Assembly: GCA_965233585.1 (NCBI GenBank)
Contig: CBDDTI010000745.1
Location: forward strand, 256,001-320,000
Direction: 5' to 3'
Source of the DNA: a bacterium
GTDB lineage: Bacteria > SAR324 > NAC60-12
DNA: 64,000 nt
The position numbers and the translations under genes were made by a program. The notes beneath the pieces were generated by a model that was not told where the DNA came from, searched no databases, and saw only the letters and a program-made list of their open reading frames with translations. Within the stretch, counting starts at the first letter, position 1; the number at the start of each line of letters is the position of its first letter. Positions 1 through 64,000 of this stretch are shown here, one piece after another.

Positions 1-215
1 ATCTAGGAAGTATGCCAACGGAATTGTTTGAGGATTTTTTCTATGCCCTTTCTGGTGCATTACAAGCCAATGTACATCTTAATTTGCGTTATGGCAGAAA
101 TGATCATCACATTGCAGAGGGGACTTTTAAGGCATTTGCAAGGGCAATGCGGCATGCAGTTTCTTTGGACATGAAGAATTTGGGTCAGATTCCATCAACC
201 AAAGGCTCGTTATGA
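1..215 (+). CDS. hisB: Imidazoleglycerol-phosphate dehydratase, C-terminal part (5' end outside window)
   Basis: Motif GRNDHHIAEGTFKAFARAMR...IPSTKGSL; first gene of his cluster. Confidence 0.93.
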   Translation, partial: LGSMPTELFEDFFYALSGALQANVHLNLRYGRNDHHIAEGTFKAFARAMRHAVSLDMKNLGQIPSTKGSL

Positions 216-790
216 TTGCTATCATTCATTATGGTGCGGGCAATGTCGCATCGGTGCAAAATGCACTGGAGTCTTTGGGAATTGCATCAAAGATTGTAAA
301 GACAACACAAGAGCTGGCTGATGCTGACCGTGTTATTTTTCCGGGGCAAGGACGCATGGGACAAGCCTGTCAAAGTTTATATGAAAGCAAAATGTCAGAA
401 GCGATCCAACAGCTCACAATTCCGTTTTTGGGAATTTGTCTGGGCATGCAAGTTTTGCTTGAGTCTTCACAAGAAGACAATATGCAAGGTCTTGGTTTGA
501 TACAAGGCAAAAGTGAGCGATTGTTATCAGGTTTAAGGGTTCCGCACATGGGCTGGAATCGTGTGTATTTTCAACCTTCTCCTTTGTTTGAACAAATCCG
601 TATGGGAGAGTTTTTTTATTTTGCTCATTCATACTGCCTCAAAGAATCCTCTGCTAGTATTGCCTTGACTTACTATGGTAGCCAGATTGTTTCAGCTGTA
701 CAACATCAAAATTTTTACGCTGTGCAATTCCACCCTGAAAAATCGGGTCAAGCAGGTTTACAACTTCTTCGTAATTTTTCCAAAATTTAG
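212..790 (+). CDS. hisH: Imidazole glycerol phosphate synthase glutaminase subunit
   Basis: YGAGNVASV, FPGQG, LGICLGMQ, VPHMGWN, QFHPEKSG. Confidence 0.95.
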   Translation: MIAIIHYGAGNVASVQNALESLGIASKIVKTTQELADADRVIFPGQGRMGQACQSLYESKMSEAIQQLTIPFLGICLGMQVLLESSQEDNMQGLGLIQGKSERLLSGLRVPHMGWNRVYFQPSPLFEQIRMGEFFYFAHSYCLKESSASIALTYYGSQIVSAVQHQNFYAVQFHPEKSGQAGLQLLRNFSKI

Positions 791-824
791 CATCATTTAG
801 CAATTATTTAACAATCCTTTAGCA

Positions 825-2312
825 ATGTTCATTTTTCCTGCCATTGATTTAATTGATGGTCATTGTGTGAGGTTAACACAAGGTGACTACACGCAGTCCA
901 AAACTTACGACTTCAACCCCTTACACGTTGCCAAGCAGTTTGAAAAACAAGGAGCGTTGTGGGTGCATATCGTAGACCTTGATGGTGCAAAAGCAGGTCA
1001 TCCTGTTAATGCTCAAATTGCTTTGCAAATTGCCAAAGAAACTCATTTATTTGTGCAATTAGGCGGTGGTATTCGTCACTTTGACGTTGCCAAAACACTG
1101 CTTGAAGAGGGCATTCATCGCATCATTTTAGGCACTGCTGCTGTTGAAAATCCAGAACTTGCCCAACAGCTGATTGATGAATTTGGAAGCCACCGCATCG
1201 CCGTGTCACTTGATGTCAAAAAGGGAGCAGTGGCAGTGCGTGGTTGGGAAGAATCTAGCACATTGCCATTTAGTGATGCACTAACAGTGATGAAAAAGGC
1301 GTGTGTTCAAAAGCTAATCATCACCGATGTTGCCAAAGACGGCATGTTGCAGGGAGTGAACACACATTTGATTTCCCAAGCCAAAGGTTTTGATGTCATT
1401 GCCGCAGGGGGTGTGACTCATCTTGAAGATTTGCAAAGCCTTAAAGACCTGAACGCTCATGGCGCAATCATTGGCAAAGCACTTTATGAAAACTATATTA
1501 GGTTAGATGAAGCCTTGAGTATTGGAGGCAAGGAAACGTTGGCAAAACGTATCATTCCATGCCTTGATGTCCAAGATGGTTTAGTTGTCAAAGGTACAAA
1601 TTTTAAAGGACTGCAACCTGTTGGAGATGCTGTTGAACTCGGTTTGAAGTACAGCCAACAAGGAGCAGATGAACTTGTGTTTCTTGATGTTTCAGCGACT
1701 GCTGAACGTCGCAAAAACATGAGTCATTTGGCTTCTCAAGTAGCAAAGCATGTTCAGATTCCCTTCACGATTGGTGGGGGAATTAGTCAGTTGGAAGACG
1801 TCCAGCTTCTTTTTGAAGTAGGAGCTGATAAAGTTTCTATTGGTTCTGCCGCTATCACTCAACCTGAAATGATAGAAAAAATTGCACTTGCCTTTGGCTC
1901 GCAAAGTCTGGTGGTCTCTCTTGATGCTAAACGTGTTGGTACATCATGGAGACTTTACGTCAAAGGGGGACGAGAAGAAACCAACACCGATACAGTAGAA
2001 TTTGCAAAAAAGATGGAGTCGTTTGGGGCAGGTGAATTGCTGGTCAATAGCCTTGATTGTGATGGCATGCAGTCTGGTTTTGACATAGAGTTGTTGAATG
2101 CTATTGCTGAGGCTGTCAAGATTCCTGTCATTGCTTCAAGCGGTGCAGGTGAGCTTGGTCATTTTATGCAAGTCTTTCAACAAACTCCTGTGACTGCTGC
2201 CTTAGCATCTGGCATTTTTCATTATGGCAAATTCAGCATTTCAGAAGTTAAACAATTTTTACACATTCAACAAATTCAAGTACGCCCATGTCTCTCCAAC
2301 AACTCAATTTAG
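825..2312 (+). CDS. hisA-hisF: Fused HisA (ProFAR isomerase) - HisF (IGP synthase cyclase)
   Basis: N-half IFPAIDL..G.CVRL.QG, HIVDLDGA; C-half LAKRIIPCLDV, GADELVFLD, IPVIASSGAG; one continuous frame. Confidence 0.92.
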   Translation: MFIFPAIDLIDGHCVRLTQGDYTQSKTYDFNPLHVAKQFEKQGALWVHIVDLDGAKAGHPVNAQIALQIAKETHLFVQLGGGIRHFDVAKTLLEEGIHRIILGTAAVENPELAQQLIDEFGSHRIAVSLDVKKGAVAVRGWEESSTLPFSDALTVMKKACVQKLIITDVAKDGMLQGVNTHLISQAKGFDVIAAGGVTHLEDLQSLKDLNAHGAIIGKALYENYIRLDEALSIGGKETLAKRIIPCLDVQDGLVVKGTNFKGLQPVGDAVELGLKYSQQGADELVFLDVSATAERRKNMSHLASQVAKHVQIPFTIGGGISQLEDVQLLFEVGADKVSIGSAAITQPEMIEKIALAFGSQSLVVSLDAKRVGTSWRLYVKGGREETNTDTVEFAKKMESFGAGELLVNSLDCDGMQSGFDIELLNAIAEAVKIPVIASSGAGELGHFMQVFQQTPVTAALASGIFHYGKFSISEVKQFLHIQQIQVRPCLSNNSI

Positions 2313-2635
2313 ATGGTTTAGACTCTGGTGAGTTAGACTTTGACAAAATGCAAGGTCTTGTCCCTGCTATCATTCAGCACGCTGAAACTGCAGAAGTTCT
2401 CATGCTGGGATTTATGAACCGAGACGCATTGAATGAAACCATTCAATCAGGATACGTGACATTCTGGAGTCGTTCTAAAAAAAGACTCTGGAAAAAAGGA
2501 GAAACGTCCAATCATACGTTGGCATTGGTTTCTGTTGCGTGCGATTGCGACCGAGACACCCTGTTGATTCAAGCCATTCCAAATGGTGCTGTCTGCCATC
2601 AAGGCACAAGAACATGTTTTGTATCAGAAGTTTAA
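2288..2635 (+). CDS. hisI: Phosphoribosyl-AMP cyclohydrolase
   Basis: GLVPAIIQ, FWSRSK..LWKKGETS, CDCDRD, CHQGTRTCF. Confidence 0.93.
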   Translation: MSLQQLNLDGLDSGELDFDKMQGLVPAIIQHAETAEVLMLGFMNRDALNETIQSGYVTFWSRSKKRLWKKGETSNHTLALVSVACDCDRDTLLIQAIPNGAVCHQGTRTCFVSEV

Positions 2636-2924
2636 AAATGTTGCAAAGCCTGACCTTCAAGATTCTTTTTTGTTTGCCTTGAGTTTGGTTTGAACTTTTG
2701 TTCATGTTTTTGTCTGTTTCTCTGACCTCCTTATCTTTACGATTGTTCCGTATTTTGTTGCTTGTTTTTTAGCTCACGTTGCATCTTCATAGAAATAAGA
2801 TAAGTCTTTCAATTTTCTAGCAATGCAAAATAATTTATGAGTTTGCAAAATGAAAAGGCAAAGTTTTTGCTTTAAGCCCATTCATTAGTGTTCACACTCT
2901 TTATTTTCAAATTTAGGACTTATC

Positions 2925-3116
2925 ATGTACCAATCGCATTCCAATTCTCAAAAGCAACAGGAACTGATTCAGCAACGCAATTATAACAACCTGTTAAAAT
3001 ATCTTGAGCATCGTTATCCTCAACATGAATTGAATCATCAATCGTTTCAAGAGTTGATTCGCCTGAAAAATGAGCTTGAAGGACCCCGTTGTGCATCTAC
3101 ACTAAAAGGGCTTTGA
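2925..3116 (+). CDS. Small hypothetical protein
   Basis: 63-aa ORF preceded by AGGA; no recognisable motif. Confidence 0.45.
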   Translation: MYQSHSNSQKQQELIQQRNYNNLLKYLEHRYPQHELNHQSFQELIRLKNELEGPRCASTLKGL

Positions 3117-3196
3117 CCTAATAGGCTGTTTCTGGTCTTGATATGGAAAAGGTATTTTGAGACAATTCTGACTCATCACTTTTTTCACTTCAAAAA

Positions 3197-4954
3197 ATGA
3201 TTGACAGCCTAGAAATTGACCAAAGTTTTGACAATAGGGAGCGTTCTGGGGAACGTTCTCATGTTGAAAAGCTTTTGTCAGAACACCAGAAAGATGAGAT
3301 AAGTGCTTCATTTTTAAAGAGGCAGATTCATTTTTATGGCAACATCTCTAAAGCCGTTCAAGATTTTTTGGTCAGGCTCATTTTAGACGTCCGTGATTTT
3401 GCTACTAGTCAGGGTCTGGAGTTGCAAAATCCATATCATCAAATCCAGTTTTTTGACCCACAGGCTTATGAGGAACGAACAGGCAAAGCGGTTTCTTCCA
3501 AAACCCCACTGCCTGCATCAAAGATTAGCCTCAATCCCATTTCTAAAACTTACACAGTTTTTGTCGTTCTGCCACGCGATGTTGAGACTCCAGATGAACT
3601 TGTCAATGTCACCCGAACTTTATTTTCAAGATTATTTGGAGACATCTATTTCCATGAGACGTTGCAACCTTTGGAATTTTACGCACAGTGCCTTCCAAAT
3701 GACGACATTTCTACATCAATCCGAGAAAAGCTAGAGATTCTGGCAACCATTGACCCAGCACAACAGTTTGCTAAGCAAGAACTTAAAGAACTGCTTCAGT
3801 CTCCTGAAACACTAGACCAACAAACTCAAGACAAGATTTGTCATGCCTTTGAAGAATGTATCAAACATTTTCAAGGGGAGTCGCATGATGTGTTAGAAAG
3901 TCTTGTAAACAAAGTCAAAGGTCTCAATAAGCAACTGCGGTTCATTCTACCGCATCAAGAGCAAGCCTATCATTTTTTTGAAAAGCAATCGTTGAGGCAT
4001 TATCTGCAAAGTTGTTCAGAAAAGTTGAATGAATTGGAGTCTCTTTCTGCATGGATTCAAGAGCTTTTTGAGCAGTTGCATGAACGTCTACCCATTTTGA
4101 CGTTGGAAGGCTTGGAGGAACAGATTTATACAAGAATGATGCTTCTAAAACAAGAGGGAAAGGTGCGTGTGTTTTTGATTGAAAGCATTGAGCTTTCAGA
4201 AGAACAACAACGACTTAAAAACAAATTCCCTCTGCTTTTAAGTAAACTGTTGATTGGTCAAGAGCCGATTCAAAAATGGAATCAAAAGATCAAACAATTT
4301 GAAAAACACTACCAAGACTCTATCTATCAAAAGCTGTTTGAGGCATTGATTTATTTGCAACATTGGGTGAGGCATGGTCTTTCTAAACAAAAAGATTCTT
4401 TTCAGCAGTCCCAAGATTACCCAAAGCTGAAGTCTCTTTGCCATTATTTTAAATTCCGTTTACCACCGATAATGGAACTGAAGCATGTGATTGACCTTTG
4501 TTTAGACTATGACACCTCCCACACCAAGCAGTCTTCTCCTTTCCTTTTGCAAGACTGGAAGCAGGCATGGAGTTACTTCATTTCAGCATTTATGATCTAT
4601 CGTTATGCTCAATTTAAGCAGCAAGACCCCAAGCATCAAGCCATTGACCCCACAAAATACTTGCGTTCCACAAAACTTTTTTTGTCCCAGCAAATCAAGC
4701 AAAGAAAAGTTTATGCGTGGATGGCGTCTATGTTGATAGACATTGCCATCAGACAAAAAGAGGCAGGGTTAGCTTTTGTGCTGTACCTTGCCAAAAATCC
4801 CAACCTCTCTTTACAATATGCACTTTGTCATCTTCAAAAAAAAGCACAAGAATCACAAGACATTGCACAGATTGCCCAAGATTCTATTGAGTCCATTGCC
4901 CAAACTCTCACAGAGGCTTATGAAAACAGAAGGCAGCAGCAACTTGATGAATGA
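3197..4954 (+). CDS. Hypothetical alpha-helical protein (585 aa)
   Basis: Long ORF, Leu/Gln/Glu/Lys rich, no recognised motif. Confidence 0.8.
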   Translation: MIDSLEIDQSFDNRERSGERSHVEKLLSEHQKDEISASFLKRQIHFYGNISKAVQDFLVRLILDVRDFATSQGLELQNPYHQIQFFDPQAYEERTGKAVSSKTPLPASKISLNPISKTYTVFVVLPRDVETPDELVNVTRTLFSRLFGDIYFHETLQPLEFYAQCLPNDDISTSIREKLEILATIDPAQQFAKQELKELLQSPETLDQQTQDKICHAFEECIKHFQGESHDVLESLVNKVKGLNKQLRFILPHQEQAYHFFEKQSLRHYLQSCSEKLNELESLSAWIQELFEQLHERLPILTLEGLEEQIYTRMMLLKQEGKVRVFLIESIELSEEQQRLKNKFPLLLSKLLIGQEPIQKWNQKIKQFEKHYQDSIYQKLFEALIYLQHWVRHGLSKQKDSFQQSQDYPKLKSLCHYFKFRLPPIMELKHVIDLCLDYDTSHTKQSSPFLLQDWKQAWSYFISAFMIYRYAQFKQQDPKHQAIDPTKYLRSTKLFLSQQIKQRKVYAWMASMLIDIAIRQKEAGLAFVLYLAKNPNLSLQYALCHLQKKAQESQDIAQIAQDSIESIAQTLTEAYENRRQQQLDE

Positions 4955-5062
4955 AGGGTCAAACATCAAAATTTTAAAAATCTCCTCTTTAAATTTTCTC
5001 AATTTGATTCTCAAATGTTGTTTGAAAAGACATTGCATTTGAACTTGTCAAAATTTTGTCTC

Positions 5063-5091
5063 TTGCAACCTGATTTCAATTCTTTTAAACT
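5063..5091 (+). promoter_or_regulatory. Putative sigma70 promoter for tatA
   Basis: TTGCAA-17 nt-TAAACT. Confidence 0.45.
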
Positions 5092-5135
5092 AGCCTGTTC
5101 TTAATCTTAAAAATCTTTATTTGAAGGAGCAACTT

Positions 5136-5318
5136 ATGTTTGGTTTAGGAATTTGGGAATTGCTGATCATTTTGAGTATCGTTGTTGTGCTTTTTGGTGC
5201 AAAAAGGCTTCCTATGATTGGCGAGGGGATTGGAAAAATGATTACCAACTTTAAGCGGGAGTCTAAGACGATTGAAGAACCTGAGACAAAAGTGACTGAA
5301 GAAGTGAAAGCAAATTAA
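5136..5318 (+). CDS. tatA: Twin-arginine translocase TatA/E subunit
   Basis: MFGLGIWELLIIL..VVVLFGAKRLP..GEGIGK.I.NFK; AAGGAG RBS. Confidence 0.95.
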   Translation: MFGLGIWELLIILSIVVVLFGAKRLPMIGEGIGKMITNFKRESKTIEEPETKVTEEVKAN

Positions 5319-5352
5319 GATGGTCTCCATCTTTTTTTGAGGTTTGGAGTGA

Positions 5353-7425
5353 GTGATGATGATGTTTGAGCATAGTCAGTTGATTGCTGAGCTAGAGAAT
5401 TTGGGAATGCTCAAATCGGCAACTTTGTGTCAGCATTTGGAAAGCAAAGCAGTTTCACAGGCTCAATGGCAGTTGTTTTTGGATATGCTTCCAAGATGCT
5501 GTGACCTCAACATCAGCGACACCACATTTGGTGGGGCAATCTTGGCGGTGCAGAATGATGATGCTTTTCAAAGATTTTCAAAAATTCTTGATCAATCTAT
5601 CATTCAAGTTGCAAAAATCTTTCAAGAACTTCAAACCTTACCAAAGCCAAAAGTGGCACAAGCCGAGCGATTTATCAAACTTTGGAGTTTTGTAGCACAA
5701 CAAACTGAAGTCCTGTCGTTAGACCTTGTTCAACGAACCACTCAATTTCTTCAAATTGATCCCACCTCTGAACAGGCACAAGAACAAGGTCAAGGTGTTT
5801 TAGCCATAGAAGCCAAATTGGCAGGCAGACTCGGCATCTCATCTATCAAATCAGAGTTAGAAGACTTTGCCCTCCGTTGCATTGACCCTGAAAGCTATTA
5901 CTTCATCAAAGACAATGTTGCATTAAAACGCAAAGAAAGAGAACGGGTGATTGAGCAGATGACCCAAGAACTCAATCAGCTCATGGAATCTAGCAAGATC
6001 ATTGCTGAAGTCTGTGGACGTTACAAAAGGTTCTATTCTATCTATAAAAAATTGCAACGTGTGAATTTTCAGTTTGAGAGGATTCAAGATTTGTTTGCAT
6101 TCCGTGTTTTGACTCATTCCATTAATGATTGTTATCGTGCATTAGATGTCATTCATCAAAGGTGGCAGTCTGTAGAAGGCAGGTCAAAGGATTACATTAT
6201 GAAGTCCAAAAAAAATGGCTATTCTTCATTGCATACCACCCTAGTTGATGAATTTGGAATGTATCTTGAGGTTCAGATTCGCACGGTGGAGATGCACCAT
6301 ACTGCAGAATATGGACCTGCCGCTCATTGGTTGTACAAAGAGGCAAATCCTGTCCATGCAGATAAGAAGACGTTGAACAAGTTGCAATCATCACAGGAGT
6401 TATTGCAACACGCCATGCGTCAGAAAGAACAGCCCCAGTCTTCCAAAAAACGCAAACGCAAGGTCTCTGAAGAAAACGAAACCCTTGTCCCGATTTATGT
6501 GAGAACACCAGATGAGGATATTTTTGAACTGCCTCATGATGCAACTCCTGTTGACCTTGCCTATGCCATTCATTCAAAACTGGGCGAGCTTGTCACAGGT
6601 GCGCAAATCAATGGCAAGCAGTGCAGTATTTTCCAGCCTCTGCAAACCAATCAATGTGTGAAGCTAATCTTGTCAGAAAATCAAACGCCTCATCTGGGTT
6701 GGCTTGCTAAAGTCCGTTCTAAGAATGCTAAAAAGCAGATTGAAAAATATTTGCGTGCAAGCAACCAAGAGCAAGTCAATGAAGTGATTCAGCAAAGTTT
6801 GGAATTTGCATTGAAGGCAAGGCATTTGGAATGGAAAAAAGTGTCCAAAGAGCAAATCTTTTTAGATTTTTTGCACGTTCAAGGATATAAAAGCGTGAGT
6901 GAATTGATTGGAAAAATACGTGAAGCCTCGTATCGCAACGTTGCCTTAGATGTTCAAACTCAACAATTTGTGTCCCTTTTTATCTCGTGGAGTAGAGAAC
7001 AGATGAGGGTTACGGTGGAAGAGACTTTGATGAAATCAGGCGTTGATTTGGAGCATTTAAAAAAGCAAGCTCTGCTCAATCAGTTTCTACAAACATCGGG
7101 GCTGGCATCTTCTTATAATGACTTGCTTGACCAAATTATTCAGAAAAAAACTTTGATCTGCGATGTCGTTTCAAAAATCAACCACTTCTTAAATTTAAGA
7201 AACCAAGTTCCCGAGGGGTTTGGAAACTCTAATCTAAAACGTTCTGTGGTATTGGGCGGGAACATGCCGACTCAAGCCGTGTTTGCCAAATGTTGCTACC
7301 CTTACCCTCATGCTCCTATTACAGGTTATTTGCTTGGAAATGGTGGGCTGTCCGTTCATCGTTCTCACTGTTCCCAACTCAGCTTACTTGATTCTAAACG
7401 TATGATTGAAGTCCAGTGGTCTTGA
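5353..7425 (+). CDS. RelA/SpoT-family (p)ppGpp synthetase with degenerate hydrolase domain, TGS and ZFD, no ACT domain
   Basis: DLFAFRV, RSKDYI..KKNGYSSLHTT, EVQIRT..MH..AEYG.AAHW.YKE, ATPVDLAYAIHS, AKCC.P.P...HRSHC. Confidence 0.88.
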   Translation: MMMMFEHSQLIAELENLGMLKSATLCQHLESKAVSQAQWQLFLDMLPRCCDLNISDTTFGGAILAVQNDDAFQRFSKILDQSIIQVAKIFQELQTLPKPKVAQAERFIKLWSFVAQQTEVLSLDLVQRTTQFLQIDPTSEQAQEQGQGVLAIEAKLAGRLGISSIKSELEDFALRCIDPESYYFIKDNVALKRKERERVIEQMTQELNQLMESSKIIAEVCGRYKRFYSIYKKLQRVNFQFERIQDLFAFRVLTHSINDCYRALDVIHQRWQSVEGRSKDYIMKSKKNGYSSLHTTLVDEFGMYLEVQIRTVEMHHTAEYGPAAHWLYKEANPVHADKKTLNKLQSSQELLQHAMRQKEQPQSSKKRKRKVSEENETLVPIYVRTPDEDIFELPHDATPVDLAYAIHSKLGELVTGAQINGKQCSIFQPLQTNQCVKLILSENQTPHLGWLAKVRSKNAKKQIEKYLRASNQEQVNEVIQQSLEFALKARHLEWKKVSKEQIFLDFLHVQGYKSVSELIGKIREASYRNVALDVQTQQFVSLFISWSREQMRVTVEETLMKSGVDLEHLKKQALLNQFLQTSGLASSYNDLLDQIIQKKTLICDVVSKINHFLNLRNQVPEGFGNSNLKRSVVLGGNMPTQAVFAKCCYPYPHAPITGYLLGNGGLSVHRSHCSQLSLLDSKRMIEVQWS

Positions 7426-7433
7426 GCCAAGAT

Positions 7434-8414
7434 TCAAGCCAATTTTTTTGCTGCCAAAACTGCATGAATCATAGATTCGGGATTGGCACAAAAAGACGGA
7501 GCTAGATCAAAAGCGACTCCATGGTCCACAGAAGTCCGAACAATCGGTAATCCTAGAGTGATGTTGACTCCTTGCTCAAATCCCAACAACTTCAAGGCAA
7601 TGTGAGATTGGTCATGGTACAAAGCAATGACGGCATCAAGTTCATCTTTTTGATGATGTAAGAAAATGGAATCAGGAGCAAAAGGACCTGAACACTTAAT
7701 CCCTTCTGCTTGTGCTTGCTGTATGACAGGGATTAACAACTCTTTTTCCTCTGAACCAAACAAGCCATTTTCGCCAGCATGAGGATTTAAGCCCGGTATT
7801 CCCAAACGCGGTCTGTCTATTCCCATTTTTCGCAATGCTTGTGCTGTAATCCTGATGGTTTTAAGGATTTGTTCAGCATTCAAGTTTTCAATCGCACTTT
7901 TAAGTCCTTGATGTAACGTCACATGTGCTGCTCGGAGTTTGCCAACTTGTAGCATCATCACGGGGTGTGCTTTGTTGGTATGATGTGAAAGAATTTCTGT
8001 ATGACCGGGAAAGTGGAGATTGGCAAGATGCAGTGCTTCTTTGCAAAGGGGGGCAGTGACAATGGCATCAATTTGCTGGTGGTTTGCACATTCAATGGCA
8101 GAAACAAGACAACGATAGGCGGTCTCACCTGCCCATGAATTGACATGCCCGAGACGATATTGAAAAGGCTGACTAGATTCACAATGAACTAATGAAAAAG
8201 AGGGGAGTTGATGATGGACATTTTGTTGTGAGATTTCAGTCAGTGGGTTTGCTTGTTGGAGTGCATCGTATGTTTGTTGCAAGACTTCACGATGCCCAAA
8301 AACCACAAAACGCAAAGATTGGTCGCTTTGAAAATGTTGGATTGTGCGAACAACAACTTCTGCACCAATTCCATTGGGGTCGCCCATCGTTAAGCCAATC
8401 AGTTGAGATTTCAT
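7434..8414 (-). CDS. pdxA: 4-hydroxythreonine-4-phosphate dehydrogenase
   Basis: TMGDPNGIG, FPGHTE, GLNPHAGE, YHDQ, VNITLGLPIVRTSVDHG. Confidence 0.95.
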   Translation of the reverse strand: MKSQLIGLTMGDPNGIGAEVVVRTIQHFQSDQSLRFVVFGHREVLQQTYDALQQANPLTEISQQNVHHQLPSFSLVHCESSQPFQYRLGHVNSWAGETAYRCLVSAIECANHQQIDAIVTAPLCKEALHLANLHFPGHTEILSHHTNKAHPVMMLQVGKLRAAHVTLHQGLKSAIENLNAEQILKTIRITAQALRKMGIDRPRLGIPGLNPHAGENGLFGSEEKELLIPVIQQAQAEGIKCSGPFAPDSIFLHHQKDELDAVIALYHDQSHIALKLLGFEQGVNITLGLPIVRTSVDHGVAFDLAPSFCANPESMIHAVLAAKKLA

Positions 8415-8417
8415 CGG

Positions 8418-9815
8418 TTAGATGCTAAAGCCTAGCGAAACAAAGATTTGTTGATTTTTATATGGTTGAGATTCATTGGTGTCTCCTAAATCTGCACCAT
8501 AGTTAGAAAATCCAACACGCATGATGTGAAATGGAACATTGACTTGAACGCCGTAGGTAGGTTGCATTTGATTCATTCCCGCACTGAAATAAAACAAATA
8601 CTCATCAGGGGTAGCAATGGGAAAAAGTCCAAGTTGTAGCCCAAGATGTGAACGTTGCTCCCAAGAACGACCATAAGTTTCAGAACCACGAACGTAAGTC
8701 GTGCTGCCTTCAATGTCTTTCAGTTCTAATGCACCGAGCATCATAAGAAAGTCATAGGTATATTGATAGCTCATGCCAACATTTAAAGTGCTGGGAATTT
8801 TCAAAGCGGCTCCTTCTAATTCCTGTCCTCCAATATTTTGGTATGTTGCCCCAAATTGATAAGTCCCCTCACTTTCCAGAGAATAGAGAAGACCGATTTC
8901 ATGCCCCCACCAGTTTGCTTTTCTTGTGATGGCAGAGTCAATCGGTTTGGAGTCGCCTGATGTGAATCGGATCAAAGGATAGCGGTCAAGCGTTTTTCCT
9001 AAAAGCTCATACCTTCTTGTTTGATACCCTAATTTGAGGCTATCATCAAGGATAGATATTGCGGCGGCATAGGTTTCTATATCCACCCTAAACACTTGCA
9101 TGTCAATAGATTTAGTCCAAACATCATTCAAGATTTCTTCTTTTTCTTCAATTCTTGGGTCACTTGCGGCTTCTTCTCTTTTTTCTTTGACTCTTTCATC
9201 ATCTTTTAATTTTTCAAGATTCTCTTCCAACTTTTTCTTTTCTTCGTCAGAAAGAGGGCGGTCAAATTCTTTTTCTAAAGTATCTGAAATTTGTTTGGTA
9301 GTTTCTTTGGGGTCATCAAGAGAGATTCTGCGATTTTCTAAAGTAGGAAAGCTGAGTACTGCAAGGACTGTTGTGTATTTTTGTGTGCCAATTCCAAAAC
9401 GTTGAATCACAGGGGAGTCTATTTTCCACTGTAAAGAAAAATGCCCCCAACCTTGAGCATTGATGACATGGGTTGCATTCTTATAGCGGTCAATCAAATT
9501 TTTAGTGTCTTCCACATCACGATCTTTTTTTTCTTGTAGTTCATTGACGAGGTTAGGGTCATAAGCGGTTTGAATCCCAATCAGGCTTTCCCACACAAAA
9601 TCAGCCTCACGTTTAGAAGCAAGCCCTGCAGAATTGTAATTCATCGCCGTTTCTCCTGTTGGGACAACAGACACAAAAGCGTTTCCCATGGATAAAGCTC
9701 TGTTGTGATATTGATAGAGGTACGAGCTGTCTAAAGTAATTTCTATTTCAGCATCTTGAGCATGATTGATTGAAAACACGAATGCAGAAAGCATCAGAAG
9801 TATCAATTTTTTCAT
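8418..9815 (-). CDS. Outer-membrane beta-barrel protein, FadL/PorV/TraF-like N-terminal motif
   Basis: Signal peptide; RALSMGNAF...AMNYNSAGLA; alternating beta strands; C-terminal IFVSLGFSI. Confidence 0.65.
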   Translation of the reverse strand: MKKLILLMLSAFVFSINHAQDAEIEITLDSSYLYQYHNRALSMGNAFVSVVPTGETAMNYNSAGLASKREADFVWESLIGIQTAYDPNLVNELQEKKDRDVEDTKNLIDRYKNATHVINAQGWGHFSLQWKIDSPVIQRFGIGTQKYTTVLAVLSFPTLENRRISLDDPKETTKQISDTLEKEFDRPLSDEEKKKLEENLEKLKDDERVKEKREEAASDPRIEEKEEILNDVWTKSIDMQVFRVDIETYAAAISILDDSLKLGYQTRRYELLGKTLDRYPLIRFTSGDSKPIDSAITRKANWWGHEIGLLYSLESEGTYQFGATYQNIGGQELEGAALKIPSTLNVGMSYQYTYDFLMMLGALELKDIEGSTTYVRGSETYGRSWEQRSHLGLQLGLFPIATPDEYLFYFSAGMNQMQPTYGVQVNVPFHIMRVGFSNYGADLGDTNESQPYKNQQIFVSLGFSI

Positions 9816-9913
9816 ATATCAAATATCCAGAAAATGAGTTAGAATAGACCATTTTATTTGGATTACTTGAAACATTCAATGATTAGAAACAGACAATGAT
9901 TGGAAATTTTCTT

Positions 9914-10528
9914 ATGAAGCAAATGCTTGTTGTGATTCTTGGCTTTCTTTTGTTTTTTTCAGGTTGCACTTCTGGACAAGATGAATTGATTAGCACGGCA
10001 GAAGCAAACAATCTGGAGCAAGTGAAGCAATTAGTGGAGTCAGGTGCGTCCATCAACGTGCAAAACAAAGTGGGGCAAAGTGCATTAATCTGGTCTGCCA
10101 TTCACGACAATCAGGACATGGCTCATTTTCTTTTGGCAAAAGGTGCAACAATAGATTTGGCTGAGATTACGGGACAAACAGCGTTGAGCTTCGCCTCTAT
10201 TGCAAACTCACCAAACGTCGCATTGACCTTAGTTCAAGCTGGGGCAAACCTTAATGTGATTGATGATTTTGGTTGGACTCCTCTGATGCTAGCTGCAGAC
10301 AGTGGTAGTCTTGAAACAGCACAGACGTTGTTGAGAAATCAAGCAAATTTATCTGTGACAAGCCCTGACGGTTGGACTGCCCTGACTTTAGCAGCAAGAC
10401 ACCGTGACATAGAACTTGTGAAAATGTTGATGGCATACGGGGCAGATGCACAACTGGCTTGGACGTGGGCTATTGAAAAGCGAGAGATTGAAGTCATTGA
10501 AACCTTACAACTCCTTCAGTCTCAATGA
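9914..10528 (+). CDS. Ankyrin-repeat lipoprotein
   Basis: Lipobox FSGC; repeats GQSALIWSA, GQTALSFA, GWTPLMLAA, GWTALTLAA. Confidence 0.9.
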   Translation: MKQMLVVILGFLLFFSGCTSGQDELISTAEANNLEQVKQLVESGASINVQNKVGQSALIWSAIHDNQDMAHFLLAKGATIDLAEITGQTALSFASIANSPNVALTLVQAGANLNVIDDFGWTPLMLAADSGSLETAQTLLRNQANLSVTSPDGWTALTLAARHRDIELVKMLMAYGADAQLAWTWAIEKREIEVIETLQLLQSQ

Positions 10529-11355
10529 GTCACTGGATTTGCTGGAATGGTGACTTATGTGAGAAAGACCTTGAAACCACTTTGCTCCAAGACCAAGGCT
10601 TTTTACTTGGCGATGGGTTGTTTGAAACTTTACGGATTCACAAACAAAAGATTCTTTTTTGCCAAGAACACTGGCAGAGACTTTTTGAGTCTGCCCAATA
10701 TTTCTCCCTCCATTTTCCATACTCGCTAGACGACATCTTACAGCAAAGCAATCTCGTCATCGCTAAAAATCAAATCAATGAAGGCATTTTACGTTGGACA
10801 TTAAGCAGAGGCATACCAACTCAACGGCTTGCCTTGCAATCTGAACAGACGCAACTTTTGATTGAAACTTTACCCCTACCCCCTCAAATTCAATCTTGGA
10901 AAATTGGGTTTTGTTCGTGGACACGTTCCGCTGATTGCCCCCTCTTCCGACACAAAACATTAAGCTATCTGGAAAACTTGAAAGCACTTGATGAGGGACG
11001 TTCTAAACAGCTTGATGAAGTGATTTTTTGTTCTGAACGCCAAATTCTTTTAGAGGGAACTCGCAGTCATTTGTTTTGGGTTAAAAATCAAAAAGTCTAT
11101 ACTCCATCTCTCAATCTTGCCATTTTGCGTGGAATCACAAGAAAACAAATTATTGACAAACTGGACGCACAAAAAATAGAGGTGATTGAAACAATGGCAA
11201 CTAAATCAGAATTATTTGCCGCTGAGTCTATCTTTATGACCAACTCCCTGTGGGGAGTGATTCCTGTATCTCATCTGGAAAACAAAAAATTGATGAACAC
11301 ATTTTGCATGGCTGACATTTTAGCAAAGGACACAAGGTCAGACTTTGAAAAATGA
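10525..11355 (+). CDS. Aminotransferase class IV (PabC/IlvE-like)
   Basis: DQGFLLGDGLFETLR, HKTLSY, EGTRSHLF, ILRGITR, FMTNSL. Confidence 0.88.
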   Translation: MSHWICWNGDLCEKDLETTLLQDQGFLLGDGLFETLRIHKQKILFCQEHWQRLFESAQYFSLHFPYSLDDILQQSNLVIAKNQINEGILRWTLSRGIPTQRLALQSEQTQLLIETLPLPPQIQSWKIGFCSWTRSADCPLFRHKTLSYLENLKALDEGRSKQLDEVIFCSERQILLEGTRSHLFWVKNQKVYTPSLNLAILRGITRKQIIDKLDAQKIEVIETMATKSELFAAESIFMTNSLWGVIPVSHLENKKLMNTFCMADILAKDTRSDFEK

Positions 11356-11357
11356 AA

Positions 11358-11975
11358 CTATTGTAATTGACTATAAAATCCAAACAAGGCACTGCAAAAA
11401 AACTCAAAATTCTCAATCTCATCATCAAAGGTGAGGCTTTCTAATGTTTCTTCAAAAGCATCGTAAGTGGGAAACATTTTGAAGGCGTCATAAATTTTAA
11501 TTCGGATTCCATGCCTTTTAAGCAAAGGGACAATTTCGTTGACAATCCCATAAATTTCGGTGGGGTCTTCATTTAAGCGGGACAAAACTTGTTGAAAAAA
11601 GAGATGAATCATTTGCCTCAACTTGGTTGAATTTTCTGGCAGACGTCTTGTGGAGAGAAAAGTAGGTTTCTCAGCAGAAGGAGGAGAGACGCTAATTTTA
11701 CGTTTTTCATAAGGTGTTTCTCCATGAGCTAATGCAAGCAAATATCCTGAATCTTTCAGCATTTTGAGTAAATGTTGAACCTCTTCACGTGTCAGCTTTG
11801 CTTCTTGGTTTGCTAAGGTGTTTTTTCTTTCCAAAAAAGGACTATTTTGGTTATGATAGAGGTCATAAGTGGTTGTTCCAGCTTCATAAGCTGGTATTGT
11901 TTGCTTTTTGCTGGGAGGCTTCCGATTGCGGAGGATAGGGGGAAGTTGGGCTTCAGGAATTTTTTTTTGAGACAT
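11358..11975 (-). CDS. Hypothetical protein
   Basis: 205-aa ORF, no recognised motif. Confidence 0.7.
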   Translation of the reverse strand: MSQKKIPEAQLPPILRNRKPPSKKQTIPAYEAGTTTYDLYHNQNSPFLERKNTLANQEAKLTREEVQHLLKMLKDSGYLLALAHGETPYEKRKISVSPPSAEKPTFLSTRRLPENSTKLRQMIHLFFQQVLSRLNEDPTEIYGIVNEIVPLLKRHGIRIKIYDAFKMFPTYDAFEETLESLTFDDEIENFEFFCSALFGFYSQLQ

Positions 11976-12136
11976 GCTAAACTTTGAAAAACTCTCAAAA
12001 AACTCTCAAAAAGGATTTGAAATGAGAGATTTTTTAAATAAGATATTGCAAATCGCGTATGTGATTATCTCATAAAAATTCAAAAAGATTTGGAGAACGT
12101 CATCTATCAAACACAATTTTAAAAAATCGGTTCACT

Positions 12137-15100
12137 ATGAAGTCTCAATTTATTATTTTGTGCAGCGCTTTGGGGCTGTTCCTTTTGCCAAGTCTGGCTT
12201 TGGCTCAAGTCACAACATCTGTGCAAGATGAACCTTTTGGACAAGTGGTTGAGTACAAGGAGGGGGGCAGTCTCCAAAAGATTGAAGTTAAAACAGCAAT
12301 TAAAACTCAAGCACAGTTCAAACTGAGTTTAGCCAATACTTCTACAACTTCCTCCAAAATTTTTACTCTGTCTTCTACTTCTAACTGGCTACAATACGAT
12401 TCTGTTTCTCGTGGGAAAGCTTTTGACCGTGTAACAGGTAGAGATTCTGTTGATGAAAAAACCATCACATTGCCTGCCAGTTCCAATACAACCACCTCCT
12501 TTCAAACTGCCAAACTGATTCACACAGGAAATTATGTTTCTTACCTCCAAGGGTTATCTTCCGTCTTACCTCTTCACTTAAATTTACAAGAATGCGTCAC
12601 TTCGCAAAGTGGGAATCTTTTAGACCCTGCCACTTATGATGGGGGCAGTATTTGTGGCAAACAACAGACCTCGGCAAAAATTGCATCAGGGCATACGGTT
12701 GTTTGGAATAGCACACCGGAGGCTTCTAATGTCATTCATGTCCAAGATGGTGGCATTTTAGAGTTGGCATATACGGGGACGTTTCAAGGTCAAGTCGTTT
12801 TGGAAAAAGGTGCAACTTTAAAAATTACACAAGACACCACCTTGTCAAAATTTAAAATGACTGGCGATGCAACCATTCAAATTGCAGATAGTAGGACTGT
12901 GGAGATTCCTCATCAAATCGGCATTCCATTTCACCAAACACTCACCGTCAGTGGTGGACGGTTGAAGGGTGAAAGAATGGTCATTTATGGCACTTTGACA
13001 ACAGACCAAACGATTATAGAAAATCAAATTTTGGTTGCAAATGGGACGATTCAAACCCAGAAATCAAGCCAAATTTTAGGTGCTATTCAATATGCCGACA
13101 AAGCATTGAAGGAACAACCTAACCATCTACTGAAAGACTTCACTCCTATCCGAGAAGATGACAGAAAAATGATGTATGCCATACACGATTTTGACGGGGA
13201 CGGAGATCAAGATCTTTTCGCAAGAGATGTGAATCATGGGCTGATTTATTATCGCAACGTTGGCACTTTGCAAAAACCTAAATTTGAGAGAAAGCAAATT
13301 CCCAGAGGAATTTATAAGCTCTACGATGTTGGTAGATCCTCTTGGACATACTCCATAGAAACTTTGTATGAGAATCAAATACCTAAGTATATTGCAATTG
13401 GAGCGATCGGAGTTCGGGGGATTTACGAGAACATTGGTAATGCCACAGATTGGAATTTAAAACTTTTAGATCGCACACTAGTGTCAAGTACACCAGTGTA
13501 TTTTATGGATGTGAATGGAGATCATACTTATGAACTGGTCCTGAATTGGTTGGACTTAGAAGTCCTTTCACTCAAAGAATTAAAATTCCTATATGATGAG
13601 AGGTATCCTTTTTATTATCAAGCCATACTAGATGTTGACGGAGATAGAGACCCCGATATGTTTAGTATTGATAACGATCAGGAGGTTCTCACCTATCACC
13701 AAAACATCAGATACGACAGCAGACCGATTGATGCAGAAAAGCAAAAGTTGTATGATTCAGGCGATTTTTTGTCAAGGTGGCAACATTCTCCAGAGGTCTT
13801 TCCAAGCCATGCTTACAAAGAATCTATACCATTTATCAGAGATTTAAACGATGACCAAGTGCCAGAACTTTATCTGCTCACCAAGCTCAATGACCCTATC
13901 CAAGCACTTGAGTTTTTCCCGTACGACAAAGCAACCATTTTCAGCGATAGCAATGAAAGTGTCTTAAAACTTGCAGAATCCCTCACAGTTCCAGAGTATT
14001 CTAAACTTGAAATTTCAGGCTCAAACATTGTCATTCAAGGAGACCTGAACATTCACCCAAAACTCACTCTTCAAACATCAACTCATGTGCAAGGAAACAT
14101 CAGCCTGTACAAAGACTTCACAGCTTTCAAAGATTTGACGATTGCAGGAACAACGACTATAAACGGATCACTTAAGCTTGACCTACGTGAAAATTTTTCA
14201 ACAAAAAATTTGGCGATTCTTGAAAAGTTCAATCCTTTGAATACTCCCACTATGGCAATAGAAAATAGCTTTGGAAAAGATTTTAAGATTGAAAAGCAAC
14301 TGACTGCTAAACATGTTCTTCTGGGAATCACAGGAGGGCGTGTGTTTTTGCCTGAAGTGATAGACCTAGAAGATTCAGCTTTAATGATCGTTCCCAATTC
14401 ATTTCACAATTCTATCAAAACACTCAACCTAGCCAGTGGGAATGTAACATTGAATGTCAATATTGCTCGCCTCAATTCAAGCGGAACAGCCGTTGTGTCA
14501 AATGCTCAAATAGATGAGCTTGTCACACGTGACAACCTGAGATTAAGAAATGCAACAATCAACAACAACTTTCATTTGAACGACCCGAATGCTCTGCTGA
14601 AGCTGGAGGGGGACAACACTTGGAAGGGGAAGTTTCATTTGGAGAAAGGGACGTTTGAAGCCGTTGGAACTGACACAACCTTTGAAGCCCCAGTAGAAAT
14701 TGCAACAACTGCAACTTTTACACAACAATACAACAGACCTACTGTGAAGTTTCAGCAATCAACAACGCTTTCTGGCGTAGTCAATTTTGAAACCTTTGAC
14801 TTTCCCAGAGACCACAGTATCTTTTTTGAAGCTCCTTTGACTATCAGTGGAGCTTTAAAAAATACTGGTAACTTGAGAACTTCGGACACGACCTTGATTC
14901 AGGAATCTGGAACATTGACAAACAATGGTTCGGCAAACTTCCAGAAGTCATTGATTTTGAATGGGAAGTTAGAAAGTTATGGACCATTGTACATTGGTAA
15001 TATTGAGTTTGGAAAGGGGCAACTTTTTTCCGATGGTGTAGCGGTGACCTTTGCAAGTCAAGAAACCCTTTTTCAAAGAGAACCTGAGACAATACCCAAA

Positions 15101-18100
15101 TCAGGAATTGGTGTGGCACTTGTACAACTACCAACAGGGACGTTTCAAATCCATTCTATTCTCCCAGGCGGTGCGGCAGACAAACACGGCTTCTTAAAAC
15201 CCCAAGACTCCATTCTCCAAGTTTCACAAGATGGAATCACCTTTGAAAGTGTGGTCGGCTGGACAATGGCAGATTTGATCAGTAAATTGACAGGTCCTGA
15301 AGACTCTACCGTTTGGCTTGAAATTAACAGACAAACGCCCAGCGCTTTGGTGACTCACAAAATCAATCTCGTTAGAAAACCTGTGATTCAAAGGGAAGTC
15401 ACTGCTCGTTTTGAAGAAAGTGGAATCTCTACTACAAAGCCTTCTCATACTTGGAAAATTGGGAAACATGCCAAAGTAGAAGTAGAAGGAGGAATCATGC
15501 GAAAAATTGCTATTCCTGAGATTCAAGGTGAATTGTCACTTAAAAATGTGAGGTGGTTTGCTCGAAAAGACATTTCTATCGCTTCTGGTGGGATTTTGAA
15601 AAACGAAGGCTGGGGTCTTTCTTTTGACAACCTGAAACTTGATGGAATTTTAGAAAGCAAGCAAGGAGATCTTGATTTTCGTCAATTGACATTAGGAGAA
15701 GGTGTCCTTCGTATTGAAGGAGGTCAAACTAAGTTCCCCATCGCTACTTCAATCACTTTTACAGGTCAGCATACTTTTAGGAATGTTGACATTCAAACCA
15801 GAAGAACAGGTTCAACAAGTGTCTGGAATATAGGAAAGAACACCAAGTTATCCATAGACGGAGGGTCAGTGAAAGACATAGAACTTGGTGAGATTCAAAG
15901 TGATTTTTCTTGGGAGAACGCTGTCATCAACATTCAAAAAACAGAAACTACTGTCCATGACAAAATCACCTTCAAGAACAAAGGTGGTGATGTTCGCTTC
16001 AAACATTTCAAACTTGATGGAACGTTTGAAAATACAAACGGCAATGTTGCCTTTGAAAAACTGACCATCGGGTCAACTGGTCATTTTCAAGTAACCGGCG
16101 GAACAATGAAATTCCCCATCGCCACTTCAGTGACTTTTACAGGTCAACACACTTTTAGGAATGTTGACATTCAGACAATCACAGCAGGTTCTACAAGCGT
16201 TTGGAATATAGGAAAGAACACCAAGTTATCCATAGACGGAGGGTCAGTGAAAGACATAGAGCTTGGTGAAATTCAAAGTGATTTTTCTTGGGAGAATGCT
16301 GTCATCAACATTCAAAAAACAGAAACTACTGTCCATGACAAAATCACCTTCAAGAACAAAGGGGGTGATGTTCGCTTCAAACACTTCAAACTTGATGGGA
16401 CATTTGAAAATACAGACGGCAATGTTGCCTTTGAAAAACTGACCATCGGCTCAACTGGTAGCGTTCAGGCAACTGGTGGAACAATGAAATTCCCCATCGC
16501 CACTTCAGTTACTTTTGCAGGTCAGCATACTTTTAGGAATGTTGACATTCAGACCATCACAGCAGGGTCAACAAGCGTCTGGAATATAGGAAAGAACACC
16601 AAGTTATCCATAGACGGAGGGTCAGTGAAAGACATAGAACTTGGTGAGATTCAAAGTGATTTTTCTTGGGAAAATGCTGTCATCAACATTCAAAAGACAG
16701 AAACTACTGTGCATGACAAAATCACCTTCAAGAATAAAGGGGGAGATGTTCGCTTCAAACACTTCAAACTTGATGGGACATTTGAAAATACAGACGGCAA
16801 TGTTGCCTTTGAAAGATTGACAATCGGCTCAACTGGTAGCATTCAGGCAACTGGTGGAACAATGAAATTCCCCATCGCCACTTCAGTCACTTTCGTTGCA
16901 GGAACAAAAGCAAGGTTTGTCAATGTAGATTTAAGCTCATTAGTTGCAGGACAAAAAAGTGTGTGGTTCATAGACGACAAAGCGACTGTGGAAATCATTG
17001 GCGGTTCAATCCAAGATATTGAAATCAAAACAGGATTGCTTTCAACCAAAGGAACAGAAGACAAAGGAGGCAATACAAATCTGATTACAGGAGGGTCAGG
17101 TAAGAAAACTGTGCAAACAGGCAACACTAAAGTCAGTGTTCCTGCCGATGAAATCAAAGAAAACCCTGATAAATCCGTCACTTTTACCAAAAAGACGAAA
17201 GAAGGCAAAACTGAAACAACACTTTATTCTGATGGTAAAGTACAAATTAAAAAAACAACTACAAGGCAGGGTAAACAGATTGAAACAGAAGTGGAAGCTC
17301 CTCCAAATTCAAAAACTGACACCGATGAAAAATCTGGTATTACTGTGACAGAAAGTCAGCTGGTTCAGCTCTCCAGAGGTCGGACTTCCCAAACAAAAAC
17401 CTCACTTTATCCTGATGGCAAAGTGAAACATGAAACGATTATTACCTCCTCTACTGGTCAAAAGACAATTACTGAAACCAAAGTGCCAGAAGGAGTGAAA
17501 GTAGAGATTGCCTCTTCAGGATACTCCGCCATCGCAGTATCTGACTTTTTAGATGTTGCCGACCCAAAACTTCAGGTAGAAGTGACAAAAATTGAATCGT
17601 TGATAGGATTAGAAGGACGCACTCAAACATTGATTTATACCCAAGACCAAGATGACCCCACTGTCATTGATGCTCCTCTTGCTGTCAAAACTCAAATACA
17701 CCCACTTGCCACAGTTCAGCAATACATTCCTTCTCAACTGGTCAATCAAGTCTCTTCAAACGTCTATCTTTCTGCAAACCGAAAAGGGCAGCTGTTTTCT
17801 TCCTATCACACCAAAGATAAAGATCAAAAATTATTGACTGCCCAAGCCTATCCTGTTTTTGAAAATGGTGCTGATGTCAAAGCAAGTTTTCATTCGGGGC
17901 AGGGACAACTAATTTTGGTGGGTCAAGTTGCAAACCCTTTCATAAATGAACCAAATCTTTTAGTAGGGAAAGACTATGCAACAGGAGACTATGTTCATTT
18001 ATCCGAACGTTCTGCTGATTTTGAGCTGCGGATAGAAAGGAATCTGTTAGAGCCTTTCAATCAAATGTCTGTGGAACAAGGCACTGCGTTTTTAGTGCAA

Positions 18101-18928
18101 AGCACGCAAAGGTTGCCATTGAGAAATGGCAATGCTTTCAACACCAATAGTGAAGCAATTCATATTCCTGCCCAAAAAGATTGGACTCTTCTATCTTTGC
18201 CCATTCAACAAAATTTAAATCTTTTGCAACGAGAATTATTTCTTGCTCAATTTAGTGAATTGAAAGTCTATCAAAAAGGCAAATGGCTGATGGAGACCCC
18301 AAATGGTCGTGAGCATCACAACAACGTTGGAACACTTGCTAAAAATCAAGGTTTCTGGGCAAAACAAGACGAGGCAAGAGCTTTAAACTTATTAGGCACT
18401 GCCGCAGAGGAAGCAGAAATGTCTCTACCCCCTGAAAATTCAGGGTGGCATCTGCTTGGTGTGTCAAAAACCATGTCTCTTGATGAACTACAAGTTTTAT
18501 TAAGCTCTCAAGACGACCCCCAACCCACTTCACAAGCGCTGCCATCAAGTTTGCCTATGACAACAGCATTTGCTTTTGCTTTGGTGTTGCCCCTTGTCAG
18601 TATCAGGCATAAAAGGCAAAAATTGTTGTTAGGTCTAATCGTTCTTTTATTGGTGTCTTGCGCCCCTGAATCTAGTGTCCCTTCCTCCTCAGAACCAGCA
18701 GCAGAAAGTGAACAACCTGTCCAAAAGCAAGCTGGAGATGTTCCAACTTCAGTGATTTGGAAACAAAAAAACAACACTTGGCAAGTCTATTCTTCCCACG
18801 AAGAAACAATGAAAACTCTGCAAGACAAGGGTTTTGAGCAGATTGAAAAAGTTCATGCAGGAGAAGGTCTTTGGATCAACCAAACTTGGACTTCTCTTGC
18901 CACAACCACCCCTCCTCAAGTTCAATAA
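12137..18928 (+). CDS. Giant secreted mosaic protein (FG-GAP/VCBS-like motifs, beta-helical regions, PDZ domain, 3x126-aa repeats)
   Basis: Signal peptide ..ALA-Q; DFDGDGDQDL, DVDGDRDPD motifs; SGIGVAL...PGGAADK.G.L...D.IL.V PDZ; internal repeats. Confidence 0.85.
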   Translation: MKSQFIILCSALGLFLLPSLALAQVTTSVQDEPFGQVVEYKEGGSLQKIEVKTAIKTQAQFKLSLANTSTTSSKIFTLSSTSNWLQYDSVSRGKAFDRVTGRDSVDEKTITLPASSNTTTSFQTAKLIHTGNYVSYLQGLSSVLPLHLNLQECVTSQSGNLLDPATYDGGSICGKQQTSAKIASGHTVVWNSTPEASNVIHVQDGGILELAYTGTFQGQVVLEKGATLKITQDTTLSKFKMTGDATIQIADSRTVEIPHQIGIPFHQTLTVSGGRLKGERMVIYGTLTTDQTIIENQILVANGTIQTQKSSQILGAIQYADKALKEQPNHLLKDFTPIREDDRKMMYAIHDFDGDGDQDLFARDVNHGLIYYRNVGTLQKPKFERKQIPRGIYKLYDVGRSSWTYSIETLYENQIPKYIAIGAIGVRGIYENIGNATDWNLKLLDRTLVSSTPVYFMDVNGDHTYELVLNWLDLEVLSLKELKFLYDERYPFYYQAILDVDGDRDPDMFSIDNDQEVLTYHQNIRYDSRPIDAEKQKLYDSGDFLSRWQHSPEVFPSHAYKESIPFIRDLNDDQVPELYLLTKLNDPIQALEFFPYDKATIFSDSNESVLKLAESLTVPEYSKLEISGSNIVIQGDLNIHPKLTLQTSTHVQGNISLYKDFTAFKDLTIAGTTTINGSLKLDLRENFSTKNLAILEKFNPLNTPTMAIENSFGKDFKIEKQLTAKHVLLGITGGRVFLPEVIDLEDSALMIVPNSFHNSIKTLNLASGNVTLNVNIARLNSSGTAVVSNAQIDELVTRDNLRLRNATINNNFHLNDPNALLKLEGDNTWKGKFHLEKGTFEAVGTDTTFEAPVEIATTATFTQQYNRPTVKFQQSTTLSGVVNFETFDFPRDHSIFFEAPLTISGALKNTGNLRTSDTTLIQESGTLTNNGSANFQKSLILNGKLESYGPLYIGNIEFGKGQLFSDGVAVTFASQETLFQREPETIPKSGIGVALVQLPTGTFQIHSILPGGAADKHGFLKPQDSILQVSQDGITFESVVGWTMADLISKLTGPEDSTVWLEINRQTPSALVTHKINLVRKPVIQREVTARFEESGISTTKPSHTWKIGKHAKVEVEGGIMRKIAIPEIQGELSLKNVRWFARKDISIASGGILKNEGWGLSFDNLKLDGILESKQGDLDFRQLTLGEGVLRIEGGQTKFPIATSITFTGQHTFRNVDIQTRRTGSTSVWNIGKNTKLSIDGGSVKDIELGEIQSDFSWENAVINIQKTETTVHDKITFKNKGGDVRFKHFKLDGTFENTNGNVAFEKLTIGSTGHFQVTGGTMKFPIATSVTFTGQHTFRNVDIQTITAGSTSVWNIGKNTKLSIDGGSVKDIELGEIQSDFSWENAVINIQKTETTVHDKITFKNKGGDVRFKHFKLDGTFENTDGNVAFEKLTIGSTGSVQATGGTMKFPIATSVTFAGQHTFRNVDIQTITAGSTSVWNIGKNTKLSIDGGSVKDIELGEIQSDFSWENAVINIQKTETTVHDKITFKNKGGDVRFKHFKLDGTFENTDGNVAFERLTIGSTGSIQATGGTMKFPIATSVTFVAGTKARFVNVDLSSLVAGQKSVWFIDDKATVEIIGGSIQDIEIKTGLLSTKGTEDKGGNTNLITGGSGKKTVQTGNTKVSVPADEIKENPDKSVTFTKKTKEGKTETTLYSDGKVQIKKTTTRQGKQIETEVEAPPNSKTDTDEKSGITVTESQLVQLSRGRTSQTKTSLYPDGKVKHETIITSSTGQKTITETKVPEGVKVEIASSGYSAIAVSDFLDVADPKLQVEVTKIESLIGLEGRTQTLIYTQDQDDPTVIDAPLAVKTQIHPLATVQQYIPSQLVNQVSSNVYLSANRKGQLFSSYHTKDKDQKLLTAQAYPVFENGADVKASFHSGQGQLILVGQVANPFINEPNLLVGKDYATGDYVHLSERSADFELRIERNLLEPFNQMSVEQGTAFLVQSTQRLPLRNGNAFNTNSEAIHIPAQKDWTLLSLPIQQNLNLLQRELFLAQFSELKVYQKGKWLMETPNGREHHNNVGTLAKNQGFWAKQDEARALNLLGTAAEEAEMSLPPENSGWHLLGVSKTMSLDELQVLLSSQDDPQPTSQALPSSLPMTTAFAFALVLPLVSIRHKRQKLLLGLIVLLLVSCAPESSVPSSSEPAAESEQPVQKQAGDVPTSVIWKQKNNTWQVYSSHEETMKTLQDKGFEQIEKVHAGEGLWINQTWTSLATTTPPQVQ
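15734..16890 (+). repeat. Three near-identical 378-bp (126-aa) tandem repeats
   Basis: TTCCCCATCGC recurs at 15734, 16112, 16490, 16868. Confidence 0.95.
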
Positions 18929-18939
18929 AAAGCAGGTAC

Positions 18940-18968
18940 TTGAAACTCGTTTGATTTACCTCTATACT
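18940..18968 (+). promoter_or_regulatory. Putative sigma70 promoter for ribBA
   Basis: TTGAAA-17 nt-TATACT. Confidence 0.6.
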
Positions 18969-19097
18969 ATCTTGCTTGTTTATTAAAACTTCATAAGATG
19001 ACCCTATTGATTTGTGTTCGTTCTGAATTGAGAGAGTTTCGGTTTTTCTTTCAAAGAGATGAACGTTCAGATCTCCGCCAAAATATAAAAAAGAATT

Positions 19098-20309
19098 ATG
19101 CGTTTTGACTCTATTGAAGAAGCAATCACTGACATTCAATCTGGAAAGATGATTGTTTTAGTGGATGACGAAGAACGAGAAAATGAAGGAGACCTGGTTT
19201 GTGCGGCTCAAAAAGTCACACCCAAAGTGATTAACTTCATGTCAAAGTACGGTCGCGGTTTGATCTGCTTAGCTTTGAATGGCGAGCAAACGGAACAACT
19301 CCAGCTTGCTTTGATGTCTCCAAAAAATGAATCAAAATTTGCAACCAATTTTACAACAAGCATTGAAGCCGCTACAGGAGTTACGACTGGTATTTCTGCC
19401 GCAGACCGTTCTCATACTATCTTGACAGCCATCAAACCTGATGCCTCTCCTTCTGACATTGTCTCACCTGGGCATATCTTTCCTATTCGTGCCAAAAACG
19501 GAGGGGTTCTGGAACGTGCAGGTCAAACAGAGGGGGCTGTGGACCTTGCCCGTTTAGCTGGCATGAACCCTAGCGGTGTGATTTGTGAGATTATGAATGA
19601 TGATGGCACGATGGCAAGATGCCCTGAACTCAGACAGTTTGCTGATAAGCATCAACTCAAATTGGTGACAATCGCAGATTTGATTAAATACCGCAAAAAA
19701 AATGAGACACTCATTCAGCAAGTGGCAGAGTCTAAATTACCCACTCAATTTGGCACATTTCGTTTGAAAGGTTTTCAAAGTTTGATTGACCAAAGCGAAT
19801 ATATTGCATTGGTAATGGGGGATATTTCACCTGAAGAACCGATTTTGACAAGAGTCCACTCCCAATGCGTGACAGGTGATATTTTTGGGTCTTTCCGTTG
19901 TGATTGTGGAAAACAACTTCATGCCGCCTTAAATCAAATCTCCAAAGAACAACGAGGAGTCTTGCTTTATTTGCCACAAGAAGGGAGAGGTATTGGTTTA
20001 CTGAACAAAATCCGTGCTTATCACTTGCAAGATCATGGAGCTGACACAGTAGAAGCCAACAAACAACTTGGTTTTGGAGCAGATTTAAGGGATTACGGAC
20101 TAGGTGCGCAGGCATTGGCTCAGCTAGGCTTGAAAAAGCTAAGACTCATGACAAACAACCCTAAAAAAATTGTAGGTCTGGAAGGACACAGTTTGGAAGT
20201 CGTAGAACGAGTCCCCTTAGAAATTGAGGCACATTCTGAAAATGCGGATTATTTACAAACCAAAAAAGAGAAGATGGGGCATTTGCTAGAAGGCATCAGA
20301 CATTCTTGA
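19098..20309 (+). CDS. ribBA: Bifunctional DHBP synthase / GTP cyclohydrolase II
   Basis: DDEERENEGD, GHIFP, RVHSQCVTGD.FGS.RCDCG, QEGRGIGL, TNNPKK. Confidence 0.97.
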   Translation: MRFDSIEEAITDIQSGKMIVLVDDEERENEGDLVCAAQKVTPKVINFMSKYGRGLICLALNGEQTEQLQLALMSPKNESKFATNFTTSIEAATGVTTGISAADRSHTILTAIKPDASPSDIVSPGHIFPIRAKNGGVLERAGQTEGAVDLARLAGMNPSGVICEIMNDDGTMARCPELRQFADKHQLKLVTIADLIKYRKKNETLIQQVAESKLPTQFGTFRLKGFQSLIDQSEYIALVMGDISPEEPILTRVHSQCVTGDIFGSFRCDCGKQLHAALNQISKEQRGVLLYLPQEGRGIGLLNKIRAYHLQDHGADTVEANKQLGFGADLRDYGLGAQALAQLGLKKLRLMTNNPKKIVGLEGHSLEVVERVPLEIEAHSENADYLQTKKEKMGHLLEGIRHS

Positions 20310-20532
20310 AGCAGAAATTTGCCATGATTTATCACAGATTGTAAACATGAAGTAGCACCAAATAAATTTGATTTTGATAAGACTTTTCAAAGAAAGCCTT
20401 ATCATTTTCTCAAGTAGAGGCTTGCTGCTAGTTCAGTTAGCCACAAAAAACTTGCAACATCTGAATCCTTTGTAATACCATCATTAGCATCATTGATTAT
20501 TGAGTGCTAACTTACTTTTATCAATTTCACCT

Positions 20533-21522
20533 ATGGACACTAAAAATCTTCAAATTGTCATCGCTCTAGCTGTCATACTCACAGCTTTGAGCCTTCTCTT
20601 GTGGAAGAATTTTCCTTTAAACTCTGAGTCAAGGGAAGAGACAGCAAAAACGTTGCTGTCTTACAATCAAATCCAAAACCTCACCGAAGTTAAAATTCGC
20701 AGTAAAGAGCAGACTCTTGCCTTTCAAGCAACGGAAAATCAATGGGTTGTGAATTCCCTCAACTACACTTTAGATCGTCCTAAATTGCAAGAATGGCTTC
20801 TTCAAATGAGCCAAGAAAAGCTGGTCAATTTAGTTTCAAACAAAGACTCGCATCATCAGAGGTTTGCTGTTGAGCTTTCACCTGAAGGTTTGCCTGTTGG
20901 TGAAGGGATTGTAGTGGAGCTAAATCAAGATGACTCGTCTGTTAAGTTGATTCTGGGAAAATCCAGAGACAAAGGCGGTAGATACGTCAGATACGCAGAC
21001 TCTCCTGATGTTTATTTGATTTCTGATGATTTATCTGTGTCTTTAGATGACCAAGAATGGATACAAAAAGAGCTGTTTGATGTTGAGCCTTCTGAAATCA
21101 AAAGTATTCAGCTCAAACACGAAGGCGAGACTACTTCATGGACTAGAGAAGAAAAAGATGCTGAATGGCAACTGGAAAACCTACCAGAGGGCAGGGAACT
21201 CAAGCAAGAAGTTGTCAACGAGCTAGCAGAAGTGTTGCAAGATTTTGAGTTTGATGACCTTGCAACAGGCACAATACTCCCTCAAGAAACAAGTGTTTAT
21301 CAGGCAACTCTTTTTGATGGAAGAAGCATTGAAGTCGCTTTTGCTAAAGAAAATGACGACCATTATTTGCTAACAGCTCAAATGGAATCTTCCACAAATT
21401 CAAATGAAAGTTTAGCCTCTGATTTTCAAAAGATGACCAAAAATAAAGTTTATCGCCTTTCTTCTTGGAAGGCAGAAAAGATGATAAAAACTTCAAACGA
21501 TTATCTTCAAGAGAAGGAATAA
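20533..21522 (+). CDS. DUF4340-like periplasmic accessory protein of ABC system
   Basis: N-terminal TM; LILGK...GRYVR....VYL pattern; adjacent to Gld-like ABC genes. Confidence 0.7.
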   Translation: MDTKNLQIVIALAVILTALSLLLWKNFPLNSESREETAKTLLSYNQIQNLTEVKIRSKEQTLAFQATENQWVVNSLNYTLDRPKLQEWLLQMSQEKLVNLVSNKDSHHQRFAVELSPEGLPVGEGIVVELNQDDSSVKLILGKSRDKGGRYVRYADSPDVYLISDDLSVSLDDQEWIQKELFDVEPSEIKSIQLKHEGETTSWTREEKDAEWQLENLPEGRELKQEVVNELAEVLQDFEFDDLATGTILPQETSVYQATLFDGRSIEVAFAKENDDHYLLTAQMESSTNSNESLASDFQKMTKNKVYRLSSWKAEKMIKTSNDYLQEKE

Positions 21523-21524
21523 AA

Positions 21525-22463
21525 ATGATTAGAGTTGAAAATCTCACTAAGAGGTTTGGTTCATTTCAGGCAGTCAATCAGATCAATTTTGAGCTGAATG
21601 CTGGAGAAATTCTTGGCTTTTTAGGACCAAACGGAGCAGGCAAATCTACGACAATGAAAATCATTGCAGGGTTTTTACCTTTGACATCAGGGAAGGTGAC
21701 AGTTTGTGACCTTGATGTTGTCAAAGATTCCTTAAAAGTCCGCTCTAAAATTGGCTACCTACCTGAAACGTCAGCATATTATTCTGAAATGAGAATTGAG
21801 GAGTTTCTGCAATTTATTGCAGAAGTAAGGGGTTTTGAAGGTGCAGACAAGCAAAAGCGTGTGGATTATGCACTTGATGTTACCTCGCTCAATGATGTCC
21901 GTTTACAACTTTGCGAGACGTTGTCTAAGGGGTATCGTCAACGTGTCTGCCTTGCACAAGCATTGCTTTCAGACCCTCCTGTTTTGATTTTAGATGAGCC
22001 AACTGATGGGCTTGACCCTAACCAAAAACATGAAGTACGTCAGTTGATTCAAAATATGAGTGAAAAACGGTCTATTCTTGTTTCTACTCATATTCTTGAA
22101 GAAGTTGAGGCTGTCTGCACCAGAGCAATCATCATCAATCGCGGGCAAATTGTAACAGAAGGGACTCCCCAAAAACTGCTGATGCGTTCCCGCTATCATG
22201 GAGCTGTCAGTGTCTTGGTGCAAAGCAAGTCGCTAGATTCTACGTTGGACAAGCTCAAACAAAGCAATGAGGTTGCATCGGTAGAACAGCAACCAGAGGC
22301 AGAAGGCGTGAGACTGACTATTTTCCCAAAATCCAGTGAGCAGAACGTCCTTGCTCATGTTCAAAACACACTTCAGAAGGAAAACGTTGACGTTCAACAG
22401 ATTCATGTTGAAAGGGGGCGACTTGATGAAGTTTTTAGAAATGTTACATTAAATCAAAATTAA
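21525..22463 (+). CDS. ABC transporter ATP-binding protein (GldA-like)
   Basis: GPNGAGKST, LSKGYRQRV, LILDEPTDGLDP. Confidence 0.92.
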   Translation: MIRVENLTKRFGSFQAVNQINFELNAGEILGFLGPNGAGKSTTMKIIAGFLPLTSGKVTVCDLDVVKDSLKVRSKIGYLPETSAYYSEMRIEEFLQFIAEVRGFEGADKQKRVDYALDVTSLNDVRLQLCETLSKGYRQRVCLAQALLSDPPVLILDEPTDGLDPNQKHEVRQLIQNMSEKRSILVSTHILEEVEAVCTRAIIINRGQIVTEGTPQKLLMRSRYHGAVSVLVQSKSLDSTLDKLKQSNEVASVEQQPEAEGVRLTIFPKSSEQNVLAHVQNTLQKENVDVQQIHVERGRLDEVFRNVTLNQN

Positions 22464-22466
22464 GCT

Positions 22467-23201
22467 ATGCAAGGTTTACTTCCTGTTTTTAAGCGAGAAC
22501 TAGTCGCCTATTTTCATTCACCTGTGGCATACGTGTTCATGATTATTTTTCTGATGACACATGCTGCTGCTGGTTTTTTACTTGGCAATTTTTATGACTC
22601 TAACCAAGCCAGCCTAGAAGCCTTTTTCTTATTCCACCCGTGGCTTTATCTTTTTCTGATTCCCGCGATTGGAATGCGTCTTTGGTCAGAAGAGCGAAGG
22701 TCTGGAACGATTGAATTGCTGTTGAGTTTACCAATAGACTTATTTGCGGCAGTTCTTGGAAAGTTTTTGGCGGCTTGGTTGTTTATTGCGATTGCACTCG
22801 CGTTGACTTTTCCGATGGTGATGACGGTGTCTTATCTTGGGACTCCTGATATTGGTCCTATCATTTCAGGATATTTAGGGAGTTTGTTGATGGCAGGTGC
22901 TTATTTGTCTATTGCCTCCTACACTTCTTCAATCACTAAAAACCAAGTGGTGAGCTTCATTCTGAGTCTATCTATTTGTTTGATTTTAGTTCTATTAGGT
23001 TGGGGCGTGCTAAATGAAATTCTCAATACTATTTTCCCTGTGTGGGCGACTGACTTCATTGCTCAACTAAGTTTTACAACGCATTTCAATGCGTTAAGGC
23101 GTGGTGTGATTGAAGTGGCGGACGTTCTTTATTTCGCTTCAATTATTGGCGTCATGTTGTCTATCAACGTGACTGTCTTAAATTCTCATCAATCTGCTTA
23201 A
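22467..23201 (+). CDS. ABC-2 permease (GldF-like)
   Basis: RELVAYF.SPVAY, MRLWSEERRSGTIELL, VLGKFLA. Confidence 0.9.
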   Translation: MQGLLPVFKRELVAYFHSPVAYVFMIIFLMTHAAAGFLLGNFYDSNQASLEAFFLFHPWLYLFLIPAIGMRLWSEERRSGTIELLLSLPIDLFAAVLGKFLAAWLFIAIALALTFPMVMTVSYLGTPDIGPIISGYLGSLLMAGAYLSIASYTSSITKNQVVSFILSLSICLILVLLGWGVLNEILNTIFPVWATDFIAQLSFTTHFNALRRGVIEVADVLYFASIIGVMLSINVTVLNSHQSA

Positions 23202-23213
23202 CCTCAAAAGATT

Positions 23214-25052
23214 ATGAAACATTTATCAAAGTTCCTAACCATTGGATTATTGCTAGTCTGCTTAATTGCAGTCAATATGATTGGGAAGTTTCTGCCATTG
23301 AAATTTGACCTGACGCAAGACAATCTTTACACGATCACTGATGCCACAAAACAAATCATTTCTTCACTGGAAGAGCCTGTAACGATTAGATATTATTTTT
23401 CTAAAAGCATTGCAGAGCTTCCCCCTACTTACAAGGCTTATGGAGAACGTGTAGAGAATATTTTGCGTGAGTATGAAAGCCTTTCTGATGGTCAAATCAG
23501 GTTTGAAATTTTTGACCCTAAACCTGATACAGAAGAAGAAGAATGGGCTCAAAAATACGGGATTCAGGCTATACAGTTGCCAAGTGGCTTTCCATTTTTC
23601 TTTGGTGTTGTGGTCTCCATGCTAGACCAAGAAGCGACCATTCCTTTTTTGGATATGAGGCGTGAAAGACTTCTTGAATATGACCTTTCTCAGCTGATTC
23701 TTCAGGCATCTCAACTTGAGCCTTTAAAAATTGGTGTGTTGTCTTCTCTTCCTCTTGAAGGCTTTCCAATCGCAAGAGGGCAAGGCAATCAAGGAGGTTG
23801 GATTTTCCTGTCAGAATTACGTAAGACATTTTCAGTAGAAGTACTAGAATCCACAACAAATGCGATTGATTCCAGTTTAGGCTTGTTGATGGTGATTCAT
23901 CCTAAAGAATTATCTGATACCACTCTTTACGCAATAGACCAACATGTGATGAGGGGAGGCAAGCTGGTTGTGCTAGTTGACCCCAATTCAAGGGCAGACT
24001 TGCAAAGCTCACAAGGTGCAGGTCTGGGACAAATCCCTGATACTGCAAGCAATTTTTATAAGCTCTTTCAGGCATGGGGCGTGGAATACGACTCATCCAA
24101 ATTGGTTGGAGACTTCCGATATGCGACACAGATCAATGCAGGAGCATCTGGTATCTTGCGTTATCCATTGTGGATGAGCCTGAACCAAAGTGCATTGAAT
24201 GCAGACCACCCTATCACTGGTCAACTGGAATCGTTATTGTTTGTTGAAACAGGAGAGTTTAAGCAAAAGGAAGGAGCAGAGCAAGAATGGACTCCATTGA
24301 TTGAAACGTCTTCTCAAAGTGGTCTTGTAGAGTCTATTATGACACGTTTTGCAGCGCCTGATAGCATCATACGTGAACTCAAAACCGATGACACTTCAAG
24401 AACATTAGCAGCGTTGGTTCAAGGTGAGTTTGCTTCTGGCTTTTCATCTGCACCTCCACAAGAGAATCAAGAACAATCCAACCAAGCAGAGCATCTTTCA
24501 AAATCTCCTAACACTGCTATATTGGTCGTTGCAGATTCTGACTTTTTGTCTGATGACTATTCTGTGCAACGTTTTTCTTTTCTTGGGCAATCTGTGGCTC
24601 AACCTGTCAATGACAATCTGAATCTTATTTTGAATGCGGCAGAGTTTCTTTCAGGCAATGAGGCTTTAATGAGCATTCGTTCTCGTGGGCAATTCTCAAG
24701 ACCTTTTACAACATTGCTGGCATTGGAACAAAATGCACAGTTAAGGTTTCAGGAGGAAGAAAGACTTTTACAGGAGAAGTTGGAATCTGTGCAAGAAAAA
24801 CTTCGTAACCTCTCGCAGGAACAAAGTGCTGACCAAAAACTTTTGATTACACCAGAACAAGAAAAAGAAATTCAGAATTTTCGCGAAGAAGAACGTAAAG
24901 CTCGTAAAAATTTGAGAGAAGTCAGGAAAGTTTTGCGTCAAGATGTAGAACAACTTGGGCAGTGGCTGCTTGCATTCAATTTGCTTTTTGCCCCTCTTTT
25001 TGTCGGAGTTGCAGGAATTTTGGTTTATCGCAAACGCAATCGTTCTTCTTGA
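23214..25052 (+). CDS. GldG-family ABC auxiliary component
   Basis: DLTQDNLYTI, EYDLS, YAIDQHVMRGG, VADSDFL, C-terminal coiled coil plus TM. Confidence 0.88.
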   Translation: MKHLSKFLTIGLLLVCLIAVNMIGKFLPLKFDLTQDNLYTITDATKQIISSLEEPVTIRYYFSKSIAELPPTYKAYGERVENILREYESLSDGQIRFEIFDPKPDTEEEEWAQKYGIQAIQLPSGFPFFFGVVVSMLDQEATIPFLDMRRERLLEYDLSQLILQASQLEPLKIGVLSSLPLEGFPIARGQGNQGGWIFLSELRKTFSVEVLESTTNAIDSSLGLLMVIHPKELSDTTLYAIDQHVMRGGKLVVLVDPNSRADLQSSQGAGLGQIPDTASNFYKLFQAWGVEYDSSKLVGDFRYATQINAGASGILRYPLWMSLNQSALNADHPITGQLESLLFVETGEFKQKEGAEQEWTPLIETSSQSGLVESIMTRFAAPDSIIRELKTDDTSRTLAALVQGEFASGFSSAPPQENQEQSNQAEHLSKSPNTAILVVADSDFLSDDYSVQRFSFLGQSVAQPVNDNLNLILNAAEFLSGNEALMSIRSRGQFSRPFTTLLALEQNAQLRFQEEERLLQEKLESVQEKLRNLSQEQSADQKLLITPEQEKEIQNFREEERKARKNLREVRKVLRQDVEQLGQWLLAFNLLFAPLFVGVAGILVYRKRNRSS

Positions 25053-25123
25053 TTTGTAAAACCAACTCTTTAGTTTTAACTTCTAACCATTGAAGCTCAA
25101 AGAAGACTGACCCGTTTGGCTTT

Positions 25124-25855
25124 TTAGCTTTGATTTGATTCTAGTTGTGTAGCGAGAGAGCGAAGTATTTTTGCATATTTTTGACGTTGTTCAGTCTGTT
25201 CCTCCAAAGAAAGTTCTTTTAGCATTTTCAACTCTGAAAGTAGGTCTTTGAGTTCCCTCCAAATTTGCCTATCTTTTTTGTCTAAAATGGGTGCTTGTTC
25301 GGAACAAGGCAAGATCTGTTTTTGATGCCAATGCTTCAACTCTTGTCTTAAACTCGCAATGCTTGCAGTCGCCTTTTCTCCGCATGCCTGAATCCAAACT
25401 TTTTCCCTTTCTTCATGTGAGTTGAGCGTTGTCAGCAAATAAGCTCCTGATGCTCCATAACGTTCTATTAAATTGGGGGAGTCTTCATAGACTTCTGCAA
25501 CTTTTTTACACTGCATGGCGGAAGAGTAAGGCATATTGATTTTGTCAAGATACCATGCCTTGATTTGTGCCGTTGTCATTTGAGAACCTTTGAGCATTTT
25601 ATGCAGCACAATAAGGTGTAATCCCAACAAAAAGTAATCATCAGCAATATTTTCAATGAAGCGATTGATTCTTGTGACCATTTGTAATGCTTGAGGGTGA
25701 TCTCCATCAAGTTTGGTTTCAGTCAAGTCAGGTAAGTCAGGGAGGTTAAAGCGAGGTTCACGGCTGCCAACAGGAACGCCTTTTGATTTTTGAGAAAGAT
25801 GCTCTACTTGAATTTGAGATTGTGGAGTAAATGTTACGTCTAATTGTTTTGCCAT
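25124..25855 (-). CDS. Hypothetical protein, possible DUF3102-like helical domain
   Basis: LGLHLIVLHK...KAWYLDKINMPYSSAMQCKKVAE resembles DUF3102 pattern. Confidence 0.6.
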   Translation of the reverse strand: MAKQLDVTFTPQSQIQVEHLSQKSKGVPVGSREPRFNLPDLPDLTETKLDGDHPQALQMVTRINRFIENIADDYFLLGLHLIVLHKMLKGSQMTTAQIKAWYLDKINMPYSSAMQCKKVAEVYEDSPNLIERYGASGAYLLTTLNSHEEREKVWIQACGEKATASIASLRQELKHWHQKQILPCSEQAPILDKKDRQIWRELKDLLSELKMLKELSLEEQTEQRQKYAKILRSLATQLESNQS

Positions 25856-27381
25856 GTTGTCATAAATTGATTGCGTTCATAAAGGTCAGAAAGTTCTGCA
25901 AGCCAGTGACTTAAATCACCAGACATGGCATCTTTAGACATTCTCCAAGTCCAGTTTCCTTGACTGGTGCCGGGAGTGTTCATTTTTGCTTCATTGCCTA
26001 AATTCAGCCAATCTTGCATAGGTGCGACTGCCGTCAATGCAGAAGAGGCTAATGCTTCTCGCCATAGGACAGGAGCAATATTTGATTCATTCAGGTCACG
26101 CCATAAATAGCGATTGAGATAGCATCGTGCCTCATTGTTCAGTTCTTGATACCAGCCTCTTGTTGTAGAATTGTCATGCGTGCCTGTGTAAATCACAGAG
26201 TGAATGGGGACACGATGTGGAATATAGTCATTCGCTTCTGTTTGATGGAAGGCAAATTGTAGTACCTTCATACCGGGCAAGTGACATGAATCACGCAGTT
26301 CAATGACATCGGGTGTAATCATGCCCAAATCTTCAGCAATCAAAGGGAGTGTTCCTAGACTTTGAGAAATGGCATCAAAAAAATCCTTGCCCGGTCCGTC
26401 CACCCATTTTCCATGAATGGCAGTTTCTTCTGTTGCTGGGATTTCCCAAAATTGAGCAAAACCTCTAAAATGGTCTATCCTCACAATGTCCACAAGGTTT
26501 AGCACTGTTTTCAACCTTTGCAACCACCAATGATAATTGTCTGACTTCATTTTCTCCCAATGATACAAGGGGTTTCCCCATCGCTGACCTGTTGCTGCAA
26601 AGTAATCAGGCGGAGTTCCTGCAACCACTTGAGGAAAACCTTGGTCGTCAAGTTGGAATAAATGAGGATTTGCCCAGACTTCAGCGCTGTCATGGCTGAC
26701 AAAAATAGGAATGTCTCCAACGATGCTTACGCCCCGATGATTTGCATAGTGTTTGAGTGCAAGCCACTGTCTAAAAAAAACAAACTGCTCAAAACAATAG
26801 TATTCAATTTTTGATTGATGTGTGAGCTTCCATTGCTTCAGAACCTTGTGATTACGTTTTTTCAAAGGTTCTTGCCATTGATTCCATGTGAGACCTTCAA
26901 ACTCATCTTTAAGTGTCATGTAAAATGCAAAGTCTTCAAGCCACAAGTGAGCTTTTAAAAACTCTTGATATTCCTTTGCCAGTGTTCCAGTAAGTTTTGT
27001 TTGAAAGCCAGCAAAGGCTTTTTTCAACTGATGAGACTTCCAAGGTTGAACTAAAGATTCGTCAAAAAGATGTTCTGGAAAGTCTGGGGCATCTGTAAGT
27101 GAATCTTCTGATAACCAACCCTCTTGGCAAAGCCCTTTCAAGTCAATCCACATAGGATTGCCCGCAAATGCCGAAAGTGTCTGATATGGAGAAAGTCCAA
27201 AAGCAGGAGGATTCATGGGAAGAATCTGCCAAATGGATTGCTTGGCATCAACTAAAAAATCAATGAAACGTCTCGCCATTTCTCCCATATCACCTACTCC
27301 AAATTCACTGGGCAATGATGTTGGGTGTAGGAGTACGCCAGAGACTCTTTGTTGCTGATAAACTGATGGTGAATTGCTCAT
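25840..27381 (-). CDS. malQ: 4-alpha-glucanotransferase (amylomaltase, GH77)
   Basis: SGVLLHPTSLP, WQILP, PPDYF..TGQRWGNP, RIDHFRGF, AEDLG, YTGTHDN. Confidence 0.96.
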   Translation of the reverse strand: MSNSPSVYQQQRVSGVLLHPTSLPSEFGVGDMGEMARRFIDFLVDAKQSIWQILPMNPPAFGLSPYQTLSAFAGNPMWIDLKGLCQEGWLSEDSLTDAPDFPEHLFDESLVQPWKSHQLKKAFAGFQTKLTGTLAKEYQEFLKAHLWLEDFAFYMTLKDEFEGLTWNQWQEPLKKRNHKVLKQWKLTHQSKIEYYCFEQFVFFRQWLALKHYANHRGVSIVGDIPIFVSHDSAEVWANPHLFQLDDQGFPQVVAGTPPDYFAATGQRWGNPLYHWEKMKSDNYHWWLQRLKTVLNLVDIVRIDHFRGFAQFWEIPATEETAIHGKWVDGPGKDFFDAISQSLGTLPLIAEDLGMITPDVIELRDSCHLPGMKVLQFAFHQTEANDYIPHRVPIHSVIYTGTHDNSTTRGWYQELNNEARCYLNRYLWRDLNESNIAPVLWREALASSALTAVAPMQDWLNLGNEAKMNTPGTSQGNWTWRMSKDAMSGDLSHWLAELSDLYERNQFMTTWQNN

Positions 27382-27493
27382 ATCTGCCAAAAAACGTAAA
27401 AGTTCGCTGTTCTTGAAATCTGTTGCATCAATTCTAGTCTTGACAACGTCTTTTTTAGAGAATGGTCAAATTTGAGTTGATTCAATGCTCATG

Positions 27494-28963
27494 CTAACGC
27501 AGGTTACTCAATGCGGAAAAGCTCAACAATTCTAAAACAAGGTCTGGAAAAAGACCAAGATAGAGAATCATGGCTGCGGAAGAGACCACTCCAAAAGAGG
27601 AAAAAATGAAGCTCACAGTCACAGATTGTTCAGATGGTGTCTGCTCTTTTTTGCAAGGAGAGTACATTGCTGCAACAAGTGAAAGGTAATAGTAAGCGGA
27701 GATAATGCTATTGACCACAGCAACGATGACCAGCCAAGACCAATTTGATGCCAGTGCCGCACTAAAAAGTTTGACCTTACCAAGAAAGCCGACGGTTAAA
27801 GGGAATCCCATCAATGAAAATAAAAAAATACTCATGCAAAATGCTAAGACAGGGTGTTTTTTCCCATATCCTAACAAATCCTGACGTTCCACCAATTCAT
27901 TTGTAAAACGACTGACTCCCAAAATTCCAAAAGACCCAACACTCATAAAAGAGTAAGCAACTACATAAAACATCAGTGCTTGGATTCCTATACGTTGCCC
28001 AACAACGACTGCAACCAAAGCATAGCCTGCATGTGCAATAGAAGAATAGGCAAGAAGTCTCTTAATATTGGTTTGGCGGAGTGCCAGTAGATTGCCTACG
28101 GTCATAGTCAATGTTGCCATAACTGCAAGCATCATGTTCCATTCGTTGGCATGGAACACGTCAGACATTCCTGTCATTAGCAAGCGAATAAATGCGGCAA
28201 ACATTGAGGCTTTGGAAGCTGAGGCAAGAAACGCCACCGATGATGATGAAGCCCCTGAATACACATCAGGAGCCCAGAAATGGAACGGAAACAGTGCAAT
28301 CTTACCACATAAACCAACCAAGACTAAGACCACTCCAAATAAAGCAAGAGAGTTAGAACTTGCATTGGATAAATTCTGAATCATTGTGGGTAGATAAAGG
28401 CTTCCTGTCGCCCCATAAAGGAGTGCAAAGCCATAAATCAAGAAACCAGTGGCAATCGCCCCCATCAGCAAATATTTGATTGCCGCCTCTGAAGACTCAG
28501 AACGTTCACGCAAGAGACCTGCCAGAATATAACCGCAAAGCGACGTCATTTCTATTCCAATAAAAATGACCAAAACATGCTGACTAGACACCGTCAACAT
28601 CATGCCTACAATCGCAAACAAAATGAGTAAATAAAATTCATTGAATCCCTTTTGGGACATGTCCAAGTGATGCCATGAGATGAAAATCACAATCCCGCCC
28701 AATATCAGAAAAAGCATCTCAAAGAAAATAGAATAATTATCAGCAATGATCATTTCCCCAATGCCTTGACGTTGTGTGCCAAGTAATTCTATTTCCAAAA
28801 AAAATGTTATGGCTAATCCAAGTATGGATAGAAAAATAACTGTGGCTTTTCGGTGATGTGAAGAACTGAACAAATCCGCAAACATGACAAGAATTGCAGT
28901 AGAAACAAGAACGATTTCAGGGAGAACTGGCAGGAGGTCAAACGATGTCAAAAACGGAAACAT
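27494..28963 (-). CDS. nuoN: NADH-quinone oxidoreductase subunit N
   Basis: SEAAIKYL, PFHFWAPDVYSGA, QTNIKRLLAYSSIAHAGY. Confidence 0.92.
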   Translation of the reverse strand: MFPFLTSFDLLPVLPEIVLVSTAILVMFADLFSSSHHRKATVIFLSILGLAITFFLEIELLGTQRQGIGEMIIADNYSIFFEMLFLILGGIVIFISWHHLDMSQKGFNEFYLLILFAIVGMMLTVSSQHVLVIFIGIEMTSLCGYILAGLLRERSESSEAAIKYLLMGAIATGFLIYGFALLYGATGSLYLPTMIQNLSNASSNSLALFGVVLVLVGLCGKIALFPFHFWAPDVYSGASSSSVAFLASASKASMFAAFIRLLMTGMSDVFHANEWNMMLAVMATLTMTVGNLLALRQTNIKRLLAYSSIAHAGYALVAVVVGQRIGIQALMFYVVAYSFMSVGSFGILGVSRFTNELVERQDLLGYGKKHPVLAFCMSIFLFSLMGFPLTVGFLGKVKLFSAALASNWSWLVIVAVVNSIISAYYYLSLVAAMYSPCKKEQTPSEQSVTVSFIFSSFGVVSSAAMILYLGLFPDLVLELLSFSALSNLR

Positions 28964-29057
28964 ACTTTCAAAGTTAGGAAATTTAGCAAATCTGATAGAA
29001 TATGCCTGACAGCCTAAAAAAACAAGACCAACGCATCTTTTCAAGTGCTAAAGTTTT

Positions 29058-29918
29058 GTGGTGAAAGATCCGATAAGGTCACAAGGGATTTTTATTTTTA
29101 AATTTGATTACCAAAAAAACATGCAACCTGTTTCTTACCTCAATTTGTACATCACTGTTGTCGTTGGCTTTGTCCTCTCTATGGCATTTGGCTCCTACTT
29201 CTTCTATCAAAATATGGACAATGCCAGTTTTTTACTCCTTTCAGGATTAGAGACGAATCGGATCTACATAGACCAGCATCAGTATAACTCTTACTTGCAG
29301 GGTTTTATTTACTGCATGACCTTTTTTGTAGCGGGAGTTTTATTGCTCATTGTCATGGCATTGCCAAGTAAGGAGGTCTTTGAACAACGTGCCATTCATT
29401 CAGGACGGCTTGCTCCAAGCATGACTTTGCAAACTCAAGAAGCACATGCTCCATCAGCTATTCCTGCAATAGATGCCTCACAAATGGGAACGTCTCAATC
29501 TACGCCCACAACTTCTGAAAGCTCTAATCCACAAGAAGTGGAAGACCCAAGTCAGGTGCAGCTAACCATTGAAGATGAGCCAGATATTGACCTATTTGAA
29601 GCAGAAGATGACAGCAAAGAAACGGCTGATGCTAATGTGGTGTATGGGTTAGGCAGAGTAACTGAAGATTCCACACTAGAGTTTATCCATGCCCACCCTG
29701 ACAGTGCTGTGAAGTTTCTTTACAGACGCAATTTGGAAGGCAAAAGCCTTTCAAGTGCCGAAGAGAAAATTTACGAATCATGGCAAAAAAGAGGACTCAC
29801 CCGTACAAGAGTTAGAGACTACATTCTTCAACTTATGGAATGGAAAAAACTCCCTGAAGTCTTGCCTCTGGAAATTTGGTCTCAATTACGCGACCAAATC
29901 TTTGAACTCACTCATTAA
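29058..29918 (+). CDS. Hypothetical membrane protein (2 TM plus acidic linker)
   Basis: Two hydrophobic segments, low-complexity linker, globular C-terminus; true start may be ATG 29121. Confidence 0.7.
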   Translation: MVKDPIRSQGIFIFKFDYQKNMQPVSYLNLYITVVVGFVLSMAFGSYFFYQNMDNASFLLLSGLETNRIYIDQHQYNSYLQGFIYCMTFFVAGVLLLIVMALPSKEVFEQRAIHSGRLAPSMTLQTQEAHAPSAIPAIDASQMGTSQSTPTTSESSNPQEVEDPSQVQLTIEDEPDIDLFEAEDDSKETADANVVYGLGRVTEDSTLEFIHAHPDSAVKFLYRRNLEGKSLSSAEEKIYESWQKRGLTRTRVRDYILQLMEWKKLPEVLPLEIWSQLRDQIFELTH

Positions 29919-30514
29919 TCTTGAAACTTTGGTGCATATAGTTCTAAAAAATTCTTCACAATTCTCATACCATCTGGAGTCAAAATAGATTCAGGGTGAA
30001 ACTGAAGACCAAAGGTTTTTGTGCCTTTCAAATGCACTGCCATGACTTCATCTTGTTCTGTATGGGCTAAAATTGTGAAGCAATCGCTTTCAGGAATCGC
30101 AATCAACGAATGATAACGCATGGCAGAAAAGGGTGAAGGGACATTTTGAAAAATGTGTTCTTGACTATGCCAAATTTGTGAAGTCTTTCCGTGCATGATC
30201 TGTCTTGCCTTTTCTACCTTGCCGCCAAATAACTCCACCAAACACTGATGTCCCAAACAAACGCCTAGTATTGGAATTTTTCTGTGAAAATATTGAAGTG
30301 CAGGAAGAGAAATTTTGGTTTCTTGGGGAGTGTTTGGACCGGGTGAAAGACAAAGATGTGTGGGTTGCAAAGCCACTAGCTCATCAAGAGAAGTTGCATC
30401 ATGGTCAAATATCAAGACCTCTGCACCTTGCATTCTAAACATTTGGACAAGGTTGTAGGTAAAAGAGTCATAGTGATCAATGACAATGACCTTTTTCAGG
30501 GCATGATGGCTCAT
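29915..30514 (-). CDS. Anthranilate / aminodeoxychorismate synthase component II (TrpG/PabA)
   Basis: IDHYDSFTYNL, LSPGP, LGVCLGHQ, MHGK.S, RYHSL, QFHPESI. Confidence 0.93.
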   Translation of the reverse strand: MSHHALKKVIVIDHYDSFTYNLVQMFRMQGAEVLIFDHDATSLDELVALQPTHLCLSPGPNTPQETKISLPALQYFHRKIPILGVCLGHQCLVELFGGKVEKARQIMHGKTSQIWHSQEHIFQNVPSPFSAMRYHSLIAIPESDCFTILAHTEQDEVMAVHLKGTKTFGLQFHPESILTPDGMRIVKNFLELYAPKFQD

Positions 30515-30626
30515 GTTGCATCTTCTTTCAGAACACATTTGACTAGAAGATCAGTCTCAAATTTCCAGTCTGCTGGGGTGATTTTGGGAGAATACAAAAA
30601 CAAAATGTCTCTAGCATAAAATTTTT

Positions 30627-31399
30627 GGCAGTGTTCACTTGGTATTGGCATGATATTTTTCAAACCTTTTATAGTCAAAGAAGAGTTGTAGAGAGTGTTC
30701 CAGCATGTCAAAAGTTTTAGAATGTCGTTTAGATTTTCTCATCAAGCGAGCTAGGTTATCTCTGATGGAAGAATTAGAAGATTCAATGAGATGAGTGTTG
30801 TCCTTGCCTATCTGATGCTTTTGTGGAATTTGGAGTTGTGCAAATGCCACTTGATAGCATGAGTTGGCATCTGTATAAATCGTTTCAATTCTAGCTCGTT
30901 GTGCTTTGACTAGTCCATACAGCTGCTTTGCTGCTGCTAATCCTTTGCCTATCACAAAGGCAATCACACATTGTTCTTGACGAGAGTATGCTGTCCAAAC
31001 AGCTACTCTTTGGCTTTTTTTTGAACAAAAGTGTAGATCTCATCCATCTCTATACTATCTACTTGTGCATGGAAACTTGGTGCGTCTTTTGGAAGTTGAG
31101 ACACTCTAGCTTTTTTGATCCAGTTGACAATTGAAGCGGGAGACACCTGCAAAAAACGAGCGATCTTTCTGATGCCTACACTATTGACATACATCTCTAA
31201 GGCTTGACGCTTGGTCTCTAGTGGGATTCTCAAACCATTTGAGGTGAATGCTCTCTGACATGACTTGCAACGATACCTCTGAACCCCTTTGTAACTTCCA
31301 TTCTTGATATAAGTCTGACTCCCACAATGATGACAACTTCTCATTTCCATTCCTCAAATTCACTCTCACATGCAATGACAATACCAACTAAACACTGCC
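30627..31399 (-). mobile_element. IS1-family element copy 1 (773 bp), apparently intact
   Basis: Terminal IRs GGCAGTGTTCACTTGGTATT / AATACCAACTAAACACTGCC; InsA zinc-ribbon+HTH ORF 31003-31350 and InsB DDE ORF 30635-30967 joined by A8 -1 frameshift site. Confidence 0.93.
30635..31350 (-). CDS. IS1-family transposase InsA-InsB (programmed -1 frameshift)
   Basis: CHHCGS..KNG....QRYRCKSC; EMDEIYTFVQKK then -1 frame KSQRVAVWTAY...YTDANSCY...THLIESSNSSIR. Confidence 0.88.
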
Positions 31400-31433
31400 T
31401 CCAATGGAGGGGAATTGAAACACTTTGCCTTTC

Positions 31434-31462
31434 GTCATTGCCACCTTGAGTGAGCAATCTCC
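31434..31462. repeat. GTCATT-type palindromic (REP-like) repeat
   Basis: GTCATTGCCACCTTGAGTGAGCAATCTCC, near copy of 32194-32222. Confidence 0.75.
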
Positions 31463-31511
31463 TCTTTTCAGATTTCTCTCTTTTTTTATTTTTCCATTTT
31501 GTCTTTAAATT

Positions 31512-31520
31512 TGTTATGAT
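31512..31520 (+). promoter_or_regulatory. Extended -10 promoter conserved upstream of all three DUF1640-like genes
   Basis: TGTTATGAT here and on minus strand at 33735-33743 and 38567-38575, inside a conserved TGTCTTT.AAT.TGTTATGATTCTGG block. Confidence 0.6.
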
Positions 31521-31550
31521 TCTGGTTTTGACATTCTCACTTATCGGCTG

Positions 31551-32186
31551 ATGGAAACCGCATTACTTTTTGACACACTCAAGACTTCCAAACACTTGCA
31601 AGCTGCAGGCTTTGAACAAGAGCAAGCAGAGGCATTGACAGAAGAATTTAAGTTTGTGGTAGAAAGCAACTTTGCGAAACTTTCTACCAAAGAGCAAGTT
31701 TCTGGTTTAGAGACAAGCCTTAATGAAAAACTGGAGCAAAAATCCACCAAAGACCAAGTCTCTGGTTTAGAGACAAGTCTTAATGAAAAACTGGAGCAAA
31801 AATCCACTAAAGAGCAAGTCTCTCACTTGCAAGAACAGCTTGAGCAAAAAGCCACTAAAGAACAGGTGTCTCACTTGCAAGAACAGCTTGAGCAGAAAGC
31901 CACTAAAGAGCAAGTCTCTAATTTAGAAACAAGCCTTAATGAAAAACTGGAGCAAAAATCCACCAAAGAAGACATTCAAAATGTCAGAGATGAAATCAAA
32001 GACGTCAAAGATGAACTGAAAGAAGACATTCAAAATGTCAGAGGTGAATTGAAAGAAGACATCTATTCTTTAAAAGGAGAGCAAAAACTCCTGAAATGGA
32101 TGGTGGGTTTTGGCATTTCTTTAAATCTGGTGACGCTTGGAGTCGTATTAGCTTTTTTGTTTTCTTTTCTTCCTCCTGCCAAGTAA
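31551..32186 (+). CDS. DUF1640/CCDC90-like membrane-anchored coiled-coil protein, paralog A (211 aa)
   Basis: FDTLK..K.L.AAGFEQEQAEAL head; (S/A)TKEQV stalk repeats; C-terminal LLKWMVGF TM anchor. Confidence 0.85.
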   Translation: METALLFDTLKTSKHLQAAGFEQEQAEALTEEFKFVVESNFAKLSTKEQVSGLETSLNEKLEQKSTKDQVSGLETSLNEKLEQKSTKEQVSHLQEQLEQKATKEQVSHLQEQLEQKATKEQVSNLETSLNEKLEQKSTKEDIQNVRDEIKDVKDELKEDIQNVRGELKEDIYSLKGEQKLLKWMVGFGISLNLVTLGVVLAFLFSFLPPAK

Positions 32187-32193
32187 AAACCCT

Positions 32194-32262
32194 GTCATTG
32201 CTCACCTTGAGTGAGCAATCTCATTCTTCTTGGTTGAGATTCCGTGTCAAGTGCGGAATGAC
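32194..32262. repeat. Pair of GTCATT-type palindromes
   Basis: GTCATTGCTCACCTTGAGTGAGCAATCTC and GAGATTCCGTGTCAAGTGCGGAATGAC. Confidence 0.8.
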
Positions 32263-32313
32263 AAAGGGAGTTTGCAGGCTTGTTTTTTCGTCTTCTTATT
32301 CCCCTTCAGTGAA

Positions 32314-33085
32314 GGAAGTGTTTACTTGATATTGTTGTGATATTTTTCAAATCTTTTGTAGTCAAAGAAGAGTTTGAGAGAGTGATGGAGCATGTGAAAA
32401 GTTTTAGAATGTCGTTTAGATTTTCTCATGAAGCGAGCTAAGTGATCTCTGATAGAAGAGTTTGAAGATTCAATGAGATGAGTCTTGTCTTTGCCTATTT
32501 CATGCTTCTCTGGAATTTGAAGTTGTGCAAATGCCACTTGATAGCAAGAATTCGCATCGGTGTAAATCGTCTCTATCCTAGGTCGCTGTTCTTTGACGAG
32601 TGCATACAGCTTCTTGGCAGCTTCTAATCCTTTGCCTATCACAAAAGCAATCACGCATTGTTCTTGACGAGAATAAGCTGTCCAAACCGCTACTCTTTGG
32701 CTTTTTTTGAACAAAAGTGTAGATTTCGTCCATCTCTATACTATCTACTTGCTCACGGAAACTGGGTGCGTCTTTTGGGAGTTGAGATACTCTGGCTTTT
32801 TTGATCCAGTTGAGAACTGAAGCTGGAGGCACCTTGAGAAAACGAGCTATTTTTCTGATGCCTACGTTATTGACATACATTTCTAAGGCTTGACGCTTCG
32901 TCTCTAGTGGGATTCTCAACCCATTTGAAGTGAATGCTCTCTGACATGACTTGCAACGAGACCTTTGAACTCCTTTGTAACTTCCATTCTTCGTATAAGT
33001 CTGACTCCCACAATGATGACAACTTCTCATATTCATTCCTCAAATTCGCTCTCACATGCAATGACAATACCAACTAAACACTGCC
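32314..33085 (-). mobile_element. IS1-family element copy 2 (772 bp), probably inactive
   Basis: IRs GGAAGTGTTTACTTGATATT / AATACCAACTAAACACTGCC; frameshift run is A7 not A8, so a -1 shift meets TAG. Confidence 0.9.
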
Positions 33086-33147
33086 CTTGGCAAAGGGAAA
33101 AAAAGAATCAGAAAGTCAGAAAAAGGGAAGATTGAGAAAAAAGAAGA

Positions 33148-33241
33148 GAGATTGCGGGTCAAGGTAAGCAATGACAGGGGAATAAAGAAAATGCGAAGGT
33201 TGCCAACTTCATTAGTCATTCCGTGCTTGACACGGAATCTC
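33148..33241. repeat. Two GTCATT-type palindromes
   Basis: GAGATTGCGGGTCAAGGTAAGCAATGAC (33148-33175); GTCATTCCGTGCTTGACACGGAATCTC (33215-33241). Confidence 0.8.
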
Positions 33242-33284
33242 AAAAAACAAAAATCGTTTATCAAAGTGATCAATAACAGGGATT

Positions 33285-33704
33285 TTATTTGGCAGGAGGA
33301 AGAAAAGAAAACAAAAAGGCTAGCACGACTCCAAGTGTCACCAGATTTAAAGAGATGCCAAAACCCACCATCCATTTCAGGAGTTTTTGCTCTCCTTTCA
33401 AAGAATAGATGTCTTCTTTGAGTTCATCTTTGACGTCTTTGAGTTCATCTCTGACGTTTTGAATGTCATCTTTGAGTTCATCTCTGACATTTTGAATGTC
33501 ATCTTTACTGGCTTTTTGCTCCAGTTTTTCATTAAGATTTGTCTCTAAACTAGAAATCTGTTCTTTAGTAGAAAGTTTTGCAAAATTGCTTTCTACAACA
33601 GATTTAAATTCTTCGGTCAATGCTTCTGCTTGCTCTTGTTCAAAGCCTGCGGCTTGCAAGTGTTTAGAAGTCTTGAGTGTGTCAAAAAGCAAAGCGGTTT
33701 CCAT
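33285..33704 (-). CDS. DUF1640/CCDC90-like protein, paralog B (139 aa)
   Basis: Same head and TM anchor as 31551-32186, short stalk. Confidence 0.85.
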   Translation of the reverse strand: METALLFDTLKTSKHLQAAGFEQEQAEALTEEFKSVVESNFAKLSTKEQISSLETNLNEKLEQKASKDDIQNVRDELKDDIQNVRDELKDVKDELKEDIYSLKGEQKLLKWMVGFGISLNLVTLGVVLAFLFSFLPPAK

Positions 33705-33792
33705 CAGTCTATGATTGAGAATGCCAAATCCAGAATCATAACAGATTCAAAGACAAAATAGAAAAAGAAAAAGGGAAGAAAGAGAAAAGAGT

Positions 33793-33870
33793 GAGATGCG
33801 GGTCAAGCCCGCAATGATGGGAACCTTCTTGATTGTCTTCCTGCTGTTGAACAGAAAGACAAAAGAAGGT
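33793..33870 (-). terminator. Long hairpin plus REP-like palindrome downstream of the lipoprotein gene
   Basis: ACCTTCTT..TGTCTTCCTG / CAGAAAGACA..AAGAAGGT inverted repeat (33823-33870); GAGATGCGGGTCAAGCCCGCAATGAT (33793-33818). Confidence 0.55.
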
Positions 33871-33903
33871 CGTAAAAAGAGGTTAAAAACGAAGGGTCAA
33901 CGA

Positions 33904-36900
33904 CTACTGTGTTTTTGAGCCATAATACCACTCACGACCCAGACCATTGGAACCTGTGAAGTAAAGTTTTCCATCAACCCAGTATGGATTGGCAGTGTTC
34001 CAAGTTCCACCAGTGTTGACATTGACAAACTTATTCTTTGGCTTACCTTTCCAACCAACCAAGACTTTGACAGCACCTGATTCGGTTGTCACAGCAATCG
34101 CATCGGCAGTTCCCACTTTGATTTTCATGAGTCCTTGAACAGATTCCACACCAAGTTTTCTAGTAGAAGCAGAGGCTCTTACAGCAGTTCCATTGTCTCC
34201 ATCTACCCAATACAAAGCACCACCAGCAAGAGTGTAGTAATCATTACCAGATTTGACTGCTTTGTTGCCTTCTGCATCTAAATCCCATCCAACATGAACT
34301 TTGCTGCCATTAGCGGCAGTTTTAACAACTCGTTTGGTGGTCTCTGTTGTACCTTTAGTCAACCAAACTCCACCACCATCATGTGTGAAGAATAACACAT
34401 CTCCTGCAACAGCAAGGTTGGTTGGTGTGATTGATGCTTTGTCAACTGCTGCAAGATTACCATCTTTGGCAGCCTCTACCTCAATTTCTTTTCCAACGGG
34501 AGTGGCCGCAGAAGACACTGAGTACAGCTTGTCTGCTTTCACTGCAATCAACTGATTCCCTAGTGCATGAATGGCAGTGATGCTAGCAAGGTCAGCTGGA
34601 GTGTCTGCAGAATCTTTGACCTCCTCAAAGCCATCTGCAAAGCTTTTCACATACTTCACATTTCCACCATCAAGACCAAAAAGTTTGTTGTTCACCACAG
34701 TCAAGCTGGTCAAGTCTGCTTTTGCTGAACCAGCAACCATAGAAGTTGCAACAATTTCAACCTTTCCTGCACTATCGGTTGTAGAAAGAGTGGCATCAAA
34801 GGTGTAGGTTTGTTCTGAATTAGAGAAGTAAACATTGTTACCGCTCACAGTCAGAGACTTGACGTCCAAGTCTGCAACAGAACCTGCACTGTTTGAAGTG
34901 GCAATTTCTGTAACGCCTGCTCTGTCAAGCGCCCCGTGAACATACAACTTCTTGTCATAGCTGAAATACAAGTCATCTGAATGCACGGCATACTTGCCTG
35001 CTTCTATGGCAAATGAGTTGTTGTTTTCTACTGCAGGAGCGGCATCATCAGCATCGGCAGCACCTTCTGCAATGGCTAATTTGCTGTATTTTCCAGAATC
35101 ATCAGCCATATAAATTTTGTCATCAACTACTATGTAATCCGTATTGGCAGCATTCAATGAAGCATTACTTGTCAAAGTTCCAAAAACACTTTTGACAGCT
35201 CCTGCTTGGTCTATCCAATAGAGTTGGTCTGTATCTGCTGCGTCATAGAAATAAATACCATCTTTTGCTGCAACAAACTTTGTTGTTGTTGAAGCAGATG
35301 CTGCCAAGCCTGTCACTTCAGCAAAGTCATCAACTGTTGTTCCATCTGCCCAGAAAACTCCGTCTAACCATGTTGCACTTGCTTTGTTAACAGTGACAAT
35401 CAAGGTGTTACTTCCATCTGGAACTACCCCAATGATTTCACCAGCTACAGCACCTTTTAGGTCAATAGCAGATGTGTTTTCTAATTCAACAGTAGTACCG
35501 TCAGCTGATTTAACAAAGACAGCTTGGCTGGCACCATTTGCACCATCAATGACAAAAGCACCATCTTTTGCAACAAAAAGTTTTGTTGTTGCAGTGGCAA
35601 TAGCAGTATTTCCTCCATCTTGAGCAAAGTCAGCAGCTGTTGTTCCATCTGCCCAGTAAACTTTGTTTAACCATGTTGCATTTGCTTTGTTAACAGTGAC
35701 AATCAAGGTGTTACTTCCATCTGGAACTACCCCAATGATTTCAGCAGCTACAGCACCTTTTAGGTCAATAGCAGATGTGTTTTCTAATTCAACAGTAGTA
35801 CCGTCAGCTGATTTAACAAAGACAGCTTGGCTGGCACCATTTGCACCATCAATGACAAAAGCACCATCTTTTGCAGCAAAAAGTTTTGTTGTTGCAGTGG
35901 CAATAGCAGTATTTCCTCCATCTTGAGCAAAGTCAGTAGCTGTTGTTCCATCTGCCCAGTAAACTTTGTTTAACCATGTTGCCCCCGTTTTATTAACAGT
36001 GACAATCAAGGTGTTACTTCCATCTGGAACTACCCCAATGATTTCAGCAGCTACAGCACCTTTTAGGTCAATAGCAGATGTGTCTTCTAATTCAACAGTA
36101 GTACCGTCAGCTGATTTAACAAAGACAGCTTGGCTGGCACCATTTGCACCATCAATGACAAAAGCACCATCTTTTGCAGCAAAAAGTTTTGTTGTTGCAG
36201 TGGCAATAGCAGTACTTCCTCCATCTTGAGCAAAGTCAGCAGTTTTTGTTCCATCTGCCCAGTAAACTTTGTCTAACCATGTCGCCCCCGTTTCGTTGAC
36301 AGTCACAAACAGTGTGTTTTCCGCAACTGCTCCGATAAAGTCGCCTTCTACTGCTGCTGTTGTTCCAAAGCTTAAACCAGTTGCTTCTAAATCATTGACT
36401 GTGCCATCTTTGTTAAGAAAAACAACGGTGCCATTATCAGCTCCTGCAGCAGACTTAATCACAAAGAGACCGTCTTTAGCAGCGTAAGTGATAGTTGGTG
36501 TTGCAAGTGTTAAATCGTATTTCCTTGCAATTCCATCTTTAAGATAGAACCAATCTTCTCCTGAGTTGATGATGACATCACCATCAGTCGTTTTGTAGAA
36601 AGCGGTGATGGCTTCAGTGATTTCAGGGTGGAGTTGTGCCAGTTCTGTGACGTCAGCGCCTTTGACTTTGGCAACATTGCGTGCTGTGACATCCTTATTG
36701 TAGTTGAAGAACAAGCTGTCTGCTCCTGTGACTACTTTAGTAGGGGATGTGCTAGCATTATCACCGCTATCTGGCTTAGTACCGTTGAAATTTTCAGTGA
36801 AGTTATATTCAAAGGCATAGTCGCAGATGTATTGGACTTTGCTAGTGTCAATCTCTGTTCCGGCATCGTTGTAAACGCCTGTGATTTTGACACCACCAAA

Positions 36901-37161
36901 GCCGTTGCAGTTGGCATCAGCAAGCGTGGTGCCTGGGTTGAAGGCAGTGCGTGTCTGCCCGTTTAGAACAGATGGGTCGTCATCATCATCGTCATCGTTG
37001 TTGTTATCATTGCCACCGTCATCGTTTCCTCCGGGAGTATTGGCAGCAGGGGTATCGCTGCTGCTACTGCTTGAGGAGTCGCTGTCGTTGGCACAAGCTG
37101 TTGCGAAAGCAATCAGCGCAAGGGGAGCATACTTTTTCAAATGTTTAAGTAAACGCATCAT
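33904..37161 (-). CDS. Large surface lipoprotein (1085 aa) with 101-aa tandem repeats, probable beta-propeller (ELWxxDGT-like)
   Basis: Signal ..LALIAFATA-C; Ser/Asp/Asn linker; VYWADGT / VWLTKGT / GREWYY motifs; Ala/Thr/Gly/Asp rich. Confidence 0.85.
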   Translation of the reverse strand: MMRLLKHLKKYAPLALIAFATACANDSDSSSSSSSDTPAANTPGGNDDGGNDNNNDDDDDDDPSVLNGQTRTAFNPGTTLADANCNGFGGVKITGVYNDAGTEIDTSKVQYICDYAFEYNFTENFNGTKPDSGDNASTSPTKVVTGADSLFFNYNKDVTARNVAKVKGADVTELAQLHPEITEAITAFYKTTDGDVIINSGEDWFYLKDGIARKYDLTLATPTITYAAKDGLFVIKSAAGADNGTVVFLNKDGTVNDLEATGLSFGTTAAVEGDFIGAVAENTLFVTVNETGATWLDKVYWADGTKTADFAQDGGSTAIATATTKLFAAKDGAFVIDGANGASQAVFVKSADGTTVELEDTSAIDLKGAVAAEIIGVVPDGSNTLIVTVNKTGATWLNKVYWADGTTATDFAQDGGNTAIATATTKLFAAKDGAFVIDGANGASQAVFVKSADGTTVELENTSAIDLKGAVAAEIIGVVPDGSNTLIVTVNKANATWLNKVYWADGTTAADFAQDGGNTAIATATTKLFVAKDGAFVIDGANGASQAVFVKSADGTTVELENTSAIDLKGAVAGEIIGVVPDGSNTLIVTVNKASATWLDGVFWADGTTVDDFAEVTGLAASASTTTKFVAAKDGIYFYDAADTDQLYWIDQAGAVKSVFGTLTSNASLNAANTDYIVVDDKIYMADDSGKYSKLAIAEGAADADDAAPAVENNNSFAIEAGKYAVHSDDLYFSYDKKLYVHGALDRAGVTEIATSNSAGSVADLDVKSLTVSGNNVYFSNSEQTYTFDATLSTTDSAGKVEIVATSMVAGSAKADLTSLTVVNNKLFGLDGGNVKYVKSFADGFEEVKDSADTPADLASITAIHALGNQLIAVKADKLYSVSSAATPVGKEIEVEAAKDGNLAAVDKASITPTNLAVAGDVLFFTHDGGGVWLTKGTTETTKRVVKTAANGSKVHVGWDLDAEGNKAVKSGNDYYTLAGGALYWVDGDNGTAVRASASTRKLGVESVQGLMKIKVGTADAIAVTTESGAVKVLVGWKGKPKNKFVNVNTGGTWNTANPYWVDGKLYFTGSNGLGREWYYGSKTQ
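35342..36290. repeat. Three near-identical 303-bp (101-aa) tandem repeats
   Basis: CCATCTGCCCAG at 35342, 35645, 35948, 36251. Confidence 0.95.
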
Positions 37162-37234
37162 AATAGATTACCTTTCTCAAAATAGGTTAGGTTAATGGCA
37201 GCCCAAAAAATCCCAATGATTCTTTGAGCGGGGT

Positions 37235-37337
37235 CTATCTCAGAGGCGGTCTTGATTTGAACCAAAAGACTAAAATGAGGATAAAAATCTTCCGAGCATG
37301 ATGATCTGTTTCATGTCAAATCAAGACGCTGAGATAG
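37235..37337 (-). promoter_or_regulatory. Structured 5' UTR of lipoprotein gene
   Basis: CTATCTCAG/CTGAGATAG and GTCTTGATTTGA/TCAAATCAAGAC perfect complementary pairs enclosing 55 nt. Confidence 0.7.
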
Positions 37338-37348
37338 GTAAGCGTGTT

Positions 37349-37376
37349 ATTTTACTTTGACAAAAAAAAAAGGCAA
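37349..37376 (-). promoter_or_regulatory. Putative sigma70 promoter with T10 tract overlapping the spacer
   Basis: Minus strand TTGCCT-16 nt (T9GTCAAAG)-TAAAAT. Confidence 0.6.
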
Positions 37377-37538
37377 GCCCCGAATGAAAAAAAATTGAAT
37401 GAAACAGGTCAAAAATGTGTGTTGAGTGTGGATTTTTTGCTGGTTGAAGAGTTGGGAGGCAAGCAAACATAAGGCGTGCAGCGACATCAGGAAAAAACGA
37501 AAAAAGTTTTTAAAAAAGTGAAAAAAGTTTTTTTGAAA

Positions 37539-37579
37539 CACCCCGTCCCTTTGGGACACCCCTCTTGTCAAAGGGGAAT
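37539..37579. repeat. Intact double-hairpin element CACCCCG..CACCCCT-N-AGGGGAAT
   Basis: CACCCCGTCCCTTTGGGACACCCCTCTTGTCAAAGGGGAAT; halves of related elements abut the IS ends. Confidence 0.7.
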
Positions 37580-37595
37580 GAAACAGCCGTCAATA

Positions 37596-37737
37596 GAGAT
37601 TGCGGGTCAAGTCCGCAATGACGGTTTTTAAAGTGAGACATGACGAAAGGGCAAGTCTGCCAACGTCATCAGTCATTCCGCACTTGATGCGGAATCTAAA
37701 AAAACAAGATGAGATTGCGGGTCAAGCCCGCAATGAC
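37596..37737. repeat. Cluster of three GTCATT-type palindromes
   Basis: 37596-37622, 37672-37697 and 37711-37737 (GAGATTGCGGGTCAAGCCCGCAATGAC). Confidence 0.85.
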
Positions 37738-37781
37738 GGAGGAAGAGGAGAGGAATTTTGAGTTCCTTCAAGATAGAAAAT

Positions 37782-38537
37782 TTATTTGGAGGCGGGAAGA
37801 AAAGCAAACAAAAAGGCTAACATGACCCCAAGTGTAATCAGATTTAAAGAAATGCCAAAACTGACCATCCATGACAACAATTTAAATTTGCTGTCAATTT
37901 TCTCACTGAGATTGGCTTCCAGATAAAGAACCTGCTCTTTGGTGGCTTTTTGCTCAAGTTTCTCTTCTAAGCTAGCGACTTGTTCTTTGGTGGCTTTCTG
38001 CTCAAGCTGTTCTTGCAAGTGAGACATTTTTTCGTTGAGATTCTTCTCCAAACTAGCGACTTGTTCTTTGGTGGCTTTCTGCTCAAGCTGTTCCTCCAAG
38101 TGAGATATTTTTTCGTTGAGATTTTTCTCCAAACTAGAAACTTGTTCTTTAGAGGCTTTCTGTTCCAGTTTCTCCTCTAAACTAGAGATTTTCCCATTAA
38201 GGTTTGTCTCTAAAGCAGAAACTTGGTCTTTAGTGGCTTTCTGCTCAAGCTGTTCTTGCAAATGAACAGACTGTTCTTTAGTGGCTTTTTGCTCCAGTTT
38301 TTGATTAAGGTTTGTCTCTAAACTAGAAACTTGTTCTTTAGTGGCTTTTTGCTCCAGTTTTTGATTAAGGTTTGTCTCTAAACTAGAAACTTGGTCTTTG
38401 GTAGAAAGTTTTGCAAAGTTGCTTTCTACAACAGACTTAAATTCTTCGGTCAATGCCTCTGCTTGTTCTTGCTCAAAACCTGCAGCTTGCAAATGTTTAG
38501 AAGTTTTGAGTGTGTCAAAAAGTAAAGCGGTTTCCAT
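37782..38537 (-). CDS. DUF1640/CCDC90-like protein, paralog C (251 aa)
   Basis: Same head; longest ATKEQV stalk; TM anchor. Confidence 0.85.
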   Translation of the reverse strand: METALLFDTLKTSKHLQAAGFEQEQAEALTEEFKSVVESNFAKLSTKDQVSSLETNLNQKLEQKATKEQVSSLETNLNQKLEQKATKEQSVHLQEQLEQKATKDQVSALETNLNGKISSLEEKLEQKASKEQVSSLEKNLNEKISHLEEQLEQKATKEQVASLEKNLNEKMSHLQEQLEQKATKEQVASLEEKLEQKATKEQVLYLEANLSEKIDSKFKLLSWMVSFGISLNLITLGVMLAFLFAFLPASK

Positions 38538-38647
38538 TGGTCTATGCGTGGGAGGTTAAAACCAGAATCATAACAAATTTAAAGACAGAATGGAAAGAGA
38601 AAAGGCGTGACTACCCCGCTTGCTTGCGCAAGCACCGCTTCATTGAA

Positions 38648-39420
38648 GGCAGTGTTCACTTGTTGTTGTTATTGCATGTGAGAGTAAATTTGAGGAATGA
38701 ATATGAGAAGTTGTCATCATTGTGGAAGTCAGAATGACATCAAGAATGGAAGTTGCAAAGGAGTGCAGAGATAGTCTTGCAAATCATGTGGGAGGTCGTT
38801 CAGTTCAAATGGTTTGAGAATCCCACTAGAGAACAAGCGTCAAGCCTTAGAGATGTATGTCAATAGTGTAGGCATCAGAAAGATAGCTCGTTTTGTGCAG
38901 GTGTCTCCAACTTCAGTTCTCAACTGGATCAAAAAAGCCAGAGTGTCTCAACTCCCAAAAGACGCACCAAATTTCCAAGAGCAAGTAGATAGTATAGAGA
39001 TGGATGAGATCTATACTTTTGTTCAAAAAAAAGTCAAAGAGTAGCCGTCTGGACAGCAGACTCTCGTAGGGAGCAATGTGTGATGGCCTTTGTGATAGGC
39101 AAAGGATTGGCAGCTGCGCGAAAGTTGTATGCACTAGTCAAAGAACAGCGACCTAGAATGAAGACGATCTATACCGATGCCAACTCATGCTATCAAGTCA
39201 CATTTGCTCAATTACAAATTCCAGAGAACCACGAAATAGGCAAGAGAAATACTCATCTCATGGAATCTTCTCATTCTTCCATCAGAGATCACCTAGCTCG
39301 TTTTATGAGAAAATCTAAACGACATTCTAAAACTTGGGACATGCTGGAACTCTCTCTCAAACTTTTCTTTGACTATAAAAGACTTGAAAAATATCATGCC
39401 AACACCAAGTGAACACTGCC
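38648..39420 (+). mobile_element. IS1-family element copy 3 (773 bp), transposase pseudogene
   Basis: IRs GGCAGTGTTCACTTG / CAAGTGAACACTGCC; in-frame TAG in InsA near 38772; InsB ORF 39080-39412. Confidence 0.9.
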
Positions 39421-39518
39421 AAATTTTTTGGGTATAAAATCACTTGCTCATTTTTCATAAGTATCATAATCTTGCCTCTTGTTGTGAGTCAGTCAATTCA
39501 CAACCGATTGTCCTTTGA

Positions 39519-40889
<1,371 letters not shown>

Positions 40890-40954
40890 GCTCCAATTCA
40901 TTCTGACAACTCTTCGTTTGCTAAAACCCTCCTTCTTCTATGAAAGGCTAGAGT

Positions 40955-42244
40955 ATGACATTTTCTTATGCTGTTTTTTCTGCAGATTCTGCAAAGAATC
41001 TTTTACAACTCTTGCAAGACACGCTTCAAAAAATCCAATCTTCTCCTCAAGAGACTTGGGAGGAGATTCAGCAAAAAACGCAAGTCCTTTCCCCTGATGA
41101 GCATCGCCTTGGATTTGCTGTTTCTTCCCTTGAACAAGTCAAAGAATTTTTGGAACTAGCACATTCTGAATTGACTAACAAGCAAGGAGAAGAGTCTTTT
41201 GAGATACGAAAAGGCATTTTTTATCGTCAGAGGGGGCTTTCTCGTTCTGACAAAATTGCTGTTCTTTTCCCAGGTCAAGGGTCACAGTATGTCAACATGG
41301 GCGAGGGGTTACAGGAACATGAACCCCAATTTGCAGAGGCGTTGAAATCTCTTGATTCTATGATGGAAAAAGATGGCAGAGTCAAACTGTCCAACGTCCT
41401 TTTTCCAAATTTGACCGATGACAAAGAAGAGAAATCAAAACAGGAACTTCAGTTGACCCAAACAGAAAATGCACAACCTGCGATTGGTGTGTTGAGTGTG
41501 GGCTTATTTCATCTTTTGAAAAAATATGGAGTCAAAGCAGACGCTTTTGCAGGACATAGCTTTGGTGAACTCACAGCACTTTGGGCAGGTGGTTACTTAG
41601 ATGATGAGTCGTATTTGTTTCTGGCAAAAGAGAGAGGTCGTGTGATGAGGGCTAAGGACGAGTCAAATTTTGATGCAGGTGCGATGGTTGCCGTCAAAGG
41701 TGAGACTCAATTAGTGCAAGAGATTGTCAAGGAACTGCCTGATGTGCAAATTGCAAATCTCAACTCTTCTTCCCAAGTTGTGGTAGCAGGTGCAACAAAA
41801 GCGATTGAGCATGCCAAGGAGAAGCTCAAAGAACAAAAACTCAAAGTGATTCCTCTGCCTGTTTCTGCTGCTTTTCATACCAATTTAGTTGCATTTGCTC
41901 AAGAACCTTTTGCTACTTCTATTCAAAAAGTCAACTTTCAAAATCCTCACACTCCAGTCTTTTCCAATACAACAGGTCAAGAATATCCTCAAAGCGGTGC
42001 TTCTGAACTCTTGCAAAAGCAGATGGTCAATTCTGTTCTTTTTAAAACAGAAATAGAAACCATGTATCAACAAGGCATCAGAATTTTTATAGAATGCGGA
42101 CCCAAAAATGTGCTGTGCGGATTGGTCGCAGATATTTTAAAAGGTCTGGCTCACGAGACAATCCCTTTAAATCTCAATGCAAAGCAAAACGCATGGTTTC
42201 AGTTTAACCAAGGATTGGCGAAACTGGCAGTTTTGGGAGTTTAA
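40955..42244 (+). CDS. Stand-alone PKS/PfaA-type malonyl-CoA acyltransferase domain protein
   Basis: LFPGQGSQY, AQPAI, GHSFGE, LPVSAAFHT, FIECGPK; N-terminal KS-AT linker-like segment, no KS. Confidence 0.85.
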   Translation: MTFSYAVFSADSAKNLLQLLQDTLQKIQSSPQETWEEIQQKTQVLSPDEHRLGFAVSSLEQVKEFLELAHSELTNKQGEESFEIRKGIFYRQRGLSRSDKIAVLFPGQGSQYVNMGEGLQEHEPQFAEALKSLDSMMEKDGRVKLSNVLFPNLTDDKEEKSKQELQLTQTENAQPAIGVLSVGLFHLLKKYGVKADAFAGHSFGELTALWAGGYLDDESYLFLAKERGRVMRAKDESNFDAGAMVAVKGETQLVQEIVKELPDVQIANLNSSSQVVVAGATKAIEHAKEKLKEQKLKVIPLPVSAAFHTNLVAFAQEPFATSIQKVNFQNPHTPVFSNTTGQEYPQSGASELLQKQMVNSVLFKTEIETMYQQGIRIFIECGPKNVLCGLVADILKGLAHETIPLNLNAKQNAWFQFNQGLAKLAVLGV

Positions 42245-42279
42245 ACGATTTTTCTGCAAGTGTCAGTCAATGGCATCAA

Positions 42280-43605
42280 TCAATCGCCTTCTGTCTTCTG
42301 ATGTAAGCAACGTTCTAAATCTGAAATCAAAGTGACAGTTGCTTTTGTTTCTTGGAGGACTTGTAGCCGAGAGATTGTTTTTTCTAGTAGTGAGCAAAGC
42401 CATTCATGGGGGACAGTCATACGAAGATAATAGCGAATGGCTTGGCAAAAATAATGGATAAAACTGGCATAGGAGATAATGACTGCCTCTTCTGTTTTGT
42501 CAGCTGGTTTGAATCCAATTTTTTTAATTGCTTGACCATACAACGAATGCACTTGACGGAAAAGAGCTTTGATTTCTTCAATGGTTTCCTTATTTTCAAT
42601 CCCGTTTTGAATTTGAGTGATGCGACTGAAAATGTGGCTTGTCAAAATTTTAGCTTCAATATGATAAATAGCAGGTGTGTCTGGCTCTATCTTTTTGAGA
42701 ATATCAATAAACTTCAACGTTTCTTTTTCTAAGATTTGAATACCACGAAGGAGTTGCAACACATGAACTGCAGACTTGACAAGATTCTGCTTTTTTTCAT
42801 TTCGGGATTCACTATCTTGCTCAAGTACAAAATCAAGAATTTGACTTTCCGTCACAAAATGATGCTTCAGGGGAATACTTCTTAAAATTTGTTGACTGTG
42901 TTGTTGATAACTTGTCAAGAGTTGAACATTGATCTCCATTCCTTGTATGTATTCTTCCAACTGCTTGCGATTCAACTGATACACATTTTTAGCAGTGCCA
43001 GTTGCACTCCCCGGTGAATTTAACTTTCTTTGAACAGATTTGATTTCTGTTTTGCAACGAGAAATCACTTTTTGGAAATAAACATGCTGAATGTTTAATG
43101 TTTTTTGCAACACAAGACTACTAAAACGTCCATAAGTGGAACAAAGCAATGACTGAAGTAGCAAAATCCGTAATTGATCCACAGAAAATTCACGACCACT
43201 TCTTAGAACATGGGACACGAGTTCTATGCGAGTTTCAATATCTTGGGGATCAGACTTGAGAATCTTGACTAAGTCTTTAGATTTTTTGGTAGGGTGCAAG
43301 GCTAGCAAATCCTGGGCAAATAAACCGGGTGAGTGTTTTTTTTTGAACAAAAGCAACAGTTGTTTGACCAAAAAGTGTTTAGATTGCCAGAGTTCAATCT
43401 CTTCAAGGCGGATTTCTAGATCGTTTCTCCAAGTATCAATTAAACCCGGAACATTTCCAATGTTATCCAGCTTGAGCGGTTTTTGTCCAAAGCCTTGTTT
43501 TTTTTCTTTTAGTTTCGCTTGAAAATGAGAAAGATGTTCACTCACAATCTGGCTTTTGTCATCTACATCAATGGTAATTTTTTCTGTTCCTGTTAGCTCT
43601 TCCAA
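42280..43605 (-). CDS. Hypothetical helical protein
   Basis: 441-aa ORF with no recognised motif. Confidence 0.75.
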   Translation of the reverse strand: MEELTGTEKITIDVDDKSQIVSEHLSHFQAKLKEKKQGFGQKPLKLDNIGNVPGLIDTWRNDLEIRLEEIELWQSKHFLVKQLLLLFKKKHSPGLFAQDLLALHPTKKSKDLVKILKSDPQDIETRIELVSHVLRSGREFSVDQLRILLLQSLLCSTYGRFSSLVLQKTLNIQHVYFQKVISRCKTEIKSVQRKLNSPGSATGTAKNVYQLNRKQLEEYIQGMEINVQLLTSYQQHSQQILRSIPLKHHFVTESQILDFVLEQDSESRNEKKQNLVKSAVHVLQLLRGIQILEKETLKFIDILKKIEPDTPAIYHIEAKILTSHIFSRITQIQNGIENKETIEEIKALFRQVHSLYGQAIKKIGFKPADKTEEAVIISYASFIHYFCQAIRYYLRMTVPHEWLCSLLEKTISRLQVLQETKATVTLISDLERCLHQKTEGD

Positions 43606-43724
43606 TTTGATTTTAAAGTGAGAGTTGATTCAGTCAACGGTGTATTAGAGTATTTTGAGATGAAAAATTAAGATAAGACATGACAAAAAACAGCATTTTT
43701 TCAAAAAATTAGCAAAATTTACGC

Positions 43725-45317
43725 CTAAAAATCAAATATTGAAGGATATACAAAGTTAAAAGTCACAATCAAATACTTTTCTTCAAAGTCTTCAGGCAAA
43801 TCTGATAAATCTGCCGCACCAATCACAGCATCTAATACAGAATTGACCATCAAAGTACTGACATCATAGTTTAACACCTCATAACTGATTAAGTCCCCAT
43901 GTTGGTCCAGTGTGACGCTGACTTGGACAGTTCCACCTTGTGGCACTTGTCCCGAAATATAATCAGTGGGCGGAGAGTTTTCCCAGTGTGCAATCAAGAT
44001 TTTTGCCCAGTATCCCATGTAAGATTCATACTGCCAATTATAGTTATTAAGCTGGTAAAAGTTCCGATTGTTTGTCTCCCAAGCTCCATTTTGGATTCCG
44101 TCTTGTGGAGGTTGAATGCTAATTTTAGGGGTTGAATTTGCTGGTTGTTCAGAAAATAAATAATTTTCAGCTAACGGTGCAAGTAGATTTTGTTGTTGAC
44201 CTTTTCCCTCGGTTGTGGGTTCATCTGCTATTTGGGGTAATTCATTAGTCTGGTTTGTTTTTTCTTCTTGTTGCTGTAAAGGTTCTTTGATTTCAGCCTG
44301 TTGTGCAGTGCTTGGTAAATCATTTGGAGAAACCTTTTGGCGAATAGTCTGGTTTGTGTTTTCTTCTTGTTGCTGTAAAGGTTCTTTGATTTCAGACTGT
44401 TGTGCAGTGCTTGGTAAATCATTCGGAGAAACCTTTTGGCGAATAGTCTGGTTTGTGTTTTCTTCTTGTTGCTGTAAAGGTTCTTTGATTTCAGACTGTT
44501 GTGCAGTGCTTGGTAAATCATTCGGAGAAACCTTTTGGCGAATAGTCTGGTTTGTGTTTTCTTCTTGTTGCTGTAAAGGTTCTTTGATTTCAGACTGTTG
44601 TGCAGTGCTTGGTAAATCATTTTTTGTCTCAGTTGGTTGTTCTAAAGGCTTCGCTTGGTTTTGGATTTCTGGTTTTTGTTGTAAAGATAATTCTTTAGCT
44701 TTGACAGTATTGCTTCTTCTTTGTTGAGGAGGGGAAAGGATTTTTTCTTTTTGAGGTTTTTGTATAGGTTTGACTGATTGTTTTGGGGCTGGTTCTGGAA
44801 TCAGGCGGGGTGCCGCTTCTGCTGCCTTGAGGTTTTTGATACTCAGCTTTTTCTTTTCATCTTCTGGAATCAAACGATTTAACAGAACCTCGTCTTCTTT
44901 AATGGGCTTGACTTCTTTGAGTGGTGGAGGAGGAACTTCTTTAGGAGGTGTCTCTTTTTTCTCTGGAGGAACTTCTCTAGGGGTGTTGTCTTTTGGAGTT
45001 AAGGATTTTGGAATAGTCTGTTTAAGAGTATTGTCTTTTGGAGTTAAAGGTTTTGGGGCAGTCTGTGGAGGAGGGACTTCTTTCTTTTTTTGGGGTGTAG
45101 GATTGATTGTTTCAGGAGGTATGACAGATGTTTCAGAAAAATCAATCAAGATGGTGTCGTCAGGAGTAGAAGAACGAGTCTGGCTTAACCATGAATTGAA
45201 TTGTGAAAATAAGAGCAAATGAATGATGAGAGCAAAGAGAAAAGCACTAGCTTGGAAGTGATGGGATTTAATCAGGTGAATCAAATGCCCTTGGGGCATA
45301 GAAGTAACCATTTTCAA
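43725..45317 (-). CDS. TonB/TolA-like protein: TM, Pro/Lys/Gln-rich linker with repeats, C-terminal domain
   Basis: ALIIHLLL TM with His; PK/PP-rich linker; C-terminal Y...W.PP..G.V.V.VTLD..G.L...LP..F....L.V.F.F.Y; true start may be ATG 45299. Confidence 0.75.
   Translation of the reverse strand: MKMVTSMPQGHLIHLIKSHHFQASAFLFALIIHLLLFSQFNSWLSQTRSSTPDDTILIDFSETSVIPPETINPTPQKKKEVPPPQTAPKPLTPKDNTLKQTIPKSLTPKDNTPREVPPEKKETPPKEVPPPPLKEVKPIKEDEVLLNRLIPEDEKKKLSIKNLKAAEAAPRLIPEPAPKQSVKPIQKPQKEKILSPPQQRRSNTVKAKELSLQQKPEIQNQAKPLEQPTETKNDLPSTAQQSEIKEPLQQQEENTNQTIRQKVSPNDLPSTAQQSEIKEPLQQQEENTNQTIRQKVSPNDLPSTAQQSEIKEPLQQQEENTNQTIRQKVSPNDLPSTAQQAEIKEPLQQQEEKTNQTNELPQIADEPTTEGKGQQQNLLAPLAENYLFSEQPANSTPKISIQPPQDGIQNGAWETNNRNFYQLNNYNWQYESYMGYWAKILIAHWENSPPTDYISGQVPQGGTVQVSVTLDQHGDLISYEVLNYDVSTLMVNSVLDAVIGAADLSDLPEDFEEKYLIVTFNFVYPSIFDF
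44246..44621. repeat. About 3.8 copies of a 99-bp (33-aa) tandem repeat
   Basis: TAGTCTGGTTTG at 44246, 44345, 44444, 44543; NDLPSTAQQSEIKEPLQQQEENTNQTIRQKVSP. Confidence 0.95.
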
Positions 45318-45552
45318 CAGAAGGACTAAAAGATTCAGGTGTGCTTTCTTGTGTTACAGAAACATCTTGACGAAAAAGTTGCATAGACGTTTCATCACGG
45401 TCTTTGTTTTGTTCTGTCATTTCCAAATGATCCAACATCTGAAAATACTCCAAAATCTCTGAAAATTGTTTTGCAAATTGTTGCTTTTCATTCTCATTTA
45501 GTTCCAATGCTGCAAGTTTTGCAACCCTTTCAGCATCTTCAGTATTCCACAT
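45268..45552 (-). CDS. gatC: Asp/Glu-tRNA amidotransferase subunit C
   Basis: VAKLAALEL...E...F..Q.SEILEYF..L, FRQD, ENGYF.AP. Confidence 0.88.
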   Translation of the reverse strand: MWNTEDAERVAKLAALELNENEKQQFAKQFSEILEYFQMLDHLEMTEQNKDRDETSMQLFRQDVSVTQESTPESFSPSVENGYFYAPRAFDSPD

Positions 45553-45574
45553 ACAAATTCCTAACTTCAAAATC

Positions 45575-46021
45575 TTATGATGCGATCATGAGTTTCAACT
45601 TCACATCAGCAGTTGCTACAACCTGCTCATTCACGCAAGCTACACCTTTGATGAAGCAAAAACTTTTTCGTTCAGAAAGAATCCACGCCTCAAGAATCAA
45701 CTGATCACCAGGAACGACAGGTTGTTTAAAACGAGAAGAATCTACTCCTCCAAGTAAAAACGCAACATCACTTGGATTCGCTTTGGATTGAGAAATAGCA
45801 ATGCCAGCCGCTTGAGTCAGTGCTTCTATAATTAAGACCCCTGGCATCACAGGATTATTAGGGAAATGTCCTTGAAAAAAAGGCTCGCTCCCTGAAACAT
45901 TCTTGACTGCTTTGCAGTACGTCCCTTCCTTCACCTCTAAAACACGGTCTAATAGCAAAAAAGGATAGCGGTGTGGGATAGCATCTTGGATTTGCTTGAA
46001 ATCTAGCATCATATTTTTCAA
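45575..46021 (-). CDS. fabZ: 3-hydroxyacyl-ACP dehydratase
   Basis: IPHRYPFLLLDRV, FFQGHFP..PVMPGVLIIEA, VVPGDQL. Confidence 0.96.
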   Translation of the reverse strand: MKNMMLDFKQIQDAIPHRYPFLLLDRVLEVKEGTYCKAVKNVSGSEPFFQGHFPNNPVMPGVLIIEALTQAAGIAISQSKANPSDVAFLLGGVDSSRFKQPVVPGDQLILEAWILSERKSFCFIKGVACVNEQVVATADVKLKLMIAS

Positions 46022-46569
46022 TTTGAAGATTTATCCGACTCTTGAACAGGCACTTGTAAAGTGTTGTACTGATCTATGACCTTCTGTGTAATATCCTCAA
46101 AACTATAACGGCTGAATAGAATAATTTGGGCTGCATTCTTTTCAAGCACGAAGTCGTATCCGTCTTTAAGGCTGATTGTGCGAATAGTTGGTCTTAGTTC
46201 CTGAAACACGGCTTGAGTGAGTCGCCTTTCTTCTTGCCGCAAACTCGCTTCAATTTGTTGGGTTTCTCTGCGAAACTCTTGTTCTCGCTGAAGCAATTCT
46301 TGCTCTTTCTTTTGTCTTGCCTCTGGGGTGAGAAGCAAATTGTTACGCAACTCTGCAATTTCTCTGCGAAGGTCTTGCCCTTTTAAATTCAACTCTTCTC
46401 GGCGAGAACGGACTTTAGATTCTAGTGAATTTTTAATCTGTATGCCTTTTTGTGATTCATTCAAAGCACGATTCATGTCCACAACTGCAACTTTAATGTT
46501 TTGTGCATAAACCCAGCCTGAAAGAACAAAAAAGAACGAACCAAGTATCAAAAATTGTAACGATTTCAT
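46018..46569 (-). CDS. skp: OmpH/Skp periplasmic chaperone
   Basis: Signal peptide, KVAVVD, coiled coil, GYDFVL, DIT..VI; upstream of fabZ. Confidence 0.88.
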   Translation of the reverse strand: MKSLQFLILGSFFFVLSGWVYAQNIKVAVVDMNRALNESQKGIQIKNSLESKVRSRREELNLKGQDLRREIAELRNNLLLTPEARQKKEQELLQREQEFRRETQQIEASLRQEERRLTQAVFQELRPTIRTISLKDGYDFVLEKNAAQIILFSRYSFEDITQKVIDQYNTLQVPVQESDKSSN

Positions 46570-46587
46570 AAGATAAAAATGGAGTAG

Positions 46588-48477
46588 TTAAATAAAAATA
46601 AGATACCAACCTATCACAACAGCACCCAACATGAAAAACATGATGTATTGTTGGATAGACCCACCGACTACAACTTGTAAACCTCTTGCGCTTTGTTTAC
46701 AAAATGTAGCAAAAGTCACAATGATACCATTAATGACAAAAAAATCCAAAATTTTGTACAAAATATACTTTGAAAAATAACGAAGAGGCAACACTATGAC
46801 AATTTGGTAGAGTTCATCAACATAAAATTTGTTGAATAAGAGGCGATGCAGACCTACTAACTTTGTCTGCAAATGAGCTACTTTGTTCAACTCTGTATCA
46901 TAGAGAGATTTGGCAAACCATGCAGCAAAGACAGCACCTAACACAGAAGACGCCATTAAAACAATCTCTTCAACGGCACTACCAGAGATGAATTGTTCAG
47001 GAAAGACTCCATCAAAATACAAATTTAAAAAATGTGGTGCATAAAAAATATGAGGAATGCCAACAAATCCCCCAAAAACTGCCAAGACAGCCAAAAGAGC
47101 AAGAGGGATTCTCATTGTATATGGTGATTCGTGAACATGTAACAATTTCTTTGGGTCAAGCCTTGATTTTCCTCCAAACGTCAGAAAGAACAGTCGGAAC
47201 ATATAAAATGCCGTCAATAAAGAAGTTCCCCATGCCACAAACCAAAATGGTTTCCATTGAGAGTTCCAAATGTGCCACAAGATTTCATCTTTACTAAAAA
47301 AACCACTCAATGGCGCAATGCCTGCGATTGCAAGAGTTCCACACAACATCATCAAATAAGTAAACGGCAACTTCTTTCTAAGCCCTCCCATCTTGCATAA
47401 ATTTTGTTCATGGTGTAAAGAATGAATAACCGCACCCGCACCAAGAAATAAGAGAGCTTTAAAAAACGCATGGGTGAGAACATGGAAGACTCCGCTTGTG
47501 AACGCACCAACTCCCATCGCCATAAACATATACCCTAACTGGCTGACAGTAGAGTATGCCAGTACTTTTTTGATGTCTGTTTGCGTGATTGCCATCAATG
47601 CTGCCAATAATGCTGTCAGCATTCCCACAAAAAAGATGAGTTGCATGATGCTGGGTGAGAGAATGAAAAGCTCGCTTAATCTTGCAATCAGGTATAGCCC
47701 TGACGTCACCATAGTCGCAGCATGAATGAGAGCAGAAACGGGGGTCGGTCCCTCCATCGCATCAGGAAGCCAGATATAAAGGGGAAGTTGAGCAGACTTG
47801 GCAGTAGTTGCCCAAAGCAGTCCCAAAAGTCCTAAATTCAATGCCCATGGGGTTGCCTCCAGAATAGATTTTCCTCCTAGAATTTCAGAAAAACTGACTC
47901 CCCCTAAAAAAGCAAAAAAGACCATCAGAGCTATGACAAATCCAAAATCACCAATGCGGTTGACAATAAAGGCTTTTTGCCCTGCCTTTGCTGCCTCATC
48001 TTTGTTCAAATAAAAACCAATGAGAAGATATGAACATAAACCGACCCCTTCCCAGCCCACAAAAAGTAAAATTAAATTGTCTGCTAAGATAAGAGTCAAC
48101 ATAAAAAAGATGAACAAATTGAGATAGGCAAAGAAACGATAGCTTCCCTTCTCTTCTGACATGTAGCCAATAGAATACAAATGAATCAATGAGGCAATGC
48201 CTGTAATAAATAAGCTAAACAGGGCAGAAAGAGTATTGAGTTCCAAAGTTGCAGAAAATGTTGTCTCACCTAGCATGACCCATTGATACAAATGTTCTTT
48301 GAGTGGAGAACCTGACTCCTTCATTTGGAAAAAGAGCAACACTGCTTGAACAAATGCACCGCTCACTGCCAAAGTGGCAATCCACCCTGAAGTCCTATGA
48401 GACAAAGAACGACCTACAATGCTATTGATGAGAAAACCTAATAAAGGAAGTAATAAAAGCAGACTGATATTGCTCAT
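46588..48477 (-). CDS. nuoL: NADH-quinone oxidoreductase subunit L
   Basis: GWEGVGLCSYLLIGF, KSAQLPL..WLPDAMEGPTPVSALIHAATMV, HAFFKALLFL. Confidence 0.96.
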   Translation of the reverse strand: MSNISLLLLLPLLGFLINSIVGRSLSHRTSGWIATLAVSGAFVQAVLLFFQMKESGSPLKEHLYQWVMLGETTFSATLELNTLSALFSLFITGIASLIHLYSIGYMSEEKGSYRFFAYLNLFIFFMLTLILADNLILLFVGWEGVGLCSYLLIGFYLNKDEAAKAGQKAFIVNRIGDFGFVIALMVFFAFLGGVSFSEILGGKSILEATPWALNLGLLGLLWATTAKSAQLPLYIWLPDAMEGPTPVSALIHAATMVTSGLYLIARLSELFILSPSIMQLIFFVGMLTALLAALMAITQTDIKKVLAYSTVSQLGYMFMAMGVGAFTSGVFHVLTHAFFKALLFLGAGAVIHSLHHEQNLCKMGGLRKKLPFTYLMMLCGTLAIAGIAPLSGFFSKDEILWHIWNSQWKPFWFVAWGTSLLTAFYMFRLFFLTFGGKSRLDPKKLLHVHESPYTMRIPLALLAVLAVFGGFVGIPHIFYAPHFLNLYFDGVFPEQFISGSAVEEIVLMASSVLGAVFAAWFAKSLYDTELNKVAHLQTKLVGLHRLLFNKFYVDELYQIVIVLPLRYFSKYILYKILDFFVINGIIVTFATFCKQSARGLQVVVGGSIQQYIMFFMLGAVVIGWYLIFI

Positions 48478-48782
48478 TTTTTTTCAGACAATAAAGTTAA
48501 ATTTTCAATGCTGAGGTCATTTAGTTTTCTGTAAATGGCTAAGATGATAGAAAGCCCGACAACTACTTCAGGTGCGGCAATGACGATTGTAAAAAAGGTC
48601 ATCATCATACCATCAAGCGAGTCTATTTGCCTTGCAAAGGTGATGAAAGCAAGGTTTGCTGCATTGAGAATCAATTCTACGGACATTAAAACAACAATTA
48701 AATTGCGTCTTGTGACCATTCCTAAAATTCCAATAGAAAACAAAGCAATGCTTAAAAACAGAGTATATTCGGCAGGAATCAT
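48474..48782 (-). CDS. nuoK: NADH-quinone oxidoreductase subunit K
   Basis: LFSIG..G...RRN...LMSVELILNA. Confidence 0.94.
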   Translation of the reverse strand: MIPAEYTLFLSIALFSIGILGMVTRRNLIVVLMSVELILNAANLAFITFARQIDSLDGMMMTFFTIVIAAPEVVVGLSIILAIYRKLNDLSIENLTLLSEKK

Positions 48783-48959
48783 GATTGTGAAAAAATGGAG
48801 ATCATTGAATGGATTGAATGAAAAGTGGGTTTGAGAGGCTTAATCTTAAATCAGGAACAACGTCAGTGCATTTGGAACGCATGGATTTCGCAGGCATTGA
48901 TGAGCTTGTCATCTAAATCACGAGTCGTTCATCAAGAACTTTTGAGTCAAACATGAGGG

Positions 48960-49475
48960 TTAAGTTTTTTTGGGTTTTTGTTTGGCAATCGCAACAGCAC
49001 CCATGACTGAAATCAAGAAAAGTAGAGAGACCGCTTCAAAAGGCACAAGATACTTTCCATAAAGAAAATCACCAACCAACTTGACAAATCCTTTTTCTTG
49101 AATGAATTGCACAGAATAAATATCGCGTTGGTCGCTCCATTTGGCAACCATGATGATTCCCATAGCTTGCACCATAAAAAATCCTACCAAAACCATTCCG
49201 CCAATTTTATACCATTTGAAAGTGATTTTTTCAGTTTTAGGCTGAATCCGTAGCAACATGATGATGAACAAAAATAGCACCATAATTGCCCCAGCATAGA
49301 TCAGAATTTGCACCATCGCAATAAACTCTGCATTCATTAGAATGTAAATTGCCCCAAGCGAAACAAACGAACTGACTAATGAAAGACCGCAATAAATGGG
49401 ATTACGAAAAGAAATAGCCCCCAAAGCACCTAAAATGACACAGACACCAAAAAAATAAAAAAACAACAGAACCAT
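48960..49475 (-). CDS. nuoJ: NADH-quinone oxidoreductase subunit J
   Basis: RNPIY, AEFIAMVQILIYAGAIMVLFLF, PFEAVS. Confidence 0.94.
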   Translation of the reverse strand: MVLLFFYFFGVCVILGALGAISFRNPIYCGLSLVSSFVSLGAIYILMNAEFIAMVQILIYAGAIMVLFLFIIMLLRIQPKTEKITFKWYKIGGMVLVGFFMVQAMGIIMVAKWSDQRDIYSVQFIQEKGFVKLVGDFLYGKYLVPFEAVSLLFLISVMGAVAIAKQKPKKT

Positions 49476-49477
49476 GT

Positions 49478-51103
49478 TTAATGCAAAGAAATTTGGTTGT
49501 GATTTGATGACTCTACAAGAGTTGGTTGAAACATGACGCCTTGTTGTGGCACTTCACAAACATCGCTCCACTTCTCTTGGTTTTGCTTTAAATGTTGCAG
49601 TAGCTCGCTACGTGTCTTCCAAAAGGCGTGTTTTCCAAACCAAGCAAAAAGGTTTGTAATGATTTCCCACTGCGGTTTAGTCTTTTCTGGGGGGTAAAGT
49701 GCCATCTCAAATTGTTGAAGTCTAGAATGTTTATTGAGAAACAACCCTTGTTTTTCAACAGCAATTTGACCGGGGAGAGCCACATCAGCCATATTGAGCC
49801 AATCGTTTGTAAAATCTCCAATCCAAATAATCAATGGCACTGTCGCAAATTTTTTCTGTAAATCAGAATGGTCTTTCAGAGGGTTGCCAACCACAATGAG
49901 CAGCTTAGGAGAAGATTCAAGAGCCTCTTGAATTTGTTGGTCTTTTTCATCTCCTTTTAAACCAAGAGCCTTTGCTCCTGCTTGATTGGGAGTTTTGTCA
50001 GTTGTGATGATGGAATCAATAAAACGTCCTGTGTCAGGTTGAGTCCAGTGTCTTTTTGGAAAAAAGATTTGGTCTGACTGAAAAACCTCCTTCATCAAGG
50101 TTTGCAGTGCATACATTTCCTCAATACTCGCATGAGTGTCTGTCAACGCCATGACTTCTGTTGGGAGGGCAGAAAAATCTTTCAAAACCTCAACAAGAGC
50201 CTCTTGAATTTCTTGCCAGCCTGTTTGTACTAGACTTCCGTTAGAACGACCTTGGGGCATCATCACACGGTCTTTATGGCTGTTGAACTTCTTATGAGCA
50301 AGCCTGCCATGATCGCACATCCACCACTTGTTGACGTCCTGATTCTCCCGTGGCTTGATTCTGTAAATTTTGTTTTGATTCACCTCCACAGAAATATTGC
50401 AACCCGTTGAACAACCCGTACAAATGGAGGCTGCTTTTTTTAAAAACCAGACGCGTTTTTTGAAGCGAAATTCTCGTTCGGTAATTGCTCCAACAGGACA
50501 GATGTCTGCCAAATTTCCTTGAAACAAATTGACCATCTCAGCATCGTGATAGGTGTCCACAGTCAGTTGATGATTACGATTGAACACACCAATTTCATGA
50601 GTTTGAGTGATTTCTGTGGTAAAACGTTCGCAACGTGTGCAGTGAATACAGCGATTTCTTTCTAGTGCGACAAACGTCCCGATGTTTCTCCAGCCGTACA
50701 CTCTTTTGGCATATTCCATTTCAGAACGACCTGAACCATATTTGTTGGAATAATCTTGCAAGGAACATTCTCCTGATTGGTCACAAATTGGACAATCAAG
50801 GGGGTGATTGAGCAACAGCATTTCCATTACCATCTCGCGGGCGTTTTTGACACTTTGAGTTTGGGTAGAAATTCTCATGCCGTCCATTGCATCAGTAGAA
50901 CAGGAGGTCAGCAGTTTTGGTGCAGGTCTGCCATTTCCCATATCCTTCACTTCTACCAAGCACATACGGCAAGTTGCCACGATAGAAAGAGCAGGGTGAT
51001 AACAATAATGAGGGATTTCAATTCCCGTTTTTTTAGCAATTTCAAGAATCTTTTCTCCCTTCTCAAATTCAAAGGGCTGGTCGTTAATGTAGATTTGTGG
51101 CAT
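49478..51103 (-). CDS. nuoG: NADH-quinone oxidoreductase subunit G (short form, about 541 aa)
   Basis: IPHYCYH, CRMCLVE, NHPLDCPICDQSGECSLQD, RCIHCTRC, CPVGA, CTGCSTGC. Confidence 0.9.
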   Translation of the reverse strand: MPQIYINDQPFEFEKGEKILEIAKKTGIEIPHYCYHPALSIVATCRMCLVEVKDMGNGRPAPKLLTSCSTDAMDGMRISTQTQSVKNAREMVMEMLLLNHPLDCPICDQSGECSLQDYSNKYGSGRSEMEYAKRVYGWRNIGTFVALERNRCIHCTRCERFTTEITQTHEIGVFNRNHQLTVDTYHDAEMVNLFQGNLADICPVGAITEREFRFKKRVWFLKKAASICTGCSTGCNISVEVNQNKIYRIKPRENQDVNKWWMCDHGRLAHKKFNSHKDRVMMPQGRSNGSLVQTGWQEIQEALVEVLKDFSALPTEVMALTDTHASIEEMYALQTLMKEVFQSDQIFFPKRHWTQPDTGRFIDSIITTDKTPNQAGAKALGLKGDEKDQQIQEALESSPKLLIVVGNPLKDHSDLQKKFATVPLIIWIGDFTNDWLNMADVALPGQIAVEKQGLFLNKHSRLQQFEMALYPPEKTKPQWEIITNLFAWFGKHAFWKTRSELLQHLKQNQEKWSDVCEVPQQGVMFQPTLVESSNHNQISLH

Positions 51104-51243
51104 ATCCTTAAAAATAGTTAAATCTTTTGAGTCCTTCAGAGGAACGAACGATGTCAACTAGACTAATTTTGTTCCCGTTCTAAACAATCTTTATTATAGC
51201 ATTGATGACTCATGTTTTTATCAATGGTTGTTGAACGTAGAAT

Positions 51244-52500
51244 CTATGCGGCTTTGCTAAACGTTTTTCTGAAATCACCAGCAAATTTTGTGGCAAATGC
51301 CATAATTGGTATGCCTGCCGCGTCGCCTAATGCACAAAGTGTTGTGCCAATCATGCTTCTGCCAACACGTTGGAGTCTCAAAAGCCTTTCTTCTGTCCCT
51401 CTGCCTTCCTTAAAATCACGCAAAATCATCTTCGCCCAGTTCCCTCCTTCTCGGCACGGGGTGCATTGCCCGCATGACTCATGGTTATAAAAAACGATCA
51501 ATCTGTGCAACAAACTGATAACATCCGTGTGTTCATCAAAGACAATGATTGCCCCTGACCCCATCATTGTTCCTGCTTTGGCAAGGGAGTCATAGTCGTA
51601 AGGAATCTCAATTTCATCAGGTAATAGAACAGGAGAAGATGACCCACCGGGAATGACCCCTTTCAGCGCAGCTCCATTTTTAATGCCACCTCCTAAATCG
51701 TAAATGATGTCCTTGAGAGGCACACCCATTTTCAATTCATAAATTCCCGGACGATTAACATGTCCGCTTAAACTGACAAGATGTGTGCCTGCACTGTTTG
51801 GTGAGCCAAGTTCTTGAAAGGCTTTTGCGCCATGTTGCACGATAAAAGGCAAATTGGTCACTGTTTCAACATTGTTGACGCTTGTTGGGCATCCATCAAA
51901 TCCAGAGACAGCAGGAAATGGGGGTTTGACACGGGGCTGACCTCGTTTGCCTTCCAGAGAATCCAACAATGCTGTTTCTTCTCCGCAAATATAAGCGCCT
52001 GCTCCTGGGTGAATGAACACATCAAGGTCAAAAGTAGAACCCAAAATGCCTTTGCCTAAAAATCCTGCTTGATAGCATTCGTCAATGGCTTGTTGCAGAC
52101 GCTTCATCGCATAAGCAAATTCTCCTCTGACATAGACGTATCCATGATGACAACCTAAAGCATAGCAACCAATGGCAAACCCTTCTAAAAACAGCAAGGG
52201 GTCTTTGGTTAGAATTTCACGGTCTTTGCAGGTGCCGGGTTCTCCTTCATCAGCATTGATGACAAGGTATGAAGGCTTGCCTGTGTTTTTTGCCATGAAG
52301 CCCCATTTCATGCCTGTTGAAAAACCTGCACCCCCACGACCTCTTAAACCTGATTCTTCCACTAAAGCGACAAGCACTTCGGGTCTCATCTGAAGTGCTT
52401 TTTGGAGAGCATGAAAACCGCCAGCTTTTTGATAAGATACCAAGTCTCCCTGATACCCTGCTTGGCGAATATTTTTAAAAAGAACAAGTGTTTCTTCCAT
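51244..52500 (-). CDS. nuoF: NADH-quinone oxidoreductase subunit F
   Basis: SGLRGRGGAGF, NADEGEPG, GAGAYICGEETAL, ESCGQCTPCREG. Confidence 0.97.
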   Translation of the reverse strand: MEETLVLFKNIRQAGYQGDLVSYQKAGGFHALQKALQMRPEVLVALVEESGLRGRGGAGFSTGMKWGFMAKNTGKPSYLVINADEGEPGTCKDREILTKDPLLFLEGFAIGCYALGCHHGYVYVRGEFAYAMKRLQQAIDECYQAGFLGKGILGSTFDLDVFIHPGAGAYICGEETALLDSLEGKRGQPRVKPPFPAVSGFDGCPTSVNNVETVTNLPFIVQHGAKAFQELGSPNSAGTHLVSLSGHVNRPGIYELKMGVPLKDIIYDLGGGIKNGAALKGVIPGGSSSPVLLPDEIEIPYDYDSLAKAGTMMGSGAIIVFDEHTDVISLLHRLIVFYNHESCGQCTPCREGGNWAKMILRDFKEGRGTEERLLRLQRVGRSMIGTTLCALGDAAGIPIMAFATKFAGDFRKTFSKAA

Positions 52501-52506
52501 GTGTTT

Positions 52507-53088
52507 TTAACGATAAGGGTTGGCAAGAGAAGTTTGAAGAGTCACCGGCATTTGCAAAGAAAAGTCATCTTTCTTTTGAGATGAGAGGTCTAAGTCTTCA
52601 ACAGTGACCTGTTCAAAATCCTGTGCTAATTCGTCCAGTAGTTGATCTAATCGTTCAGTAGTCATATTGCCGTAGTATTTTTCATTGACAGCAATGGCAG
52701 GGGCGTAAGCACAAGCTCCAAGGCACTCCACTTCTTCAATGCTAAATTGACTATCTTGGCTTGTTTCCCCTGAATGAATGCCTAATCGCTTCTCTGCATG
52801 GTGTAGTATGGTGTTGCCATCGCACAAGGAACAAGAAATATTGGTGCAAATTTGCAGGTGATATTGTCCGGGAGGTGAAAATTTGAACATCGTGTAAAAC
52901 GTTGCAACTCCTCTGACATGAGTGATGGTTGTTTCACAAAGGTCTGCCACATATTGCATGGATTCTTCTGTCAGGAAGCCCCCATGTTCCCGCTGTGCAA
53001 GGTGCAACATCGGCAAAAGTGCATGGACTTTCTTGGGATAAGAACTTAATAGCTTGGTTGCCTGTAGGTTTGCATTTTCAGAAAACAT
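52507..53088 (-). CDS. nuoE: NADH-quinone oxidoreductase subunit E
   Basis: VATFYTMF, CTNISC, VECLGAC..AP. Confidence 0.95.
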   Translation of the reverse strand: MFSENANLQATKLLSSYPKKVHALLPMLHLAQREHGGFLTEESMQYVADLCETTITHVRGVATFYTMFKFSPPGQYHLQICTNISCSLCDGNTILHHAEKRLGIHSGETSQDSQFSIEEVECLGACAYAPAIAVNEKYYGNMTTERLDQLLDELAQDFEQVTVEDLDLSSQKKDDFSLQMPVTLQTSLANPYR

Positions 53089-53185
53089 AGTCTTTTGATG
53101 TCGGGGTTAACAGCCATTTTAAATGAGTTTGCATGATCCAAAAGCTCAGCTGGTGCGGATAGAATTGAGTCATTGATACTATTGA

Positions 53186-53635
53186 TTAAGGTGCAGTCTT
53201 AGAAATCAGTTGATCAAAATACGCACGTTGTGCATCGCTTTCAACGTGTTGGCTCATGTGATGATGTAACTCATCAGAACTGAGACCTAAAGCCAAGCCT
53301 ATTTTTTGAATGTACTGAAATTCTTCATATTGAATTTGACGATCTACTGCACAGATTTGAATGATACACTTCAAAAGAAGCTCTGTTGTTCTCTGGTCTA
53401 AAACTGGAACTTTGTCAAGAGAAGGCTGATGATGTTTCAAAATTTTATCTTTAATCAAGGCAAGTTCAGGTTCAGACCCCATACTCTGAATGAGTGCATT
53501 CATATAAGCAACTTCACGACTTTTGATGATGCGGTCTACTGTGATGGCATAGCCAACAGCCATCGCTAACCAGCTTTTGGCAACAAGAGAATGATGTTTA
53601 CAATGGTCAAATAACTGAGCAATCAATTGAGTCAT
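53186..53635 (-). CDS. TerB-like (tellurite resistance fold) protein
   Basis: Two copies of A...D..I...E...I motif (AITVDRIIKSRE; CAVDRQIQYEE..I.KIG.ALGL). Confidence 0.65.
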   Translation of the reverse strand: MTQLIAQLFDHCKHHSLVAKSWLAMAVGYAITVDRIIKSREVAYMNALIQSMGSEPELALIKDKILKHHQPSLDKVPVLDQRTTELLLKCIIQICAVDRQIQYEEFQYIQKIGLALGLSSDELHHHMSQHVESDAQRAYFDQLISKTAP

Positions 53636-54603
53636 AACTTTTTTGAGTAGGCTTGGAGCATCGTTTGAACAATCGTATTTTTATCAGAAAGTTGAGGAGA
53701 CCAGTTTAAGACTTGGTTGGCTTTTTCAAAACCTGTGCATGAATGTGGAGGGTCTCCTTTCCTTCTTGCTTTGACTTGACACTCTATCGGTTTGCCTGAA
53801 AGTTTTCTAAAAGTCTCAATCATTTCAAAAACACTGACACCAATAGACGTTCCTAAATTGACAACCTGACTTTCATCGTGTCTTCTCAAATAGTCTAATG
53901 CTTTCGTATGAGCATCTGCAAGGTCAGAGACGTGAATATAATCACGAACACATGAGCCATCAGATGTTTCATAGTCATCACCGTAAACTTCCACACACCC
54001 GCGAATACCAACGACAACCTCTGCAATGACAGGCAATAAATTGTTAGGATTTAACTCAAGCCCCCCAATCTCTCCAGCAGGGTCATAACCTGCCGCATTG
54101 AAATAACGGAGTGCGACAAATTTAAAATCCTTGAGTTTAGCATACCATGACAAAAGTTGTTCAATTTGTAGCTTGGTCAGTCCATAAAAATTAGTTGGCT
54201 CAAGAGGGTGGTCTTCGTTCATTGGCAAATATTGAGGCTCACCATACACAGCAGCGCTTGATGAAAAAATCATCTGACTGACCCCCGCATTAACCATTTC
54301 ATTCATCAGATGAATTGTGCCTACTAAGTTAGCATTGGCATAGTGTTGTGGATATTCCATAGATTCTCCTGCCGCTTTCAACGCTGCTAAATGCACAACG
54401 GCTTCCACCTGATGGGCAGAAAACACCTCTCTGATGCTTTCAGGACGCATGATGTCTCCATGAACAAAAGTAGCGTCCTCTTGCAAATTTTCTCTTAAAC
54501 CTGATGAAAGATTGTCAAAAACAACAATCTCATTTCCTGCAGACAGTAAATCTTTGACAACATGGCTTCCAATGTAGCCTGCTCCACCAACAACTAAAAT
54601 CAT
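53632..54603 (-). CDS. galE: UDP-glucose 4-epimerase
   Basis: GGAGYIGSH, FSSSAAVYG, YGLTK, LRYFNAAG, RDYIHV.DLA.AH. Confidence 0.95.
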   Translation of the reverse strand: MILVVGGAGYIGSHVVKDLLSAGNEIVVFDNLSSGLRENLQEDATFVHGDIMRPESIREVFSAHQVEAVVHLAALKAAGESMEYPQHYANANLVGTIHLMNEMVNAGVSQMIFSSSAAVYGEPQYLPMNEDHPLEPTNFYGLTKLQIEQLLSWYAKLKDFKFVALRYFNAAGYDPAGEIGGLELNPNNLLPVIAEVVVGIRGCVEVYGDDYETSDGSCVRDYIHVSDLADAHTKALDYLRRHDESQVVNLGTSIGVSVFEMIETFRKLSGKPIECQVKARRKGDPPHSCTGFEKANQVLNWSPQLSDKNTIVQTMLQAYSKKL

Positions 54604-54749
54604 AACTTGTCTTTTAAAATACCTGAATCCGTTTTAAAAAAGTCAAACATAGGGTTCTTGGCTTCTTCTCAAAGGGTCAAACCAAAGGTTTTCTAAAAAA
54701 GCCAGTCCATTCACAAAACCCTCAATTTCAAAGACTGACAAGACTATTC

Positions 54750-56249
54750 TTAAAGCAGTGCTAACAAAAGCCCCGCAGCAACAGCTGACCCAAGAACCCC
54801 TGCAACGTTAGGTCCCATGGCGTGCATCAGTAAAAAGTTTTGTGGATTTGCTTCTGCCCCAACTTTATGAACAACACGTGCTGCCATTGGAACTGCCGAA
54901 ACACCTGCCGCTCCTATGAGGGGGTTAATTGGTGTTTTGGAAAAGTAATTCATCAACTTTGCCATCAAAATTCCTCCTGCTGTTCCCAATGAAAAAGCAA
55001 CTGCTCCAAGTATTAAAATACCTGCTGTCTCCAAATTAAGAAACTGGTCAGCAGACAATTTACTACCCACTCCTAAACCAAGAAAAATCGTCACAATGTT
55101 GATGAGTTCATTCTGTGCCGTTTGCGAAAGCCTTTGAACGACCCCACTTTCACGTAAAAGATTACCAAACATCAACATACCCACCAAGGGAATTGCAGAA
55201 GGAAGAAGCAACGCACACAATGCCACACAAACTAAAGGAAAGATAATTTTTTCAGTTTTAGACACGTCCCTTTGTTGCACCATAGGAATTTGACGTTCTT
55301 TGTGTGTGGTCAATGCCTTCATAATAGGGGGTTGAATAATCGGCACAAGAGCCATATAAGAATACGCAGCAACAGCAATAGAACCTAGCAAACGTGGTGA
55401 AAGCTCATTCGCTAAGAAGATGGCAGTTGGACCATCTGCCCCGCCAATAATCCCGATAGAAGCCGCATCTTGAATGGAAAAATTGATCCAAGGCACCCAT
55501 TGAGTTAGTAACAACGCACCAATGAGTGTGGCAAAGATTCCTATTTGTGCCGCACTTCCTAGCAATGCTGTTTTAGGGTTGGCAATCAAAGGTCCAAAAT
55601 CTGTCAATGCTCCAACTCCCATAAAAATCAGCAAAGGAAAAACTCCAGAATGAATGCCAATATTGAAAGCATAGTAAAGCACCCCTCCAGGGTCTGTTAC
55701 CCCCGTTAAAGGAATGTTGGAAAGGACACAACCAAAGCCGATAGGCAGTAAAAGCAATGGTTCAAAACCTTTCTTGATTGCCAGATAAATCAGTCCTCCT
55801 CCAACAAAAATCATCAAAAGCCGACCTAGCCCCTCTGTCCAAGAATAACCTTGTCCTTCAACCAGCGCAGCAATCCCAGAGCTTTGATAAAGTTTGAGAA
55901 TCAAAGTAGCCAGCGATGCGGTTTCACTCTGTCCGACTTCATCACTCTGACGTTGGTCTGTCATCAGAGCTTTAGCTTCAAAAGTCAATAAAGTGGAACT
56001 TTGTCTCACTTGTTGGTGAGGCGTCACATGAATCTTGGAAACAAACCCTGATTTGCTTGCAAAAACTTTGACCTTGCCTTGACCTTGTGTCTTAACCTCA
56101 AACAACAAATCTGCAGGATAAATCGCTTGTTGTTCTTTAATGTAAATTTTGGAGAGTGTGCCAGAAACGGGAGACATCAACTCTTCAGCCGCATGCAAGA
56201 TGTTGAAGAAGAACGCATGCACAGCAAACAATAGGAGGATTTTCTTCAT
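54750..56249 (-). CDS. oadB: Na+-translocating decarboxylase beta subunit with extra N-terminal biotinyl/lipoyl-like domain
   Basis: [47 protein letters not shown]. Confidence 0.93.
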
Positions 56250-58060
56250 GGCTTCAAAAGCACTAAAGGCTCTCCTGCTGCAACAGATTTGCCTGTCTCA
56301 GCAAGAATTTTTTCCACAGTACCACTTTGAGGTGAGCGAATTTCATTTTGCATCTTCATCGCTTCCATGATGAGAATTACATCGTTGGCTTGAACTGCCT
56401 CACCCGTTTGTACGCAAATTTTTTCAACATGACCGGGCATGGGTGCTTCTATCGTGATAGAGTCTTTTGACTGCGTTGGGTTCGTTGAGGGGAGAGGGTC
56501 TGCTACTTGCTGGGGTGGTGCAATGTGTTGAGGCTGTGAACTCACTTTCCCTGCTTCTACAACAACATCATAGGCTTTACCATCAACCCGAACGGTGTAG
56601 CTTCGTTTGTCTGGAAGTGTTGGAAGTTTGACTTCCTGCTTTTCCTGCTCTTGCACTGGTTGAGAGTCTTGTTTTTTAGGCACAGCCACTTGACCTTTGC
56701 CCATCAAGAAGTCCAAACCTTTTTGACCACAGGCGGCAACGATGAAGATATTTTCTTCAGTGGTTTGCAAATGATTTTCATTTAACAATTTGCTTGCTTT
56801 AGGAATCCCATCTTCCAAACCTTCTACTGGATCGCCTTCAAATGGAGGTTTCCCAAGTTGTTCTGATGCCAATTTCACAAGGTCAGGGTCTGGAGCGACA
56901 GGGGTTTTGCCAAAATAGCCAAGCACCATCTCACCATAACCTTTGGCAATTTTTTTCCAGCTTCCTTGCATGACATTCAGATAGGCTTGTTGAAAATAAA
57001 ACTGCGAGACAGGCGTCACCGATGCCCCAAGACCCCCTTTTTTCACAACTTCTGACATGGCTTTGATGACTTCAGGAAAGCGATCAATCGTCTTGTTTTC
57101 ACGCATCATCAAAGTATTGGCAGTCAAAGCACCGCCTGGCATAGGAGAAAACTGGATTAGGTGAGATGAAGCTCTGGCTTCTGTCGGAATGATGTAATCT
57201 TTCAAAGCATGTTCAAGGTCTTGTGATGCCTTTAATATCTTGTCCATGTCAACATCAAGGGCATATTCTGAATCACGGAGTGCATGACTCATCACCAAAA
57301 TATCTACTTGACAAGTTCCACCACTACAAGGGCTTTTGCTCAAATCTATGAAGTCCACACCCGCTTCAATCGCCGCTAAGTTCTGGGCAACGGCAATGCC
57401 TGCTGAATCGTGAGTATGCAAATGCAAAACAGTCTGTTCAGGCAATAATTTTCTAGCCTGCTTGATGGTGTCATAGATGATTCTGGGTGGTGTTGTTCCT
57501 GCCGCATCTTTAAACGCAATCACATCAAAGGGGATTCCCAAATCTAAAATCTCTCTGATAACTTTGAGGTAATAGTCTGTGTGATGAGCATCTCCTTGAC
57601 AGCCCGGCGGTATTCCCATAATTGAAACTGTCACTTGATGCTTCAAGCCATGCTTCGTAATACACTCCCCTGAATATTTCAGGTTTCGCATGTCATTGAG
57701 AGCATCAAAATTTCTAATGGTGGTGATGCCATGCTTTTTGAAAAGTTTGGCATGGAGGTCAATGATGTCTTTGGGTTGTTGTTCCAATGCGACAACACTG
57801 ATTCCTCTTGCTAAGGTTTGCAATTCTGCATCTGCTCCAGTAGTTTGACGGAATTTGTCCATCATATCAAAAGCGGATTCATTGCAATAAAACAATGGTG
57901 CTTGGAAGCGTGCGCCTCCTCCTGCTTCAAAATAACTTAAACCTTCTTCAACACTACTTTGTAGAGCAGGCAAAAAGTCCTCAGAGAGAACTCTCGCACC
58001 AAAACAAGACTGGAAACCATCGCGAAATGTGGTATCCATGAAAGGAATACGTTTTTTCAT
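56246..58060 (-). CDS. oadA: Oxaloacetate decarboxylase alpha / pyruvate carboxylase subunit B
   Basis: [30 protein letters not shown]-terminal EAMKM biotin site. Confidence 0.92.
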
Positions 58061-58281
58061 TTGGGGATTTTATTTGTAGGTAAAGCATGGTCATCTTCAT
58101 AGGCGGCAATGGCAGCAGAAATGACTTGAGCAGGGACAACGCTATCAGAGGTTTGTCTGTCTGATGGTGGAACTTTGAGCAGATTGGTAAATTGAGAAAT
58201 GACCACTGTTAAAAGCGACAAAAATAAAAACACAGTCGTCATGCCCAGTAGCATGATTTTAACACCTTCTAAAATCATCAA
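58057..58281 (-). CDS. oadG: Decarboxylase gamma subunit
   Basis: LGMTTVFLFL TM, VISAAIAAY. Confidence 0.88.
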   Translation of the reverse strand: MMILEGVKIMLLGMTTVFLFLSLLTVVISQFTNLLKVPPSDRQTSDSVVPAQVISAAIAAYEDDHALPTNKIPK

Positions 58282-58409
58282 ACTTTAGATATGGAAAGGA
58301 GTTTATCCAAGCAGAAAATCCTATCTTGACCCTTCCAAAGATGCAAGAATTTTGTTAGCCTATTTTAAGTTTTAAATTTTAAAGTCATTACATACCTAAG
58401 GAAACACCT

Positions 58410-60314
58410 ATGAACAACATCATTAGAAGACTCTCTCTTCTCATCTTTCCCACGTTTCTTACTTTTTTGGTCTTTCGTAGTTTGTTCCTTTGGAAGTATT
58501 GGGAGCATTTTGAGAAGTTTTCCTTTGGTGAACTCACACAAGCCTTTTTACATGGGATTCGCTTTGACTTTGGAGCAATTGCAATGACATTGGGAGTTTT
58601 GGGTCTTGTGCTTTTTTGGCTCAAAGGGAGGCTTTTGGTCTTTTTTTATTTTTTGTGTAGCTTAATTTGGAGTGGGGTTTTGCTGATGAGTGTGGCTGAC
58701 CTCATTTGCTATGGTGTCTCCCATCAAAGAATTAGTTTTGAGATTTTCACATCAAAGGACAACTTGGGGGCAGCGTTCTTGGGGGTCTGGGATAGTTATA
58801 GGTTAGCAAGCATCATCACGATTCTTTGTATGTTGGGGGGAATTTATGCTTACACTGCCTGCGGAAAAGTCATGGCTCGTTTAGACACTCCAATCCATTG
58901 GTTCAAAAGGCTTTCTGCAAACGTGACTTTTTTGCTGGTCTTTGTGGTTTTAGGCAGAGGGGGTTTTCAAACCAAACCATTGACCGCACAACATGCTTTG
59001 GTCAATGGTTATAGCCTCAGCCATCTCACTCTAAACCCTGTGTTTATCTCTTTGCGTTTCACGTTGTTTTCTCACGTCAAACCTTTTGACTATGTTGCAC
59101 CTGACGTTGCCCAAAACACTGTTCGCTCATTGCTCAAAACTCAAGAAGCACAACACTACCCAAAAAATGACCTCCCTTTTTATCGCCAACGGAAAGCCTC
59201 TCAAAATCCAACGTTTTCTGTTAGCCCCAATACAAACATTGTTTTGATTGTCTGGGAGAGTCTTGGTGCATTTTTAACCCGATTGAATCCAGAGGCTGAC
59301 ACAAACATTGTCCCAAATTTCAATCGTTTAAGCCGTCAAGGTCTTTTGTTTGACAGATTTTTTGCAAATGGTGTGCGTTCTGTGGAAGGAATGAGCGCAC
59401 TGCTTTCCTCCTTACCTGCTTACGACAAATTTGCTTTTGTGATGAGTCCCTTCCAGCAAAACCCTGTCATCACTTTGCCTCGTATTCTCAAAAAAAATGG
59501 CTACAGTACCACTTTTGTTCATGGGACTTTTCCTGACAGCGTTGGCATGCACAACTACGCTAAAAGCACGGGCTTTGACACAGTCATCACCCGTGATGAT
59601 TTTGAAAACTACCAAGACAAACTTGATGGCACTTGGGGCGTTTGGGACCAGTATCTTTTTGACCGAACTCTCCAAGAAGCCAACGCTCAACAACAACCTT
59701 TTTTTATCACAGCATTCACTTTAAGCTCCCATGAACCATACGTCCTGCCTGATGACAAATTCAAAAAATTTGACACACCATGGTTCAATGGTCATCATTA
59801 CACAGACTGGGCATTGGGAGAATTTTTTAAGAAGGCATCAAAGCAATCGTGGTATCAAAACACACTCTTCATTGTGGTAGCAGACCACACCAAACATGCT
59901 GAATCGCACCAAGAGTCTGCATGGATTCCATTGTGGATGTACAAACCTGATGGCTCGCTTCCCAACCAGACTCATCATCAAGTTGGCGGGCAGGTGGACT
60001 TCTTGCCAACATTGCTAGACTTACTCAACTTAGAGGCATTTTCTAGCTCCACAGGCAAAAGCCTCTTTGCCTCATCTGAAGGCTTTGCGATGTATGATGC
60101 TAGCGATAACGTTTGGTTTCGCTCTGAAAAAGCCTATGCCTTCTCAGAAAATAAGTTACTAGGGATTTACCGTTGGAAGACAGACCCTGATTTTAACAAT
60201 CCTTTGCCTCAAGATGCCTCAACTGCCAAAGAAATCCAATCTTATCTTTCTTGGCGACAGCTGGGACACAACGCCCTCATCACTAACAAAATGGCTCATT
60301 TACTTCAAGATTGA
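58410..60314 (+). CDS. LTA synthase family / sulfatase-like membrane protein
   Basis: G.RFD, 5 TM, RGG.Q, NIVLIVWES, TLSSHEP, ADH. Confidence 0.88.
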   Translation: MNNIIRRLSLLIFPTFLTFLVFRSLFLWKYWEHFEKFSFGELTQAFLHGIRFDFGAIAMTLGVLGLVLFWLKGRLLVFFYFLCSLIWSGVLLMSVADLICYGVSHQRISFEIFTSKDNLGAAFLGVWDSYRLASIITILCMLGGIYAYTACGKVMARLDTPIHWFKRLSANVTFLLVFVVLGRGGFQTKPLTAQHALVNGYSLSHLTLNPVFISLRFTLFSHVKPFDYVAPDVAQNTVRSLLKTQEAQHYPKNDLPFYRQRKASQNPTFSVSPNTNIVLIVWESLGAFLTRLNPEADTNIVPNFNRLSRQGLLFDRFFANGVRSVEGMSALLSSLPAYDKFAFVMSPFQQNPVITLPRILKKNGYSTTFVHGTFPDSVGMHNYAKSTGFDTVITRDDFENYQDKLDGTWGVWDQYLFDRTLQEANAQQQPFFITAFTLSSHEPYVLPDDKFKKFDTPWFNGHHYTDWALGEFFKKASKQSWYQNTLFIVVADHTKHAESHQESAWIPLWMYKPDGSLPNQTHHQVGGQVDFLPTLLDLLNLEAFSSSTGKSLFASSEGFAMYDASDNVWFRSEKAYAFSENKLLGIYRWKTDPDFNNPLPQDASTAKEIQSYLSWRQLGHNALITNKMAHLLQD

Positions 60315-61852
60315 GTCTTCCTAAACACACCATGTTGAAATCTCAACAAATCTATTTTTTGTTGTTATTGGGCTTTCTTGCCCTCTTCAACTACTTCAAT
60401 TTTGACATGGTCACGATTCAATACAGCACTTTGGGAGAAGTCCGTTACATGTGGTGGGACGAGTGGTTGCATGTCAAAGGACTTTTGAGAATGCAAAGCC
60501 TTCAAACATTAGAGCTGATTCACCCTGCCTACACTGCCTTTTATATTCATCTCTCCTACCTCATTAGTGCTTTGCTTTCACAAGGCACACCGATTCCTTT
60601 TGCTGAGTTTGTGCAAGGTTCGCTTTTGGCTTCCAGCCTTGTAATCCAGCTTTCTGTCATTTTGTTTTATGTTTTGGTGAGTCAACTGACAAAAAACAAG
60701 GCATTTGCGTTGTTGTGTGCTGTTTTGTTTGGAACGCATAGGTGGGTGCTTTTCCATTCTGCCGTCATGCACCCAGAACCTCCAATGATTTTTGGAAGCA
60801 CACTTGCCTTAATCGCATCTGCCGCTTTTTTGACCAATGGAAAAACAAAAATGCTTGTCTTTGCCTCCATTGGTTGTGCCATAGCGATTGCCTCTAAACC
60901 TCAAGGCTTGTTAATCTTACCTGCTTATGCTGGCATCGTTTTGTATTATTTTTTCACTCACAAGGTATCCTTGACGAAAGTCTTGAAAAAAGCGGTCTGT
61001 GCCGCAACTGCTTTGATCATTTCCCTTTTGATATTGACACCTTACCAAATCCTTCATTTAGACAAATTGCTAGCAGGATTACAAAAGGAGTCGCAAGTTC
61101 AAAATGTTGTAGAGACGTCCCAAGTTTGGAACTGGCTCAACTACCTTGCCTCCAATGAATATCTAGGCACAACTTATCTACTCATTCTCATTTTGGGAGG
61201 TGTGCTTTATTTTTTTGAAAGAAAAAACATTTCTCTTGTCCAACGTGCCGTCTGGGTTAGCTCATTCTTTTACCTGACCTTTGGTTCTCTTTACGTGGTG
61301 TTGGAAGTCAATAATCTCATTGTTCGTTATCTGGTGCATACCTTGCCTGCTTTGGCATTACTGGTTGCCAGTTGTTTCTTGCTTTTGATGAAGCATCGTT
61401 ACAAAAAAGGCAATCTTTTCATCAAGTTGCTCATGTCTCTTGTTTTGATTGGGGGCATACAACAGCAGATAAAGCATGCAAGGTTGAGCTTTTCAGGACG
61501 AGAGACAGCACTCAATGAAATTCAGCAACTTCAACAATGGACTCAAGAACTGGAACAGCTGGTTGAAGCAAAGACCAAAGTTGCAGGTTTGAACTTTAGA
61601 TTTTTACGAGACACGCATTTTGAATGGACTGAAAAATACGGCATTTTTGAGGTGCAGGACTACCCTTTTGTGATTTTAAACACGCATTACACAGGGTTTT
61701 TAGAAGGTGCAGGTGAGAGGAAGAAGCAAGAGATTATGGAGTTTCAAAAAATACTAGACACCATGACCCAAAAACTTCTTGCTCATCGCTACCAGCTTGT
61801 CAAACAAGGGTTCAATGGGACAATCAAAGTTTATCAAAGACCCAATCACTAA
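60311..61852 (+). CDS. Polytopic membrane protein, probable GT-C glycosyltransferase (ArnT/PMT-like)
   Basis: DE motif in first loop (WWDE), HP.Y, SKPQG, RYL; many TM segments. Confidence 0.65.
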   Translation: MSLPKHTMLKSQQIYFLLLLGFLALFNYFNFDMVTIQYSTLGEVRYMWWDEWLHVKGLLRMQSLQTLELIHPAYTAFYIHLSYLISALLSQGTPIPFAEFVQGSLLASSLVIQLSVILFYVLVSQLTKNKAFALLCAVLFGTHRWVLFHSAVMHPEPPMIFGSTLALIASAAFLTNGKTKMLVFASIGCAIAIASKPQGLLILPAYAGIVLYYFFTHKVSLTKVLKKAVCAATALIISLLILTPYQILHLDKLLAGLQKESQVQNVVETSQVWNWLNYLASNEYLGTTYLLILILGGVLYFFERKNISLVQRAVWVSSFFYLTFGSLYVVLEVNNLIVRYLVHTLPALALLVASCFLLLMKHRYKKGNLFIKLLMSLVLIGGIQQQIKHARLSFSGRETALNEIQQLQQWTQELEQLVEAKTKVAGLNFRFLRDTHFEWTEKYGIFEVQDYPFVILNTHYTGFLEGAGERKKQEIMEFQKILDTMTQKLLAHRYQLVKQGFNGTIKVYQRPNH

Positions 61853-61874
61853 GATTTTATAGCGATTTTAATGC

Positions 61875-61903
61875 TTGAATTTCTGATTCCAATCAACTAG
61901 AAT
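61875..61903 (+). promoter_or_regulatory. Putative sigma70 promoter of ssrA
   Basis: TTGAAT-17 nt-TAGAAT. Confidence 0.65.
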
Positions 61904-61948
61904 GCACCTTGATTCGTTCAATTCACTCACATCAAACACATCACAAAA

Positions 61949-62319
61949 GGGGGCGATACGGCTTCGACTGGAAGCGAAAGAAAAAGATGCAAGTCGCAGG
62001 TAATACTCTTGGCTGCGTAAAAAGGAGTATTGAAAATCTTAGCTGCAAACAACGCAGACTACACTCCAGCTGCAGCACTCGCTGCTTGAGCTAACGGAGC
62101 GGCTTCAGTGAGGCTTGCCTAAAACGTCATTGAAGTTGGAATACTAAGTTAGGCTGGCTTGATGTTGCCTTCCAGACATCAAGTGAGACTTTGGAAGTTT
62201 TCTAATAGACGGGAGTTTGCACCCAAATCTATCAGAGAAATTCAAAATGCAGACTAAACTTGTAGAATCTTTTTTGGAAACTCTTCAGGACGCGGGTTCA
62301 ACTCCCGCCGCCTCCACCA
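61949..62319 (+). ncRNA. ssrA: tmRNA; tag ANNADYTPAAALAA*
   Basis: 5' GGGGGCG pairs with 3' CGCCTCC-ACCA with G3.U wobble; T-arm GCGGGTTCAACTCCCGC; tag ORF 62045-62089. Confidence 0.96.
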
Positions 62320-62486
62320 GTCTTTTTGTCAATCACTTGACTTGCAAAGTGTTGCTGATTCAGTCTAACCCATTCAGAATTGCCTTTGGTTTTTGTCTCT
62401 CCTGTAAAAAAGGAATCATAGCATTGGTTGTGATAGTTCGCTTGAAACTCCAGTAGTGAAAGAGTAACATTCTTCTAAAAATCATT

Positions 62487-62717
62487 ATGGATAGAAAAAC
62501 ATTAGAAAATTTGAGATTTAAGCACGGAAAGATACTTGATAGAAAAACAATCATTCATCTCTCTAGGTTGAAAGAGAGAAATAAAGCGCCTGTATTGGAT
62601 ACCCATTCTTTTAAAGAAAAAACACCAGAGATTCAAGAGGTACTGAAACCACGACTTGATGACGCTTTAAAAATTCTATTGGAGGAAAGAGAAATAGATG
62701 ACAACACTCACCGCTGA
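62487..62717 (+). CDS. Small hypothetical protein
   Basis: 76-aa ORF in AT-rich region after ssrA. Confidence 0.45.
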   Translation: MDRKTLENLRFKHGKILDRKTIIHLSRLKERNKAPVLDTHSFKEKTPEIQEVLKPRLDDALKILLEEREIDDNTHR

Positions 62718-62805
62718 TGAACAAGAAGAATTTAGAATGTGTTACCATGCCCACTGCGTTTGAGAGATTGATTTGTTTAATAATTTTATTTTTTAGGAGT
62801 TGATT

Positions 62806-63033
62806 ATGGAAACTGCAACGATAGAAATCCCCTTAGAAATCAAAAAAGAATTTGAAATCTTGGCAAAAGAAAGAGGGCAAGAATTTAAAAAATTTATTAT
62901 TGATTTACTTTTGGAGAGCGCAGAAATCATTGAAGATAGAGAACTTGGAGAAAAGGCTATCAAAGCAAGAGAAGAAGATTATATTGGACACGAAAAATCT
63001 TTAGAATTGCTAAATCGTATCAATAATGCTTAA
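62806..63033 (+). CDS. Probable type II antitoxin (RHH-like N-terminus, acidic C-terminus)
   Basis: TIEIP.E.K..FE.LAKERG...IED..LGE.A..A.EE..IG.E.S; AGGAG RBS; overlaps toxin-like ORF. Confidence 0.65.
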   Translation: METATIEIPLEIKKEFEILAKERGQEFKKFIIDLLLESAEIIEDRELGEKAIKAREEDYIGHEKSLELLNRINNA

Positions 63034-63169
63034 AGTCAATTTTTCTAATCAAGCAGAGAAAAAGTTAGAGTTTTATGAAAAAAGATTAGTTCAAATTGCC
63101 AAAAGAATTTCCTCAAAAATATCTCAAATTTCTAAAATGATGGAACTTGTTATTAAAGGGAAAAAATGA
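63026..63169 (+). pseudogene. Truncated RelE/ParE-like toxin (47 aa)
   Basis: MLKVNFSNQAEKKLEFYEKRLVQIAKRISSKISQI matches RelE beta1-alpha1-alpha2; catalytic C-terminal half absent. Confidence 0.6.
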
Positions 63170-63438
63170 ATCATACTTTCAAAATGACTTTGCTTTTTGG
63201 GGTCAACATCTTATTTATCCTAGGTTTTTACATGGCAGGGATTTATCAGAACTGGGATATGGAAAAAACTTTTTCAGAGTTAGACTTACTTCAAGAATCT
63301 GATGATCTTTTCATGCTTGTGTCCTTTCTTATAGGAATCTGCACGTTGTTTATCGCAAACTCTTTCATCCTTGCATTCAGAGATCACTCTATTTCAGAAG
63401 AGTCTTTAAAAGACTACCTCAATGACTTAAAAGGCTAG
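63166..63438 (+). CDS. Small 2-TM hypothetical membrane protein
   Basis: Two hydrophobic segments; ATGA overlap with preceding ORF. Confidence 0.6.
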   Translation: MNHTFKMTLLFGVNILFILGFYMAGIYQNWDMEKTFSELDLLQESDDLFMLVSFLIGICTLFIANSFILAFRDHSISEESLKDYLNDLKG

Positions 63439-63763
63439 TTTTTAAAAATCATTGAATACATCACAGGCGAACGTTTTCAAGCTGCAAAAGTTTTTTGTAG
63501 CCCAAATTCATAGAACGGGGGTTAAACAAACAGCAACTTTAGCAGTCTTGCAATCCTCATCAACTCCTACAACTCCCCAAATTTGAACGTTCTTGACATG
63601 TCGTGTTACAATGCACGCTACTTTGAGAATTGATTTTTTGCTTTGGACGGGTTTTTTCCTTTTTGAGACTTCCTGCCCTTGAGCTTTGAATTTCAATTTT
63701 TCAAGTCTGTTGGAACTGGAGCGGTTTCAGTTTCATTTAAATCATCATTATTAGGAGTCTATT

Positions 63764-64000
63764 ATGCCAAGTGTCATGTTATCAGAAAATCTTCTGTCAG
63801 GGGGGGGGCTTTTTCTTACAAGCCATATTTAGCTTTGGGATTTGCCTTTTTGTTGGCTTGTACGCCACCAGCAGAAGAAAGTGAAGAGTCAGAGAGGACC
63901 AAAGCCTCGTGTGGGGTTTCTGCCAGCGGTAATGTTCAAGTGGGGTCTGAATACACTGCTGACTTGAGCTGTCAGTTGCCCGGTATTTATCAGGGAAAGA
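63764..64000 (+). pseudogene. Lipoprotein gene frameshifted at a G9 tract (runs off window)
   Basis: AGGAG+ATG 63764; G9 at 63800-63808 leads to TAG 63830; shifted frame gives KPYLALGFAFLLA-CTPPAEES... open to window end. Confidence 0.7.

Follow-up and report, generated by a model that had tools for sequence, protein, structure and literature searches.

A probable IS1 composite transposon carrying a lipoprotein gene with a candidate promoter poly-T switch and probable DUF1640-like passengers

Results

Analysis of a 64,000-nucleotide stretch of bacterial DNA (the window) indicates that an 8.8-kb unit within it is quite probably a composite transposon. Slippage within the T tract of a predicted promoter is likely to adjust its lipoprotein gene, and three DUF1640/CCDC90-like genes are probably passengers. 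The parts listed in an initial annotation (four open reading frames, three IS1-family copies, 303-bp units, a T10 run and palindromes) were all confirmed in place; they are real, but do not form one machine.

Structure and mobility of the unit

Of the three insertion sequence (IS) copies, IS-A (30627..31399, reverse strand; 773 bp) has an intact insA (31350-31003), an A8 frameshift tract (31015-31022) and insB, and is one of 12 copies with an identity of at least 98.5%. IS-B (32314..33085, reverse strand) carries A7 instead of A8 at the frameshift site, while IS-C (38648..39420, forward strand), inverted relative to IS-A, has an early stop codon in insA and intact terminal repeats. Pairwise identities among IS-A, IS-B and IS-C were 691/773, 677/773 and 658/773, with IS-A and IS-C 88% identical. 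Membership of the IS1 family was indicated by an InsA zinc finger plus HTH and an InsB DDE domain, by profile scores above cut-off (NF050000, 44.9 bits against 28; PF03400, 27 bits against 24.1), by NF033558 matches to both halves of the element (97.8 and 37.6 bits; E 7e-28), and by a structure comprising 773 bp, terminal inverted repeats GGCAGTGTT and an A-rich -1 frameshift site linking insA to insB. The A8 tract recurs in 24 of the 27 full copies, and seven of the 27 have retained their own 8-9-bp target duplication, as is characteristic of IS1.

The outer limits of the unit, 30619 and 39428, are set by two forward-strand copies of the 8-bp direct repeat AAATTTTT, the left (30619..30626) pairing with the right (39421..39428) as a probable target-site duplication, and both outer junctions were confirmed in short-read contigs. 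Outside the unit lie a trpG/pabA-type glutamine amidotransferase gene on the left (29915..30538, reverse strand) and the enolase gene eno on the right (39546..40889, forward strand). With its cargo enclosed by two IS whose outer ends bear a target duplication, the unit has the arrangement of a composite transposon. Among 62 IS ends, AAATTTTT was matched at the left end of IS-A and the right end of IS-C and at no others; the frequency of the motif is 2.0e-4 per position, and it departs from the preferred target of this element. Given the inverted IS1-family ends and the 8-bp direct repeat, the unit is likely, on sequence grounds, to be an IS1 composite transposon brought to the trpG-eno site by IS1 transposition; the mobility proposed at the outset is supported by the target duplication that these outer ends share.

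The unit and the lipoprotein gene are each present once in the genome, and at C295:355-2896 another DUF1640 unit lies between IS copies and carries a 9-bp duplication. No empty trpG-eno site was seen among the joints listed from short-read contigs, which drop rare forms; in relatives, none of them close, trpG and eno lie on separate contigs.

It is somewhat unlikely that the unit never moved as a whole, having instead been built up at a REP-rich site by separate IS1 insertions and by rearrangement, with the 8-bp repeat originating by chance or from an inversion or deletion plus a second inversion. Consistent with such a history, the small number of full copies with matched duplications indicates wide shuffling of flanks, IS-A and the defective IS-C have diverged, and the flanks of IS-B yield no target duplication, whether compared with each other or with any other IS end. 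Furthermore, the IS pair C746:298049 / C746:365596, though no simple composite, carries target copies at like ends, so that the arrangement of the 8.8-kb unit could also be reached by rearrangement in two steps. A direct repeat accompanied by inverted IS copies is, however, the outcome expected of one composite jump, the probability of chance agreement is about 2e-4, and the two-step route requires one event more while still using both outer ends in one reaction.

Target preference and REP-like palindromes

The IS1-family element prefers CCCC-N9-GGGG hairpins in clusters of REP-like palindromes (REPs). A G run at outward positions 9-14 was present at 42 of the 62 IS ends (32 of 51 distinct ends) against 1.1% of random sites, and 28 of the 62 lay no more than 300 bp from a REP, against a comparison value of 3.2%. 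Half of such a hairpin target (TCCAATGGA plus GGGG) occupies 31400..31412 (forward strand) beside IS-A, and the 25-bp flank on the 31400 side recurs after an IS copy preceding a DUF1640 gene on C295. This preference explains the pile-up at the unit, and a target so strict likewise explains the copying and moving of REP-flanked variable genes; it also carries the caution that gene clusters assembled by a hairpin-seeking IS1 need not be functional modules. It was observed in addition that the element mostly enters C/G-run hairpins beside REPs, with a few ends directly abutting a REP.

The REPs of the unit comprise a CGTC-like palindrome, GTC-ATT-N5-CTTGA-N5-AAT-CT (31434..31460, forward strand), a pair (z -4.4) at 32194-32221 (forward) and 32237-32262 (reverse), a second pair at 33149-33175 (reverse) and 33215-33240 (forward), and three palindromes at 37597-37622, 37672-37697 and 37712-37737 adjoining a C/G-run hairpin cluster at 37541-37579 (z -4.0 and -5.9). 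The initial annotation had seen such palindromes nowhere else in the window, which is correct (eight, all inside the unit); they are not unique in the genome, where 395 were counted and 147 of 2934 overlapping 8.8-kb windows hold at least eight, the maximum being 20. A stem of 8 and a loop of 5, with C or T before the GTC tag in 302 of the 395, agree with CGTC-REPs (CGTC/TGTC tag, 8-9-bp stem, 4-5-nt loop). Because the tail is CT(C/A) rather than CCA, and multiple units (at least two) occur at 97 of 135 loci whereas CGTC-REP clusters are rare, the palindromes are termed 'CGTC-like' and not assigned as members.

The segment between the IS copies had also been described as apparently flipped. 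Inversion by recombination between the IS copies, which do form inverted repeats of about 790 bp, would alter expression, and a joint linking 31412 to 38633 on opposite strands was indeed recorded in three runs; nevertheless, such an invertible switch is highly improbable. The joint matches the sister locus C745:334510 at 79 of 84 bases, which accounts for it (the contigs are too short to bridge the repeats), the inner IS ends lacked an inverted pair of target copies in the flank test, the copies are 85-89% identical, and each cargo gene would keep its promoter when flipped. The reading of this segment as flipped was not supported.

The lipoprotein gene and its poly-T promoter

The lipoprotein (33904..37161, reverse strand; 1085 aa), one of five paralogs, has a lipobox Cys23 followed by a Ser/Asp/Asn tether; the cysteine, placed after a hydrophobic stretch, is invariant in all five according to a pattern filter (not SignalP), as expected of lipoproteins. 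Its modules are a DUF7151-like region recognised by alignment to the paralogs, 101-aa repeats and a C-terminal beta-propeller. The repeats are encoded by three near-identical in-frame 303-bp units (35314-36222) plus a degenerate fourth (35314..36525 in all, reverse strand); the units differ from each other at 9-17 positions, and the short-read contig depth of the repeat is 2-2.7x that of the unique part of the gene. These units would permit slower size change of the protein. Although a profile of the five paralogs matches ELWxxDGT-repeat (TIGR04534) and DUF7151 (PF23657) modules, the 1085-aa protein itself gave no direct match to either model, and the paralogs P0004 and P0005 scored 18.6 and 16.2 bits with TIGR04534, below the cut-off of 65. 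The predicted C-terminal propeller is distantly like ELWxxDGT repeats, a likeness only. The sole full-length outside homolog was P0005, at locus L025. The family was absent from all 87 other genomes of the class and the layout is shared by no relative, contrary to any conserved synteny, and the label 'major' given to this lipoprotein was an interpretation that could not be confirmed.

The predicted sigma-70 promoter of the gene (37349..37376, reverse strand) consists of TTGCCT, a 16-bp spacer containing T10 (37362-37371), and TAAAAT. A promoter scan of this site was weak alone (2 sites against 0.9 expected); the promoter is one of 22 of a single design, TTG–T8-12–G…CATAAT/TAAAAT, of which 21 precede lipoprotein-family genes, 13 by the lipobox filter and eight as BLAST paralogs of these. 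The pattern was fitted by 17 of the 26 genomic T runs of at least 10, as against 1 of 2329 T7 runs and 16 of 6908 T6 runs. The 22 promoters, largely homologous copies rather than independent cases, carry T8-T12, with a spacer of 16 in 13 and of 12-15 in nine. Ordinary promoters of the genome peak at spacer 17, and the tract-less paralog C746:634295 has a spacer of 17; the assembly contains no family site that attains this value, which leaves 16 as a possible working state in its own right. In one sample, run X3 gave T11 at the lipoprotein promoter where runs X1 and X2 gave T10, the extra T being the sole difference over 486 bp and resting on one X3 contig of depth 4.8, under the tool's error-warning depth of 5; runs X4 and X5 had no coverage of the site. 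The runs point to read-level heterogeneity of the tract, of the kind that the initial annotation had proposed to look for.

A homopolymer between the predicted -35 and -10 boxes of a surface-protein gene is the layout of a contingency locus of the vlp/porA type, and slipped-strand switching of the lipoprotein through its T tract is probable, the promoter family and the T10/T11 difference strengthening the earlier suggestion. Gain or loss of a T would shift the spacer between 16 bp (T10) and 17 bp (T11), or below, and about 21 lipoprotein genes would be expected to switch separately from one another; the genome offers 22 candidate one-base promoter switches, and a literature search returned no report of such switches for this lineage. 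An unlikely alternative treats the tract as an invariant part of the promoter (bending the DNA or acting as an UP-like feature) that was inherited by duplication, its length differences reflecting decay or sequencing error. The homology of the promoters, the single spacing shared by 13 of the 22, and the low depth of the only T11 observation in an error-prone homopolymer would suit that explanation. It fits poorly with near-identical promoters that vary just in tract length (T8-T12), with varying bases after TTG that are offset by tract length so as to keep spacer 16, and with the placing of most of the longest genomic T runs at one position before surface-type genes. Moreover, switching through a spacer homopolymer of this layout has been demonstrated for vlp, maa2 and vmm (as described in PMC2268961, citing Citti and Wise 1995).

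Downstream of the promoter, a structured 5' leader is predicted (37162..37343, reverse strand; start point taken from the -10 box; -52 kcal/mol, z -3.9, 0/200 shuffles). Its apical loop (37269..37284, reverse strand) is complementary, without mismatch over 16 nt, to positions -19 to -4 of the closest paralog, C746:634295, a target that is the ribosome-binding site of that gene, making the loop a candidate mutual-exclusion switch between the two. Gain of a T would allow transcription of the lipoprotein, whereupon the exposed loop would base-pair across the ribosome-binding site and start of the paralog, the promoter of which is fixed at 17 bp. The fuller proposal, in which a T-tract switch and a trans-acting leader RNA silencing C746:634295 would swap large surface propeller proteins, all carried on a composite transposon of a hairpin-seeking IS1, is advanced tentatively as a possibility short of an even chance. 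Should the leader loop repress the paralog, it would be a simple RNA mechanism for the mutual exclusion of surface proteins; a literature search of thin coverage found no case of leader-loop mutual exclusion of such proteins. The host setting assumed for this proposal is a host-associated uncultured bacterium with 22 poly-T promoters.

DUF1640/CCDC90-like genes

The three remaining cargo genes encode DUF1640/CCDC90-like proteins of 211 aa (31551..32186, forward strand; six beta-layer motifs with spacings 20,20,16,16,20 and a C-terminal anchor), 139 aa (33285..33704, reverse strand; own promoter-like upstream motif without a homopolymer) and 251 aa (37782..38537, reverse strand; eight motifs with spacings 20,20,16,27,27,27,16). 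PF07798 ranked first among families for each of the three and for 15/15 aligned members (E<=0.01), the three scoring 17.6-28 bits against a cut-off of 33.5. Their architecture is that of DUF1640 proteins, with a head, a beta-layer neck of the form [aliphatic]-A-T-K-[polar]-[DE] (motif from PMC4786415), a coiled-coil stalk and a C-terminal anchor; matches were obtained to the PDB entries 6H9L (E 3.5e-4) and, for the head, to 6H9M (E 2.5e-3). The 57 motif spacings take only the values 16, 20 and 27, each corresponding to whole heptads with 2 or 6 residues added. Building stalks of variable length from beta-layer units, as in the modular stalk repeats reported initially, is an already described property of this fold (PMC4786415). 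No signal peptide or N-terminal hydrophobic stretch was found in the unit proteins, in which lysines precede the anchor and a 4-residue tail follows. They are predicted to form tail-anchored trimers whose stalk projects into the cytoplasm, across the membrane from the lipoprotein, the trimeric state being suggested by PMC4786415 and by the three chains in each of 6H9L and 6H9M.

The genome holds 35 DUF1640 genes in about 3 Mb, eight of them within 1.2 kb of an IS1; 17 of the proteins, 95-270 aa in length, share a near-identical head, and 20 of the genes lie within 400 bp of a REP, compared with 75 of 959 open reading frames. It had been proposed that the stalks form a co-selected envelope module with the lipoprotein, variable-length trimers acting as spacers or props, which now appears quite improbable. 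That all four cargo genes are membrane-linked within one pair of IS ends, that the lipoprotein gene is followed after 200 bp by the 139-aa gene on the same strand, and that the family is expanded here relative to the 0-2 weak matches in 44 relatives, and so is probably useful to the organism, are all compatible with a partnership. Yet DUF1640 genes, like REPs, are spread over the genome, and one accompanies only one of the five lipoprotein paralogs and one of the 22 poly-T promoters (406 bp from the promoter of this lipoprotein, at least 18.4 kb from the other 21). Sister clusters such as C745:329045-335282 (four DUF1640 genes, three IS) contain no lipoprotein, and the three unit genes lie in two orientations and share their own upstream motif. 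The predicted opposite membrane faces also count against contact, yeast homologs facing the matrix in the account of PMC7519068. The three genes are likely unrelated passengers beside the lipoprotein.

Discussion

In the composite-transposon reading, REP clusters are observed to flank both lipoprotein and DUF1640 genes, and IS1 targets the hairpins there. Several insertions, together with recombination at IS-B, would then have brought together an IS-A/DUF1640 module and a DUF1640/lipoprotein/DUF1640/IS-C module. The outer ends of IS-A and IS-C would have acted jointly in a single jump into AAATTTTT, in the interval from trpG to eno, for which an intact copy, IS-A for example, would have supplied the transposase.

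Like the IS1 composites Tn9 and Tn1681, the unit has two IS1-family elements and an 8-bp duplication at the outer ends; it differs in that its copies are just 88% identical, a third IS lies inside and the cargo is envelope genes. In Tn1681 the IS1 copies are inverted, as in this unit, and IS1 composites with one copy defective exist. IS1 of E. coli favours AT-rich DNA, unlike the CCCC-N9-GGGG hairpin preference seen here. REP-targeting insertion sequences include IS1397, ISKpn1, IS621, ISPpu9 and ISRm22, and their insertion at the palindrome axis is paralleled here, as are the unmatched duplications ascribed in ISRm22 to recombination between copies (PMC1525189). In that survey the IS3, IS110, IS4, IS256 and IS5 families are covered, with IS1 entered as 6/101 in Shigella (PMC1525189), whereas the present element belongs to the IS1 family. 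The palindromes share with CGTC-tagged REPs, as described in PMC3733652, the GTC tag, an 8-bp stem opening AT, a 5-nt loop, and intergenic pairs with no transposase adjacent, and differ in their tails and in clusters that are common here and reach 17.

The five-paralog profile has both module types in common with ELWxxDGT (TIGR04534) and DUF7151 (PF23657) surface proteins. The head of the unit DUF1640 proteins aligns with that of CCDC90B (PF07798; MCUR1, 6H9L, 6H9M) through FDT-L..L...GF...QAE, and [A/S]TK[E/D] beta-layer motifs, a coiled-coil stalk and a C-terminal anchor are shared with the alpha/beta coiled coils treated in PMC4786415; compared with CCDC90-like proteins elsewhere, there are 35 copies, some moved by IS1, and the unit proteins fall below the Pfam cut-off.

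The promoter finds its closest counterparts in Mycoplasma hyorhinis vlp, M. arthritidis maa2 and M. mycoides vmm, where, according to PMC2268961, a spacer homopolymer likewise serves a lipoprotein gene family. Here the tract is poly-T, the 22 promoters are dispersed, and they serve at least two unrelated lipoprotein families, mostly of 500-1700 aa. The vlp genes have a poly-A tract, together with, as in the present gene, internal tandem repeats that could vary protein size. The present bacterium, by way of contrast, is of Gram-negative type, uncultured and not a known pathogen, and one member of its family, with switching that is predicted, resides in an IS1-bounded unit.

The assembly and content of the unit

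The 12-Mb assembly proved to be mixed: seven contigs (2.99 Mb) had one tetranucleotide profile (r at least 0.96, with the next contig at 0.88) and long-ORF cover of 79–89%, as against 15–74% on the 40 largest others, and all genome-wide counts reported here relate to these seven contigs only. The 740 small contigs (9.0 Mb), being of different composition and low coding density, were foreign DNA binned with a 3-Mb bacterium, for which no congener was present among the genomes compared. A scan with the enolase, intended to place the lineage, gave unrelated matches only, at 52–62%.

Examination of the 8.8-kb unit located between trpG and eno (window 30619..39428) confirmed every part reported in the initial annotation, each in its place: four cargo ORFs, three IS copies (IS-A and IS-C at the left and right outer ends, IS-B internal), the 303-bp units, the T10 tract in the predicted −35/−10 spacer of the lipoprotein promoter, and eight palindromes. 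Short-read contigs agreed without differences with the junctions at either end of the unit and with the greater part of the lipoprotein gene, a result that serves as a check on the assembly rather than as independent biology, as the runs were possibly from the source sample. An Rfam scan of window 30000–40000 returned nothing above the gathering score. The interpretation initially placed on these parts was sustained with respect to a mobile unit and a likely promoter switch, but not with respect to the DUF1640 genes, better regarded as passengers, or to a flip. The unit is probably an IS1 composite whose lipoprotein belongs to a genome-wide repertoire of poly-T promoter switches, and whose DUF1640 genes are passengers gathered via the hairpin preference of IS1.

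Tandem repeats were recorded in two other proteins coded for in the window: a 2263-aa protein (12137–18928; 378-bp repeats at 15731–16893) with a PDZ/tail-specific-protease-like stretch, and a proline-rich 530-aa protein (43725–45317; 99-bp repeats at 44147–44621), TonB/TolA-like by eye, for which an NCBIfam search gave no match.

The IS1-family element and probable mobility of the unit

The element belongs to the IS1 family, and was represented by 35 BLAST segments and 27 full copies, 12 of them within 1.5% of IS-A. IS-A combines intact insA and insB with an A8 run, while IS-B has A7 and IS-C a stop in insA. Outward positions 9–14 were occupied by a G run at 42 of 62 IS ends (32 of 51 distinct flanks), compared with 1.1% of random sites, indicating CCCC-N9-GGGG as the IS1 target, a preference unusual for this family. 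Proximity to REP-like palindromes (REPs) was also recorded, 28 of the 62 ends lying within 300 bp of one against a background of 3.2%; according to PMC1525189, members of five other IS families target REPs.

Twenty of the 62 ends were devoid of the G run, among them the outward-facing ends of IS-A and IS-C in the unit; these two carried AAATTTTT in direct orientation (frequency 2.0e-4), no other IS end being so paired. The simplest reading of this shared sequence is a single composite jump between trpG and eno, although matched duplications were retained in only seven of the 27 full IS copies, and target copies stand at like ends of an IS pair on contig C746 that is not a simple composite. A second IS-bounded unit, on contig C295 (355–2896), contained a DUF1640 gene but no lipoprotein gene, and exhibited a 9-bp duplication and a flank in common with IS-A. 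Among the short-read contig joints listed, none corresponded to an empty trpG–eno site, and among 44 relatives trpG was found in three, on contigs other than that of eno. A search of 87 other genomes for the IS DNA yielded one weak match.

The apparently flipped segment previously proposed between inverted IS copies was not borne out, because the inner flanks lacked the match that inversion would require, and because an opposite-strand joint recorded in three runs was explained by a sister locus, with which it agreed in 79 of 84 bases.

Other IS copies were arranged differently. At G000:C746:298049–366368, two same-orientation copies have left flanks and right flanks that are each inverted 9-bp partners, the pattern of a 67-kb segment rearranged exactly at the IS ends. 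In a copy at G000:C747:177264–178037 the frameshift run is A9, so that insA and insB form one reading frame of 236 aa, possibly a constitutive transposase or else a homopolymer error. A tandem pair 8 bp apart was located at G000:C747:372692–374240, downstream of a lipoprotein paralog.

REP-like palindromes and DUF1640 genes

The pattern GTC-ATT-N5-CTTGA-N5-AAT-CT occurred as 395 copies in 135 clusters on the seven contigs, and once in the other 9 Mb; eight or more REPs were present in 147 of 2934 overlapping 8.8-kb windows. The dense palindromes, although present in the unit, are consequently not special to it. The tag, stem and loop resemble those of the CGTC REPs described in PMC3733652, whereas the tail and clustering differ. 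REPs lay within 400 bp of 20 of the 35 DUF1640 genes, as against 75 of 959 control ORFs, and adjoined all five lipoprotein paralogs, so that REP clusters bring IS1 to both gene types. A GIY-YIG motif search for a dedicated REP enzyme was without match. One RAYT/TnpA-like gene was noted at G000:C747:112027–112707, not beside the REPs of this study.

Of these 35 genes, three are in the unit, eight are within 1.2 kb of an IS1, and 17 share the same head in products of 95 to 270 aa; the 44 relatives gave 0–2 weak matches, confirming the expansion as real. The top family was PF07798, with a score below cut-off; alignments were obtained to CCDC90B (6H9M) for the head, and to 6H9L and Tcar0761 for the stalk. 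All 57 beta-layer motif spacings were 16, 20 or 27 residues, and thereby fit the spacing rule for alpha/beta coiled coils (heptads plus 2 or 6), the solved examples of which are given as homotrimers in PMC4786415. The lack of an N-terminal hydrophobic stretch, the lysines preceding the anchor and the four residues following it predict a cytoplasmic stalk, comparable to the matrix-facing orientation reported for yeast homologs (PMC7519068). A putative role would be that of inner-membrane scaffolds holding a constant head at varying distances.

The proposed partnership between these stalks and the lipoprotein was not supported: the distance to the nearest DUF1640 gene was 406 bp for the lipoprotein promoter, against 18.4 kb or more for each of the 21 other poly-T promoters, and a sister IS1/REP cluster (C745:329045–335282) contained four DUF1640 genes and three IS copies with no lipoprotein.

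The lipoprotein and its leader

The 1085-aa lipoprotein (window 33904..37161, minus strand) has four paralogs, with three longer matches at 27–31% BLAST identity. The family was found in none of 87 other genomes of the class, and a single outside homolog (P0005) was detected among 1.84 billion representatives. Remote matches of the family were of two kinds, DUF7151 for a module near the N-terminus and repeats of ELWxxDGT type. The C-terminal 371 residues alone yielded a useful model, with pLDDT 70.5, of a beta-propeller (301 aligned residues at rmsd 4.6; best Z 14.9) from an alignment that itself leans towards a propeller, 14 of its 20 rows being ELWxxDGT-type. The full-length fold was set aside (mean pLDDT 47; Foldseek matches mostly propeller proteins, TM ~0.1), and an ESM Atlas search (best score 0.82) provided a lead only. 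Such a tethered-propeller build would suit a putative role in binding or shielding. The 303-bp units differed from one another at 9–17 bases, compared with 71–84% internal identity in the paralogs, and are therefore recent or homogenised; contig depth fitted approximately three copies. A codon test of the description 'major' was uninformative, EF-Tu itself falling at the 31st percentile.

The predicted 185-nt leader (fold −52 kcal/mol, z −3.9) has an apical loop with unpaired probabilities of 0.67–1.0 across 13 bases. This loop (window 37269–37284) forms a perfect 16-nt complement to bases −19 to −4 upstream of C746:634295, the closest paralog (L011:2277–2292 = G000:C746:634276–634291), covering the ribosome-binding site. 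No longer match was present in 1870 long ORFs, the runner-up being 13 nt, and a 22-nt seed, chosen after the match was seen, gave −23.1 kcal/mol, the next-ranked ORF reaching −16.5. Since 31 of 250 random leaders had a match of at least 16 nt to some ORF start, match length alone is modest; what would be unlikely by chance is that the target is one of four paralogs and its ribosome-binding site, with proteins only 31% identical. Such complementarity was not general, a lipoprotein paralog being the best match for none of 21 other poly-T leaders. The loop is a tentative, somewhat doubtful candidate for a working trans-repressor of C746:634295, and may instead be an inverted piece of sequence that was captured and serves no purpose. 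The leader of this tract-less paralog contains a tandem pair of ~110-nt units (L011:2098–2270) with predicted hairpins. The outside homolog (locus L025) shares a TAACTAAAATG stretch before its start.

The poly-T promoter family

Of T runs of at least 10, 17 of 26 were situated in TTG-(0–3 nt)-Tn-G...[C/T]A.A[A/G]T, as against one of 2329 T7 runs. The pattern gave 24 matches; once two that had neither an ORF downstream nor the context of the family were dropped, 22 predicted family promoters were retained; an independent pattern recovered 21 exact sites (C745, C746 and C747), the window's promoter being a diverged 22nd. The core was absent from all 87 other genomes, and the outside homolog had no T run of eight or more within its 160 upstream bases. 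All but one of the 22 promoters preceded large genes from at least two unrelated lipoprotein families, with tracts of T8–T12. The spacer was 16 at 13 sites, achieved via T12, T11 or T10 depending on the bases after TTG, and 12–15 at nine; ordinary promoters of the genome peaked at 17 (15, 24 and 14 sites at spacers 16, 17 and 18), and the promoter of the tract-less paralog had a spacer of 17.

Within the same sample, the lipoprotein tract was T10 in sequencing runs X1 and X2 and T11 in X3 (depth 4.8), the sole difference in 486 bp; X4 and X5 were without coverage of the site. The lipoprotein's predicted promoter has the same layout, a homopolymer in the spacer, as that described in PMC2268961 as switching vlp, maa2 and vmm.
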